Positions 1-64,000 of a stretch of 64,000 nucleotides of DNA are shown here, piece by piece. The first letter of the stretch is position 1. Every line of letters begins with the position of its first letter. Made by a program: the position numbers and the translations under genes. Origin of the DNA: Eledone cirrhosa. Taxonomy: Eukaryota. The notes beneath the pieces are model-generated. The model was not told where the DNA came from. It did no database searches and worked only from the letters and a program-made list of their open reading frames with translations. The stretch lies in NCBI GenBank assembly GCA_964016885.1, contig OZ024741.1, forward strand, positions 410,006,001-410,070,000, read 5' to 3'.

Positions 1-3000
1 TATGACCATCACCATCCTGTCCTAGTGATGACAAACAGCCTCATTACACTGTGTTTCAGATGACCATCACCATAACCACCCTGTCCTAGAGATGACAAAC
101 AGCCTCATTACACTATGTTTTATATGACCATCACCATCCTGTCCTAGTGATGACAAACAGCCTCATTACACTGTGTTTTAGATGACCATCACCATAACCA
201 CCCTGTCCTAGTGATGACAAACAGCCTCATTACACTATGTTTTATATGACCATCACCATCCTGTCCTAGTGATGACAAACAGCCTCATTACACTGTGTTT
301 CAGATGACCATCACCATAACCACCCTGTCCTAGAGATGACAAACAGCCTCATTACACTATGTTTTATATGACCATCACCATCCTGTCCTAGTGATGACAA
401 ACAGCCTCATTACACTGTGTTTTAGATGACCATCACCATAACCACCCTGTCCTAGTGATGACAAACAGCCTCATTACACTATGTTTTATATGACCATCAC
501 CATCCTGTCCTAGTGATGACAAACAGCCTCATTACACTGTGTTTTAGATGACCATCACCATAACCACCCTGTCCTAGTGATGACAAACAGCCTCATTACA
601 CTATGTTTTATATGACCATCACCATCCTGTCCTAGTGATGACAAACAGCCTCATTACACTGTGTTTTAGATGACCATCACCATAACCATCCTGTCCTAGT
701 GATGACAAACAGCCTCATTACACTATGTTTTAGTTGACCATCACCATCACCCTCACCATCCTGTCCTAGTGATGACAAACAGCCTCATTACACTATGTTT
801 TAGATGACCATCACCATAACCATCCTGTCCTTGTGATGACAAACAGCCTCATTACACTGTGTTTTAGATGACATCACCATCCTGTCCCAGTGGTGAGAAA
901 CAGCCTCATTACGCTGTTTTAGATGACCATCACCATCACCATCACCATCCTGTCCTAGTGATGACAAACAGCCTCATTACGCTATGTTTTAGATGACCAT
1001 CACCATCACCATCCTGTCCTAGTGTTGACAAACAGCCTCATCACGCTATGTTTTAGATGACCACCACCATCACCATCCTGTCATAGTGGTGACAAACAGC
1101 CTAATTATGCTATGTTTTAGATGACCATCAACATCACCATCCTGTCCTAGTGATGACAAACAGCCTCATTACACTGTGTTTTAGATGACCATCACCATCA
1201 GTATCCTGTCCTAGTGATGACAAACAGCCTCATCACTCTGTGTTTTAGATGACTATCACCATCACCATCACCATCCTGTCCTAATGGTGAGAAACTGCCT
1301 CATTACTCTGTGTTTTAGATGACCATCACCATCACCATCCTGTCCTACTGATGACAAACAGCCTCATTACTCTATGTTTTAGATGACCATCACCATCCTG
1401 TCCTAGTGATGACCTTCAGCCTCATTATACTGTTTTAGATGACCATGACCATGACCATCACCATCCTGTCATAGTGGTGACAAACAGCCTCATTACGCTG
1501 TGGTTTAGATAACCATCACCATCACCATCCTCTCCTATTGATGACAAACAGTCTCATTACGCTATGTTTTAGATAACCATCACCATCACCATCCTGTCCT
1601 AGTGGTGACAAACAGCCTCATTACACTGTGATTTAGATGACCATCACCATCACCATCTCCATCCTGTCCTATTGATGACAAACAGCCTCATTACTCTATG
1701 TTTTAGATGACCATCACCATCCTGTCCTAGTGATGACAAACAGCCTCATTACGCTATGTTTTAGATGACCATCACCATCCTGTTCTAGTGATAACAAACA
1801 GCCTCATTACGCTATGTGTTAGATGACCATCACCATCACCATCTCCATCCTGTCCTATTGATGACAAACAGCCTCATAACACTATGTTTTAGATCACCAT
1901 CACCATCCTGTCCTAGTGATGACAATCAGTCTCATTACACTATGTTTTAGATGACCTTCACCATCACCATCCTGTCCTAGTGATGACAAACAGCCTCATA
2001 ACACTATGTTTTAGATGACCATCACCATCACCATCCTGTCCTAGTGATAACAAACAGCCTCATTACACTATTTTTTAGATGACCATCACCATCCTGTCCT
2101 AGTGATGATAAACAGCCTCATTGCAATATGTTTTAGATGACCATCACCATCACCATCACCATCCTGTCCTAGTGATGACAAAAAGCCTCATTACGCTATG
2201 TTTTAGAAGACCATCACCATCACCACCCTGTCCTAGTGATGACAAACAGCCTCATTGCAATATGTTTTAGATGACCATCACCATCACCATCCTGTCCTAG
2301 TGGTGACAAACAGCCTCAGCGTGCTATGTTTTAGATGACCATCACCATCACCATCCTGTCCTAGTGATGACAAACAGCCTCATCACTCTGTGTTTTAGAT
2401 GACCATCACCATCACCATCCTGTCCTAATGGTGACAAACAGCCTCATTACACTATGTTTTAGATGACGATCACCACCACCATCCTGTCCTAGTGATGACA
2501 AACAGCCTCATTACGCTATGTTTTAGATGACCATCACCATCCTGTCCTAGTGGTGACAAACAGCCTCATTACACTGTTTTAGATGACCATCACCATCCTG
2601 TCCTAATGATGACAAACAGCTTCATTACATTGTGTTTTAGATGACCATCACCATCACCATCCTGTCCTAGTGATGACAAACAGCATATTTACTCTATTTT
2701 TTAGATGACCATCACCATCACCATCACCACCCTGTCCTAGTGGTGACAAACAGCCTCATTACACTGTGTTTTAGATAACCATCACCATCACCATCACCAT
2801 CCTGTCCTAGTGATGACAAACAGCCTCATTACTCTCTGTTTTAGATAACCATCACCATCACCATTGTGTCCTAGTGGTGACAAATAGCCTCATTACTCTG
2901 TGTTTTAGATGACCATCACCATCACCATCCTGTCATAGTGATGACAAACAGCCTCATTACACTATGTTTTAGATGACCATGACCATGACCATCACCATCC

Positions 3001-6000
3001 TGTCCTAGTGATGACAAACAGCCTCATAACACTATGTTTTAGATGACCATCACCATCACCATCCTGCTCTAGTGATGACAAACAGCCTCATTACACTATA
3101 TTTTAGATGACCTTCACCATCACCATCCTGTCCTAGTGATGACAAACCGCCTCATAACACTATGTTTTAGATGACCATCACCATCACCATCACCATCCTG
3201 TCCTAATGATGACAAACAGCCTCATTACTCTATGTTTTAGATGACCATCACCATCAGTATCCTGTCCTAGTGATGACAAACAGCCTCATAACACTATGTT
3301 TTAGATGACCATCACCATCACCATCACCATCCTGCTCTAGTGATGACAAACAGCCTCATTACACTATGTTTTAGATGACCATCACCATAACCATCACCAT
3401 CCTGTCCTAGTGGTGACAAACAGCCTCATTACACTATGTTTTAGATGACCATCACCATCACCATCCTGTCCTAGTAGTGACAAACAGCCTCATGACGCTA
3501 TGTTTTAGATGACCTTCACCATCCTGTCCTAATGATGACAAACAGCTTCATTACATTGTGTTTTAGATGACCATCACCATCCTGTCCTAGTGGTGACAAA
3601 CAGCATCTTTACTCTATTTTTTAGATGACCATCACCATCCTGTCCTAGTGATGACAAACAGCCTCATTACTCTGTGTTTTAGATAACCATCACAATCACC
3701 ATTGTCTCCTAGTGGTGACAAATAGCCTCATTACTCTGTGTTTTAGATGACCATCACCATCACCATCCTTTCATAGTGATGACAAACAGCCTCATTACAC
3801 TATGTTTTAGATGACCATGACCATCACCATCCTGTCCTAGTGATGACAAACAGCCTCATTACGCTATGTTTTAGATCACCATCACCATCACCATCCTGTC
3901 CTAGTGATGACAAACAGCCTCTTTACTCTATGTTTTAGATGACCATCACCATCACAATCACCATCCTGTCCTAGGTATGACAAATAGCCTCATAACTCTA
4001 TGTTTTAGATGACCATCACCATCACCATCACCATCCTGTCCAAATGAGGATAAAAAGCCTCATTACACTGTGTTTTAGATGACCATCACCATCCTGTCCT
4101 AGTTGTGACAAACAGCCTCATTACTCTGTTTTAGATGACCATCACCATCCTGTCCTAGTAGTAACAAACAGCCTCATGATGCTATGCTTTAGATGACCTT
4201 CACCATCCTGTCCTAATGATGACAAACAGCCTCATTACATTGTGTTTTAGATGACCTTCACCATCACCATCCTGTCCTAGTGATGACAAACAGCCTCATA
4301 ACACTATGTTTTAGATGACCATCACCATCACCATCCTGTCCTAGTGATAACAAACATCCTCATTACACTATTTTTTAGATGACCATCACCATCACCATCC
4401 TGTCCTAGTGATGACAAACAGCCTCATTACGCTATGTTTTAGATGACCATCACCATCAACATCACCATCCTGTCCTAGTGATGACAAACAGCCTCATTAC
4501 GCTATGTTTTAGATGACCATCACCATCAACATCACCATCCTGTCCTAGTGATGACAAACAGTCTCATTTCACTGTGTTTTAGATGACCATCACCATCTTG
4601 TCCTAGTGATGACAAACAGCCTTATTTCACTGTGTTTTAGATGACCATCATCATCACCATCCTGTCCTAGTGATGACAAAAAGCCTCATTACGCTATGTT
4701 TTAGAAGACTATCACCATCCTGTCCTAGTGATGACAAACAGCCTCATTGCACTATGTTTTAGATGACCATCACCATCACCATCACCATCCTGTCCTAGTG
4801 GTGACAAACAGCCTCAGCGCGCTATGTTTTAGATGACCATCACCATCCTGTCCTAGTGATGACAAACAGCCTCAGCGTGCTATGTTTTAGATGACCATCA
4901 CCATCACCATCCTGTCCTAGTGATGACAAACAGCCTCATAACACTATGTTTTAGATGACCATGACCATCACCATCCTGTCCTAGTGATGACAAACAGCCT
5001 CATCGTGCTATGTTTTAGATGACCATCACCATCACCATCCTGTCCTAGTGATTACAAACAGCCTCATCACTCTGTGTTTTAGATGACCATCACCATCACC
5101 ATCACCATCCTGTCCTAGTGATGACAAACAGCCTCATTACGCTATGTTTTAGATGACCATCACCATAACCATCACCATCCTGTCCTAGTGATGACCATCA
5201 CCATCCTGTCCTAGTGGTGACAAACAGCCTAATTACACTATGTTTTAGATCACCATCACCATCCTGTCCTAGTAGTGACAAACAGCCTCATGACGCTATG
5301 TTTTAGATGACCATCACCATCAACATCACCATCCTGTCCTAGTGATGACAAACTGCCTCATTACTCTGTTTTAGATGACCATCACCATCAGCATCCTGTC
5401 CTAGTGATGACAAACAGCCTCATAACACTATGTTTTAGATGACCATCACCATCACCATCACCATCCTGTCCAAATGATGATAAAAAACCTCATTACACTG
5501 TGTTTTAGATGACCATCACCATCCTGTCCTAGTTGTGACAAACAGCCTCATTACACTATGTTTTAGATGACCATCACCATCACCATCCTGTCCTAGTAGT
5601 AACAAACAGCCTCCTGATGCTATGCTTTAGATGACCTTCACCATCCTGTCCTAATGATGACAAACAGCCTCATTACATTGTGTTTTAGATGACCATCACC
5701 ATCACCATCCTGTCCTAGTGGTGACAAACAGCCTCTTTACTCTATGTTTTAGATGACCATCACCATCACCATCACGTCCTAGTGTTGACAAACAGTCTCA
5801 TTACTCTGTGTTTTAGATGACCATCAGCATCCTGTCCTAGTGATGACAAACAGCCTCATTACTCCGTGTTTTAGATAACCATCACCATCACCATCGTGTC
5901 CTAATGGTGACAAATAGCCTCATTACTCTGTGTTTTAGATGACCATCACCATCACCATCCTGTCATAGTGATGACAAACAGCCTCATTACACTATGTTTT

Positions 6001-8530
6001 AGATGACCATCACCATCCTGTCCTAGTGATGACAAACAGCCTCATAACACTATGTTTTAGATGACCATCACCATCACCATCCTGCTCTAGTGATGACAAA
6101 CAGCCTCATTACGCTGTGTTTTAGATGACCATCACCATCCTGTCCTAGTGATGACAAACAGCCTCATTCCTCTGTGTTTTAGATGACCATCACCATCACC
6201 ATCCTGTCCTAGTGATGACAAACAGTCTCATTTCACTGTGTTTTAGATGACCATCACCATCTTGTCCTAGTGATGACAAACAGCCTCATTTCACTGTGTT
6301 TTAGATGACCATGACCATCACCATCCTGTCCTAGTGATGACAAACAGCCTCATTGCACTATGTTTTAGATGACCATCACCATCCTGTCCTAGTGGTGACA
6401 AACAGCCTCAGCGCGCTATGTTTTAGATGACCATGACCATGACCATCACCATCACCATCCTGTCCTAGTGGTGACAAACAGCCTCATTACGCCATGTTTT
6501 AGATGACCATCACCATCCTGTCCTAGTGATGACAAACAGCCTCATAACACTCTGTTTTAGATGACCATCACCATCACCATCCTGTCCTAGTGGTGACAAA
6601 CAGCCTCATCGTGCTATGTTTTAGATGACCATCACCATCCTGTCCTAGTGATTACAAACAGTCTCATCACTCTGTGTTTTAGATGACCATCACCATCACC
6701 TTCACCATCCTGTCCTAATGGTGACAAACAGCCTCATTACACTATGTTTTAGATGACCATCACCATCACCATCCTGTCCTAGTGATGACAAACAGCCTCA
6801 TTACGCTATGTTTTAGATGACCATCACCATAACCATCACCATCCTGTCCTAGTGATGACAAACAGCCTCATTACGCTATGTTTTAGATGACCATCACCAT
6901 CACCATCACCATCACCATCCTGTCCTAGTGGTGACAAACAGCCTCATGACGCTATGTTTTAGATGACCTTCACCATCCTGTCCTAATGATGACAAACAGC
7001 CTCATTACATTGTGTTTTAGATGACCATCACCATCCTGTCCTAGTGATGACAAACAGCATCTTTACTCTATTTTTTAGATGACCATCACCATCACCATCA
7101 CCATCCTGTCCTAGTGGTGACAAACAACCTCATTACACTGTGTTTTAGATAACCATCACCATCACCATCCTGTCCTAGTGATGACAAACACCCTCATTAC
7201 TCTGTGTTTTAGATAACCATCACCATCACCATTGTGTCCTAGTGGTGACAAATAGCCTCATTACTCTGTGTTTTTGATGACCATCACCATCCTGTCATAG
7301 TGATGACAAACAGCCTCATTACGCTATGTTTTAGATGACCATCACCATCACCATCACCATCCTGTCCTAGTGATGACAAACAGCCTTATTACGCTATGTT
7401 TTAGATCACCATCAACATCACCATCCTGTCCTAGTGATGACAAACAGCCTCTTTACTCTGTTTTAGATGACCATCACCATCACAATCACTATCCTGTCCT
7501 AGGTATGACAAACAGCCTCATAACACTATGTTTTAGATGACCATCACCATCACCATCACCATCCTGTCCAAATGATGATAAAAAGCCTCATTACACTGTG
7601 TTTTAGATGACCATCACCATCCTGTCCTAGTTATGACAAACAGCATCTTTACTCTATGTTTTAGATGACCATCACCATCACCATCCTGTCCTAGTGGTGA
7701 CAAACAGCCTCATTACACTGTGTTTTAAATAACCATCACCATCACCATCCTGTCCTAGTGATGACAAACAGCCTCATTACACTATGTTTTAGATGACCAT
7801 CACCATCACCATCACCACCCTGTCCTAGAGATGACAAACAGCCTCATTACGCTATGTTTTAGATGACCATCACCATCACCACCCTGTCCTAGTGGTGACA
7901 AACAGCCTCATTACACTATGTTTTAGATGACCATCACCATCACCATCCTGTCCTAGTAGTAACAAACAGCCTCATGATGCTATGTTTTAGATGACCATCA
8001 CCATCCTGTCCTAGTGGTGACAAACAGCCTCTTTACTCTATGTTTTAGATGACCATCACCATCACCATCACCATCCTGTCCTAGTGATGACAAACAGCCT
8101 CATTACTCTGTGTTTTAGATAACCATCACCATCACCATCACCATCCTGTCCTAGTGGTGACAAATAGCCTCATTACTCTGTGTTTTATATGAGCATCACC
8201 ATCACTATCCTGTCCTAGTGGTGACAAACAGCCTCATTACTCTGTATTTTAGATGACCATCACCATCACCATCCTGTCCTATTGATGACAAACAGCCTCA
8301 TTACACTGTGTTTTAGATGACCATCACCATCCTGTCATAGTGATGACAAACAGCCTCATTACACTGTGTTTTAGATGACCATCACCATCACCATCCTGTC
8401 CTAGTGTTGACAAACAGCCTCATTCCTGTGTGTTTTAGATGACCATCACCATCACCACCCTGTCCTAGTGATGACAAACAGCCTCATTACACTATGTTTT
8501 AGATGACCATCACCATCACTATCACCATCT
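1..8530. repeat. Minisatellite/satellite array, 58-bp core monomer plus variable CACCAT hexamers (58/64/70 bp), roughly 135 copies, runs off the left edge of the window
   Basis: The monomer GATGACCATCACCATCCTGTCCTAGTGATGACAAACAGCCTCATTACACTATGTTTTA repeats continuously, and length varies mainly in steps of 6 bp. The copy number is an estimate from length. Confidence 0.97.
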
Positions 8531-8905
8531 TATTCTTGCAGTGACAGAGAGAAACAATTGACAATTGTTTTGGGGTTATTGCCCTTTCTCAAGATTGTGT
8601 ATATCTCTCTCCTGTCACTCACTAGAACTCTTGAGAATATATAGCATTAAATTATACATCGGCTGATTAGCCTAATTTGCATACCAAGCAATTTTACGGC
8701 TGGCTTTGCCAAAAATTAAAAACAAAATTAGTTTTGTTCTAACATAGCGGCTACGTAAATGCTTGTGTGAGTTTAAGAAAGAAACACTCCTAGATATACA
8801 TCTACATTCATGTTATAAAGTGGTTGGTGATGGGAATCAGCAAAGCATCAGAAGGTGATCTACATGATAAACTAACCCATGCTAGCCTGGAAAAATAGAC
8901 TTTAA

Positions 8906-9090
8906 ATGATAATGATGATGGTGGTAATGAGGACGATGTTTGTGGTGGTGGTGGTGGTGATGGTGTTGATGATGATGGTAGTAGTAGTGGTGATGATGCT
9001 GATGTTGGTGGTGGTGGAGATGGTGGTGACGATGGTGGCGGTAGTAGTGAGGGTGGAGGTGGTAGTGATGATGATGGTGGTGATGATGGG
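8906..9090. repeat. Low-complexity (GAT/GGT)n trinucleotide tract, intronic
   Basis: Run of GAT/GGT/GTA triplets. It generates the spurious poly-M/V, poly-T and poly-P ORFs in the track. Confidence 0.9.
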
Positions 9091-9169
9091 CAAAGACCTA
9101 GACAAATGTGTTTTATGAAGGACAAGGTAATTTGGAATAATTTATTTAGAAGTATCTTGCCATACTTAC

Positions 9170-9321
9170 AACCTATGAGAAAGATGAGACTGGGCCTGGT
9201 TGTGTTGTAAAGGACTTGACGACAGTTCTTGAGGAAAATATCTTTAGGGTTTTGTATGGCCGAAGTATTGAAGCCAAACCCACAGCTGGACATGGAGTCG
9301 AGAGTAAGACGCTGGAAAATA
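9170..9321 (-). CDS. Cytochrome P450 (CYP3 clan) exon equivalent to CYP3A exon 7: (D)IFQRLTLDSMSSCGFGFNTSAIQNPKDIFLKNCRQVLYNTTRPSLIFLIG
   Basis: Acceptor tttttag| at 9323-9322 and donor |gtaagt at 9169. The exon is 152 bp, with a phase-2 start that completes GA|T (Asp) from the 58578 exon and a phase-1 end. The peptide resembles CYP3A '[29 protein letters not shown]'. Confidence 0.88.
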
Positions 9322-9395
9322 CTAAAAATTATAAGGTAGTGTTATATTAAAACAATCATAATAAAGTGAATATGGGAGTCTACTACACACATATA

Positions 9396-10287
9396 CAGGG
9401 TGTGGACGATATTTGTTCGCAATTTTCAATTGCTTATTTTATGCAATTTTTGTTTACTTCCGTTGTCACTCTTGTCTTCATAAAAACAGTGACTATATTT
9501 CCATTATTTATTTTCAGAATAATTGATTATGAATAATTTTGAACCTCCAAATTTGTGGAAGAGACACAGAGTTCTTCTTGGAATCCGCACCGGGAGGACA
9601 AATAAGACCAGAAGATCAACTCCCAGAACAACAGGTGGCTCGCTGTCTCATCCAAAGACGTGCCCAGATTCATGCAGACAAAATTTCCAGCGACAACATT
9701 GGTCTTAGGTGTCGTCAGCAGTTAAGGTGACGTCATGCCACCTCACTTCTTCCCTGAGGGCCTCGAGCTGAACACCGATGGCTACATCCACGTTCTGAGC
9801 GAGGTAGTAAAGCCCTGGATCGACCAGGTAACTGCAGGTAGGCCGTACGTGTGGCAGCAAGACTCAGCGCCCTGCCATACCAGCCAAAAGATCCAAGCCT
9901 GGCTGTCAGAGAACTTCATCGACCACACTTCACCTGACATCTGGTATCCCAGCTCGCCTGACTGCAACCCCCTCGACTTCTTTGTGTGGGGCGAAGTGGA
10001 ACGAGACACCAACAGATCTAGCTGCAATACGAAAGACGATCTGAAGGCCAAGATCACAAGTGCCTTTAGGGGCCTAAGTCGGGGGACAGTGACGAAGGCT
10101 TGTAGCCGGTTCCGAGGCCGCATTGAGGCTGTCATCAAAGCCAATGGCGGTTTTATCGAGTGATATCGAAAGAACAAGTCATGAAGACAAACTGACCCAA
10201 GTTTGATAAATATATCTTAAAAAATTAAACTACTGTCTTATTTTTTCCTGGACAGTAATCTTGCCAACAAATATCGTCCGCACCCTG
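9396..10287 (+). mobile_element. Tc1/mariner-superfamily DD37D (maT-type) transposon, internally deleted, non-autonomous
   Basis: 27-bp TIRs CAGGGTG(T/C)GGACGATATTTGTT(C/G)GCAA match 25/27, with TA on both flanks. The transposase N-terminus (9529-) is fused near 9606 to DQKINSQNNRW..., followed by an in-frame stop. ORF 9735-10163 carries QQDSAPCH...SPDCNPLD with 37 residues between the two Asp. Confidence 0.93.
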
Positions 10288-10322
10288 TAGATATATATAT
10301 ACACACCTATATATATATACAC

Positions 10323-10363
<41 letters not shown>

Positions 10364-10427
10364 CATGTAGGAATATATAAGTATGTCTACTATGTATGTA
10401 TATATATATATATGAATATATATATAT

Positions 10428-10643
10428 GTAAAAGGGAAACAGAAATAACAACACAATCGGTACAGTATATGGAAGGGATATATTAGGTTAATGCTTGATA
10501 TAGCAGGAAGAGGGTCTTAACGTTTCGGACGCTAGTCCTTCATCAGAAGAAAGAATGAGAAATAAGATAGATTGAGGGGACGGGTGGGATGGAATTGGAA
10601 AAAATGTCTTTTGATAAAAATAACAAGTCCATTCATGTTGACA
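10428..10643 (-). mobile_element. ~215-bp Penelope-like pLTR unit carrying a minimal hammerhead (copy 1)
   Basis: A close inverted copy lies at 14676-14890. The unit abuts a TA microsatellite and contains the minimal hammerhead motif typical of Penelope-like elements. Confidence 0.7.
10515..10550 (-). ncRNA. Minimal type I hammerhead ribozyme (Penelope type)
   Basis: The minus strand reads UCUU-CUGAUGA-A-GGAC-UAGC-GUCC-GAAAC-GUU-AAGA. Stem I is UCUU/AAGA, stem II is perfect, and stem III is a palindromic loopless AC/GU. Predicted cleavage is after GUU (10519/10518). Confidence 0.85.
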
Positions 10644-10772
10644 TCTCTTGCAAAACTGGTTGTGCTGGCGTTTTGTGTATAATTTATTTTATGAAGTAAC
10701 AGAGTCAGAAACTCGCGTTAGTCCCTGTAATTCATGAGTTCAAAGGATAAAGAATCCTGGGCTCTTCAAATA

Positions 10773-10791
10773 TAATATATAGAAGAAAACA

Positions 10792-10827
<36 letters not shown>

Positions 10828-11167
10828 TGTGTTACAGGGAATACCATCAGCGTATAGAACCTATAAACTAAGAAAGGTGAGGTAGATACTTTATAATTAA
10901 AAATATAAATTAGAATGAAACAACCCACCTTTATAACACACGTACAAACTCGGGGAGATTGTTTCACCAGAAATCAGTGTTAGAATCGTATTCCCCCAGG
11001 TTCATCAGAGTGTGTTAGGTGTATACATTTTACAGGTCCAAGAGAACTTAAAATAACTGACTTACAACACGTGGGAGAAAGAAATGCGTGTACAAGACAG
11101 TACGTTAGTGGTATCTCCTGTAACCAGATAAACACACACTCTCTCTCGTGTTTTCTTTTCTATATTA
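10773..11167. mobile_element. ~395-bp fold-back/MITE-like element with imperfect terminal inverted repeats enclosing a hammerhead ribozyme
   Basis: The left arm 10773-10854 (TAATATATAGAAGAAAACACACG(AG)nTGTGTGTTACAGGGAATACCATCAGCGTA) is the approximate reverse complement of the right arm 11101-11167. The flanks are TA-rich. Confidence 0.7.
10926..11021 (-). ncRNA. Full-length type I hammerhead ribozyme
   Basis: The minus strand reads CACC-UAACACAC-U-CUGAUGA-ACC...GGU-GAAA-CAAUCUC-CCC-GAGUUU-GUA-C-GUGUGUUA-UAAA-GGUG. The core is intact. Stem III has 7/8 pairs, stem I has 8 bp plus a UAAA bulge plus 4 bp, and stem II is closed by ACC/GGU. Predicted cleavage is after GUA (10943/10942). The first stem I pair is a U.C mismatch. 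Confidence 0.82.
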
Positions 11168-11195
11168 CACACACATATATAAATATATATATATA

Positions 11196-14057
11196 CATCA
11201 TCATCATCATCATCGTTTAACATCTATCTTCCACGCTAGCATGGGTTTAGACAGGAATTGTCCCACTTGAGGCAAGATTGGTCGTCTCACTCGTATGGGA
11301 CTGTCTGGCAGGTTTTCTACGACTGGATGCCCTTCCTAACACCAACCACATTTACAGTGGGCTGGGAGGTTTTTACCGTGTTACCTATATGGCCACATTA
11401 CAGCGTGGACTGTGTGTTTTTTTGTCGTGACACCTACATGACCTCATTTATTTAGGACTGGATGTTGTGGTACCAACATATCTTTACAGAGAAAGGGGTG
11501 GTGTTGGTGGGGGTGAGGGAGTTGGGGGTGTATATTTGGTTAAGAGGTACCTACTGACTGTAGGTTTCACTTTGTACTTAGGCAAGGCGGGTCTTCTGTA
11601 TTACTGCGTAGCACCAAAGATATCGGTCCAGTGACATTGTCTTGGAGAGGTGTAGGTGTGTAAAGTCGGAATTTATCAAGTTGTCCCAGGTTTTTCTGGG
11701 TCTGCCTACTCCGTAACTACCATCAATTTTGATCGCCCTGCACTTTTTTATACAGCTGTCGTCTTTCATGCGCGTCATGTGACCATACCAACGTAGTCTT
11801 CTCTCGAGTAAACAGCATCTGATCCCTCTTATTCCTAATTTCTCGCTTAGTTCATTTATGCTTTGCTGTTCACATATATTACGATGACACATCCAACGGA
11901 GCATGCCAGCTTCGTTCCTCTCCAGTCTGCTCAGATCCTCTGCACACAATGCCCATGTCTCACTGCCATGTAACATTGCTGTTCGTATGCAGGCATCATA
12001 CAGTCTGCTTTTCATTTTTAGAGAGAAACCTTTAGCGGCCAATAGTGGTATAAGCTCTCTGAACTTTTTCCATCCCATTCTAACTCTAGCTACTGTACTT
12101 TCAGAGCACCCTCCACCACTGCTGATTTTGTCACCCAGGTAACGGAAGGTGTCCACTATTTCTATAGAACCATCTGGGCAATGGAAGGACCTAGTATCCT
12201 GTGGGCACTTGCTACTTATTGCACCTGAGCATTGGCCACATATAAAATCTATGTTCTTAGTTAGCTTACCTGTGATCCCACTACATCTTTTATGCACCCA
12301 TACTTTGCATTTGGGACATAAAATGGAGTTTCTGCCTACTCCTTTCCTACACACTGAGCATGGCCATTTCCCAGAGGGAACCGGTGCCCTATTTTCCTTC
12401 CTACAAACTAGAACTTTAGTCTTAGACAAGTTAACTTTAAGGCCTTTTGATTCTAGGCCATGCTTCCATGTTTGGAATTTCTCCTCTAGTTCAGCCATTG
12501 ATTCAGCTATGAACGTTAGATCATCTGCGTATAGGAGTTCCCATGGGCTTGAACTCCTCTGTTATAGCCTGAAGGGCAATAATAAATAAGAGGGGGCTAA
12601 GGACAGAGCCCTGATGAACACCAACTTTTACGCTAAATTCTTCACAATATTCGTTGTTAATTCTAACCTTGCTGACTGTTTCTTTATACATGGCTTGTAT
12701 AGCTCTCACAAGCCATTCATCTACACCTAGTTTTCTAAGAGCCTACCAGATAATAGAGCGGGGGAGTCCGTCAAAGGCTTTCTCCAAGTCAACAAAAGCT
12801 AAGTATAGGGGTTTACTTTTAGCTAGGTACTTCCCTGTAGTTGCCGTACAAGGAAAAGAGCGTCCGTGGTACTTTTACCTTACACAAACCTAAACTGCAT
12901 TTCATCTAGATCAATTCGCTCTCTGATTAGTTGCGCTATAACTCTTTCTGTGACCTTCATGACCTGGTAAATTAATTTAATGCCTCTATAGTTTCCCCTA
13001 TCTAGGGCATCTCCTTTACCCTTGTAGCAGTTAATGATGTTGCTGCTACACCAGTTATTTGGTATGACCTCATTCTGTATTACTTGGGTGACCATAGTGT
13101 GTCCCACCATTCCAGATGCCTTCAACATCTCAGCAACTATCTCCAAAGGCCCAGCTGCCTTGCCTGTCTTCATATCTTTGATTGTCTTACTTATTATACT
13201 ACCTTTACCTTGCACCGCTGGTCCTTCTATTGGATCGATTTGGGGCAGACTATCTTTTTCCCATTTATTCTCCTCATTTAGTGACACTTCCAAGCTACCT
13301 TCTTATCAGTGTCAGTGAGGGAAAGTACACCGTTATCATTACGGACACACTTCTCCCTGACAATATCACGGTTTTCCTTGACACATTGTCTAGCAATCCT
13401 GAACACCTTAGGTTTTTGGTCCTTGCATTGTAGAACATGGTTGAACTTTCTTTCCTCTGCTTCACTTCTTGCAAAGTACATTTGTCTCCTAGCTTCCCTC
13501 CTGGTCACTTGATAGTCTTCTCTACTTCCCCCATCCAGCCATACTTTCCAAGCTTGCTTTTTGGCCTTGATTGACTCCTCCACCTTACTGTTCCACCATC
13601 AAGTTACTCTCCTCCTACCTATAGGTCTGTTCCAGCCACAGACTTCATCTGTCGCCTTCAGCAGGTTAACTTTCAAGAATTCCCACTGTTCCTCTATATT
13701 GTACATCCCTAATTGTTCTTCCTTACTGTCAAAAGCATCAAGTAATATGCTTTTAAATTTGTTACTGGTTGTGGGGGTCTTTCAACTTCCATATTTTTCT
13801 CCTGAGGGTAGTCCTCCTCCGTTGTCAAGTACGCCTCATCCTGACTATGAGGTAGCTAACTATGAGGCTATGTTGAGAGGTGCATTCTTCACGGGGGAGG
13901 GATTTAGTGTTTACAACAGACACTCTGTCACGTCTTCTGGTAAGGATATAATCTACCTGGCTGGTGTGTTCCCCTGATCTATAGGTGATCAAGTGATTGT
14001 CTCGTTTTTTGAAGTTAGTGTTACAGATAGTTAGGTTATTAGCTTCACAGAATTCCA
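11196..14057 (-). mobile_element. RTE-clade LINE, 5'-truncated and frameshifted (copy A)
   Basis: ORF fragments 13825-14058, 13278-13583, 12880-13293, 12521-12709 and 11578-12498 are collinear with the 24314-26860 ORF. The 3' UTR and (GAT)n tail are at 11196-11213. Confidence 0.95.
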
Positions 14058-14104
14058 ATATATTTATATATATATATATTTATTTATATATATATATATT
14101 TATT

Positions 14105-14139
<35 letters not shown>

Positions 14140-14144
14140 GTATT

Positions 14145-14197
<53 letters not shown>

Positions 14198-14222
14198 ATA
14201 TTTATTTATATATATATATATA
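14058..14222. repeat. (TA)n-type microsatellite; similar tracts at 10290-10427, 14528-14675, 62920-63065 and 63410-63522
   Basis: Direct reading. These tracts are the source of the poly-YI ORFs. Confidence 0.95.
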
Positions 14223-14528
14223 TCATCATTTCATCATCATTTCATTTTACGTCCGCTTTTCCCTGCTTGCAAGGGTGGGACGGGAACTGATTTTGGCTTG
14301 GTTTCTACAGCTGGATGCCCTTCCTAACACCAACCTCATTTACAGTGAGTGCTGGGTGCTTTTTTGTCGTGGCACCTCCACGACCACTTTACAGTGGAAT
14401 GATAGGGACCCCAGTCCCTATCATCTCATTTCTACAGCTGAGTAAACTGGAGCAATGTGAAATAAAGTGTCTTGCTCAAGGAAACAACACATCACCCGGT
14501 CTGAGAATTGAACTCACAACTTCTCGAT
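14223..14528 (-). mobile_element. tRNA-derived SINE with RTE-derived 3' end (5' slightly truncated)
   Basis: It has a B-box-like GAGTTCAATTC and a CORE-like GTGTTGTTTCCTTGAGCAAGACACTTTA segment. There is an 11-bp hairpin ATGATAGGGAC-CCCA-GTCCCTATCAT, an RTE 3'UTR module and a (GAT)n tail. It is homologous to 57521-57911. Confidence 0.85.
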
Positions 14529-14619
14529 ATATATATATATATTTATATATATATATGTATTTATATATATATATATATATACATGTGTATATATATGTAT
14601 ATATATATACATGTGTATA

Positions 14620-14651
<32 letters not shown>

Positions 14652-14675
14652 CATGTGTATATATATGTATATATA

Positions 14676-14890
14676 TGTAAACATGATGGACCTGTTATTT
14701 TTATCTAAAGACATTTTTTCCAATTCCAACCCACCCGTCCCCTCAATCTATCTTATTTCTCATTCTTTCTTCTGATGAAGGACTAGCATCCGAAACATTA
14801 AGACCCTCTTCCTGCTATATCAAGCGTTAACCTAATATATCCCTTCCATTTACTGTACTGATTGTGTTGTTATTTCTGCTTACCTTTTAC
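14676..14890 (+). mobile_element. ~215-bp Penelope-like pLTR unit (copy 2)
   Basis: Reverse complement of 10428-10643 with scattered substitutions. Confidence 0.7.
14768..14803 (+). ncRNA. Minimal hammerhead ribozyme, mutated copy
   Basis: Reads TCTT-CTGATGA-A-GGACTAGCATCC-GAAAC-ATT-AAGA. Two CG>CA changes relative to copy 1 break one stem II pair and the stem III palindrome. Confidence 0.75.
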
Positions 14891-14899
14891 CTTGCACCA

Positions 14900-16835
14900 G
14901 CAGTAATGGTGGGATACATTATGGTCACCCTATAGTAAACCAAGTAATACAGAATGAGGTCATACCAAATAACTGGCATAGTAGCATCATCATTAACTGC
15001 TACAAGGGTAAAGGGGATGCTCTAGATAGGGGAAACTATAGAGGCATTAAGTTAGTAGACCAGGTCATGAAGGTCACAGAAAGAGTTATAGCGCAACTAA
15101 TCAGAGAGCGAATTGATCTAGATGAAATGCAGTTTGGGTTTGTGTCAGGTAAAAGTACCACAGATGCTCTTTTCCTTGTATGACAACTACAGGAGAAGTA
15201 CCTAGCTAAAAGTAAACCCCTCTACTTAGCTTTTGTAGACCTGGAGAATGCTTTTGACAGAGTCCCCCGCTCCATTATCTGGTGGGCTCTTAGAAAACTA
15301 GGTGTTGATGAATGGCTTGTGAGAGCCATACAAGCTATGTATAAAGAAACAGTCAGTAAGGTTAGAATTAACAATGAATATTGTGAAGAATTTAGTGTAA
15401 AAGTTGGCATTCATCAAGGCTCTGTCCTTAGCCCCCTCTTATTTAATATTGCCCTTCAGGCTATAAGAGAGGAGTTCAAGACCGGCTGCCCATGGGAACT
15501 CTTATACACAGATGATCTAACGCTCATAGCTGAATCAATGGCTGAACTAGAGAAGAAATTCCAAACATGGAAGCATGGCTTCGAATCAAAAGGCCTTAAA
15601 GTTAACTTGTCTAAGACTAAAGTTCTAGTTTGTAGAAAGGAAAATAGGGCACAGGTTCCCTCAGGGAAATGGCCATGCTCAGTGTGTAGGAAAGGAGTAG
15701 GCAGAAATTCCATTTTATGTCCTAAATGCAAAGTATGGTTTCATAAAAAATGTAGTGGCATCACAGGGAAACTATCTAAGAACGTAGACTTTATATGTGG
15801 CTGGTGCTCAGGTGCAATAAGTAGCAAGTGTCCACAGGATACAAGCTCCTTCTATTGCACAGATGGTTCTATAGAAATAGTGGACACTTTCCGTTACCTG
15901 GGTGACAAAATCAGCAGTGGTGGAGGGTGTTCTGAAAGTACAGTAGTTAGAGTGAGAACGGGATGGTAAAAGTTCAGGGAGTTTATACCGCTGTTGGCCA
16001 CTAAAGGTTTCTCTCTAAAAATGAAAGGCAGGCTGTATGATGCCTGCATACGAACAGCAATGTTACATGGCAGTGAGACATGGGCATTACGTGCAGAGGA
16101 CCTGCATAGACTGGAGAGGAACGAAGCTTGCATACTCTGTTGGATGTGTAATAGTAATATACGTGAACAGCAAAGCATAAATGAACTAAGTGAGAAATTA
16201 GGAATAAGAGGGATCAGATGCTGTTTACTTGAGAGAAGACTACGTTGGTATGGTCACGAGATGCGCATGAAAGACGACAGCTGCATAAAAAAAGGTAGGG
16301 CGATCAAAATTGATGGAAGTTACGGAGTAGGCAGACCCAGAAAAACCTGGGATGATCTGATAAATTCCGACCTTACACACTTACACCTCTCTAAGACAAT
16401 GTCTCTGAACCGAGATCTTTGACGCTACGCAGTAATACAGAAGACCCGTCTTGCCTATGTACAAAGCAAAACCTACAGTCAGCACCTCTTAACCAAATAT
16501 ACACCCCAATCCACTACCCGTACCCTATCCTCCCACTCCCACCAACAGCACGAGAAAATGAGATCGAGATCGTGTAGGTGACACGACAAAAAAAACACAC
16601 AGTCCACACTGAAATGTGGCCGTGTAGGTAACACGGAAAAAGTTCCCAGTTCCACACTGTAAATGTGGTTGGTGTTAGGAAGGGCATCCAGCCGTATAAA
16701 ACCTGCCAGATAGTCCTATATGAGTGAGACACGGTCACCCGACCACCCTTGCCTCAAGTGGGACAACTCCCATCTAACCCATGCTAGTGTGGAAAATGGA
16801 CATTAAACGAAGATGATGATGATGATGATGATGAT
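14900..16835 (+). mobile_element. RTE-clade LINE, 5'-truncated, with nonsense mutations (copy B)
   Basis: RT ORFs 15319-15969 (YTDD) and 15994-16422, a 3' UTR like copy A, and a (GAT)n tail. Confidence 0.95.
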
Positions 16836-16848
16836 ACATATACATATA

Positions 16849-17209
16849 CATCATCATCATCATCATCATTTTACGTCCGCTTTTCGCTTCTTGCAAGGGT
16901 AGGACGGGTCCTATTCAGTACAGCATCTCTCCACTTGTCACGGCCCTTCGTCATCTCCTCAGTGAGTTTCAGTGATCTGAGGTCTGCTTTCACCAACTCC
17001 GCCCATGTTTTTCGTGGTCTACCTCTACTGTGTCTTCCTTCTACTGGGATTTCTTGGCACTTCTTTACCCAGCGGTCATCCTCCATGCGCATCACATGTC
17101 TATACCATCTCAGTCTTCTCTCCTGCACACCACAATGTATCCCTCTTATACCCAGTTTCTTTCTCAACTCGTCTATGCTTGGTCGTTCACGCACATTGAC
17201 ATTGCACAT
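16849..17209 (-). mobile_element. RTE LINE 3' fragment of a second family with almost no 3' UTR (copy C)
   Basis: ORF 16871-17209 (ERRLRWYRHVMRM...GRPRKTW) stops immediately before a (GAT)n tail. It is the same family as 58047-58372. Confidence 0.9.
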
Positions 17210-17548
17210 GAACTTAATTATAGGAAAGTTAGTAATATTACTAAAAAATTCTAAATATTTATTATTTCAAAACATATTGAAAATTATGGACGGCATCTTT
17301 CATAAGATAGGTTAGTGAAAGGGTTAACATTTTAGAATGTAAACCAGCCATATCCAGCCAGAATTATCTCACCTCTTTCTGTTCAAACCTCCATAACTGG
17401 CCACTCATACTTATGTTATGGTATTGTTCTCAAAATAAATAATATTAAAATCTCATAAATTTGATAATATGAGATAATTATGTGAGATAAATACTTTACC
17501 TCAAAAATAAATAGTAAATATAGAGTAATATAAATGATGAAGGGTTAA
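17210..17548. mobile_element. Two adjacent degenerate piggyBac-like MITE remnants joined at TTAA
   Basis: The ends read ...GTGAAAGGG|TTAA (17324-17327) and ...GATGAAGGG|TTAA (17545-17548), and the second unit starts TTAA|CATTTTAGAAT. TTAA+CCCTT termini are piggyBac-like. Confidence 0.6.
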
Positions 17549-19435
17549 AAAACACAGACAGTGTCTTACATTAGAAATATGGTATTGAAAGGGTTAAAGA
17601 ACATAGACAGTGTCTTACATTAGAAATATGGTAATGAAAGGGTTAAACAACATAGACAGTGTCTTACATTAGAAATATGGTAATGAAAGGGTTAAACAAC
17701 ATAGACAGTGTCTTACATTAGAAATATGGTAATGAAAGGGTTAAACAACATACAGAGTGTCTTTAGAAATATGGTGTCTTACATTATAAATATGGTAATG
17801 AAAGGGTTAAACAACATAGACAGTGTCTTTCATTAGAAATATGGTAATGAAAGGGTTAAACAACATAGACAGTGTCTTTCATTAGAAATATGGTAATGAA
17901 AGGGTTAAAGTAATAGACAGTGTCTTACATTAGAATTATGGTAAAAAGAGTTAAACAACATAGACAGTGTCTTACTTTAGAATTATGGTAAAAGGGTTAA
18001 AGACATAGACAGTGTCTTACATTAGAATTATGGTAAAAGGGTTAAACAACATAGACAGTGTCTTTCATTAGAAACATGGTAATGGAAGAATAAAACAACA
18101 TAGACAGTGTCTTACATTAGAATTATGGTAAAAGGGTTAAACAACATAGACAGCATCTTTCATTAGAAATATAGTAATAAAAGGGTGAAAGACATAGACA
18201 GTGTCTTACATTAGAATTATGGTAAAAGGGTTAAACAACATAGAGAGTGTCTTTCATTAGAAATATGGTAATGGAAGAGTTAAACAACATAGACAGTGTC
18301 TTACATCAGAAATATGGTAATGAAAGGGTTAAACAACATAGACTGTGTCTTACATTAGAATTATGGTAAAAGGGTTAAACAACATAGACAGCGTCTTTCA
18401 TTAGAAATATAGTAATAAAAGGGTTAAACAACATACACAGTGTCTTTAGAAATATGGTAATGAAAGGGTTAAACAACATAGACAGTGTCTTACATTAGAT
18501 ATATGGTAATGAAAGGATTAAACAACATAGACAGTGTCTTTCATTAAAAATATGGTAATGAAAGGGTTAAACAACATAGACAGTGTCTTACATTAGAAAG
18601 ATGGTAATGAAAGGGTTAAACAACATAGACAGTGTCTTACATTAGAAATATGGTAATGGAAAGGTTAAACAACATAGACAGTGTCTTACATTAGAAATAT
18701 GGTAATGAAAGGGTTAAACAACATAGACAGTGTCTTACATTAGATATATGGTAATGAAAGGATTAAACAACATAGACAGTGTCTTACATTAGAAATATGG
18801 TAATGAAAGGGTTAAACAACATAGACAGTGTCTTACATTAGAAATATGGTAATGAAAGGGTTAAACAACATAGACAGTGTCTTACATTAGAAATATGGTA
18901 ATGAAAGGATTAAACAACATAGACAGTGTCTTACATTAGAAATATGGTAATGAAAGGGTTAAACAACATAGACAGTGTCTTACATTAGAAATATGGTAAT
19001 GGAAAGGTTAAACAACATAGACAGTGTCTTACATTAGAAATATGGTAATGAAAGGGTTAAACAACATAGACAGTGTCTTACATTAGAAATATGGTAATGG
19101 AAGGGTTAAACAACATAGACAGTGTCTTACATCAGAAATATGGTAATGAAAGGGTTAAACAACATAGACTGTGTCTTACATTAGAATTATGGTAAAAGGA
19201 TTAAACAACATAGACAGCGTCTTTCATTAGAAATATGGTAATGAAAGTGGTAAACAACATAGACAGTGTCTTTCATTAGAAATATGGTAATGAATGGGTT
19301 AAAGAATATATACAGTGTCTTACATTAGAAATATGGTAATGAAAAGGTTAAACAACATAGACAGTGTCTCACATTAGAAATATGGTAATGAAAGGGTTAA
19401 ACAACATAGACAGTGTCTTTCATTAGATATATGGT

Positions 19436-19640
19436 AATAATAATAATAATAATTGTTTCTATTTTTAGGCACAAGGCCAGCAATAACCCAGTTGATTACT
19501 GGTACTTTATTTTATCGACCCAGTAAGGATGAAAGGCAAAGTTAACCTAGCCGGGATTTGAACTCAGATCATAAAGGGACGTAACTCTATGCCTCAAAGC
19601 ATGGTGTCCGACTCTCTACCGATACTGCCAATTCACCGTG
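19436..19640 (-). mobile_element. tRNA-derived SINE with (TTA)n tail
   Basis: The minus strand has an A-box-like TGGCAGTATCGG and a B-box GAGTTCAAATCC. The central GCCTTTCATCCTTACTGGGTCGATAAAATAAAGTACCAG resembles the MetaSINE conserved domain (from memory). It ends in an (ATT)n tail. Confidence 0.75.
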
Positions 19641-19641
19641 C

Positions 19642-20288
19642 TAATAATAATAATGAAAATATTGTGTACAGTGCTCAGATGCACTAAACTCATCAAAAGT
19701 GTATGTATTGTACATAGGGTAATGTTCAAACATCAGGAAAATGAACAGTGCATGAGTCATGATATACATGTGTGTGCATGTGTATGGAAGGGGGACATCA
19801 GGTGTAGCTTTCTCGAATTTCGAGAAGCATGAGTGTCTTAAAGCATGCAGTGTCTCGACAGCTAACAACTGACCCAGGCAGTTTGTTCCATGCTTCAGAA
19901 ACTCTAAGTGTGAAAAAATGTTTACGAAAGTCATGGGAGCTGTGCTGTTTTCTGTCCACGTGTCTTAGACACATGGAGATCAAAAAGGTGCTCAGGGTCG
20001 TTGTGGCGAGATGGTTAATAACTTTGTGGGTGTTTACCATGTCCATTGCCAGGCGTTGGAGGTTTAATGAATCCATGCCCAGGTCAATGTTCTGAGCAAG
20101 ACTGGGGTTCCAGGCTGATGATGCGAATTCCAAGTGTGGTTGTACCATAGCTGTATACAGCTTTAAATAGATGGCTGGAGAGCGGCTAACAAAGGTCTTG
20201 CTGAGTGATGCCAAGACGCCCTCGGCCTTCTTGACAATCTTAGAGACATGCTTTGTCCAACGCAAACCGCTGCTGACAGTAATGCCCA
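19642..20288 (-). mobile_element. CR1/L2-group LINE 3' fragment
   Basis: ORF 19798-20301 (LGITVSSGLRWTKHV...LYTAMVQPHLEFASSAWNP...RKHFFTLRVSEAWNKLP) is a typical CR1-group post-RT C-terminus. It is followed by a 3' UTR and an (ATT)n tail. Confidence 0.85.
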
Positions 20289-23173
20289 GTAAGGAAAGCA
20301 TTAAACAACATAGACAGTGTCTTTCATTGAAAATATGGTAATGAAAGGGTTAAACAACATAGACAGTGTCTTTAGCAATATGGAAATAAAGGGTAAACAA
20401 CATAGACAGTGTCTTACATTAGAAATATGGTAATGAAATGGTTAAACAACATAGACAGTATCTTTCATTGGAAATATGGAAATGAAAGGGTTAAACAACA
20501 TAGACAGTGTCTTACATTAGAAATATGGTAATGAAAAGGTTAAACAACATAGACAGTGTCTTACATTAGAAATGTGGTAATGAAAGGGTTAAACAACATA
20601 GAGAGTGTCTGAAGAAATATGGTAGTGAAAGGGTTAAGCAACATAGACAGTGTCTTACATTAGAAATATGGTAATGGAAGGGTTAAACAACATAGACAGT
20701 GTCTTACGTTAGAAATATGGTAATGAAAGGGTTAAACAACATAGACAGTGTCTTACATTAGAAATATGATAATGAAAGTGTTAAACAACATAGACAGTGT
20801 CTTACATTAGAAATATGGTAGTGAAAGGGTTAATCAACATAGACAGTGTCTTTAGCAATATGGTAATGAAGGGTTAATGACATAGACAGTGTCTTACATT
20901 AGAAATATGGTAGTGAAAGGGTTAAACAACATAGACAGTGTCTTTAGAAATATGGTAATGAAAAAGCTAAAGACTTAGACAGTGTCTTACATTAGAATTT
21001 TGGTAATAAAAGGGTTAAACATAGACAGTGTCTTACATTAGAAATATGGTAATTAAAGGGTTAAACAACATAGACAGTGTCTTCCATTAGAAATATGGTA
21101 ATGAAAGGGTTAAACAACATAGACAGTGTATTACATTAGAAATATGGTAATGAAAGGGTTAAACAAAATAGACAGTGTCTTACATTAGAAATATGGTAAT
21201 GAAAGGGTTAAACAATATAGACAGTGTCTTACATTAGAAATATGGTAATCAAAGGGTTAAACAACATAGAGTGTGTCTTTCATTAGAAATATGGAAATGA
21301 AAGGGTTAAACAACATAGAGTGTCTTACATTAGAAATATGGTAATTAAAGGGTTAAACAACATAGAGTGTGTCTTACATTAGAAATATAGTAATGAAAGG
21401 GTTAAACAACATAGACAGTGTCTTACATTAGAAATATAGTAATGAAAGTGTTAAAGAAAATAGACAGTGTCTTACATTAGAAATATGGCAATGAAAGGGT
21501 TAAGCAACATAGACAGTGTCTTACATTAGAAATATGGTAATGAAAGGGTTAAACAACATAGAGGGTGTCTTTAGAAATATGGTAGTGAAAGGGTTAAGCA
21601 ACATAGACAGTGTTTTACATTAGAAATATGGCAATGAAAAGGTTAAACAACATAGACAGTGTCTTACATTAGAAATATGGTAATGAAAGGGTTAAAAAAC
21701 ATAGACAGTGTTTGTCATTAGAAATATGGCATTGAATGGGTTAAACAACATAGACAGTGTTTTTCATTAGATATATGGTAATGAAAGGGTTAAACAACAG
21801 AGACAGTGTCTTACATTAGAAATATGGCAATGAATGGGTTAAACAACATAGACAGACTCTTACATTAGAAATATGGTAATGAAGGGGTTAAACAACATAG
21901 ACAGTGTCTTACATTAGAAATATGGTAATGAAAGTGTTAAACAACATAGACAGTGTTTGTCATTAGAAATATGGTAATGAAAGGGTTAAACAACATAGAC
22001 AGTGTGTTACATTAGAAATATGGTAATGAAAGGGTTAAACAACATAGACAGTGTCTTTAGAAATATAGTAATGAAATGGTTAAAGACATAGACAGTGTCT
22101 TACATTAGAAATATGGTAACGAAAGGGTTAAACAACATAGACAGTGTCCTACATTAGAAATATAGTAATGAAATGGTTAAAGACATAGACAGTGTCTTAC
22201 ATTTGAAATATGCTAATGTACGGGTTAAACAACATAACCTGTGTCTTTCATTAGCAATATGGTAATGAAAGAGTTAAAGAGATAGACAGTGTCTTTCATT
22301 AGAAATATGGTAATGAAAGAGTTAAAGAGATAGACAGTATCTTACATTAGAAATATGGTAATGAAAGGGTTAAACAACATAGGCAGTGTCTTACATTAGA
22401 AATATGGTAAAGAAAGGGTTAAACAACATAGACAGTGTCTTACATTTGAAATATGCTAATGTACGGGTTAAACAACATAACCTGTGTCTTTCATTAGCAA
22501 TATGGTAATGAAAGAGTTAAAGAGATAGACAGTGTCTTTCATTAGAAATATGGTAATGAAAGAGTTAAAGAGATAGACAGTATCTTACATTAGAAATATG
22601 GTAATGAAAGGGTTAAACAACATAGGCAGTGTCTTGCATTAGAAATATGGTAATGAAAGGGTTAAACAACATAGACAGTGTCTTTCACTAGAAATATGGT
22701 CATGAAAGGGTTAAAGACATAGACAGTGTCTTACATTTGAAATATGCTAATGAACGGGTTAAAGAACATAACCAGTGTCTTTCATTAGAAATATGGTAAT
22801 GAAAGGGTTAAACAACATAGACAGTGTCTTACATTAGAAATATGGTAATGAAAGGGTTAAACAACATAGACAGTGTCATACATTAGAAATATGGTAATGA
22901 AAGGGTTAAACAACATAGACAGTGTCTTACATTAGAAATATGGTAATGAAAGGGTTAAACAACATAGACAGTGTCATACATTAGAAATATGGTAATGAAA
23001 GGGTTAAACAACATAGACAGTGTCTTACATTAGAAATATGGTAATGAAAGGGTTAAACAACATAGACAGTGTCTTACATTAGAAATATGGTAATGAAAGG
23101 GTTAAACAACAGAGACAGTGTCTTTCATTAGAAATATGTTAATGAAAGTGTTAAACAACATAGACAGTGTCTT

Positions 23174-26100
23174 CATCATCATCATCATCATCAGGTTTAG
23201 CGTCCGTGTTCCACGCTTGCATGGGTTTGGACGGGGGTTTTCCCACTTGAGGCAAGAGTGGTTGTCTTGCTCGCATAGGACTGTCTGGCGGGTTTTCTAC
23301 AGTTGGATGCCCTTCCTAACACCAACCACATTTACAGTGTGGGGCTGGGATGTTTTTACTGTGTTGCCTACACGGCCACATTACAGCGTGGACTGTCTGG
23401 CGGGTTTTCTACAGCTGGATGCCCTTCCTAACACCAACCACATTTACAGTGTGGGGCTGGGAGGTTTTTACCGTGTTGCCTACACGGCCACATTTACAGC
23501 GTGGACTGTGTGTTTTTTGTCGTGACACCTACACGATCTCATTTGTTTCGGCCTGGATGTTGTGTGACCAACATAACTTTACATTGAAAGGGGCGGTGTG
23601 GATGGGGTGGAGGTGGTGGGACGGGGGGGTGTTTTGATAGAGATGCCTACTGACTGTAGTAGGTTTTTACTTGTATTTAGGTAAGGCGGGTCTTCTCTAT
23701 TACTGAGTACCGCCAAAGGTCTCGGTCCAGTGACATTGTCTTGGAGAGGTGTAAGCGTGTGAGGTCGGAATTTATCAGCTCGTCCCATGTTTTTCTGGGT
23801 CTGCCTACTCCGTGGCTACCGTCTATCTTTATTGCCCTGCACTTTGTTATACAGCTGTCGTCTTTCATGCGCATCACGTGACCATACCAACGTAGCCTTC
23901 TCTCGAGTAAACAACATCTGATCCCTCTTATTTCTAATTTTTTCTTTAGTTCGTTTATGCTTTGCAGTTCACGTATATTACTATTGCACATCCAGCGGAG
24001 CATGCAAGCTTCGTTCCTCTCTAGTCTGCGTATATCCTCTGCACACAATGCCCAAGTCTCACTGCCATGCAGCATTGCTGTTCGTATGCAGGCATCGTAT
24101 AACCTGCCTTTCATTTTTAGGGAGAACCCTTTAGCGGCTAATAGTGGTATAAGCTCTCTGAACTTTTTCCATCCAGTTCTGACTTTAGCTACTGTACTTT
24201 CAGAGCACCCTCCCCCACTGCTGATTTTGTCACCCAGGTAACGGAAGCTGTCCACTATTTCTATAGAACCTTCTGCGCAGTTGAAGGAGCTAGTATTTTG
24301 TGGGCACTTGCTGCTACTTATTGCACCAGAGCATCGGCCATATGTAAAATCTGTTCTTAGTTAGCTTACCTGTGATCCCACTACATCTTTTATGCACCCA
24401 TACTTTGCATTTGGGACATAAAATGGAGTTTCTACCTACGCCTTTCCTACACACTGAGCATGGCCATTTCCCAGATGGGACCGCCTCCTTATTTTCTTTC
24501 CTACAAACTAGAACTTTAGTCTTAGCCAGGTTAATTTTAAGGCCTTTTGATTCTAGGCCGTGCTTCCATGTTTGGAATTTCTTCTCTAGTTCGGTCATTG
24601 ATTCAGCTATGAGCGTTAGATCATCTGCGTATAGGAGTTCCCATGGGCAGCCGGTCTTGAACTCCTCTGTTATAGCCTGAAGGGCAATAATAAATAGTAG
24701 GGGGCTAAGAACAGAGCCCTGATGGACACCAACTTTTACGCTAAACTCTTCACTATATTCGTTGTTAATTCTAACCTTACTGACTGTTTCTTTATACATG
24801 GCTTGTATAGCTCTCACAAGCCATTCATCAACACCTAGTTTTCTAAGAGACCACCAGATAATGGAACGGGGGACTCTGTCGAAGGCTTTCTCCAAGTCGA
24901 CGAAAGCTAAGTATAGGGGTTTACTTTTAGCTAGGTACTTCTCCTGTAGTTGTCGTACAATGAAAAGAGCGTCTGTGGTACTTTTGCCTGACACAAACCC
25001 GAACTGCATTTCATCTATATCAATTCTCTCTCTGATTAGTTGCGCTATTACTTTTTCCGTGACCTTCATGACCTGGTCGATTAATTTAATGCCTCTATAG
25101 TTACTCCTATCTAGGGCATCTCCTTTTCCCTTATAGCAGTTAACGATGATGCTGCTACGCCAGTCCTTCGGAACAACCCCATTCTGTACGACTTGGTTAA
25201 CTATCCGGGTGACCATGGTGTGTCCCACCGAACCAGATGCCTTCAGCATCTCAGCAACTATTTCCGAAGGACCAGCCGCCTTACCCGTCTTCATATCTTT
25301 GATTGCCTTGCTTATTGTACTACCCTGGACTAACACTGCTGGTCCCTCTATTGGGTCGATGTGGGGGAGACTGTCTTTCTCCCATTTGTTCTCCTCATTT
25401 AGAAGCCTTTCGTAGTGACACTTCCAAGCTACCTTCTTATCAGCGTCGGTGATGGCAAGTATGCCATCATCGTTAAGTACACACTTCTCCCCGACAATAT
25501 CACGGTTTTCCTTGACACATTGCCTGGCAATCCTGAACACCTCACGTTTTTGGTCCTCACGTTGTAGAACATGCTTGAACTTTCTTTCCTCTGCTTCCCT
25601 TCTTGCGAAGTACACTTGTCTCCTAGCTTCCCTCCTGGCCACTTGATAGTCTTCTCTACTTCCCCCATCCCGCCATACTTTCCAAGCCTGCTTTTTGGCC
25701 TTAATTGACTCCTCCACCTTACTGTTCCACCACCATGTTACTCTCCTCCTACCTACAGGCCTGCTCCAGCCACAGACTTCGTCTGCCGCCGTCAGCAGGT
25801 TTGCTCTCAGGAATTCCCACTGTTCCTCTATATTATACGACTCTAATTGCTCTTCCTTACTGTCGAAAGCGTCAAGTAATATGCTTTGAAATTTATTTCT
25901 GGCTATGGGGTCCTTTAGCTTCCATATTTTTCTCCTGAGGATAGTCCTCTTCCGCTGTCTAGTACGTCTCGTCCTGACTATGAGGTCGCTAATTATCAGT
26001 CTATGTTGGGAGGTGAATTCTTCATGGGGGAGGGATTTAGTGTTAACAACAGACACTCTGTCACGTCTTCTGGTAAGGATATAATCTACCTGGCTTGTGC

Positions 26101-27463
26101 GTTCCCCCGATCTATAGGTGATCAAGTGATTGTCTCGTTTTTTGAAGTTAGTGTTACAGATAGTTAAGTTATTTGCGTTGCAGAATTCCAGGATTCTGGA
26201 GCCTTCCTCATTTCTAGTACCGAACCCGTAGCCTCCATGGATTCCGTCATAGCCGTCACAATGTTGTCCAACGTGACCATTTAGGTCGCCTGCAATAACT
26301 ATATAGTCACTGTCGGTTATTTGGGAGGTAGCGAGCATCAGTGTCTCGTAGAATCTTTCTTTTATAGCGCCAGGCAGTCCGGATTGGGGTGCGTACGCAG
26401 ATATTACTGTCACTGTAGTTTTATTGAGGACAAGTCTTATTTTAATTATTCTGTCGTTCACTCTATTTACGTCTATTATCTTATCTGCCCACTTTTCTGC
26501 TAACATGATTCCTACCCCACCCAGCCCATTGTCATTTCCCACCCAGAAAAGCTTATAGCATCGTTTTTTACCCACAATGAATCTAGCAGACCCGCCCCTC
26601 CACCTGGTCTCTTGGATGCAGCAGACATCAACCTCCTTACGTTCAAGCATTTCTACAACCTCGTTTGAGCGGCCTTTTAAGGTCCCTACATTCATGGTAC
26701 CAACTCTGAAGTTTTGGATTGCGTTTGGTGGGTGGGGTGCAGGGAGGGGTGTGGTTGATGGGGTTGGGGTTATGTTGGCCATCCGCGGCTGCAACAAAGA
26801 GGGTGGGGCTTTGCCCTTTCGTCCGGCAGCATGAGGTGAATTTGTCGTTATCTTTTGCATTGTCTTTGGGTGTCCAGATTCTTCTGACTCTCCAGAAATT
26901 CCCTAGTTCATCCATCATATCGAAAAAGCAACCAGAAGAGCTAGCATAGGTCCTTTACTTGCGATTGGTCCAAATAATAAGGTGGAGAGTGGGGGCGGGA
27001 GGGAGGGGTATGGGGTAGTTTGCGAGGAGCAGAATTATTTTTAGAACAACAGTGAGAAAGAACAGAATTATAGAAAGCCAATTTTGAATACGATTTTTGA
27101 TTCTGGTGGATTGTAAGATATATAGATGAATGAACCGAATGTGGAGAGTTGAGAAGAAATGGATATGTACGTTACATTTCGTAGAAGAAAACTGAACAAG
27201 CGACCATCAATAATAGGAGACAAATTCTGGGTTTAGTCCCCTGTAGCATGGCTTATTTATATTTGGTTGGCAAGGAGTGAGGAGGAGTGTGAGACCAGCG
27301 TATATGATAGAGAGAGTGAGGGGGTGAGAGGCGATTTCAGCAGGCCAAGAGAGAGAGAGGGCAATCCCTAATTTAACCTGGCATAATTTCTTTTTTCGGC
27401 CAAAATGGTTGCAGGAGTATTATTTAGAATTGTAGAAAGACAAACAATTATGAACATGATTTT
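23174..27463 (-). mobile_element. Near full-length RTE-clade LINE (copy D), ~4.3 kb, inserted in the 49-bp satellite
   Basis: It has a ~600-bp 5' leader, a single APE-endonuclease+RT ORF, a 3' UTR and a (GAT)n tail. The satellite reads ...GTGTCTT before the insert and TCTTACATTAG after it (possible 3-4 bp TSD). Confidence 0.96.
23677..26860 (-). pseudogene. RTE ORF (APE endonuclease + reverse transcriptase with PHD-like finger), broken by one 2-bp deletion near 24351
   Basis: Motifs present: MNVGTL, IQETRW, GDLNGH, DYIL, FVDLEKAFDRV, QGSVLSPLLF, YADD and YLG. Copy A reads AAATCTATGTTCTT where D reads AAATCTGTTCTT. Restoring 2 bp joins the 848-aa and 192-aa ORFs into about 1061 aa. Confidence 0.92.
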
Positions 27464-29985
27464 TCTTACATTAGAAATATGGTAGTGAAAGGGTTAAGCA
27501 ACATAGACAGTGTCTTACATTAGAAATATGGTAATGAAAGGGTTAAGCAACATAGACAGTGTCTTACATTAGAAATATGGCAATGAAAGGGTTAAACAAC
27601 ATAGACAGTGTCTTACATTAGTAATATGGTAATGAAAGGGTTAAACAACATAGACAGACTCTTACATTAGAAATACGGTAATGAAATGGTTAAACAGCAT
27701 AGACAGTCTCTTTCATTAGAAATATGGTAATGAAACGGTTAAACAACATAGACAGTGTCTTTAAAAATATTGTAATGAAAGGGTTAAACAACATAGAGAG
27801 TGTCTTACATTAGAAATATGGTAATGAAAGGGTTAAGCAACATAGACAGTGTCTTACATTAGAAATATGGTAATGAAAGGGTTAAGCAACATAGACAGTG
27901 TCTTACATTAGAAATATGGTAATGAAAGGGTTAAACAACATAGACAGTGTTTTCATTAGAAATATCGTAATGAAAGGGTTAAACAACATAGACAGTGTCT
28001 TATATTAGAAATATGGTAATGAAAGGGTTAAACAACATAGACAGTGTTTTCATTAGAAATATCGTAATGAAAGGGTTAAACAACATAGACAGTGTCTTAC
28101 ATTAGAAATATGGCAATGAAAGGGTTAAACAACAAAGACAGTGTCTTACATTAGATATATGGTAATGAAAGTGATAATCAACATAGACAGTGTCTTTCAT
28201 TAGAATTATGGTAATGAAAGGGTTAAACAACATAGACAGTGACTTAGATTAGAAATATAGTAATGAAAGGGTTAAGCAACATAGACAGTGCCTTACATTA
28301 GAAATATGGCAATGAAAGGGTTAACCAACATAGACAGTGTCTTACATTAGAAATATGGTAATGAAAGGGTTAAGCAACATAGACAGTGTCTTACATTAGA
28401 AATATGGTAATGAAAGGGTTAAGCAACATAGACAGTGTCTTACATTAGTAATATGGTAATGAAAGGGTTAAACAACATAGACAGACTCTTACATTAGAAA
28501 TACGGTAATGAAATGGTTAAACAGCATAGACAGTCTCTTTCATTAGAAATATGGTAATGAAAGGGTTAAACAACATAGACGGTGTCTTACATTTGAAATA
28601 TGCTAATGTACGGGTTAAAGAACATAACCAGTGTTTTCATTAGAAATATGGTAATGAAAGGGTTAAAGAACATAGACAGTGTCATACATTAGAAATATGG
28701 TAATGAAAGGGTTAAACAACATAGACAGTGTCTTACATTAGAAATATGGTAATGAAAGGATTAAACAACATAGAGAGTGTCTTACATTAGAAATATGGTA
28801 ATGAAAGGGTTAAACAACAGAGACAGTGTCTTTCATTAGAAATAAGTTAATGAAAGTGTTAAACAACATAGAGGGTGTCTTTAGAAATATGGTAGTGAAA
28901 GGGTTAAGCAGCATAGACAGTGTTTTACCTTAGAAATATGGCAATGAAAGGGTTAAACAACATAGACAGTGTCTTACATTAGAAATATGGTAATAAAAGG
29001 GTAAAAAAACATAGACAGTGTTTGTCATTAGAAATATGGTAATGAAAGGGTTAAACAACATAGACAGTGTCTTAGATTAGAAATATGGCATTGAATGGGT
29101 TAAACAACATAGACAGTGTCTTTCATTAGATATATGGTAATGAAAGGTTTAAACAACAGAGACAGTGTCTTACATTAGAAATATGGCAATGAATGGGTTA
29201 AACAACATAGACAGACTCTTACATTAGAAATATGGTAATGAAGGGGTTAAACAACATAGACAGTGCCTTACATTAGAAATATGGTAATGAAAGTCTTAAA
29301 CAACATAGACAGTGTTTGTCATTAAAAATATGGTAATGAAAGGGTTAAACAACATAGACAGTGTCTTTAGAAATATAGTAATGAAATGGTTAAAGACATA
29401 GACAGTGTCTTACATTAGAAATATGGTAACGAAAGGGTTAAACAACATAGACAGTGTCCTACATTAGAAATATAGTAATGAAATGGTTAAAGACATAGAC
29501 AGTGTCTTACATTAGAAATATGGTAATGAAAGGGTTAAACAACATAGAGAGTGTCTTACATTAGAAATATGGTAATGAAAGGGTTAAACAACAGAGACAG
29601 TGTCTTTCATTAGAAATAAGTTAATGAAAGTGTTAAACAACATAGACAGTGTCTTTCATTAGAAATATGTTAATGAAAGGGTTAAACAACATAGACAGTG
29701 TCTTTCATTAGAAATATGTTAATGAAAGGGTTAAACAACATAAACAGTGACTTTAGAAATATTGCAATGAAAGGGTTAAACAACATAGACAGTGTCTTAC
29801 ATTAGAAATATGGTAATGAAAGGATTAAACAACATAGACAGTGTCTTACATTAGAAATATGGTAATGAAAGGGTTAAAGAGATAGACAGTGTCTTTTATT
29901 AGAAATATGGTAATGAAAGTCTTAAAGATATAGACAGTGTCTTACATTAGAATTATGGTAGTGAAAGGATTAAACAACATAGACA

Positions 29986-31205
29986 ATAATAAATTCCAAA
30001 TTTGGAAGCAGGGACTAGAAAGAAAGAGTCTCAAAGTCAACATGACAAAGACTAAGGTCCTTGTAATTAGACGAGAAAACAGAACCCAGATCCACTCAGG
30101 GAAATGCCCTTGGTCCGTATGTAGGAAAGGTGTAGGTAGGAACTCCATTCTCTGCCCCAAATGCAAACAATGGGTACACAAGAGATGTAGCGGGATCTCA
30201 GGAAGCTTAATTAAGAATGTAGGCTTCACATGCAGCAGCTGTGCTGAGACAGCAAGCAGCAAACAGCCACAGGAAACAGGTACCACCAATCTCTGGGAGG
30301 GCCCTGTAGAGACAGTAGACAGCTTCTGCTACCTAGGTGACCGAATTAGCAGCGGAGGTGGGTGTTCAGAAAGTACAATAACTAGGGTAAGAACGGGATG
30401 GAAGAAGTTTAGGGAACTACTACCACTGCTAGCTGCAAAAGGCTTCTCCCTCAGAATGAAAGGCAGACTGTATGATGCGTGTATCCGAACAGCGATGTTG
30501 CATGGTAGTGAGACCTGGGCGCTGAAGGTGGAAGACTTACGTAGATTAGAGAGAAACGAAGCCTGCATGCTCCGATGGATGTGTAATAGTAATATACGCG
30601 AACGACAAAGCATAAATGAATTCAGAGAGAGATTGAGCATAAGAGGAATCAAATGCTGTGTGCAGGAGAGGCGGTTGCACTGGTATGGACATGTGATGCG
30701 TATGAAGAATGACAGCTGCATAAAAAGGTGCAGAGCACTAGAAGTTGATGGAAACCGCGGAGTGGGGAGACCCAAGATGACCTGGAATGAGGTGATAAAA
30801 GCCGACCTTACCCAATTACACCTCTCAAAGACAATGACACACGACGGTGACTTTTGGCGTCACGCAGTAATACAGAGTACCCGACCTCCCATGGGTAAAA
30901 GCTGAAGCATATAGACAATATGCCCCCACACCCCCCACCGTAAAGTGTTCGTGGAGGTGCCACGGCAAAAAAGCACCCAGCCCACACTGTAAAGTGGATG
31001 TGTAGGCGCCACGAAAAAGCACCCAGCACTCACTGTAAATGAGGTTGGTGTTAGGAAGGGCATCCAGCTGTAGAAATCAAGCCAGATCAGTTCCTGTATG
31101 TGCAAGACATGGTCACATGACCTGCCATTGACCATAACAGGACAACCTGTCTAACCCATGCTAGCGTGGAAGAACGGACGTAAAACGGTGATGATGATGA
31201 TGATG
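29986..31205 (+). mobile_element. RTE LINE, 5'-truncated, related subfamily (copy E), inserted in the 49-bp satellite
   Basis: RT C-terminal ORF from KFQIWKQGLE to the stop at 30905, then a 3' UTR and (GAT)n tail. The TSD AGACA is at 29981-29985 and 31206-31210. Confidence 0.94.
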
Positions 31206-34200
31206 AGACAGTGTCTTACATTAGAATTATGGTAATAAAAGGATTAAACAACATTGAGAATGTCTTTCATTAGAAATATGGTAATGGGAGGGTTAAACAA
31301 CATAGACAGTGTCTTACATTAGAAATATGGTAATGAAAGGGTTAAACAACATAGACAGTGTCTTACATTAGAAATATGGTAATGAAAGGGTTAAACAAAA
31401 TTGACAGTTTCTTACATTAGAAATATGGTAGTGAAAGGGTTAAAAAACATAGACAGTGTCTTTCATTAGAAATATGGTAATGAAAGGGTTAAACAACATA
31501 GACAGTGTCTTACATTAGAAATATGGTAATGAAAGGGTTAAACAACATAGACAGTGTCTTACATTAGAAATATGGTAATGAAAGGGTTAAACAACATAGA
31601 CAGTGTCTTACATTAGAAATATGGTAATGAAAGGGTTAAACAACATAGACAGTGCCTTACATTAGAAATATGGTAATGAAAGGGTTAAACAACATGGACA
31701 GTGTCTTACATTAAAAATATGGTAATGAAAGGGTTAAACAACATAGACAGTGTCTTACATTAGAAATATGGTAATGAAAGGGTTAAACAACATAGACAGT
31801 GTCTTACATTAGAAATATGGTAATGAAAGGGTTAAACAACAAAGACAGTGTCTTACATTAGAAATATGGTAATGAAAGGGTTAAACAACATAGACAGTGT
31901 CTTACATTAGAAATATGGTAGTGAAAGGGTTAAACAACATAGACAGTGTCTTTCATGAGAAATATGGTAATGAAAGGGTTAAACAACATAGACAGTGTCT
32001 TACATTAGAAATATGATAATGAAAGGGTTAAACAACATAGACAGTGTCTTACGTTAGAAATATGGTAGTGAAACGGTTAAACAACATAGACAGTGTCTTA
32101 CATTAGAAATATGGTAGTGAAAGGGTTAAACAACATAGACAGTGTCTTACATTAGAAATATGGTAGTGAAAGGGTTAAACAACATAGACAGTGTCTTACA
32201 TTAGAAATATGGTAGTGAAACGGTTAAACAACATAGACAGTGTCTTACATTAGAAATATGGTAGTGAAAGGGTTAAACAGCATAGACAGTGTCTTTCATG
32301 AGAAATATGGTAATGAAAGGGTTAAACAACATAGATAGTGTCTTTCATTAGAAATATGGTAATGAAAGAGTTAAACAACATTGACAGTGTCTTTCATTAG
32401 AAATATGGTAATGAAAGGGTTAAACAACATAGACTGTGTCTTACATTAGAAATATGGTAATGAAAGGGTTAAACAACATAGAGAGTGTCTTTCATTAAAA
32501 ATATGGTAATGAAAGGGTTAAACAACATAGACAGTGTCTTACATTAGAAATATGGTAATGAAAGGGTTAAACAATATAGACAGTGTCTTTAATTAGAAAT
32601 ATGGTAATGAAAGGGTTAAACAAGATAGACAGTGTCTTTCATTAGAAATATGGTAATGAAAGGGTTAAACAACATAGACAGTGTCTTACATTAGAAATAT
32701 GGTAATGAAAGGGTTAAACAACATAGACAGTGTCTTTCATGAGAAATATGGTAATGAAAGGGTTAAACAACATAGACAGTGTCTTTAATTAGAAATATGG
32801 TAATGGAAGGGTTAAAGAACATAGACAGTGTCTTTAGAAATATTGTAATGAAAGGGTTAAACAACATAGACAGTGTCTTTCATCAGAAATATGGTAATGG
32901 AATGGGTTAAACAACATTGACAGTGTCTTACGTTAGATATATGGGAATGTAAGGATTAAACAATATAGACAGTATCTTTGAAATATGAAAATGAATGAGT
33001 TAAACAACATAGACAGTGTCTTACATTAGAAATCTGATAATGAAAGGGGTAAAGAACATGGACAGTGTCTTTAGAAATATTGTAATGAAAGGGTTAATGA
33101 CATAGACAGTGTCTTACAATAGAAATTTGGTAATCAAAGGGTTAAACAACATAGACTGTGTGTTACATTAGCAATATGGTAATGAAAGGGTTAAACAACA
33201 TAGACAGTGTCTTTCATTAGAAATATGGTAATGGAAGGGTTAAACAACATAGACAGTGTCTTTCATTAGAAATATGGTAATGAAAGGGTTAAACAACATA
33301 GACAGTGTCTTACATTAGAAATATGGTAGTGAAAGGGTTAAACAACAGAGACAGTGTCTTACATTAGAAATATGGTAATGAAAGGGTTAAACAACATAGA
33401 CAGTGTCTTACATTAGAAATATGGTAATGAAAGGGTTAAACAACATAGACAGTGTCTTACATTAGAAATATGGTAATGAAAGGGTTAAACAACACAGACA
33501 GTGTCTTTCATTAGAAATATGGTAATGAAAGGGTTAAACAACATAGACAGTGTCTTACATTAGAAATATGGTAATGAAAGGGTTAAACAACATAGACAGT
33601 GTCTTACATTAGAAATATGGTAATGAAAGGGTTAAACAACATAGACAGTGTCTTTCATTAGAAATATGGTAATGAAAGGGTTAAACAAATGAGACTGTTA
33701 CATTAGAAATATGGTAATGAAAGGGTTAAACAACATAGACAGTGTCTTACATTAGAAATATGGTAATGAAAGGGTTAAACAACATAGAGAGTGTCTTTCA
33801 TTAAAAATATGGTAATGAAAGGGTTAAACAACATAGACAGTGTCTTACATTAGAAATATGGTAATGAAAGGGTTAAACAACATAGACAGTGTCTTTCATT
33901 AGAAATATGGTAATGGAAGGGTTAAACAACATAGACAGTGTCTTTAGAAATATTGTAATGAAAGGGTTAAACAACATAGACAGTGTCTTTCATCAGAAAT
34001 ATGGTAATGGAATGGGTTAAACAACATTGACAGTGTCTTACGTTAGATATATGGGAATGTAAGGGTTAAACAATATAGACAGTATCTTTGAAATATGGAA
34101 ATGAATGAGTTAAACAACATAGACAGTGTCTTACATTAGAAATCTGATAATGAAAGGGTTAAAGAACATAGACAGTGTCTTTAGAAATATTGTAATGAAA

Positions 34201-37200
34201 GGGTTAATGACATAGACAGTGTCTTACAATAGAAATTTGGTAATCAAAAGGTTAAACAATATAGACAGTGTGTTACATTAGAAATATGGTAATGAAAGGG
34301 TGAACGACATAGACAGTGTCTTACAATAGAAATTTGGTAATGAAAGGGTTAAACAACATAGACAGTGTCTTACATTAGAAATATGGTAATGAAAGGGTTA
34401 AACAACATAGACAGTGTCTTACATTAGAAATATGGTAATGAAAGAGTTAAACAACAGAGACAGTGTCTTACATTAGAAATATGGTAATGAAAGGGAAAAT
34501 CAACATAGACAGTGTCTTTCATTAGAAATATGGTAATGGAAGTGTTAAACAACATAGACAGTGTCTTACATTAGAAATATGGTAGTGAAAGGGTTAAACA
34601 ACAGAGACAGTGTCTTGCATTAGAAATATGGTAATGAAAGAGTTAAACAACATAGACAGTGTCTTACATTAGAAATATGGTAATGAAAGGGTTAAACAAC
34701 ATAGACAGTGTCTTACATTAGAAATATGGTAATGAAAGGGTTAAACAACATAGAGAGTGTCTTACATTAGAAATATGGTAATGAAAGGGTTAAACAACAT
34801 AGACGGTATCTTTGAAATATGGAAATGAATGAGTTAAACAACATAGACAGTGTCTTACATTAGAAATCTGATAATGAAAGGGTTAAAGAACATAGACAGT
34901 ATCTTTCGAAATATTGTAATGTAAGGGTTAATGTCATAGACAGTGTCTTACAATAGAAGTTTGGTAATCAAAGGGTTAAACAACATAGACTGTGTGTTAC
35001 ATTAGAAATATGGTAATGAAAGGGTTAAACAACATAGACAGTGTCTTACATTAGAAATATGGTAATGAAAGAGTTAAACAACAGAGACAGTGTCTTACAT
35101 TAGAAATATGGTAATGAAAGGGTTAAACAACATAGACAGTGTCTTTCATGAGAAATATGGTAATGAAAGGGTTAAACAACATAGCGAGTGTCTTACAATA
35201 GAAATATGGTAATGAAAGGGTTAAACAACATAGACAGTGTCTTACATTAGAAATATGGTAGTGAAAGGGTTAAACAACATAGACAGTGTCTTTCATGAGA
35301 AATATGGTAATGAAAGGGTTAAACAACATAGACAGTGTCTTTCATTAGAAATATGGTAATGAAAGGGTTAAACAACATAGACAGTGTCTTACATTAGAAA
35401 TATGGTAATGAAAGGGTTAAACAACATAGACAGTGTCTTACATTAGAAATATGGTAGTGAAAGGGTTAAACAACATAGACAGTGTCTTACATTAGAAATA
35501 TGGTAGTGAAAGGGTTAAACAACATAGACAGTGTCTTACATTAGAAATATGGTAGTGAAAGTGTTAAACAACATAGACAGTGTCTTTCATGAGAAATATG
35601 GTAATGAAAGGGTTAAACAACATACACAGTGTCTTTCATTAGAAATATGGTAATGAAAGGGTTAAACAAATAGACAGTGTCTTACATTAGAAATATGGTA
35701 ATGAAAGGGTTAAACAACACAGACAGTGTCTTTCATTAGAAATATGGTAATGAAAGTGTTAAACAACATAGACAGTGTCTTACATTAGAAATATGGTAAT
35801 GAAAGGGTTAAACAACATAGACAGTGTCTTACATTAGAAATATGGTAATGAAAGGGTTAAACAACATAGACAGTGTCTTTCATTAGAAATATGGTAATGA
35901 AAGGGTTAAACAAATGAGACTGTTACATTAGAAATATGGTAATGAAAGGGTTAAACAACATAGACAGTGTCTTACATTAGAAATATGGTAATGAAAGGGT
36001 TAAACAACATAGAGAGTGTCTTTCATTAAAAATATGGTAATGAAAGGGTTAAACAACATAGACAGTGTCTTACATTAGAAATATGGTAATGAAAGGGTTA
36101 AACAACATAGACAGTGTCTTTCATTAGAAATATGGTAATGGAAGGGTTAAACAACATAGACAGTGTCTTTAGAAATATTGTAATGAAAGGGTTAAACAAC
36201 ATAGACAGTGTCTTTCATCAGAAATATGGTAATGGAATGGGTTAAACAACATTGACAGTGTCTTACGTTAGATATATGGGAATGTAAGGGTTAAACAATA
36301 TAGACAGTATCTTTGAAATATGGAAATGAATGAGTTAAACAACATAGACAGTGTCTTACATTAGAAATCTGATAATGAAAGGGTTAAAGAACATAGACAG
36401 TGTCTTTAGAAATATTGTAATGAAAGGGTTAATGACATAGACAGTGTCTTACAATAGAAATTTGGTAATCAAAAGGTTAAACAATATAGACAGTGTGTTA
36501 CATTAGAAATATGGTAATGAAAGGGTGAACGACATAGACAGTGTCTTACAATAGAAATTTGGTAATGAAAGGGTTAAACAACATAGACAGTGTCTTACAT
36601 TAGAAATATGGTAATGAAAGGGTTAAACAACATAGACAGTGTCTTACATTAGAAATATGGTAATGAAAGAGTTAAACAACAGAGACAGTGTCTTACATTA
36701 GAAATATGGTAATGAAAGGGAAAATCAACATAGACAGTGTCTTTCATTAGAAATATGGTAATGGAAGTGTTAAACAACATAGACAGTGTCTTACATTAGA
36801 AATATGGTAGTGAAAGGGTTAAACAACATAGACAGTGTCTTTCATGAGAAATATGGTAATGAAAGGGTTAAACAACATAGACAGTGTCTTTCATTAGAAA
36901 TATGGTAATGAAAGGGTTAAACAACATAGACAGTGTCTTACATTAGAAATATGGTAATGAAAGGGTTAAACAACATAGACAGTGTCTTACATTAGAAATA
37001 TGGTAGTGAAAGGGTTAAACAACATAGACAGTGTCTTACATTAGAAATATGGTAGTGAAAGGGTTAAACAACATAGACAGTGTCTTACATTAGAAATATG
37101 GTAGTGAAAGTGTTAAACAACATAGACAGTGTCTTTCATGAGAAATATGGTAATGAAAGGGTTAAACAACATACACAGTGTCTTTCATTAGAAATATGGT

Positions 37201-40200
37201 AATGAAAGGGTTAAACAAATAGACAGTGTCTTACATTAGAAATATGGTAATGAAAGGGTTAAACAACACAGACAGTGTCTTTCATTAGAAATATGGTAAT
37301 GAAAGTGTTAAACAACATAGACAGTGTCTTACATTAGAAATATGGTAATGAAAGGGTTAAACAACATAGACAGTGTCTTACATTAGAAATATGGTAATGA
37401 AAGGGTTAAACAACATAGACAGTGTCTTTCATTAGAAATATGGTAATGAAAGGGTTAAACAAATGAGACTGTTACATTAGAAATATGGTAATGAAAGGGT
37501 TAAACAACATAGACAGTGTCTTACATTAGAAATATGGTAATGAAAGGGTTAAACAACATAGAGAGTGTCTTTCATTAAAAATATGGTAATGAAAGGGTTA
37601 AACAACATAGACAGTGTCTTACATTAGAAATATGGTAATGAAAGGGTTAAACAACATAGACAGTGTCTTTCATTAGAAATATGGTAATGGAAGGGTTAAA
37701 CAACATAGACAGTGTCTTTAGAAATATTGTAATGAAAGGGTTAAACAACATAGACAGTGTCTTTCATCAGAAATATGGTAATGGAATGGGTTAAACAACA
37801 TTGACAGTGTCTTACGTTAGATATATGGGAATGTAAGGGTTAAACAATATAGACAGTATCTTTGAAATATGGAAATGAATGAGTTAAACAACATAGACAG
37901 TGTCTTACATTAGAAATCTGATAATGAAAGGGTTAAAGAACATAGACAGTGTCTTTAGAAATATTGTAATGAAAGGGTTAATGACATAGACAGTGTCTTA
38001 CAATAGAAATTTGGTAATCAAAAGGTTAAACAATATAGACAGTGTGTTACATTAGAAATATGGTAATGAAAGGGCGAACGACATAGACAGTGTCTTACAA
38101 TAGAAATTTGGTAATGAAAGGGTTAAACAAAATAGACAGTGTCTTACATTAGAAATATGGTAATGAAAGGGTTAAACAACATAGACAGTGTCTTACATTA
38201 GAAATATGGTAATGAAAGAGTTAAACAACAGAGACAGTGTCTTACATTAGAAATATGGTAATGAAAGGGAAAATCAACATAGACAGTGTCTTTCATTAGA
38301 AATATGGTAATGGAAGTGTTAAACAACATAGACAGTGTCTTACATTAGAAATATGGTAGTGAAAGGGTTAAACAACAGAGACAGTGTCTTGCATTAGAAA
38401 TATGGTAATGAAAGAGTTAAACAACATAGACAGTGTCTTACATTAGAAATATGGTAATGAAAGGGTTAAACAACATAGACAGTGTCTTACATTAGAAATA
38501 TGGTAATGAAAGGGTTAAACAACATAGACAGTGCCTTACATTAGAAATATGGTAATGAAAGGGTTAAACAACATAGACAGTGTCTTTCATAAGAAATATG
38601 GTAATGAAAGGGTTAAACAACATAGACAGTGTCTTACATTAGAAATATGGTAATGAAAGGGTTAAACAACATAGAGAGTGTCTTACATTAGAAATATGGT
38701 AATGAAAGGGTTAAACAACATAGACGGTATCTTTGAAATATGGAAATGAATGAGTTAAACAACATAGACAGTGTCTTACATTAGAAATCTGATAATGAAA
38801 GGGTTAAAGAACATAGACAGTATCTTTCGAAATATTGTAATGTAAGGGTTAATGTCATAGACAGTGTCTTACAATAGAAGTTTGGTAATCAAAGGGTTAA
38901 ACAACATAGACTGTGTGTTACATTAGAAATATGGTAATGAAAGGGTTAAACAACATAGACAGTGTCTTACATTAGAAATATGGTAATGAAAGAGTTAAAC
39001 AACAGAGACAGTGTCTTACATTAGAAATATGGTAATGAAAGGGTTAAACAACATAGACAGTGTCTTTCATGAGAAATATGGTAATGAAAGGGTTAAACAA
39101 CATAGCGAGTGTCTTACAATAGAAATATGGTAATGAAAGGGTTAAACAACATAGACAGTGTCTTACATTAGAAATATGGTAGTGAAAGGGTTAAACAACA
39201 TAGACAGTGTCTTTCATGAGAAATATGGTAATGAAAGGGTTAAACAACATAGACAGTGTCTTTCATTAGAAATATGGTAATGAAAGGGTTAAACAACATA
39301 GACAGTGTCTTACATTAGAAATATGGTAATGAAAGGGTTAAACAACATAGACAGTGTCTTACATTAGAAATATGGTAGTGAAAGGGTTAAACAACATAGA
39401 CAGTGTCTTACATTAGAAATATGGTAGTGAAAGGGTTAAACAACATAGACAGTGTCTTACATTAGAAATATGGTAGTGAAAGTGTTAAACAACATAGACA
39501 GTGTCTTTCATGAGAAATATGGTAATGAAAGGGTTAAACAACATACACAGTGTCTTTCATTAGAAATATGGTAATGAAAGAGGTAAACAACATAGACAGT
39601 GTCTTTCATTAGAAATATGGTAATGAAAGGGTTAAACAACTGAGACTGTTACATTAGAAATATGGTAATGAAAGGGTTAAACAACATAGACAGTGTCTTA
39701 CATTAGAAATATGGTAATGAAAGGGTTAAACAACATAGAGAGTGTCTTTCATTAAAAATATGGTAATGAAAGGGTTAAACAACATAGACAGTGTCTTACA
39801 TTAGAAATATGGTAATGAAAGGGTTAAACAACATAGACAGTGTCTTACATTAGAAATATGGTAGTGAAAGGGTTAAACAACATAGACAGTGTCTTACATT
39901 AGAAATATGGTAGTGAAAGTGTTAAACAACATAGACAGTGTCTTTCATTAGAAATATGGTAATGGAAGGGTTAAACAACATAGACAGTGTCTTACATTAG
40001 GAATATGGTAATGGAAGGTTCAATGACATAGACAGTGTCTTACATTAGAAATATGTTAATGGGAGGGTTAAACAACATAGACAGTGTCTTACATTAGAAA
40101 TATGGTAGTGAAGGGTTAAACAACATAGACAGTGTCTTACATTAGAAATATGGTAATGAAAGGGTTAAACAACATAGACAGTGTCTTACATTAGAAATAT

Positions 40201-43200
40201 GGTAGTTAAAGGGTTAAACAACAGAGACAGTGTCTTACATTAGAAATATGGTAATGAAAGTGTTAAACAACATAGACAGTGTCTTACATCAGAAATATGG
40301 TAATGAAAGGGTTAAACAACATAGACAGTGCCTTACATTAGAAATATGGTAATGAAAGGGTTAAACAACATAGACAGTGTTTGTCATTAAAAATATGGTA
40401 ATGAAAGGGTTAAACAACATAGACAGTGTCTTACATTAGAAATATGGTAATGAAAGGGTTAAACAACATAGACAGTGTCTTACATTAGAAATATGGTAAT
40501 GAAAGGGTTAAACAACATAGACAGTGTCTTACATTAGAAATATGGTAATGAAAGGGTTAAACAACATAGACAGTGTTTGTCATTAAAAATATGGTAATGA
40601 AAGGGTTAAACAACATAGACAGTGTCTTACATTAGAAATATGGTAATGAAAGGGTTAAACAACATAGCGAGTGTCTTACATTAGAAATATGGTAATGAAA
40701 GGGTTAAACAACATAGACAGTGTCTTACATTAGAAATATGGTATTGAAGGGTTAAACAACATAGACAGTGTCTTACATTAGAAATATGGTAATGAAAGGG
40801 TTAAACAACATAGACAGTGTCTTACATTAGAAATATGGTAGTTAAAGGGTTAAACAACAGAGACAGTGTCTTACATTAGAAATATGGTAATGAAAGTGTT
40901 AAACAACATAGACAGTGTCTTACATCAGAAATATGGTAATGAAAGGGTTAAACAACATAGACAGTGCCTTACATTAGAAATATGGTAATGAAAGGGTTAA
41001 ACAACATAGACAGTGTTTGTCATTAAAAATATGGTAATGAAAGGGTTAAACAACATAGACAGTGTCTTACATTAGAAATATGGTAATGAAAGGGTTAAAC
41101 AACATAGACAGTGTCTTACATTAGAAATATGGTAATGAAAGGGTTAAACAACATAGACAGTGTCTTACATTAGAAATATGGTAATGAAAGGGTTAAACAA
41201 CATAGACAGTGTTTGTCATTAAAAATATGGTAATGAAAGGGTTAAACAACATAGACAGTGTCTTACATTAGAAATATGGTAATGAAAGGGTTAAACAACA
41301 TAGCGAGTGTCTTACATTAGAAATATGGTAATGAAAGGGTTAAACAACATAGACAGTGTCTTACATTAGAAATATGGTAATGAAAGGGTTAAACAACATA
41401 GACAGTGTCTTACATTAGAAATATGGCAATGAAAGGGTTAAACAACATAGACAGTGTCTTACATTAAAAATATGGTAATGAAAGGGTTATACAACATAGA
41501 CAGTGTCTTACATTAGAAATATGCTAATGAAAGGGTTAAACAACATAGACAGTGTCTTACATTAGAAATATGGTAGTGAAAGGGTTAAACAACATAGACA
41601 GTGTCTTACATTAGAAATATGGTAGTGAAAGTGTTAAACAACATAGACAGTGTCTTTCATTAGAAATATGGTAATGGAAGGGTTAAACAACATAGACAGT
41701 GTCTTACATTAGGAATATGGTAATGGAAGGTTCAATGACATAGACAGTGTCTTACATTAGAAATATGTTAATGGGAGGGTTAAACAACATAGACAGTGTC
41801 TTACATTAGAAATATGGTAGTGAAGGGTTAAACAACATAGACAGTGTCTTACATTAGAAATATGGTAATGAAAGGGTTAAACAACATAGACAGTGTCTTA
41901 CATTAGAAATATGGTAGTTAAAGGGTTAAACAACAGAGACAGTGTCTTACATTAGAAATATGGTAATGAAAGTGTTAAACAACATAGACAGTGTCTTACA
42001 TCAGAAATATGGTAATGAAAGGGTTAAACAACATAGACAGTGCCTTACATTAGAAATATGGTAATGAAAGGGTTAAACAACATAGACAGTGTTTGTCATT
42101 AAAAATATGGTAATGAAAGGGTTAAACAACATAGACAGTGTCTTACATTAGAAATATGGTAATGAAAGGGTTAAACAACATAGACAGTGTCTTACATTAG
42201 AAATATGGTAATGAAAGGGTTAAACAACATAGACAGTGTCTTACATTAGAAATATGGTAATGAAAGGGTTAAACAACATAGACAGTGTTTGTCATTAAAA
42301 ATATGGTAATGAAAGGGTTAAACAACATAGACAGTGTCTTACATTAGAAATATGGTAATGAAAGGGTTAAACAACATAGCGAGTGTCTTACATTAGAAAT
42401 ATGGTAATGAAAGGGTTAAACAACATAGACAGTGTCTTACATTAGAAATATGGTAATGAAAGGGTTAAACAACATAGACAGTCTCTTACATTAGAAATAT
42501 GGCAATGAAAGGGTTAAACAACATAGACAGTGTCTTACATTAAAAATATGGTAATGAAAGGGTTATACAACATAGACAGTGTCTTACATTAGAAATATGG
42601 TAATGAAAGGGTTAAACAACATAGACAGTGTCTTACATTAGAAATATGCTAATGAAAGGGTTAAACAACATAGACAGTGTCTTACATTAGAAATATGGTA
42701 ATGAAAGGGTTAAACAACATGGACAGTGTCTTACATTAAAAATATGGTAATGAAAGGGTTAAACAACATAGACAGTGTCTTACATTAGAAATATGGTAAT
42801 GAAAGGGTTAAACAACATAGACAGTGTCTTACATTAGAAATATGGTAATGAAAGGGTTAAACAACAAAGACAGTGTCTTACATTAGAAATATGGTAATGA
42901 AAGGGTTAAACAACATAGACAGTGTCTTACATTAGAAATATGGTAGTGAAAGGGTTAAACAACATAGACAGTGTCTTTCATGAGAAATATGGTAATGAAA
43001 GGGTTAAACAACATAGACAGTGTCTTACATTAGAAATATGGTAATGAAAGGGTTAAACAACATAGACAGTGTCTTTAATTAGAAATATGGTAATGGAAGG
43101 GTTAAAGAACATAGACAGTGTCTTTAGAAATATTGTAATGAAAGGGTTAAACAACATAGACAGTGTCTTTCATCAGAAATATGGTAATGGAATGGGTTAA

Positions 43201-46200
43201 ACAACATTGACAGTGTCTTACGTTAGATATATGGGAATGTAAGGGTTAAACAATAGAGACAGTATCTTTGAAATATGAAAATGAATGAATTAAACAACAT
43301 AGACAGTGTCTTACATTAGAAATCTGATAATGAAAGGGGTAAAGAACATGGACAGTGTCTTTAGAAATATTGTAATGAAAGGGTTAATGACATAGACAGT
43401 GTCTTACAATAGAAATTTGGTAATCAAAGGGTTAAACAACATAGACTGTGTGTTACATTAGCAATATGGTAATGAAAGGGTTAAACAACATAGACAGTGT
43501 CTTTCATTAGAAATATGGTAATGGAAGGGTTAAACAACATAGACAGTGTCTTTCATTAGAAATATGGTAATGAAAGGGTTAAACAACATAGACAGTGTCT
43601 TACATTAGAAATATGGTAGTGAAAGGGTTAAACAACAGAGACAGTGTCTTACATTAGAAATATGGTAATGAAAGGGTTAAACAACATAGACAGTGTCTTA
43701 CATTAGAAATATGGTAATGAAAGGGTTAAACAAATAGACAGTGTCTTACATTAGAAATATGGTAATGAAAGGGTTAAACAACACAGACAGTGTCTTTCAT
43801 TAGAAATATGGTAATGAAAGTGTTAAACAACATAGACAGTGTCTTACATTAGAAATATGGTAATGAAAGGGTTAAACAACATAGACAGTGTCTTACATTA
43901 GAAATATGGTAATGAAAGGGTTAAACAACTTAGACAGTGTCTTTCATTAGAAATATGGTAATGAAAGGGTTAAACAAATGAGACTGTTACATTAGAAATA
44001 TGGTAATGAAAGGGTTAAACAACATAGACAGTGTCTTACATTAGAAATATGGTAATGAAAGGGTTAAACAACATAGAGAGTGTCTTTCATTAAAAATATG
44101 GTAATGAAAGGGTTAAACAACATAGACAGTGTCTTACATTAGAAATATGGTAATGAAAGGGTTAAACAACATAGACAGTGTCTTTCATTAGAAATATGGT
44201 AATGGAAGGGTTAAACAACATAGACAGTGTCTTTAGAAATATTGTAATGAAAGGGTTAAACAACATAGACAGTGTCTTTCATCAGAAATATGGTAATGGA
44301 ATGGGTTAAACAACATTGACAGTGTCTTACGTTAGATATATGGGAATGTAAGGGTTAAACAATATAGATAGTATCTTTGAAATATGGAAATGAATGAGTT
44401 AAACAACATAGACAGTGTCTTACATTAGAAATCTGATAATGAAAGGGTTAAAGAACATAGACAGTGTCTTTAGAAATATTGTAATGAAAGGGTTAATGAC
44501 ATAGACAGTGTCTTACAATAGAAATTTGGTAATCAAAAGGTTAAACAATATAGACAGTGTGTTACATTAGAAATATGGTAATGAAAGGGTGAACGACATA
44601 GACAGTGTCTTACAATAGAAATTTGGTAATGAAAGGGTTAAACAACATAGACAGTGTCTTACATTAGAAATATGGTAATGAAAGGGTTAAACAACATAGA
44701 CAGTGTCTTACATTAGAAATATGGTAATGAAAGAGTTAAACAACAGAGACAGTGTCTTACATTAGAAATATGGTAATGAAAGGGAAAATCAACATAGACA
44801 GTGTCTTTCATTAGAAATATGGTAATGGAAGTGTTAAACAACATAGACAGTGTCTTTCATTAGAAATATGGTAATGAAAGGGTTAAACAACATAGACAGT
44901 GTCTTACATTAGAAATATGGTAGTGAAAGGGTTAAACAACAGAGACAGTGTCTTGCATTAGAAATATGGTAATGAAAGAGTTAAACAACATAGACAGTGT
45001 CTTACATTAGAAATATGGTAATGAAAGGGTTAAACAACATAGACAGTGTCTTACATTAGAAATATGGTAATGAAAGGGTTAAACAACATAGACAGTGCCT
45101 TACATTAGAAATATGGTAATGAAAGGGTTAAACAACATAGACGGTATCTTTGAAATATGGAAATGAATGAGTTAAACAACATAGACAGTGTCTTACATTA
45201 GAAATCTGATAATGAAAGGGTTAAAGAACATAGACAGTATCTTTCGAAATATTGTAATGTAAGGGTTAATGTCATAGACAGTGTCTTACAATAGAAATTT
45301 GGTAATCAAAGGGCTAAACAACATAGACAATGTGTTACATTAGAAATATGGTAATGAAAGGGTGAATGACATAGACAGTGTCTTACAATAGAAGTTTGGT
45401 AATCAAAGGGTTAAACAACATAGACTGTGTGTTACATTAGAAATATGGTAATGAAAGGGTTAAACAACATAGACAGTGTCTTACATTAGAAATATGGTAA
45501 TGAAAGAGTTAAACAACAGAGACAGTGTCTTACATTAGAAATATGGTAATGAAAGGGTTAAACAACATAGACAGTGTCTTTCATGAGAAATATGGTAATG
45601 AAAGGGTTAAACAACATAGAGAGTGTCTTACATTAGAAATATGGTAATGAAAGGGTTAAACAACATAGACAGTGTCTTACATTAGAAATATGGTAGTGAA
45701 AGGGTTAAACAACATAGACAGTGTCTTTCATGAGAAATATGGTAATGAAAGGGTTAAACAACATAGACAGTGTCTTTCATTAGAAATATGGTAATGAAAG
45801 GGTTAAACAACATAGACAGTGTCTTACATTAGAAATATGGTAGTTAAAGGGTTAAACAACAGAGACAGTGTCTTACATTAGAAATATGGTAATGAAAGGG
45901 TTAAACAACATAGACAGTGTTTGTCATTAAAAATATGGTAATGAAAGGGTTAAACAACATAGACAGTGTCTTACATTAGAAATATGGTAATGAAAGGGTT
46001 AAACAACATAGAGAGTGTCTTTCATTAGAAATATGGTAATGAAAGGGTTAAACAACATAGACAGTGCCTTACATTAGAAATATGGTAATGAAAGGGTTAA
46101 ACAACATAGACAGTGTTTGTCATTAAAAATATGGTAATGAAAGGGTTAAACAACATAGACAGTGTCTTACATTAGAAATATGGTAATGAAAGGGTTAAAC

Positions 46201-49200
46201 AACATAGACAGTGTCTTACATTAGAAATATGGTAATGAAAGGGTTAAACAACATAGACAGTGTCTTACATTAGAAATATGGCAATGAAAGGGTTAAACAA
46301 CATAGACAGTGTCTTACATTAAAAATATGGTAATGAAAGGGTTATACAACATAGACAGTGTCTTACATTAGAAATATGGTAATGAAAGGGTTAAACAACA
46401 TAGACAGTGTCTTACATTAGAAATATGCTAATGAAAGGGTTAAACAACATAGACAGTGTCTTACATTAGAAATATGGTAATGAAAGGGTTAAACAACATG
46501 GACAGTGTCTTACATTAAAAATATGGTAATGAAAGGGTTAAACAACATAGACAGTGTCTTACATTAGAAATATGGTAATGAAAGGGTTAAACAACATAGA
46601 CAGTGTCTTACATTAGAAATATGGTAATGAAAGGGTTAAACAACAAAGACAGTGTCTTACATTAGAAATATGGTAATGAAAGGGTTAAACAACATAGACA
46701 GTGTCTTACATTAGAAATATGGTAGTGAAAGGGTTAAACAACATAGACAGTGGCTTTCATGAGAAATATGGTAATGAAAGGGTTAAACAACATAGACAGT
46801 GTCTTACATTAGAAATATGGTAATGAAAGGGTTAAACAACATAGACAGTGTCTTACATTAGAAATATGGTAGTGAAACGGTTAAACAACATAGACAGTGT
46901 CTTACATTAGAAATATGGTAGTGAAAGGGTTAAACAACATAGACTGTGTCTTTCATGAGAAATATGGTAATGAAAGGGTTAAACAACATAGACAGTGTCT
47001 TTCATTAGAAATATGGTAATGAAAGAGTTAAACAACATAGACAGTGTCTTTCATTAGAAATATGGTAATGAAAGGGTTAAACAACTGAGACTGTTACATT
47101 AGAAATATGGTAATGAAAGGGTTAAACAACATAGACTGTGTCTTACATTAGAAATATGGTAATGAAAGGGTTAAACAACATAGAGAGTGTCTTACATTAG
47201 AAATATGGTAATGAAAGGGTTAAACAACATAGACAGTGCCTTTAATTAGAAATATGGTAATGAAAGGGTTAAACAAGATAGACAGTGTCTTTCATTAGAA
47301 ATATGGTAATGAAAGGGTTAAACAACATAGACAGTGTCTTACATTAGAAATATGGTAATGAAAGGGTTAAACAACATAGACAGTGTCTTTCATTAGAAAT
47401 ATGGTAATGGAAGGGTTAAACAACATAGACAGTGTCTTTAGAAATATTGTAATGAAAGGGTTAAACAACATAGACAGTGTCTTTCATCAGAAATATGGTA
47501 ATGGAATGGGTTAAACAACATTGACAGTGTCTTACGTTAGATATATGGGAATGTAAGGGTTAAACAATATAGACAGTATCTTTGAAATATGGAAATGAAT
47601 GAGTTAAACAACATAGACAGTGTCTTACATTAGAAATCTGATAATGAAAGGGTTAAAGAACATAGACAGTGTCTTTAGAAATATTGTAATGAAAGGGTTA
47701 ATGACATAGACAGTGTCTTACAATAGAAATTTGGTAATCAAAAGGTTAAACAACATAGACAGTGTGTTACATTAGAAATATGGTAATGAAAGGGTGAACG
47801 ACATAGACAGTGTCTTACAATAGAAATTTGGTAATGAAAGGGTTAAACAACATAGACAGTGTCTTACATTAGAAATATGGTAATGAAAGGGTTAAACAAC
47901 ATAGACAGTGTCTTACATTAGAAATCTGATAATGAAAGGGTTAAAGAACATAGACAGTGTCTTTAGAAATATTGTAATGAAAGGGTTAATGACATAGACA
48001 GTGTCTTACAATAGAAATTTGGTAATCAAAAGGTTAAACAACATAGACAGTGTCTTACATTAGAAATATGGTAATGAAAGGGATAATCAACATAGACAGT
48101 GTCTTTCATTAGAAATATGGTAATGGAAGGGTTAAACAACATAGACAGTGTCTTTCATTAGAAATATGGTAATGAAAGGGTTAAACAACATAGACAGTGT
48201 CTTACATTAGAAATATGGTAGTGAAAGGGTTAAACAACAGAGACAGTGTCTTACATTAGAAATATGGTAATGAAAGGGTTAAACAACATAGACAGTGTCT
48301 TACATTAGAAATATGGTAATGAAAGGGTTAAACAACATAGACAGTGTCTTACATCAGAAATATGGTAATGAAAGGGTTAAACAACATAGACAGTGCCTTA
48401 CATTATAAATATGGTAATGAAAGGGTTAAACAACATAGACAGTGTCTTTCATAAGAAATATGGTAATGAAAGGGTTAAACAACATAGACAGTGTCTTACA
48501 ATAGAAATTTGGTAATCAAAGGCCTAAACAACATAGACAATGTGTTACATTAGAAACATGGTAATGAAAGGGTGAATGACATAGACAGTGTCTTACAATA
48601 GAAGTTTGGTAATCAAAGGGTTTAACAACATAGACTGTGTGTTACATTAGAAATATGGTAATCAAAGGGTTAAACAACATAGACAGTGTCTTACATTAGA
48701 AATATGGTAATGAAAGAGTTAAACAACAGAGACAGTGTCTTACATTAGAAATATGGTAATGAAAGGGAAAATCAACATAGACAGTGTCTTTCATTAGAAA
48801 TATGGTAATGGAAGTGTTAAACAACATAGACAGTGTCTTACATTAGAAATATGGTAGTGAAAGGGTTAAACAACAGAGACAGTGTCTTGCATTAGAAATA
48901 TGGTAATGAAAGGGTTAAACAACATAGACAGTGTCTTACATTAGAAATATGGTAGTGAAAGTGTTAAACAACATAGACAGTGTCTTTCATTAGAAATATG
49001 GTAATGGAAGGGTTAAACAACATAGACAGTGTCTTACATTAGGAATATGGTAATGGAAGGTTTAATGACATAGACAGTGTCTTACATTAGAAATATGTTA
49101 ATGGGAGGGTTAAACAACATAGACAGTGTCTTACATTAGAAATATGGTAGTTAAAGGGTTAAACAACAGAGACAGTGTCTTACATTAGAAATATGGTAGT

Positions 49201-52200
49201 TAAAGGGTTAAACAACAGAGACAGTGTCTTACATTAGAAATATGGTAGTGAAAGGGTTAAACAACATAGACAGTGTCTTTCATTAGAAATATGGTAATGA
49301 AAGGGTTAAACAACATAGACAGTGTCTTTAGAAATATTGCAATGAAAGGGTTAAACAACATAGACAGTGTCTTTCATCAGAATATGGTAATGGAATGGGT
49401 TAAACAACATAGACAGTGTCTTACTTTAGATATATGGGAATGTAAGGTTTAAACAACATAGACAGTGTCTTTCATTAGAAATCTGATAATGAAAGGGTTA
49501 AAGAACATAGACAGTGTCTTTAGAAATATTGTAATGAAAGGGTTAAACAACATAGACAGTGTCTTTCATTAGAAATATGGTAATGAAAGGGTTAAACAAC
49601 ATAGAGAGTGTCTTACATTAGAAATATGGTAGTGAAAGGGTTAAACAACAGAGACAGTGTCTTACATTAGAAATATGGTAGTGAAAGGGTTAAACAACAG
49701 AGACAGTGTCTTTCATTAGAAATATGGTAATGAAAGGGTTAAACAACATAGACAGTGTCTTACATTAGAAATATGGTAGTGAAAGTGTTAAACAACATAG
49801 ACAGTGTCTTTCATTAGAAATATGGTAATGGAAGGGTTAAACAACATAGACAGTGTCTTACATTAGGAATATGGTAATGGAAGGTTTAATGACATAGACA
49901 GTGTCTTACATTAGAAATATGTTAATGGGAGGGTTAAACAACATAGACAGTGTCTTACATTAGAAATATGGTAGTTAAAGGGTTAAACAACAGAGACAGT
50001 GTCTTACATTAGAAATATGGTAGTTAAAGGGTTAAACAACAGAGACAGTGTCTTACATTAGAAATATGGTAGTGAAAGGGTTAAACAACATAGACAGTGT
50101 CTTTCATTAGAAATATGGTAATGAAAGGTTTAAACAACATAGAGAGTGTCTTACATTAGAAATATGGTAGTGAAAGGGTTAAACAACAGAGACAGTGTCT
50201 TACATTAGAAATATGGTAATGAAAGGGTTAAACAACATAGACAGTGTCTTACATTAGAAATATGGTAGTTAAAGGGTTAAACAACATAGACAGTGTCTTA
50301 CATTAGAAATATAGTAGTTAAAGGGTTAAACAACAGAGACAGTGTCTTACATTAGAAATATGGTAATGGAAGGGTTAAACAACATAGACAGTGTCTTTCA
50401 TTAGAAATATGGTAATGAAAGGTTTAAACAACATAGAGAGTGTCTTACATTAGAAATATGGTAGTGAAAGGGTTAAACAACAGAGACAGTGTCTTACATT
50501 AGAAATATGGTAATGAAAGGGTTAAACAACATAGACAGTGTCTTACATTAGAAATATGGTAGTTAAAGGGTTAAACAACATAGACAGTGTCTTACATTAG
50601 AAATATGGTAGTTAAAGGGTTAAACAACAGAGACAGTGTCTTACATTAGAAATATGGTAATGGAAGGGTTAAACAACATAGACAGTGTCTTTCATTAGAA
50701 ATATGGTAATGAAATGTTTAAACAACATAGAGAGTGTCTTACATTAGAAATATGGTAGTGAAAGGGTTAAACAACAGAGACAGTGTCTTACATTAGAAAT
50801 ATGGTAATGAAAGGGTTAAACAACATAGACAGTGTCTTACATTAGAAATGTGGTAATGAAAGGGTTAAACAATATAGACAGTGTCTTACATTAGAAATAT
50901 GGTAATGAAAAGGTTAAACAACATAGACAGTGTCTTTCATTAGAAATATGGTAATGAAAGGGTTAAACAATATAGGCAGTGTCTTTCATTAGAAATATGG
51001 TAATGGAAGGGTTAAATAACATAGACAGTGTCTTACATTAGAAATATGGTAATGAAAGGGTTAAACAACAGAGACTGTTACATTAGAAATATGGTAATGA
51101 AAGGGTTAAACAACATAGACAGTGTCTTTCATTAGAAATATGGTAATGGAAGGTTTAATGACATAGACAGTGTCTTACATTAGAAATATGTTAATGGGAG
51201 GGTTAAACAACATAGACAGTGTCTTACATTAGAACTATTGCAATGAAAGGGTTAAACAACATAGACAGTGTCTTTAATTAGAAATATGGTAATGAAAGGG
51301 TTAAACTACATAGGCAGTGTCTTTCATTAGAAATATGGTAATGAAAGGGTTAAATAACATAGACAGTGTCTTACATTAGAAATATGGTAATGAAAGGGTT
51401 AAACAACATAGACAGTGTCTTTCATTAAAAATATGGTAATGAAATGGTTAAACAACATAGAGAGTGTCTTACATTAGAAAAATGGTAATGAAAGGGTTAA
51501 ACAATATAAACAGTGTCTTACATTAGAAATATGGTAATGAAAGGGTTAAACAACATAGACAGTGTCTTTCATTAGAAATATGGTAATGAAAGGGTTAAAC
51601 AATATAGACAGTGTCTTACATGAGAAATATGGTAATGAAAGGGTTAAACAACATAGACAGTGTCTTACATTAGAAATATGGTAGTGAAAGGGTTAAACAA
51701 CATAGACAGTGTCTTTCATTAAAAATATGGTAATGAAATGGTTAAACAACATAGAGAGTGTCTTACATTAGAAATATGGTAATGAAAGGGTTAAACAATA
51801 TAGACAGTGTCTTACATTAGAAATATGGTAATGAAAGGGTTAAACAACATAGACAGTGTCTTTCATTAGAAATATGGTAATGAAAGGGTTAAACAATATA
51901 GACAGTGTCTTACATTAGAAATATGGTAGTTAAAGGGTTAAACAACAGAGACAGTGTCTTACATTAGAAATATGGTAGTTAAAGGGTTAAACAACAGAGA
52001 CAGTGTCTTACATTAGAAATATGGTAGTGAAAGGGTTAAACAACATAGACAGTGTCTTTCATTAGAAATATGGTAATGAAAGGTTTAAACAACATAGAGA
52101 GTGTCTTACATTAGAAATATGGTAGTGAAAGGGTTAAACAACAGAGACAGTGTCTTACATTAGAAATATGGTAATGAAAGGGTTAAACAACATAGACAGT

Positions 52201-54511
52201 GTCTTACATTAGAAATATGGTAGTTAAAGGGTTAAACAACATAGACAGTGTCTTACATTAGAAATATAGTAGTTAAAGGGTTAAACAACAGAGACAGTGT
52301 CTTACATTAGAAATATGGTAATGGAAGGGTTAAACAACATAGACAGTGTCTTTCATTAGAAATATGGTAATGAAATGTTTAAACAACATAGAGAGTGTCT
52401 TACATTAGAAATATGGTAGTGAAAGGGTTAAACAACAGAGACAGTGTCTTACATTAGAAATATGGTAATGAAAGGGTTAAACAACATAGAGAGTGTCTTA
52501 CATTAGAAATATGGTAGTTAAAGGGTTAAACAACATAGACAGTGTCTTACATTAGAAATATGGTAGTTAAAGGGTTAAACAACAGAGACAGTGTCTTACA
52601 TTAGAAATATGGTAATGGAAGGGTTAAACAACATAGACAGTGTCTTTCATTAGAAATATGGTAATGAAAGGTTTAAACAACATAGAGAGTGTCTTACATT
52701 AGAAATATGGTAGTGAAAGGGTTAAACAACAGAGACAGTGTCTTACATTAGAAATATGGTAATGAAAGGGTTAAACAACATAGACAGTGTCTTACATTAG
52801 AAATGTGGTAATGAAAGGGTTAAACAATATAGACAGTGTCTTACATTAGAAATATGGTAATGAAAAGGTTAAACAACATAGACAGTGTCTTTCATTAGAA
52901 ATATGGTAATGAAAGGGTTAAACAATATAGGCAGTGTCTTTCATTAGAAATATGGTAATGGAAGGGTTAAATAACATAGACAGTGTCTTACATTAGAAAT
53001 ATGGTAATGAAAGGGTTAAACAACAGAGACTGTTACATTAGAAATATGGTAATGAAAGGGTTAAACAACATAGACAGTGTCTTTCATTAGAAATATGGTA
53101 ATGGAAGGTTTAATGACATAGACAGTGTCTTACATTAGAAATATGTTAATGGGAGGGTTAAACAACATAGACAGTGTCTTACATTAGAACTATTGCAATG
53201 AAAGGGTTAAACAACATAGACAGTGTCTTTAATTAGAAATATGGTAATGAAAGGGTTAAACTACATAGACAGTGTCTTTCATTAGAAATATGGTAATGAA
53301 AGGGTTAAATAACATAGACAGTGTCTTACATTAGAAATATGGTAATGAAAGGGTTAAACAACATAGACAGTGTCTTTCATTAAAAATATGGTAATGAAAT
53401 GGTTAAACAACATAGAGAGTGTCTTACATTAGAAAAATGGTAATGAAAGGGTTAAACAATATAAACAGTGTCTTACATTAGAAATATGGTAATGAAAGGG
53501 TTAAACAACATAGACAGTGTCTTTCATTAGAAATATGGTAATGAAAGGGTTAAACAATATAGACAGTGTCTTACATGAGAAATATGGTAATGAAAGGGTT
53601 AAACAACATAGACAGTGTCTTACATTAGAAATATGGTAGTGAAAGGGTTAAACAACATAGACAGTGTCTTTCATTAAAAATATGGTAATGAAATGGTTAA
53701 ACAACATAGAGAGTGTCTTACATTAGAAATATGGTAATGAAAGGGTTAAACAATATAGACAGTGTCTTACATTAGAAATATGGTAATGAAAGGGTTAAAC
53801 AACATAGACAGTGTCTTTCATTAGAAATATGGTAATGAAAGGGTTAAACAATATAGACAGTGTCTTACATTAGAAATATGGTAGTGAAAGGGTTAAACAA
53901 CATAGACAGTGTCTTTCATTAGAAATATGGTAATGAAAGGGTTAAACAATATAGACAGTGTCTTACATGAGAAATATGGTAATGAAAGGGTTAAACAACA
54001 TAGACAGTGTCTTACATTAGAAATATGGTAGTGAAAGTGTTAAACAACATAGACAGTGTCTTACATGAGAAATATGGCAATGAAAGGGTTAAACAACATA
54101 GACAGTGTCTTACATTAGAAATATGTTAATAATAATAAGGAGAAATAAAAATATGGAGAATTATAAATTGCAATACTTTGCGAGATCATTGATTTACTTT
54201 TTCTGTAATTTTCAGGAATTACATCTAAAGTTAAATAAGACCAACAAAACAATTTACACCTTTAGGTTGTACTTCACAACATTTTGAGGTTAACAGCTCC
54301 TTTCCAAAAGACAGAAAATACAGTGTGGTGGTCATGATAGGCAGGACCTTTGAAAAAAAACCGATCCCAACCCTGAAATATTGTGAAATACGAGGTAAAT
54401 TTGTAAACTGTTGTTTCTTTTTATCCTTTATTCTAATTTTCATTCCTGTATTTCAAACTTACAGAAGAACTATATTTTATAAAAGTTCAATAAAATATAT
54501 AAATATACATA

Positions 54512-54702
54512 CGAGGGCAATCCCAAAAGTAAGGTCTCCTTCTGATATTGCAACTTCCGATATTGCAACTTTTCCGTTAAAATCCTGTGCATGGTGCTTC
54601 GGGAAATTTCAGGAACCAAAATGCAGAGAGCATCCAGAGTGATCCGCCGATCTTTACGCGTGTTTTCCTCGGAAGGAGACCTTACTTTTGGGATTGCCCT
54701 CG
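54512..54702. mobile_element. 191-bp mariner-type MITE
   Basis: Perfect 31-bp TIRs CGAGGGCAATCCCAAAAGTAAGGTCTCCTTC, with TA on both flanks. Confidence 0.92.
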
Positions 54703-54706
54703 TATA

Positions 54707-54920
54707 TAATAACTGCGCGAAATTTGCACTTGGCGATAGCGTTCAACAGGAGCTCCATTCTCAACGGCTGCCAAACCAAGATTGAGCATCCCAGCGAAGG
54801 GTGCGCATGCTTGTTTGGGAGTGAAGGATGCACCAATCACAACAGTGTTGCCAACAGCCGTATAAACAGTTTCTCTGCGTCCCCATCGCTTTGGAGACCT
54901 TACTTTTGGGATTACCCTCG
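54707..54920 (-). mobile_element. 5' end of a mariner element of the same TIR family (TIR, leader, first transposase codons)
   Basis: A third TIR copy lies at 54893-54920 followed by TA. The minus strand encodes MELLLNAIAKCKFRAVI, resembling a mariner transposase N-terminus, and is cut off at the MITE. Confidence 0.7.
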
Positions 54921-55565
54921 TATATATATATATATAATTTATCACATAATATTAAAGCATAATTAACTATATATTTAAAAAAAATATATATAAAAAGAAC
55001 CATATTAACTATTAAATACTTTTCTATTCAATAATTTCAACATCTAACTATAAAAAATAAACAGTAGCTTACCTTACAAATTCTATAATCTAAAGTTTTC
55101 CACTTTATTATTGTATCTCTATAATATTATTCCTGTCTTAACAGAATATTTTATCCTGATACAATATAAACTTTGGATTTAATACCTATCTATAGTGATT
55201 ATAAATGAAATTACGACTGAATAAAGGTCAATTTTTGTTTTGTATTTTTCTGACCAATCTAATTACACTATATTTTAAATAATTTATGAAACCTTTAAAC
55301 CAACTGTGATGTTTTCTCCCAAAATCATGTAACACCCTTGCATACTGAGGTTTTTCTAGTCATATGCCTGGTGGTCATCAATCTGTCCAGTTCGTTTGTT
55401 TACCAGCATATCAGGAAAATATTATACATTCTCTAAATATTTTGTCTGAGGAGAACATGTTTTGCTTTATGTTAGACATAAAACTTTACATCTTCGAAAT
55501 ATATATAATGAAATAAATAGAGATGATATAAAGTATATATCTTTCATTTATTATTATTATTATTA

Positions 55566-57467
55566 CAGTTGCATTTATCTTGCTTTATGTTCATACGAGT
55601 TATCACCAAGTCACAACCAGTGACCTCAAGAGACAACAAGGTCCGCCATGTTCAAGAAAGAACATACATACTCACACATGCATCTTTAGTGTTTAGACTT
55701 GTGATGTACTTATATTGACAGAATCTTCCTTCGTATATGGGCAGTTCCCATTAGTACTATCTTTTGTATTTCTCCTATACGCGGGTTTCCTGGGATTTGC
55801 GATAAGTAATCATTAGACCCCTTAGGTATCATTCCCAGAGCGCCTACAACCACTGGTATTGTTTTAGTTCTCAATTTCCACATTTTTCCAATTTCTATCT
55901 CCAGGTCCTTATACTTGCTCAATTTTTCAAATGTTTTTATAGATACATTCTTGTCTATTGGAACAGACATATCAATTAGCAGGCATACCCTCTTTTTAAA
56001 GTCCTTCAATATTATATCGGGTCTATTTGCATCTATTTTTCGGTCTGTTTGGATGCTAAAGTTCCACAAGATTGAGATGTGATCTTTTTCAAGTATGGGA
56101 GGTGGTTGATGCTCCCACCAATTCTTTTGATGGGGCAGGTCAAAACGCTTACACATTATCCAATGTATGTATTGTGCAGCTCTGTCATGCCTGTTTAGGT
56201 ATTCGGTTGGAGCTATAGGACTGCACATTGAAATTATATGGTCAATGGTCTCTGGTTGTTTTTTGCATACACGGCATAATGGGCTGCATCCATTTTTTAT
56301 TATGTTGGCTTGGTAATTTTTTGTTGGCAGACACTGATCTTGTGCTGATATAATCAGTCCTTCAGTCTCCGATTTCAGTCCAGAGGATGCCAACCACTGA
56401 TGGGTTAAAGTTTTGTCAACATCAGGATTGTTAGCTTGTTCTGGGTATTTTCTATACAGAGGCTTTGCTTGCCATTTCTTAGCCAGTTTCTGTAGCAGTT
56501 CTTTCTTTGCAGTTACTTTTACCTGCTTTGCTTTTTCTGTGTTTTCCATTTCAGCAGTAAATGGGACTTCTGAGATTTGTAGTCCATTACTGTATCTTTG
56601 TGCATCTTTTGTAATGGAATATGATCTTTTGATGCTTTCGTGTTTCAAAACGAGTTTGATCATCCAATCATGTGATTCCCTTAGATATGTAGATAATCCA
56701 ATTGTTGCAGTTTTCAACGCAATGTCTAACTGGATTAACCCACGTCCTCCTTCTTTCCTAGGGAGATATATTCTATCTGTATCTGCCTTAGGGTGATGCA
56801 TTCTGTGCATGGTTAAGAATTTTCGAATTTTTGTATCGAGCCTACGGATCTCTGTGCTTGACCAGTTGATGACATTGTAACTGTAGGTTACTACTGGTAT
56901 GGCAAGCGTGTTTATGGCATCGATCCTATTCCTTGCATTCAATTCTGTTCTTAAGATTGCTCTGACTCTGCGGTAACATTCCTTCCTTATCCTTTCCCTC
57001 ATTGTCGAGTGCTTGATTCCGTCTCCTTCACAAACACCTAGATATTTGTAAGTTTTTTCTTGATCAAGTTCTCTTATCACGTTCCCCCGATCAAGATTAA
57101 TGTTTGAACTCTTCAGCAGCTTTCCTCTGGTGAACGTTGCTTTGGCGCATTTATCCAGTCCAAACTCCATTTTAATGTCATCACTGAACTGCTCCACAGT
57201 GGATAATAGCCCTTGCAATTGTTCATCATTTTTTGCAAATAGTTTCAGGTCATCCATGTAGAACAGGTGATTAATGGTTTTGTCATAGACTCTATATCCA
57301 TGTTTTGTTTCATTGAGCATTTTACTTAATAGTATAAGTGCGATGCAGAATAAAAGCGGTGATAAAGAGTCACCCTGAAAAATTCCCCAATTAATATTAA
57401 CTTCTCCAGCTTCCAGTGATTTTGTTTCACTATTCAAAAGGAGTGTCGTTTTCCATGTCTTCATACA
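55566..57467 (-). mobile_element. R4/Dong-type non-LTR retrotransposon (RT + CCHC + restriction-like endonuclease), 5'-truncated, in a (TAA)n microsatellite
   Basis: The frame is open from 57464 to 55710, with GIFQGDSLSPLLF, YMDDLKLF, YKYLG, CRVC..ETIDHIISMC and RPDIILKD..LIDMSVP...KLSKY. (TTA)n lies on both sides (55548-55565 and 57468-57510), matching the known Dong target. The first ~90 aa of the listed ORF are SINE/microsatellite read-through. Confidence 0.88.
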
Positions 57468-57520
<53 letters not shown>

Positions 57521-57911
57521 GGTGCATGGCTTGCAATCGAAAGGTTGTGAGTTCAATTCTCAGACCGGGAGATGTGTTGTTTCCTTGAGCAAGACACTTT
57601 ATTTCACATTGCTCCAGTTTACTCAGCTGTAGAAATGAGATGATAGGACTGGGGTCCCTATCATTCCACTGCAAAAAAGCACCCAGCCCACATTGTAAAG
57701 TGGACCTGTAGGTGCCACAGAAAAAAAGCACCCAGCACTCGCTGTAAATGAGGTTGGTGTTAGGAAGGGCATCTAGCTGTAGAAATCAAGCCAGAATCAG
57801 TTCCCGTATGAGCAAGACAAGGTCAGCTGACCGGACACTGCTCACAACAGGACAACCCGTCTAACCCATGCTAGCATGGAAGAACGGACGTAAAACGGTG
57901 ATGATGATGAT
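57521..57911 (+). mobile_element. tRNA-derived SINE sharing its 3' ~240 bp with the RTE copy E 3' UTR
   Basis: The head is as in 14223-14528. The tail AAAAAAGCACCCAGCCCAC...CTAACCCATGCTAGCATGGAAGAACGGACGTAAAACGGTGATGATG matches 30966-31205. Confidence 0.88.
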
Positions 57912-58046
57912 ATATATATATAATCTCTTATTTTAATAAATATTTGCTCTAGGGTCTTTTATATTTGATATATATTTATCCTTATCGAACCCTCTTTGGA
58001 TTTTAGTCTTCGCATTTATTATTATTACTATTATATATATATATAT

Positions 58047-58372
58047 ACATGAATGTGTTGAGAGAGAAACTGTGTCTGAGAGGGATAGAATGTAGTGTGC
58101 GAGAGAGGAAACTGCGGTGGTATGGACATGTGATGCGCATGGAGGATGACCGATGGGTAAAGAAGTGCCAGGAAATGCCAATTGAAGGAAGACGAGGTAG
58201 AGGAAGACTAGGAAAAACATGGGCGGAGGTGGTGAGAACAGACCTCAGATCACTGAAACTCACGGTGGAGATGACGAAGGACCGTGACAAGTGGAGAGAT
58301 GCTGTGCTGAATAAGACCCGTCCCACCCTTGCAAGCAGGGAAAAGCGGATGTAAAATGATGATGATGATGAT
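58047..58372 (+). mobile_element. RTE LINE 3' fragment (copy F, same family as C)
   Basis: ORF 58049-58354 (RERKLRWYGHVMRMEDDRWVKKC) followed directly by (GAT)n. Confidence 0.9.
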
Positions 58373-58577
58373 ACCTTAGTTTTCACTCCTACATTTCTAA
58401 CACTTACATTGTACTGGTTTTCCCCGAAAACAGTCCAGTCCTAACCCCTATTTCACAATGATTCATATAAACCATATTTCTTCTGGGGTTAGTGAAAGAA
58501 GAATCAGTTATGAAATAAATAAAAAAAAAATGGATCTAAAGTTAATATTGTTAATTGAAAGTAAATCTGTTACCTAC

Positions 58578-58666
58578 TCATACATTTCCACATTGTCATT
58601 CCTCTTAGCTCTTCTTTTCAGCTCATCAATGACAGTATCAATACAGCTGTGTACTAGAGATGACAT
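58578..58666 (-). CDS. Cytochrome P450 (CYP3 clan) exon equivalent to CYP3A exon 6: MSSLVHSCIDTVIDELKRRAKRNDNVEMY(D)
   Basis: Acceptor tttaag| and donor GA|gtaggt. The exon is 89 bp, phase 0 to 2, the same length and phases as CYP3A exon 6. It supplies the M completing the FTSAKIRK-M motif. Confidence 0.85.
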
Positions 58667-58847
58667 CTTAAATGACACACAAACAATAAACTGTAAAACA
58701 ATCATCAATAATTGCTGCCCCAGCATGTCCCCAGCCTCTCTGCTGGAACATGTGATAGAGTAAAAGGGTAATAAATAATCAATCATTTATTCAGTAGTTT
58801 TATCTTGAAAGTATTCAATTTTTATTTTGTCCCTCCTGAACTAAATA

Positions 58848-60019
58848 TCTATACATAAATATAAAACTGTAGTTGTCTGTGTGTGTGTCCTCATTTTTGC
58901 AAAGTCTATACAAATCCACATTTCTACTCTGATTGACTTCAAACTTGCATTTATATATTCCTTGTGGCCTAAAGATATTAACTGCAGCTTTTATTTTTCA
59001 ATTTTCTGTTGTTAAAGGAGTGTTAGGCACCGGTTATCGATCTCTGTCACGCCCTTATAATATCTGTCTGTATGTGTGGCTGTCTGCATTATGACATTAT
59101 GATAAACATTGATGACTTATTATGTTCGCTATTTTCCATTCATTGCTAGGGAACGTCTTCATGAACCAAAGTATCGTCTTCCTGTTTTCCTTCGGTTGCA
59201 ACGTTTTTCGAAATATTTACTTCTGCGTTCACAGATTGATTTTTTTAGTTTCAGAAGATCCCGTTAAGGGTGAAAGCAGCGATTCTTTGCTTAAACTTTA
59301 ATCTGTTATTTTAATATATAATATAAGTGAGGCAAGCCAGCCCAGTTGCCACTTCTTGCCAATAAACATTAACCCTTTGTGCGCCATTCATCTAACTGTA
59401 GACCAACAAATACCAACTAAACGGAGCGTTGACAAGAACGATGGCGAATGAATCTTCGAGGTAAGCAGTTTCCTCCTGAGCCGTTAGTTCATGCGGGATT
59501 CTCTGCTACACCTTTTCGTAATAATACCAAACAACGTACTGCTGGTCACTCCTTCCTCCAAAAGCCGTACAAAGCGGACATGTGCATCGGGCAGATGGAT
59601 CGGGTGCAAATCTACACCAGGCCTACGCGAGAAATTCGCAAGGGACTGCACCGAGAGGGGTAGAAAGAAATAGTAACTTAGTTACAAGAGTGCGAATGAA
59701 CTTTTGAGGTAAGTAGCCTACGCCTTACTGCTATGACACTGGAACCTTCTGCCAACTTAACCTGTGACTTTCTCTTTCATATTGACTCTAATAGGCCAAA
59801 GCAGAGGAGTATGAAAAGAAGGGGCTCAACAATATTTCTATGAACAATGCACGTAGACAGCTAAACTGTACTTTCAACTTATTAATTTTCTCCAAATAAA
59901 ACAAGTTTCTTGTCGGTATATTTTCGTGAGTTTTTAACAGGCACTCACAAATAAACGTTTCTCATTGGACGTGTTATTACCAATGTTCTTACCCGTGCAA
60001 CGCCGGGATACACTGCTAG
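58848..60019 (+). mobile_element. Non-autonomous Helitron, ~1.17 kb
   Basis: It starts A|TCTATACATAAATATAAAACTG and ends with a GC hairpin CCCGTGCAACGCCGGG (59992-60007) followed by CTAG|T. It is inserted between A and T with no TSD. Confidence 0.78.
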
Positions 60020-60029
60020 TATTAACTAA

Positions 60030-60390
60030 AGTGGTTGTATTGGTGACATGACAAAAAGCACCCAGTCGACTCTGTAACGTTGTGCTGGTGACATAACAAA
60101 AAGCACCCAGTCCACCCTGATATGTGGTCATGCTGGTGACAACAAAAAGCACCCAGTCCACCCTGTAAGGTAGTTGTGCTGACCATACAATAAAAAGTAC
60201 CCCGTCCACTCTATCAGTTGGTTATTTTATGGCCACAGTAAAAAGCACTCAGTCCACCCTGTAAATATGGTTGGCATTAGAAAGGGCATACAGAAACAGT
60301 TTCGTATTATCAAGACATGGTTACCTGATCTGACTTGTTTCACAACAGACTTCATACTCCTCATGCAGTTATAGTTAAGGAAATGATGTA
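60030..60390 (+). repeat. Degenerate RTE/SINE 3'UTR remnant with about five tandem ~43-bp AAAAAGCACCCAGTCCACCCTG modules
   Basis: The module matches the duplicated AAAAAGCACCCAG unit of the RTE E and SINE tails, and is followed by GGTTGGCATTAGAAAGGGCAT. Confidence 0.7.
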
Positions 60391-60445
60391 TGACTAGCTA
60401 TCCCCTCCTGGCACCAACCTTTTTAGTCCTTTCTTAAAGCATAGA

Positions 60446-61460
60446 CACATACAGTGTACCTATTCTAAACTGGGTACATACAGGGATACAGTGTACCTAT
60501 TGTAAACCAGATATACACAGGGATACAGTGTACCTATTGTAAACCAGATATACACAGGGATACAGTGTACCTATTGTAAACCAGATACACAGGGATACAG
60601 TGTACCTATTGTAAACCAGATATACACAGGGATACAGTGTACCTATTGTAAACCAGATATACAGGGATACAGTGTACCTATTGTAAACCAGATACACACA
60701 GGGATACAGTGTACCTATTGTAAACCAGATATACACAGGGATACGGTGTACCTATTGTAAACCTGATATACACAGGGATACAGTGTACCTATTGTAAACC
60801 AGATATACACAGGGATACAGTGTACCTATTGTAAACCAGATACACAGGGATACAGTGTACCTATTGTAAACCAGATATACAGGGATACAGTGTACCTATT
60901 GTAAACCAGATACACACAGGGATACAGTGTACCTATTGTAAACCAGATATACACAGGGATACAGTGTACCTATTGTAAACCTGATATACACAGGGATACA
61001 GTGTACCTATTGTAAACCAGATATACACAGGGATACAGTGTACCTATTGTAAACCAGATATACACAGGGATACAGTCTACCTATTGTAAACCAGATACAG
61101 ACAGGGATACAGTGTACCTATTGTAAACCAGATATACACAGGGATACAGTGTACCTATTGTAAACCTGATACACGCAGGGATACAGTGTACCTATTGTAA
61201 ACCAGATATACACAGGGATACAGTGTACCTATTGTAAACCAGATATACACAGGGATACAGTGTACCTATTGTAAACCTGATACACGCAGGGATACAGTGT
61301 ACCTATTGTAAACCAGATATACACAGGGATACAGTGTACCTATTGTAAACCAGATATACACAGGGATACAGTGTACCTATTGTAAACCAGATATACACAG
61401 GGATACAGTGTACCTATTGTAAACCAGATATACACAGGGATACAGTGCACCTATTGTAAA
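60446..61460. repeat. 37-bp minisatellite (with 35-bp variants), about 28 copies, intronic
   Basis: Monomer ACACAGGGATACAGTGTACCTATTGTAAACCAGATAT. Confidence 0.97.
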
Positions 61461-61523
61461 TGGCGTAACCACAGCCCCTATGAATGGAAGAAAAAAAAGA
61501 ATAGTTCTAAAAATCCAAGAAAC

Positions 61524-61649
61524 CTTTCTTATTTTAGCTGATGTGAAAGCTGGATTGCTAATAGCCCGGAGACGTTTCCATCTGTCACCACGAGCAAAAA
61601 ACATGTGGACTTCATCATCTTTATCTGGATCAACTTGGACTGGAAAAAC
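61524..61649 (-). CDS. Cytochrome P450 (CYP3 clan) exon equivalent to CYP3A exon 5: VFPVQVDPDKDDEVHMFFARGDRWKRLRAISNPAFTSAKIRK
   Basis: Acceptor tttttag| and donor AAG|gtttct. The exon is 126 bp, phase 0-0. It has the C-helix WxxxR motif and P.FTS.K as in CYP3A (WKRLRSLLSPTFTSGKLKE). Confidence 0.93.
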
Positions 61650-61796
61650 CTAAAAATAGATGTGTAGAAACTTTAAGATTGCTATATTGATGGACTGAAT
61701 AGAAGCTTAATCTGCTTTAGTAAATTAAAGTTCTATCATGTTTGTCTGACCTCTTTAGAAAAGATAATGTTAATAGACTGAAGTTTCAGATGTTAC

Positions 61797-61893
61797 CTTT
61801 CTAGCATGGAAAACATTAAACCTTTTCACCAACACTTGTTCTAGGATATCCAGGTCAGCTGTTACCAAGACAGGCCGAAGACCTTCAAAGTAA
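61797..61893 (-). CDS. Cytochrome P450 (CYP3 clan) exon equivalent to CYP3A exon 4: (G)YFEGLRPVLVTADLDILEQVLVKRFNVFHARK
   Basis: Acceptor tcaacag| and donor AAG|gtaaca. The exon is 97 bp, phase 2 to 0. It resembles CYP3A [34 protein letters not shown]. Confidence 0.92.
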
Positions 61894-61998
61894 CTGTTGA
61901 AGATAATAATAATAATAAGAAGAAGAAGAATGTTGGTAATGATGATAAATAAATGATCTGAGAATTGATATTGTTAAAGAAGGAATATATTCTAGCAA

Positions 61999-62012
61999 TC
62001 TCTCTCTCTCTC

Positions 62013-62064
<52 letters not shown>

Positions 62065-62137
62065 CCTCTCTCTCTCTCTCTCCCTCCCTCCTCTCTCTCT
62101 CCCCCTCTCTCCCCCCTCTCTCTCTATATATATATAT
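61999..62137. repeat. (CT)n then (TA)n microsatellite
   Basis: Direct reading. Confidence 0.95.
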
Positions 62138-62919
62138 ATGAAAACAAGGAGAAAAAGACGATTATTAGGAAGAAAAATTTTCTTTTTCCCTTTTTATTTA
62201 TTTCTCTCTTTTTTTCTGGGTTAGAAAATGATTAAAACGAAATATTTTACTTTGTGTGAAGTGTTAAGGTATTAGTTAATTTATTTATTAATTAACAATG
62301 GCATTTATTTATTTATTGATATATTTAATAATTGTCTATTACCGGTTTCAGCATTTTTATGCATTATCAAATGATAATATGTATTGGTGTAGAATGGTGG
62401 TGTTGGACATGTTAAAGAAATGGTGCAGAAAGAATAATGTTATTTACAAACAAGGTTTATGAAGTGAAAAGAAAAAAGAAAAAAAGGACGTAATGTGGAG
62501 CATAAGTCAATGTAAAAGAAAAAATAATGTTATTTACAGGCATAGTTCTTGAAGATAAGCAGATCAAAATGTGTTAATATAGCAAGAGTGCTTAGTTGAT
62601 CCATGATGGAGGCAAATGGTGGAGTCCACCATTTGTCTTTAACATGTCCAACACCACCATTCTACACCAATACATATTATTATCATTTGATAATGCATAA
62701 AAATGCTGAAACCGGTAATAGACAATTATTAAATATATCAATAAATAAATAAATGCCATTGTTAATTAATAAATAAATCAACTAATACCTCAACACTTCA
62801 CACAAAGTAAAATATTTCGCTTTAATCATTTTCTAACCCAGAAAAAAGAGAGAAATAAATAAAAAGGGAAAAAAAATTTTTTTTCTTCCTAATAATCGTC
62901 TTTTTCTCCCTGTTTTCAT
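62138..62919. mobile_element. Fold-back element with ~290-bp inverted arms and a ~200-bp spacer, probably inverted Penelope-like pLTRs
   Basis: 62138-62425 is the near-exact reverse complement of 62627-62919, and both ends lie in (TA)n. Each arm has a degenerate minimal hammerhead TTGATAA-T-GCAT-AAAA-ATGC-T-GAAACCGGTA. Confidence 0.75.
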
Positions 62920-62965
62920 ATATATATATATATATATATCCTAACTCGTGTGCTTCCTCTCCACA

Positions 62966-63068
<103 letters not shown>

Positions 63069-63096
63069 ATGTAGAAAGGTAACACCTGAGTTGATA

Positions 63097-63527
<431 letters not shown>

Positions 63528-64000
63528 TGCTCTTATTTTGTAATTTGATAAATAGTTCTGATTATCGAGTTATTTTAATTATTTTGATTATTTTAGCTCT
63601 TTCAGTCATCGAGCAAAACTGGTTAAGGCGGACACCATGCACACACGTATACATATGAATATATATATATATATGTGTGTGTGTGTGTATTTCATATATA
63701 TATATTTATATGTATACATGTGTGTGTATTTCAACCCAAGAGTGTACTAACTGCTTTTTCTAGCAATTACGATATTCACTTTTTGTCCACCTAGCTACCC
63801 ATTTGTGACCTCTGTATCATGTATTAATGTCTCCCTCTGCCTCTTGAGATATTTTCACTTGCTACAAAAGAACCTGTCCTTTTTCTTGACTGATGTATCA
63901 TGTGTTAATTCCTCCCTCCGTCTAAAGAGTTTTTCTCACTTGTTACAAACACGTTAGGAAAACCTTTTTTCTGAGGTGTCTCTTGAAAATCTGATTTGCC

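Follow-up and report, generated by a model that had tools for sequence, protein, structure and literature searches.

Non-LTR retrozymes of animals were described by Cervera and de la Pena (2020, PMC7229834; this and the other papers named below are cited from parts of their text), and it has been argued that retrozymes derive from Penelope elements as non-autonomous forms (Li, Clavereau and Pollet 2026, bioRxiv 10.64898/2026.07.22.740005), their mobilisation by Penelope being still treated as a hypothesis in the papers cited. Insertions of Penelope-like elements, as set out in the sections of Craig et al. (PMC8557442) on which we draw, show 5' truncation, partial tandems and an inverted 5'-truncated copy forming flanking inverted repeats, with a tail often present on one end. 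In the excerpts of Arkhipova et al. (PMC3846280), the tail is optionally carried by one of the inverted pLTRs. Moreover, at AT-rich DNA both strands are nicked and extended by a purified Penelope protein, which begins from two internal positions of an AC-rich stem-loop (Frangieh et al., PMC11167929). The retrozyme family presented below shows the full signature of a Penelope insertion.

Layout of the window locus

In the earlier note on the window (i.e., the whole stretch of 64,000 nucleotides that was analysed), the locus was presented as a 395-bp mini-element of MITE-like fold-back architecture around a single hammerhead ribozyme. Our analysis leads to another picture: the locus is very probably an old, truncated insertion of a non-coding, 526-nt non-LTR retrozyme, likely copied in trans by a Penelope-like RT-endonuclease, and its inverted ends likely come from this one insertion. 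The mirror-image ends are likely a by-product of insertion rather than termini of a novel type of element. The features of the locus are collected in Table 1.

Table 1. Features of the retrozyme locus and its surroundings (positions in the window), with the loci of the sister family
Feature	Position	Strand	Remarks
(TA)n microsatellite	10,291-10,427		likely left part of the original target
Neighbour outside the retrozyme: 5'-truncated 3' end of a younger Penelope-like element	10,424-10,690	-	minimal hammerhead, core 10,546-10,540
Main copy, 5'-truncated monomer	10,691-11,102	-	covers positions 124-535 of the monomer (526 nt, circularly permuted)
Tail between end sites E1 and E2	10,691-10,770	-	last ~10 nt absent
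Predicted AC-rich hairpin and end site E1 (~10,771)	10,771-10,845	-	stretch duplicated by the inverted arm
Type I hammerhead motif	10,936-11,015	-	predicted cut 10,943/10,942
Hammerhead stem I, two strands	11,015-11,009 and 10,942-10,936	-	
Hammerhead stem-loop II	11,001-10,966	-	
Hammerhead stem III	10,961-10,945	-	
Inverted piece	11,101-11,167	+	monomer stretch 385-453, with E1 at its outer end
(CA)/(TA)n tract outside the inverted arm	11,168-11,197		likely right part of the original target
Sister family loci	L190, L209-L238, L268 (G000:C2:364755088-364757879)		

The main copy, which shows 84% identity with the family majority (the monomer numbering of the circularly permuted unit continues to 545), meets the inverted piece at a short ACCACT microhomology. 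The 395-bp boundaries proposed previously had to be abandoned: the unit continues about 82 bp further left, to position 10,691, and includes an 80-nt tail that had been overlooked. As for the inverted-repeat ends, the arms do pair (the 395-nt strand folds back with z -7.9, whereas the hammerhead region alone, with z -0.76, does not beat shuffles), but they are not terminal inverted repeats, because the same monomer stretch (385-453) occurs twice; what had been taken for the left arm belongs to the main copy and is the segment repeated in the inverted piece. The (CT)n tract within 10,771-10,845 is expanded in the window copy, and the right flank is composed of (TA)n and a LINE remnant.

In the window, a Penelope-like 3' end that has a high copy number and bears a minimal hammerhead occurs twice, at 10,424-10,690 (minus strand) and at about 14,772 (plus strand), with cores at 10,546 and 14,772; the former likely landed later, at the end of the retrozyme. 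Genome-wide, this 3' end gave 2466 candidates, the best copies of which are 95-96% identical, and one locus (L286) has a GIY-YIG frame upstream. Most of the window is filled by satellite arrays (1-8523, 17,540-23,173, 27,464-54,130, and 60,449-61,460) with periods of 64 bp, 49 bp (more than 600 units), and 37 bp. LINE remnants with RT and PHD-finger matches are localized at 11,176-13,111, 14,905-16,848, 23,680-26,902, 29,988-30,902, and 55,713-57,785, the first two being an inverted pair with 88% identity, and an 862-aa frame lies at 24,317-26,902. Furthermore, a 145-aa frame at 9726-10,163 (plus strand), for which no Pfam match was found, resembles the C-terminus of a Tc1/mariner transposase.

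The retrozyme family and the ends of its copies

The genome (3.0 Gb) was searched with the hammerhead core, which gave 683 candidates, and among the 40 of them that were scored 45 matches were found. After removal of same-place repeats and one duplicate (L016), 61 non-redundant loci were kept, which were picked as best hits or pattern hits and are therefore not a random sample. These copies define a head-to-tail monomer of 526 nt with 38% GC. The supposition that the locus is a mobile element of retrozyme type belonging to a family held, and related subfamilies and a sister family were found in addition to the 61 copies. The non-coding character of the unit was likewise confirmed: the longest stop-free frame in the monomer has 57 aa, the monomer was not matched by tblastn with three Penelope-type proteins, and no RT + GIY-YIG reading frame, by which an autonomous Penelope-like element is recognized, was found between pLTRs.

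The copies end at 445-459 (site E1, 22 copies) or at 527-545 (site E2, 27 copies), so that 49 of the 61 use two fixed sites about 90 nt apart, and 31 of the 36 copies ending exactly at 456 or 545 continue into (AT)n. Their 5' ends are scattered, which reflects variable 5' truncation. Around E1, a branched structure is predicted (21 copies, 15 pairs, 3 of them changed on both sides). No two-hammerhead dimer was found among these 61 closest copies, the longest of which spans 1.5 units.

An inverted piece, 25-484 nt long, is present in 37 of the 61 copies and absent in the other 24, and the junction pattern of the window copy has one occurrence genome-wide. Together with the extension of the unit beyond the left arm, this leaves hardly any credibility to a MITE-like DNA element with terminal inverted repeats which captured a hammerhead and moves as a 395-bp fold-back, in spite of the strong pairing of the arms that would speak for it. 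No fixed target duplication was seen either; the copies end within (TA)n tracts, in which a duplication would not be recognizable. A literature search, which covered few subscription papers, revealed no description of a MITE-like hammerhead element. Within the 37 inverted copies, four pairs share junction coordinates within 8 nt (the others do not), hence for a few fold-backs a common origin or a hot spot is conceivable. The architecture, put forward as a novelty, is the described structure of Penelope insertions, namely an inverted 5'-truncated flanking copy with a tail on one end (PMC8557442 and PMC3846280, in the sections cited). As the element belongs to a known class, the proposal of a novel fold-back system is not upheld; the family looks like an uncatalogued member of that class, and the hammerhead lists of PMC8557442, PMC7229834, and the tables of the 2026 preprint could already include it.

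The analysis of the outer ends was extended to 133 loci of three groups, among which there were 73 back-to-back pairs. In 48 of them both outer ends were assigned to E1 or E2 with a tolerance of 14 nt (6 nt for the sister family), and the other 25 have a damaged or interrupted end. Since L270 repeats L209, the 48 pairs represent 47 distinct fold-backs with both ends intact. In every one of them (18, 20, and 9 in the three groups) the two arms end at different sites, one being E1 and the other E2; a fold-back with both arms at one site did not occur (0/47). If E1 and E2 were used independently and equally, the chance of this outcome would be about 1e-14, a value calculated on a count that undetected duplicates would lower. 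The window copy obeys the rule, being scored as E2 though it is 10 nt short. The same one-arm-each arrangement was found in 10 of 10 resolvable inverted pairs (29 loci, judged by eye) of an autonomous element from the same genome, which was placed in the Hydra clade on the basis of the RWK, DKT, and CxCX5C motifs given in PMC8557442. This suggests that both strands are primed in a coupled fashion, one site each. Within the literature searched (few subscription papers), the end rule is stated nowhere as a rule; the one-sided tail was already known. The rule (47/47 and 10/10) turns a feature called optional in the papers into a testable constraint on inverted Penelope insertions.

A gapped core pattern gave 547 exact matches genome-wide, in contrast to 0 for the reversed control, and revealed several subfamilies. 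Two related subfamilies are 76-77% identical to the window family; among 44 loci of the related subfamilies, 21 exceed one monomer, 24 carry an inverted piece, and two-hammerhead dimers with a period of 542-543 bp are present (L184 and L191). A young sister family (225 near-identical motif matches, monomer of 457-472 nt, canonical stem II) forms arrays of up to seven units at 457 bp, and it is homologous to the window family outside the ribozyme (score -8 vs. -74 for shuffles, sd 8). This sister family would provide a naturally short substrate for work in vitro and is the best candidate for cleavage and circle tests.

These relatives bear on another explanation, namely that the unit is only the pLTR of an unsampled autonomous Penelope-like element and that the copies are its 5'-truncated stumps. 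The end anatomy equals that of autonomous elements, the neighbouring repeat at 10,424-10,690 is exactly such a stump, and frames of Penelope type are very numerous in the genome (10,596 and 94,049 first-look candidates, a small part of which was examined). However, every copy that is long enough (18 of the 61) runs across one and the same monomer junction back into its own 3' end, and the relatives form multimers, from dimers to 7-mers, in which no frame separates the hammerheads, so we regard this explanation as improbable and retain the retrozyme.

Several other loci were found during these searches. A 3.7-kb tandem at G000:C1:389.03 Mb, considered as an autonomous element, was rejected, being a duplicated composite with no Penelope frame between its repeats; this composite (G000:C1:389025000-389038000, L149 and L150) carries scrambled retrozyme pieces and is present in about four tandem repeats. 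A relaxed pattern with another stem I gave 15 matches, none of them tied to a Penelope frame: they comprised sister copies with mutations, another relative (L277), and unrelated motifs. Other repeat families also contain hammerhead-like motifs (L208, L266, L060, L056-L058, and L271-L282), some of which have a long loop II and a palindromic helix III.

The hammerhead motif and its predicted activity

The hammerhead core reported previously is indeed present on the minus strand (CUGAUGA at 11,008-11,002, GAAA at 10,965-10,962, GUA at 10,945-10,943), and so is the stem III of 8 positions, with one U.U. A hand-made descriptor of the core and three stems, the thresholds of which were set with the window hit already known, matched the window site as the sole site and none of 300 shuffles of the 9-kb region. 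The Rfam models, with which the earlier note proposed to check the motif, gave no hammerhead match in the window or at three related loci, probably due to the long loop II.

Two peculiarities of the motif are real, though not shared by the family. The UAAA bulge in the extended stem I (10,933-10,930) is not a family feature, because it is created by a 10-nt deletion of the window copy alone, and the first stem I pair, U.C in the window, is G-C in 39 of the 53 aligned copies of the close family, where stem I has 7 bp. The suspicion that the window copy is decayed is probably correct; the U.C mismatch and the UAAA bulge are private to this copy, which is predicted to misfold. In this copy the hammerhead fold (-15.4 kcal/mol) is 10.5 kcal/mol higher than the best fold (-25.9 kcal/mol), and the free fold differs from the full hammerhead in all 13 folded copies of the window lineage; the minimum-free-energy fold of a sister copy is the hammerhead. 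In the close family stem II is weak, its closing pair being A.C in 42 of 53 copies, and the window lineage is devoid of G10.1, which pairs with C11.1 in the sister family. The sister family has this pair and an extra A, both described as conserved in Penelope hammerheads (PMC4209133, in the part cited). The ribozyme of the window copy is predicted to be inactive or weak.

The full core is retained in 34 of the 53 aligned copies, and the conservation among the aligned close copies is 95% in core columns vs. 87% elsewhere. The covariation on which the earlier proposal was to be checked is missing inside the close family (64 of 500 shuffles were as high, and RNAalifold gave no consensus pairs) and appears only in a broader comparison: across 13 representatives of the subfamilies and the sister family, which were hand-picked and in which the covariation depends essentially on a single split, formed by 2 sister rows, it is seen for stems I and III: pairing holds in 95% of cells, both partners are altered in 3 of 15 pairs, and the score was reached by 0 of 500 shuffles. 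The 5' ends of copies do not cluster at the predicted cleavage site; one copy stops 9 nt short of it and others cross it. In 21 sequencing runs classed as RNA or presumed to be RNA, only 0.04 of the words of the stretch were present, and three of these runs placed no sequence on it, which speaks neither for nor against transcription.

It is quite possible, though less likely than not, that with the same retrozyme identity the hammerhead is vestigial in the window lineage, the templates being uncut linear multimers and a circle being unneeded. This would agree with the continued amplification of a lineage without a G pairing with C11.1, with the preference of its copies for other folds, and with copies that read through one or two hammerheads. 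In the papers cited in part, an anole element inserted in vitro without need for cleavage (PMC11167929) and eight of nine frog retrozymes did not cleave (2026 preprint). On the other hand, the subfamilies have preserved the core as well as stems I and III despite the diverged loop II, the core columns are more conserved than the rest, and axolotl retrozymes with a weak helix II do cleave and form circles (PMC7229834).

Probable mobilising partner, proposed mechanism, and comparison with known systems

The examination of 40 GIY-YIG loci, 25 Hydra loci, and other Hydra-type 3' ends yielded no autonomous element whose terminal repeat is homologous to the unit, so that homology within this sample points to no partner element. 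The Hydra end motif has a weak best match to the retrozyme E1 (score 35, with 3 of 200 nulls as high) and gave no signal for three related monomers. Nor is the partner assigned among Penelope-like elements, because Neptune-type families (labelled by the CX2-5CxxC linker given in PMC8557442) end in (TA)n here as well. Several such families (L051-L070) have long open frames, the longest with 1096 aa, and their 3' regions are rich in microsatellites and terminate in (TA)n; an abundant Hydra-clade element (L240-L269) has frames of 768-918 aa. Hydra elements have been reported to carry a hammerhead; a scan of the 3' end of the element from L240-L269 revealed no canonical one. A Hydra frame abutting the sister dimer in L190 is best read as a target, because 24 other loci of that Hydra family have no sister unit after the frame.

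According to the mechanism that we propose for the retrozyme, transcription of tandem copies would yield multimeric RNA, from which monomers would be released by the hammerhead and may then form circles. Nicks would be made in the two strands of a (TA)n tract by a Penelope-type protein, and cDNA would be primed from both nicked strands, at E1 on one and at E2 on the other. Joining of the two truncated cDNAs in opposite orientation, through a microhomology, would leave arms that are mirror images as far as E1, with the tail on a single side. A stronger version, for which we see somewhat less than an even chance, is that a single Penelope complex starts synthesis on each of the two nicked strands and is obliged to employ both start sites, one for each strand, which would place the tail on exactly one arm. 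As the non-coding family follows the same end rule as the autonomous Hydra element, this shared rule would be direct genomic evidence for retrozymes as Penelope cargo; the conserved branched end would be an enzyme-binding signal, and the hammerhead would be dispensable in the lineage that lost G10.1.

Like the animal non-LTR retrozymes of the cited sources, the family consists of non-coding, head-to-tail units of low GC content (38%) with one type I hammerhead each, ranges from monomers to multimers, and co-occurs with Penelope-like elements. It differs from them in the size of the monomer (526-543 nt vs. 150-450 in PMC7229834 and 51-972 in the 2026 preprint), in a helix III that comprises 6-8 positions, a loop II region some 30 nt long, and the absence of G10.1 in the window lineage, and, among the loci sampled, in having no homologous autonomous terminal repeat. 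Its copies are mostly dispersed, truncated, and equipped with inverted arms, which we did not find described for retrozymes (in the cited part of PMC7229834 the word 'inverted' occurs 0 times).

With respect to the hammerhead, the extra nucleotide after A9, clear in the sister family, is shared with known Penelope hammerheads, for which opposite-strand pairs 100-700 bp apart were already reported. Animal Penelope hammerheads lack a stable helix III and a large helix III was reported in fungal and protist elements; the window family is not of the minimal type.

With endonuclease-bearing Penelope-like elements (PMC8557442, PMC3846280, and PMC11167929, in the parts cited) the family shares 5' truncation, partial tandems, an inverted 5'-truncated copy, two end sites with a tail, (TA)n targets, and an AC-rich hairpin near the end site, whereas it has no ORF and its tail is about 90 nt long in comparison with 30-40 nt. 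To Hydra-clade elements the retrozyme unit has no clear sequence homology, but it shares with them insertion into (TA)n (PMC8557442), and the Hydra family of this genome has two ends, a similar E1 motif, and the one-arm-each rule. Finally, the tail described in the cited sections of the Penelope papers as optional or often one-ended is here present on exactly one arm in all 47 resolvable fold-backs.
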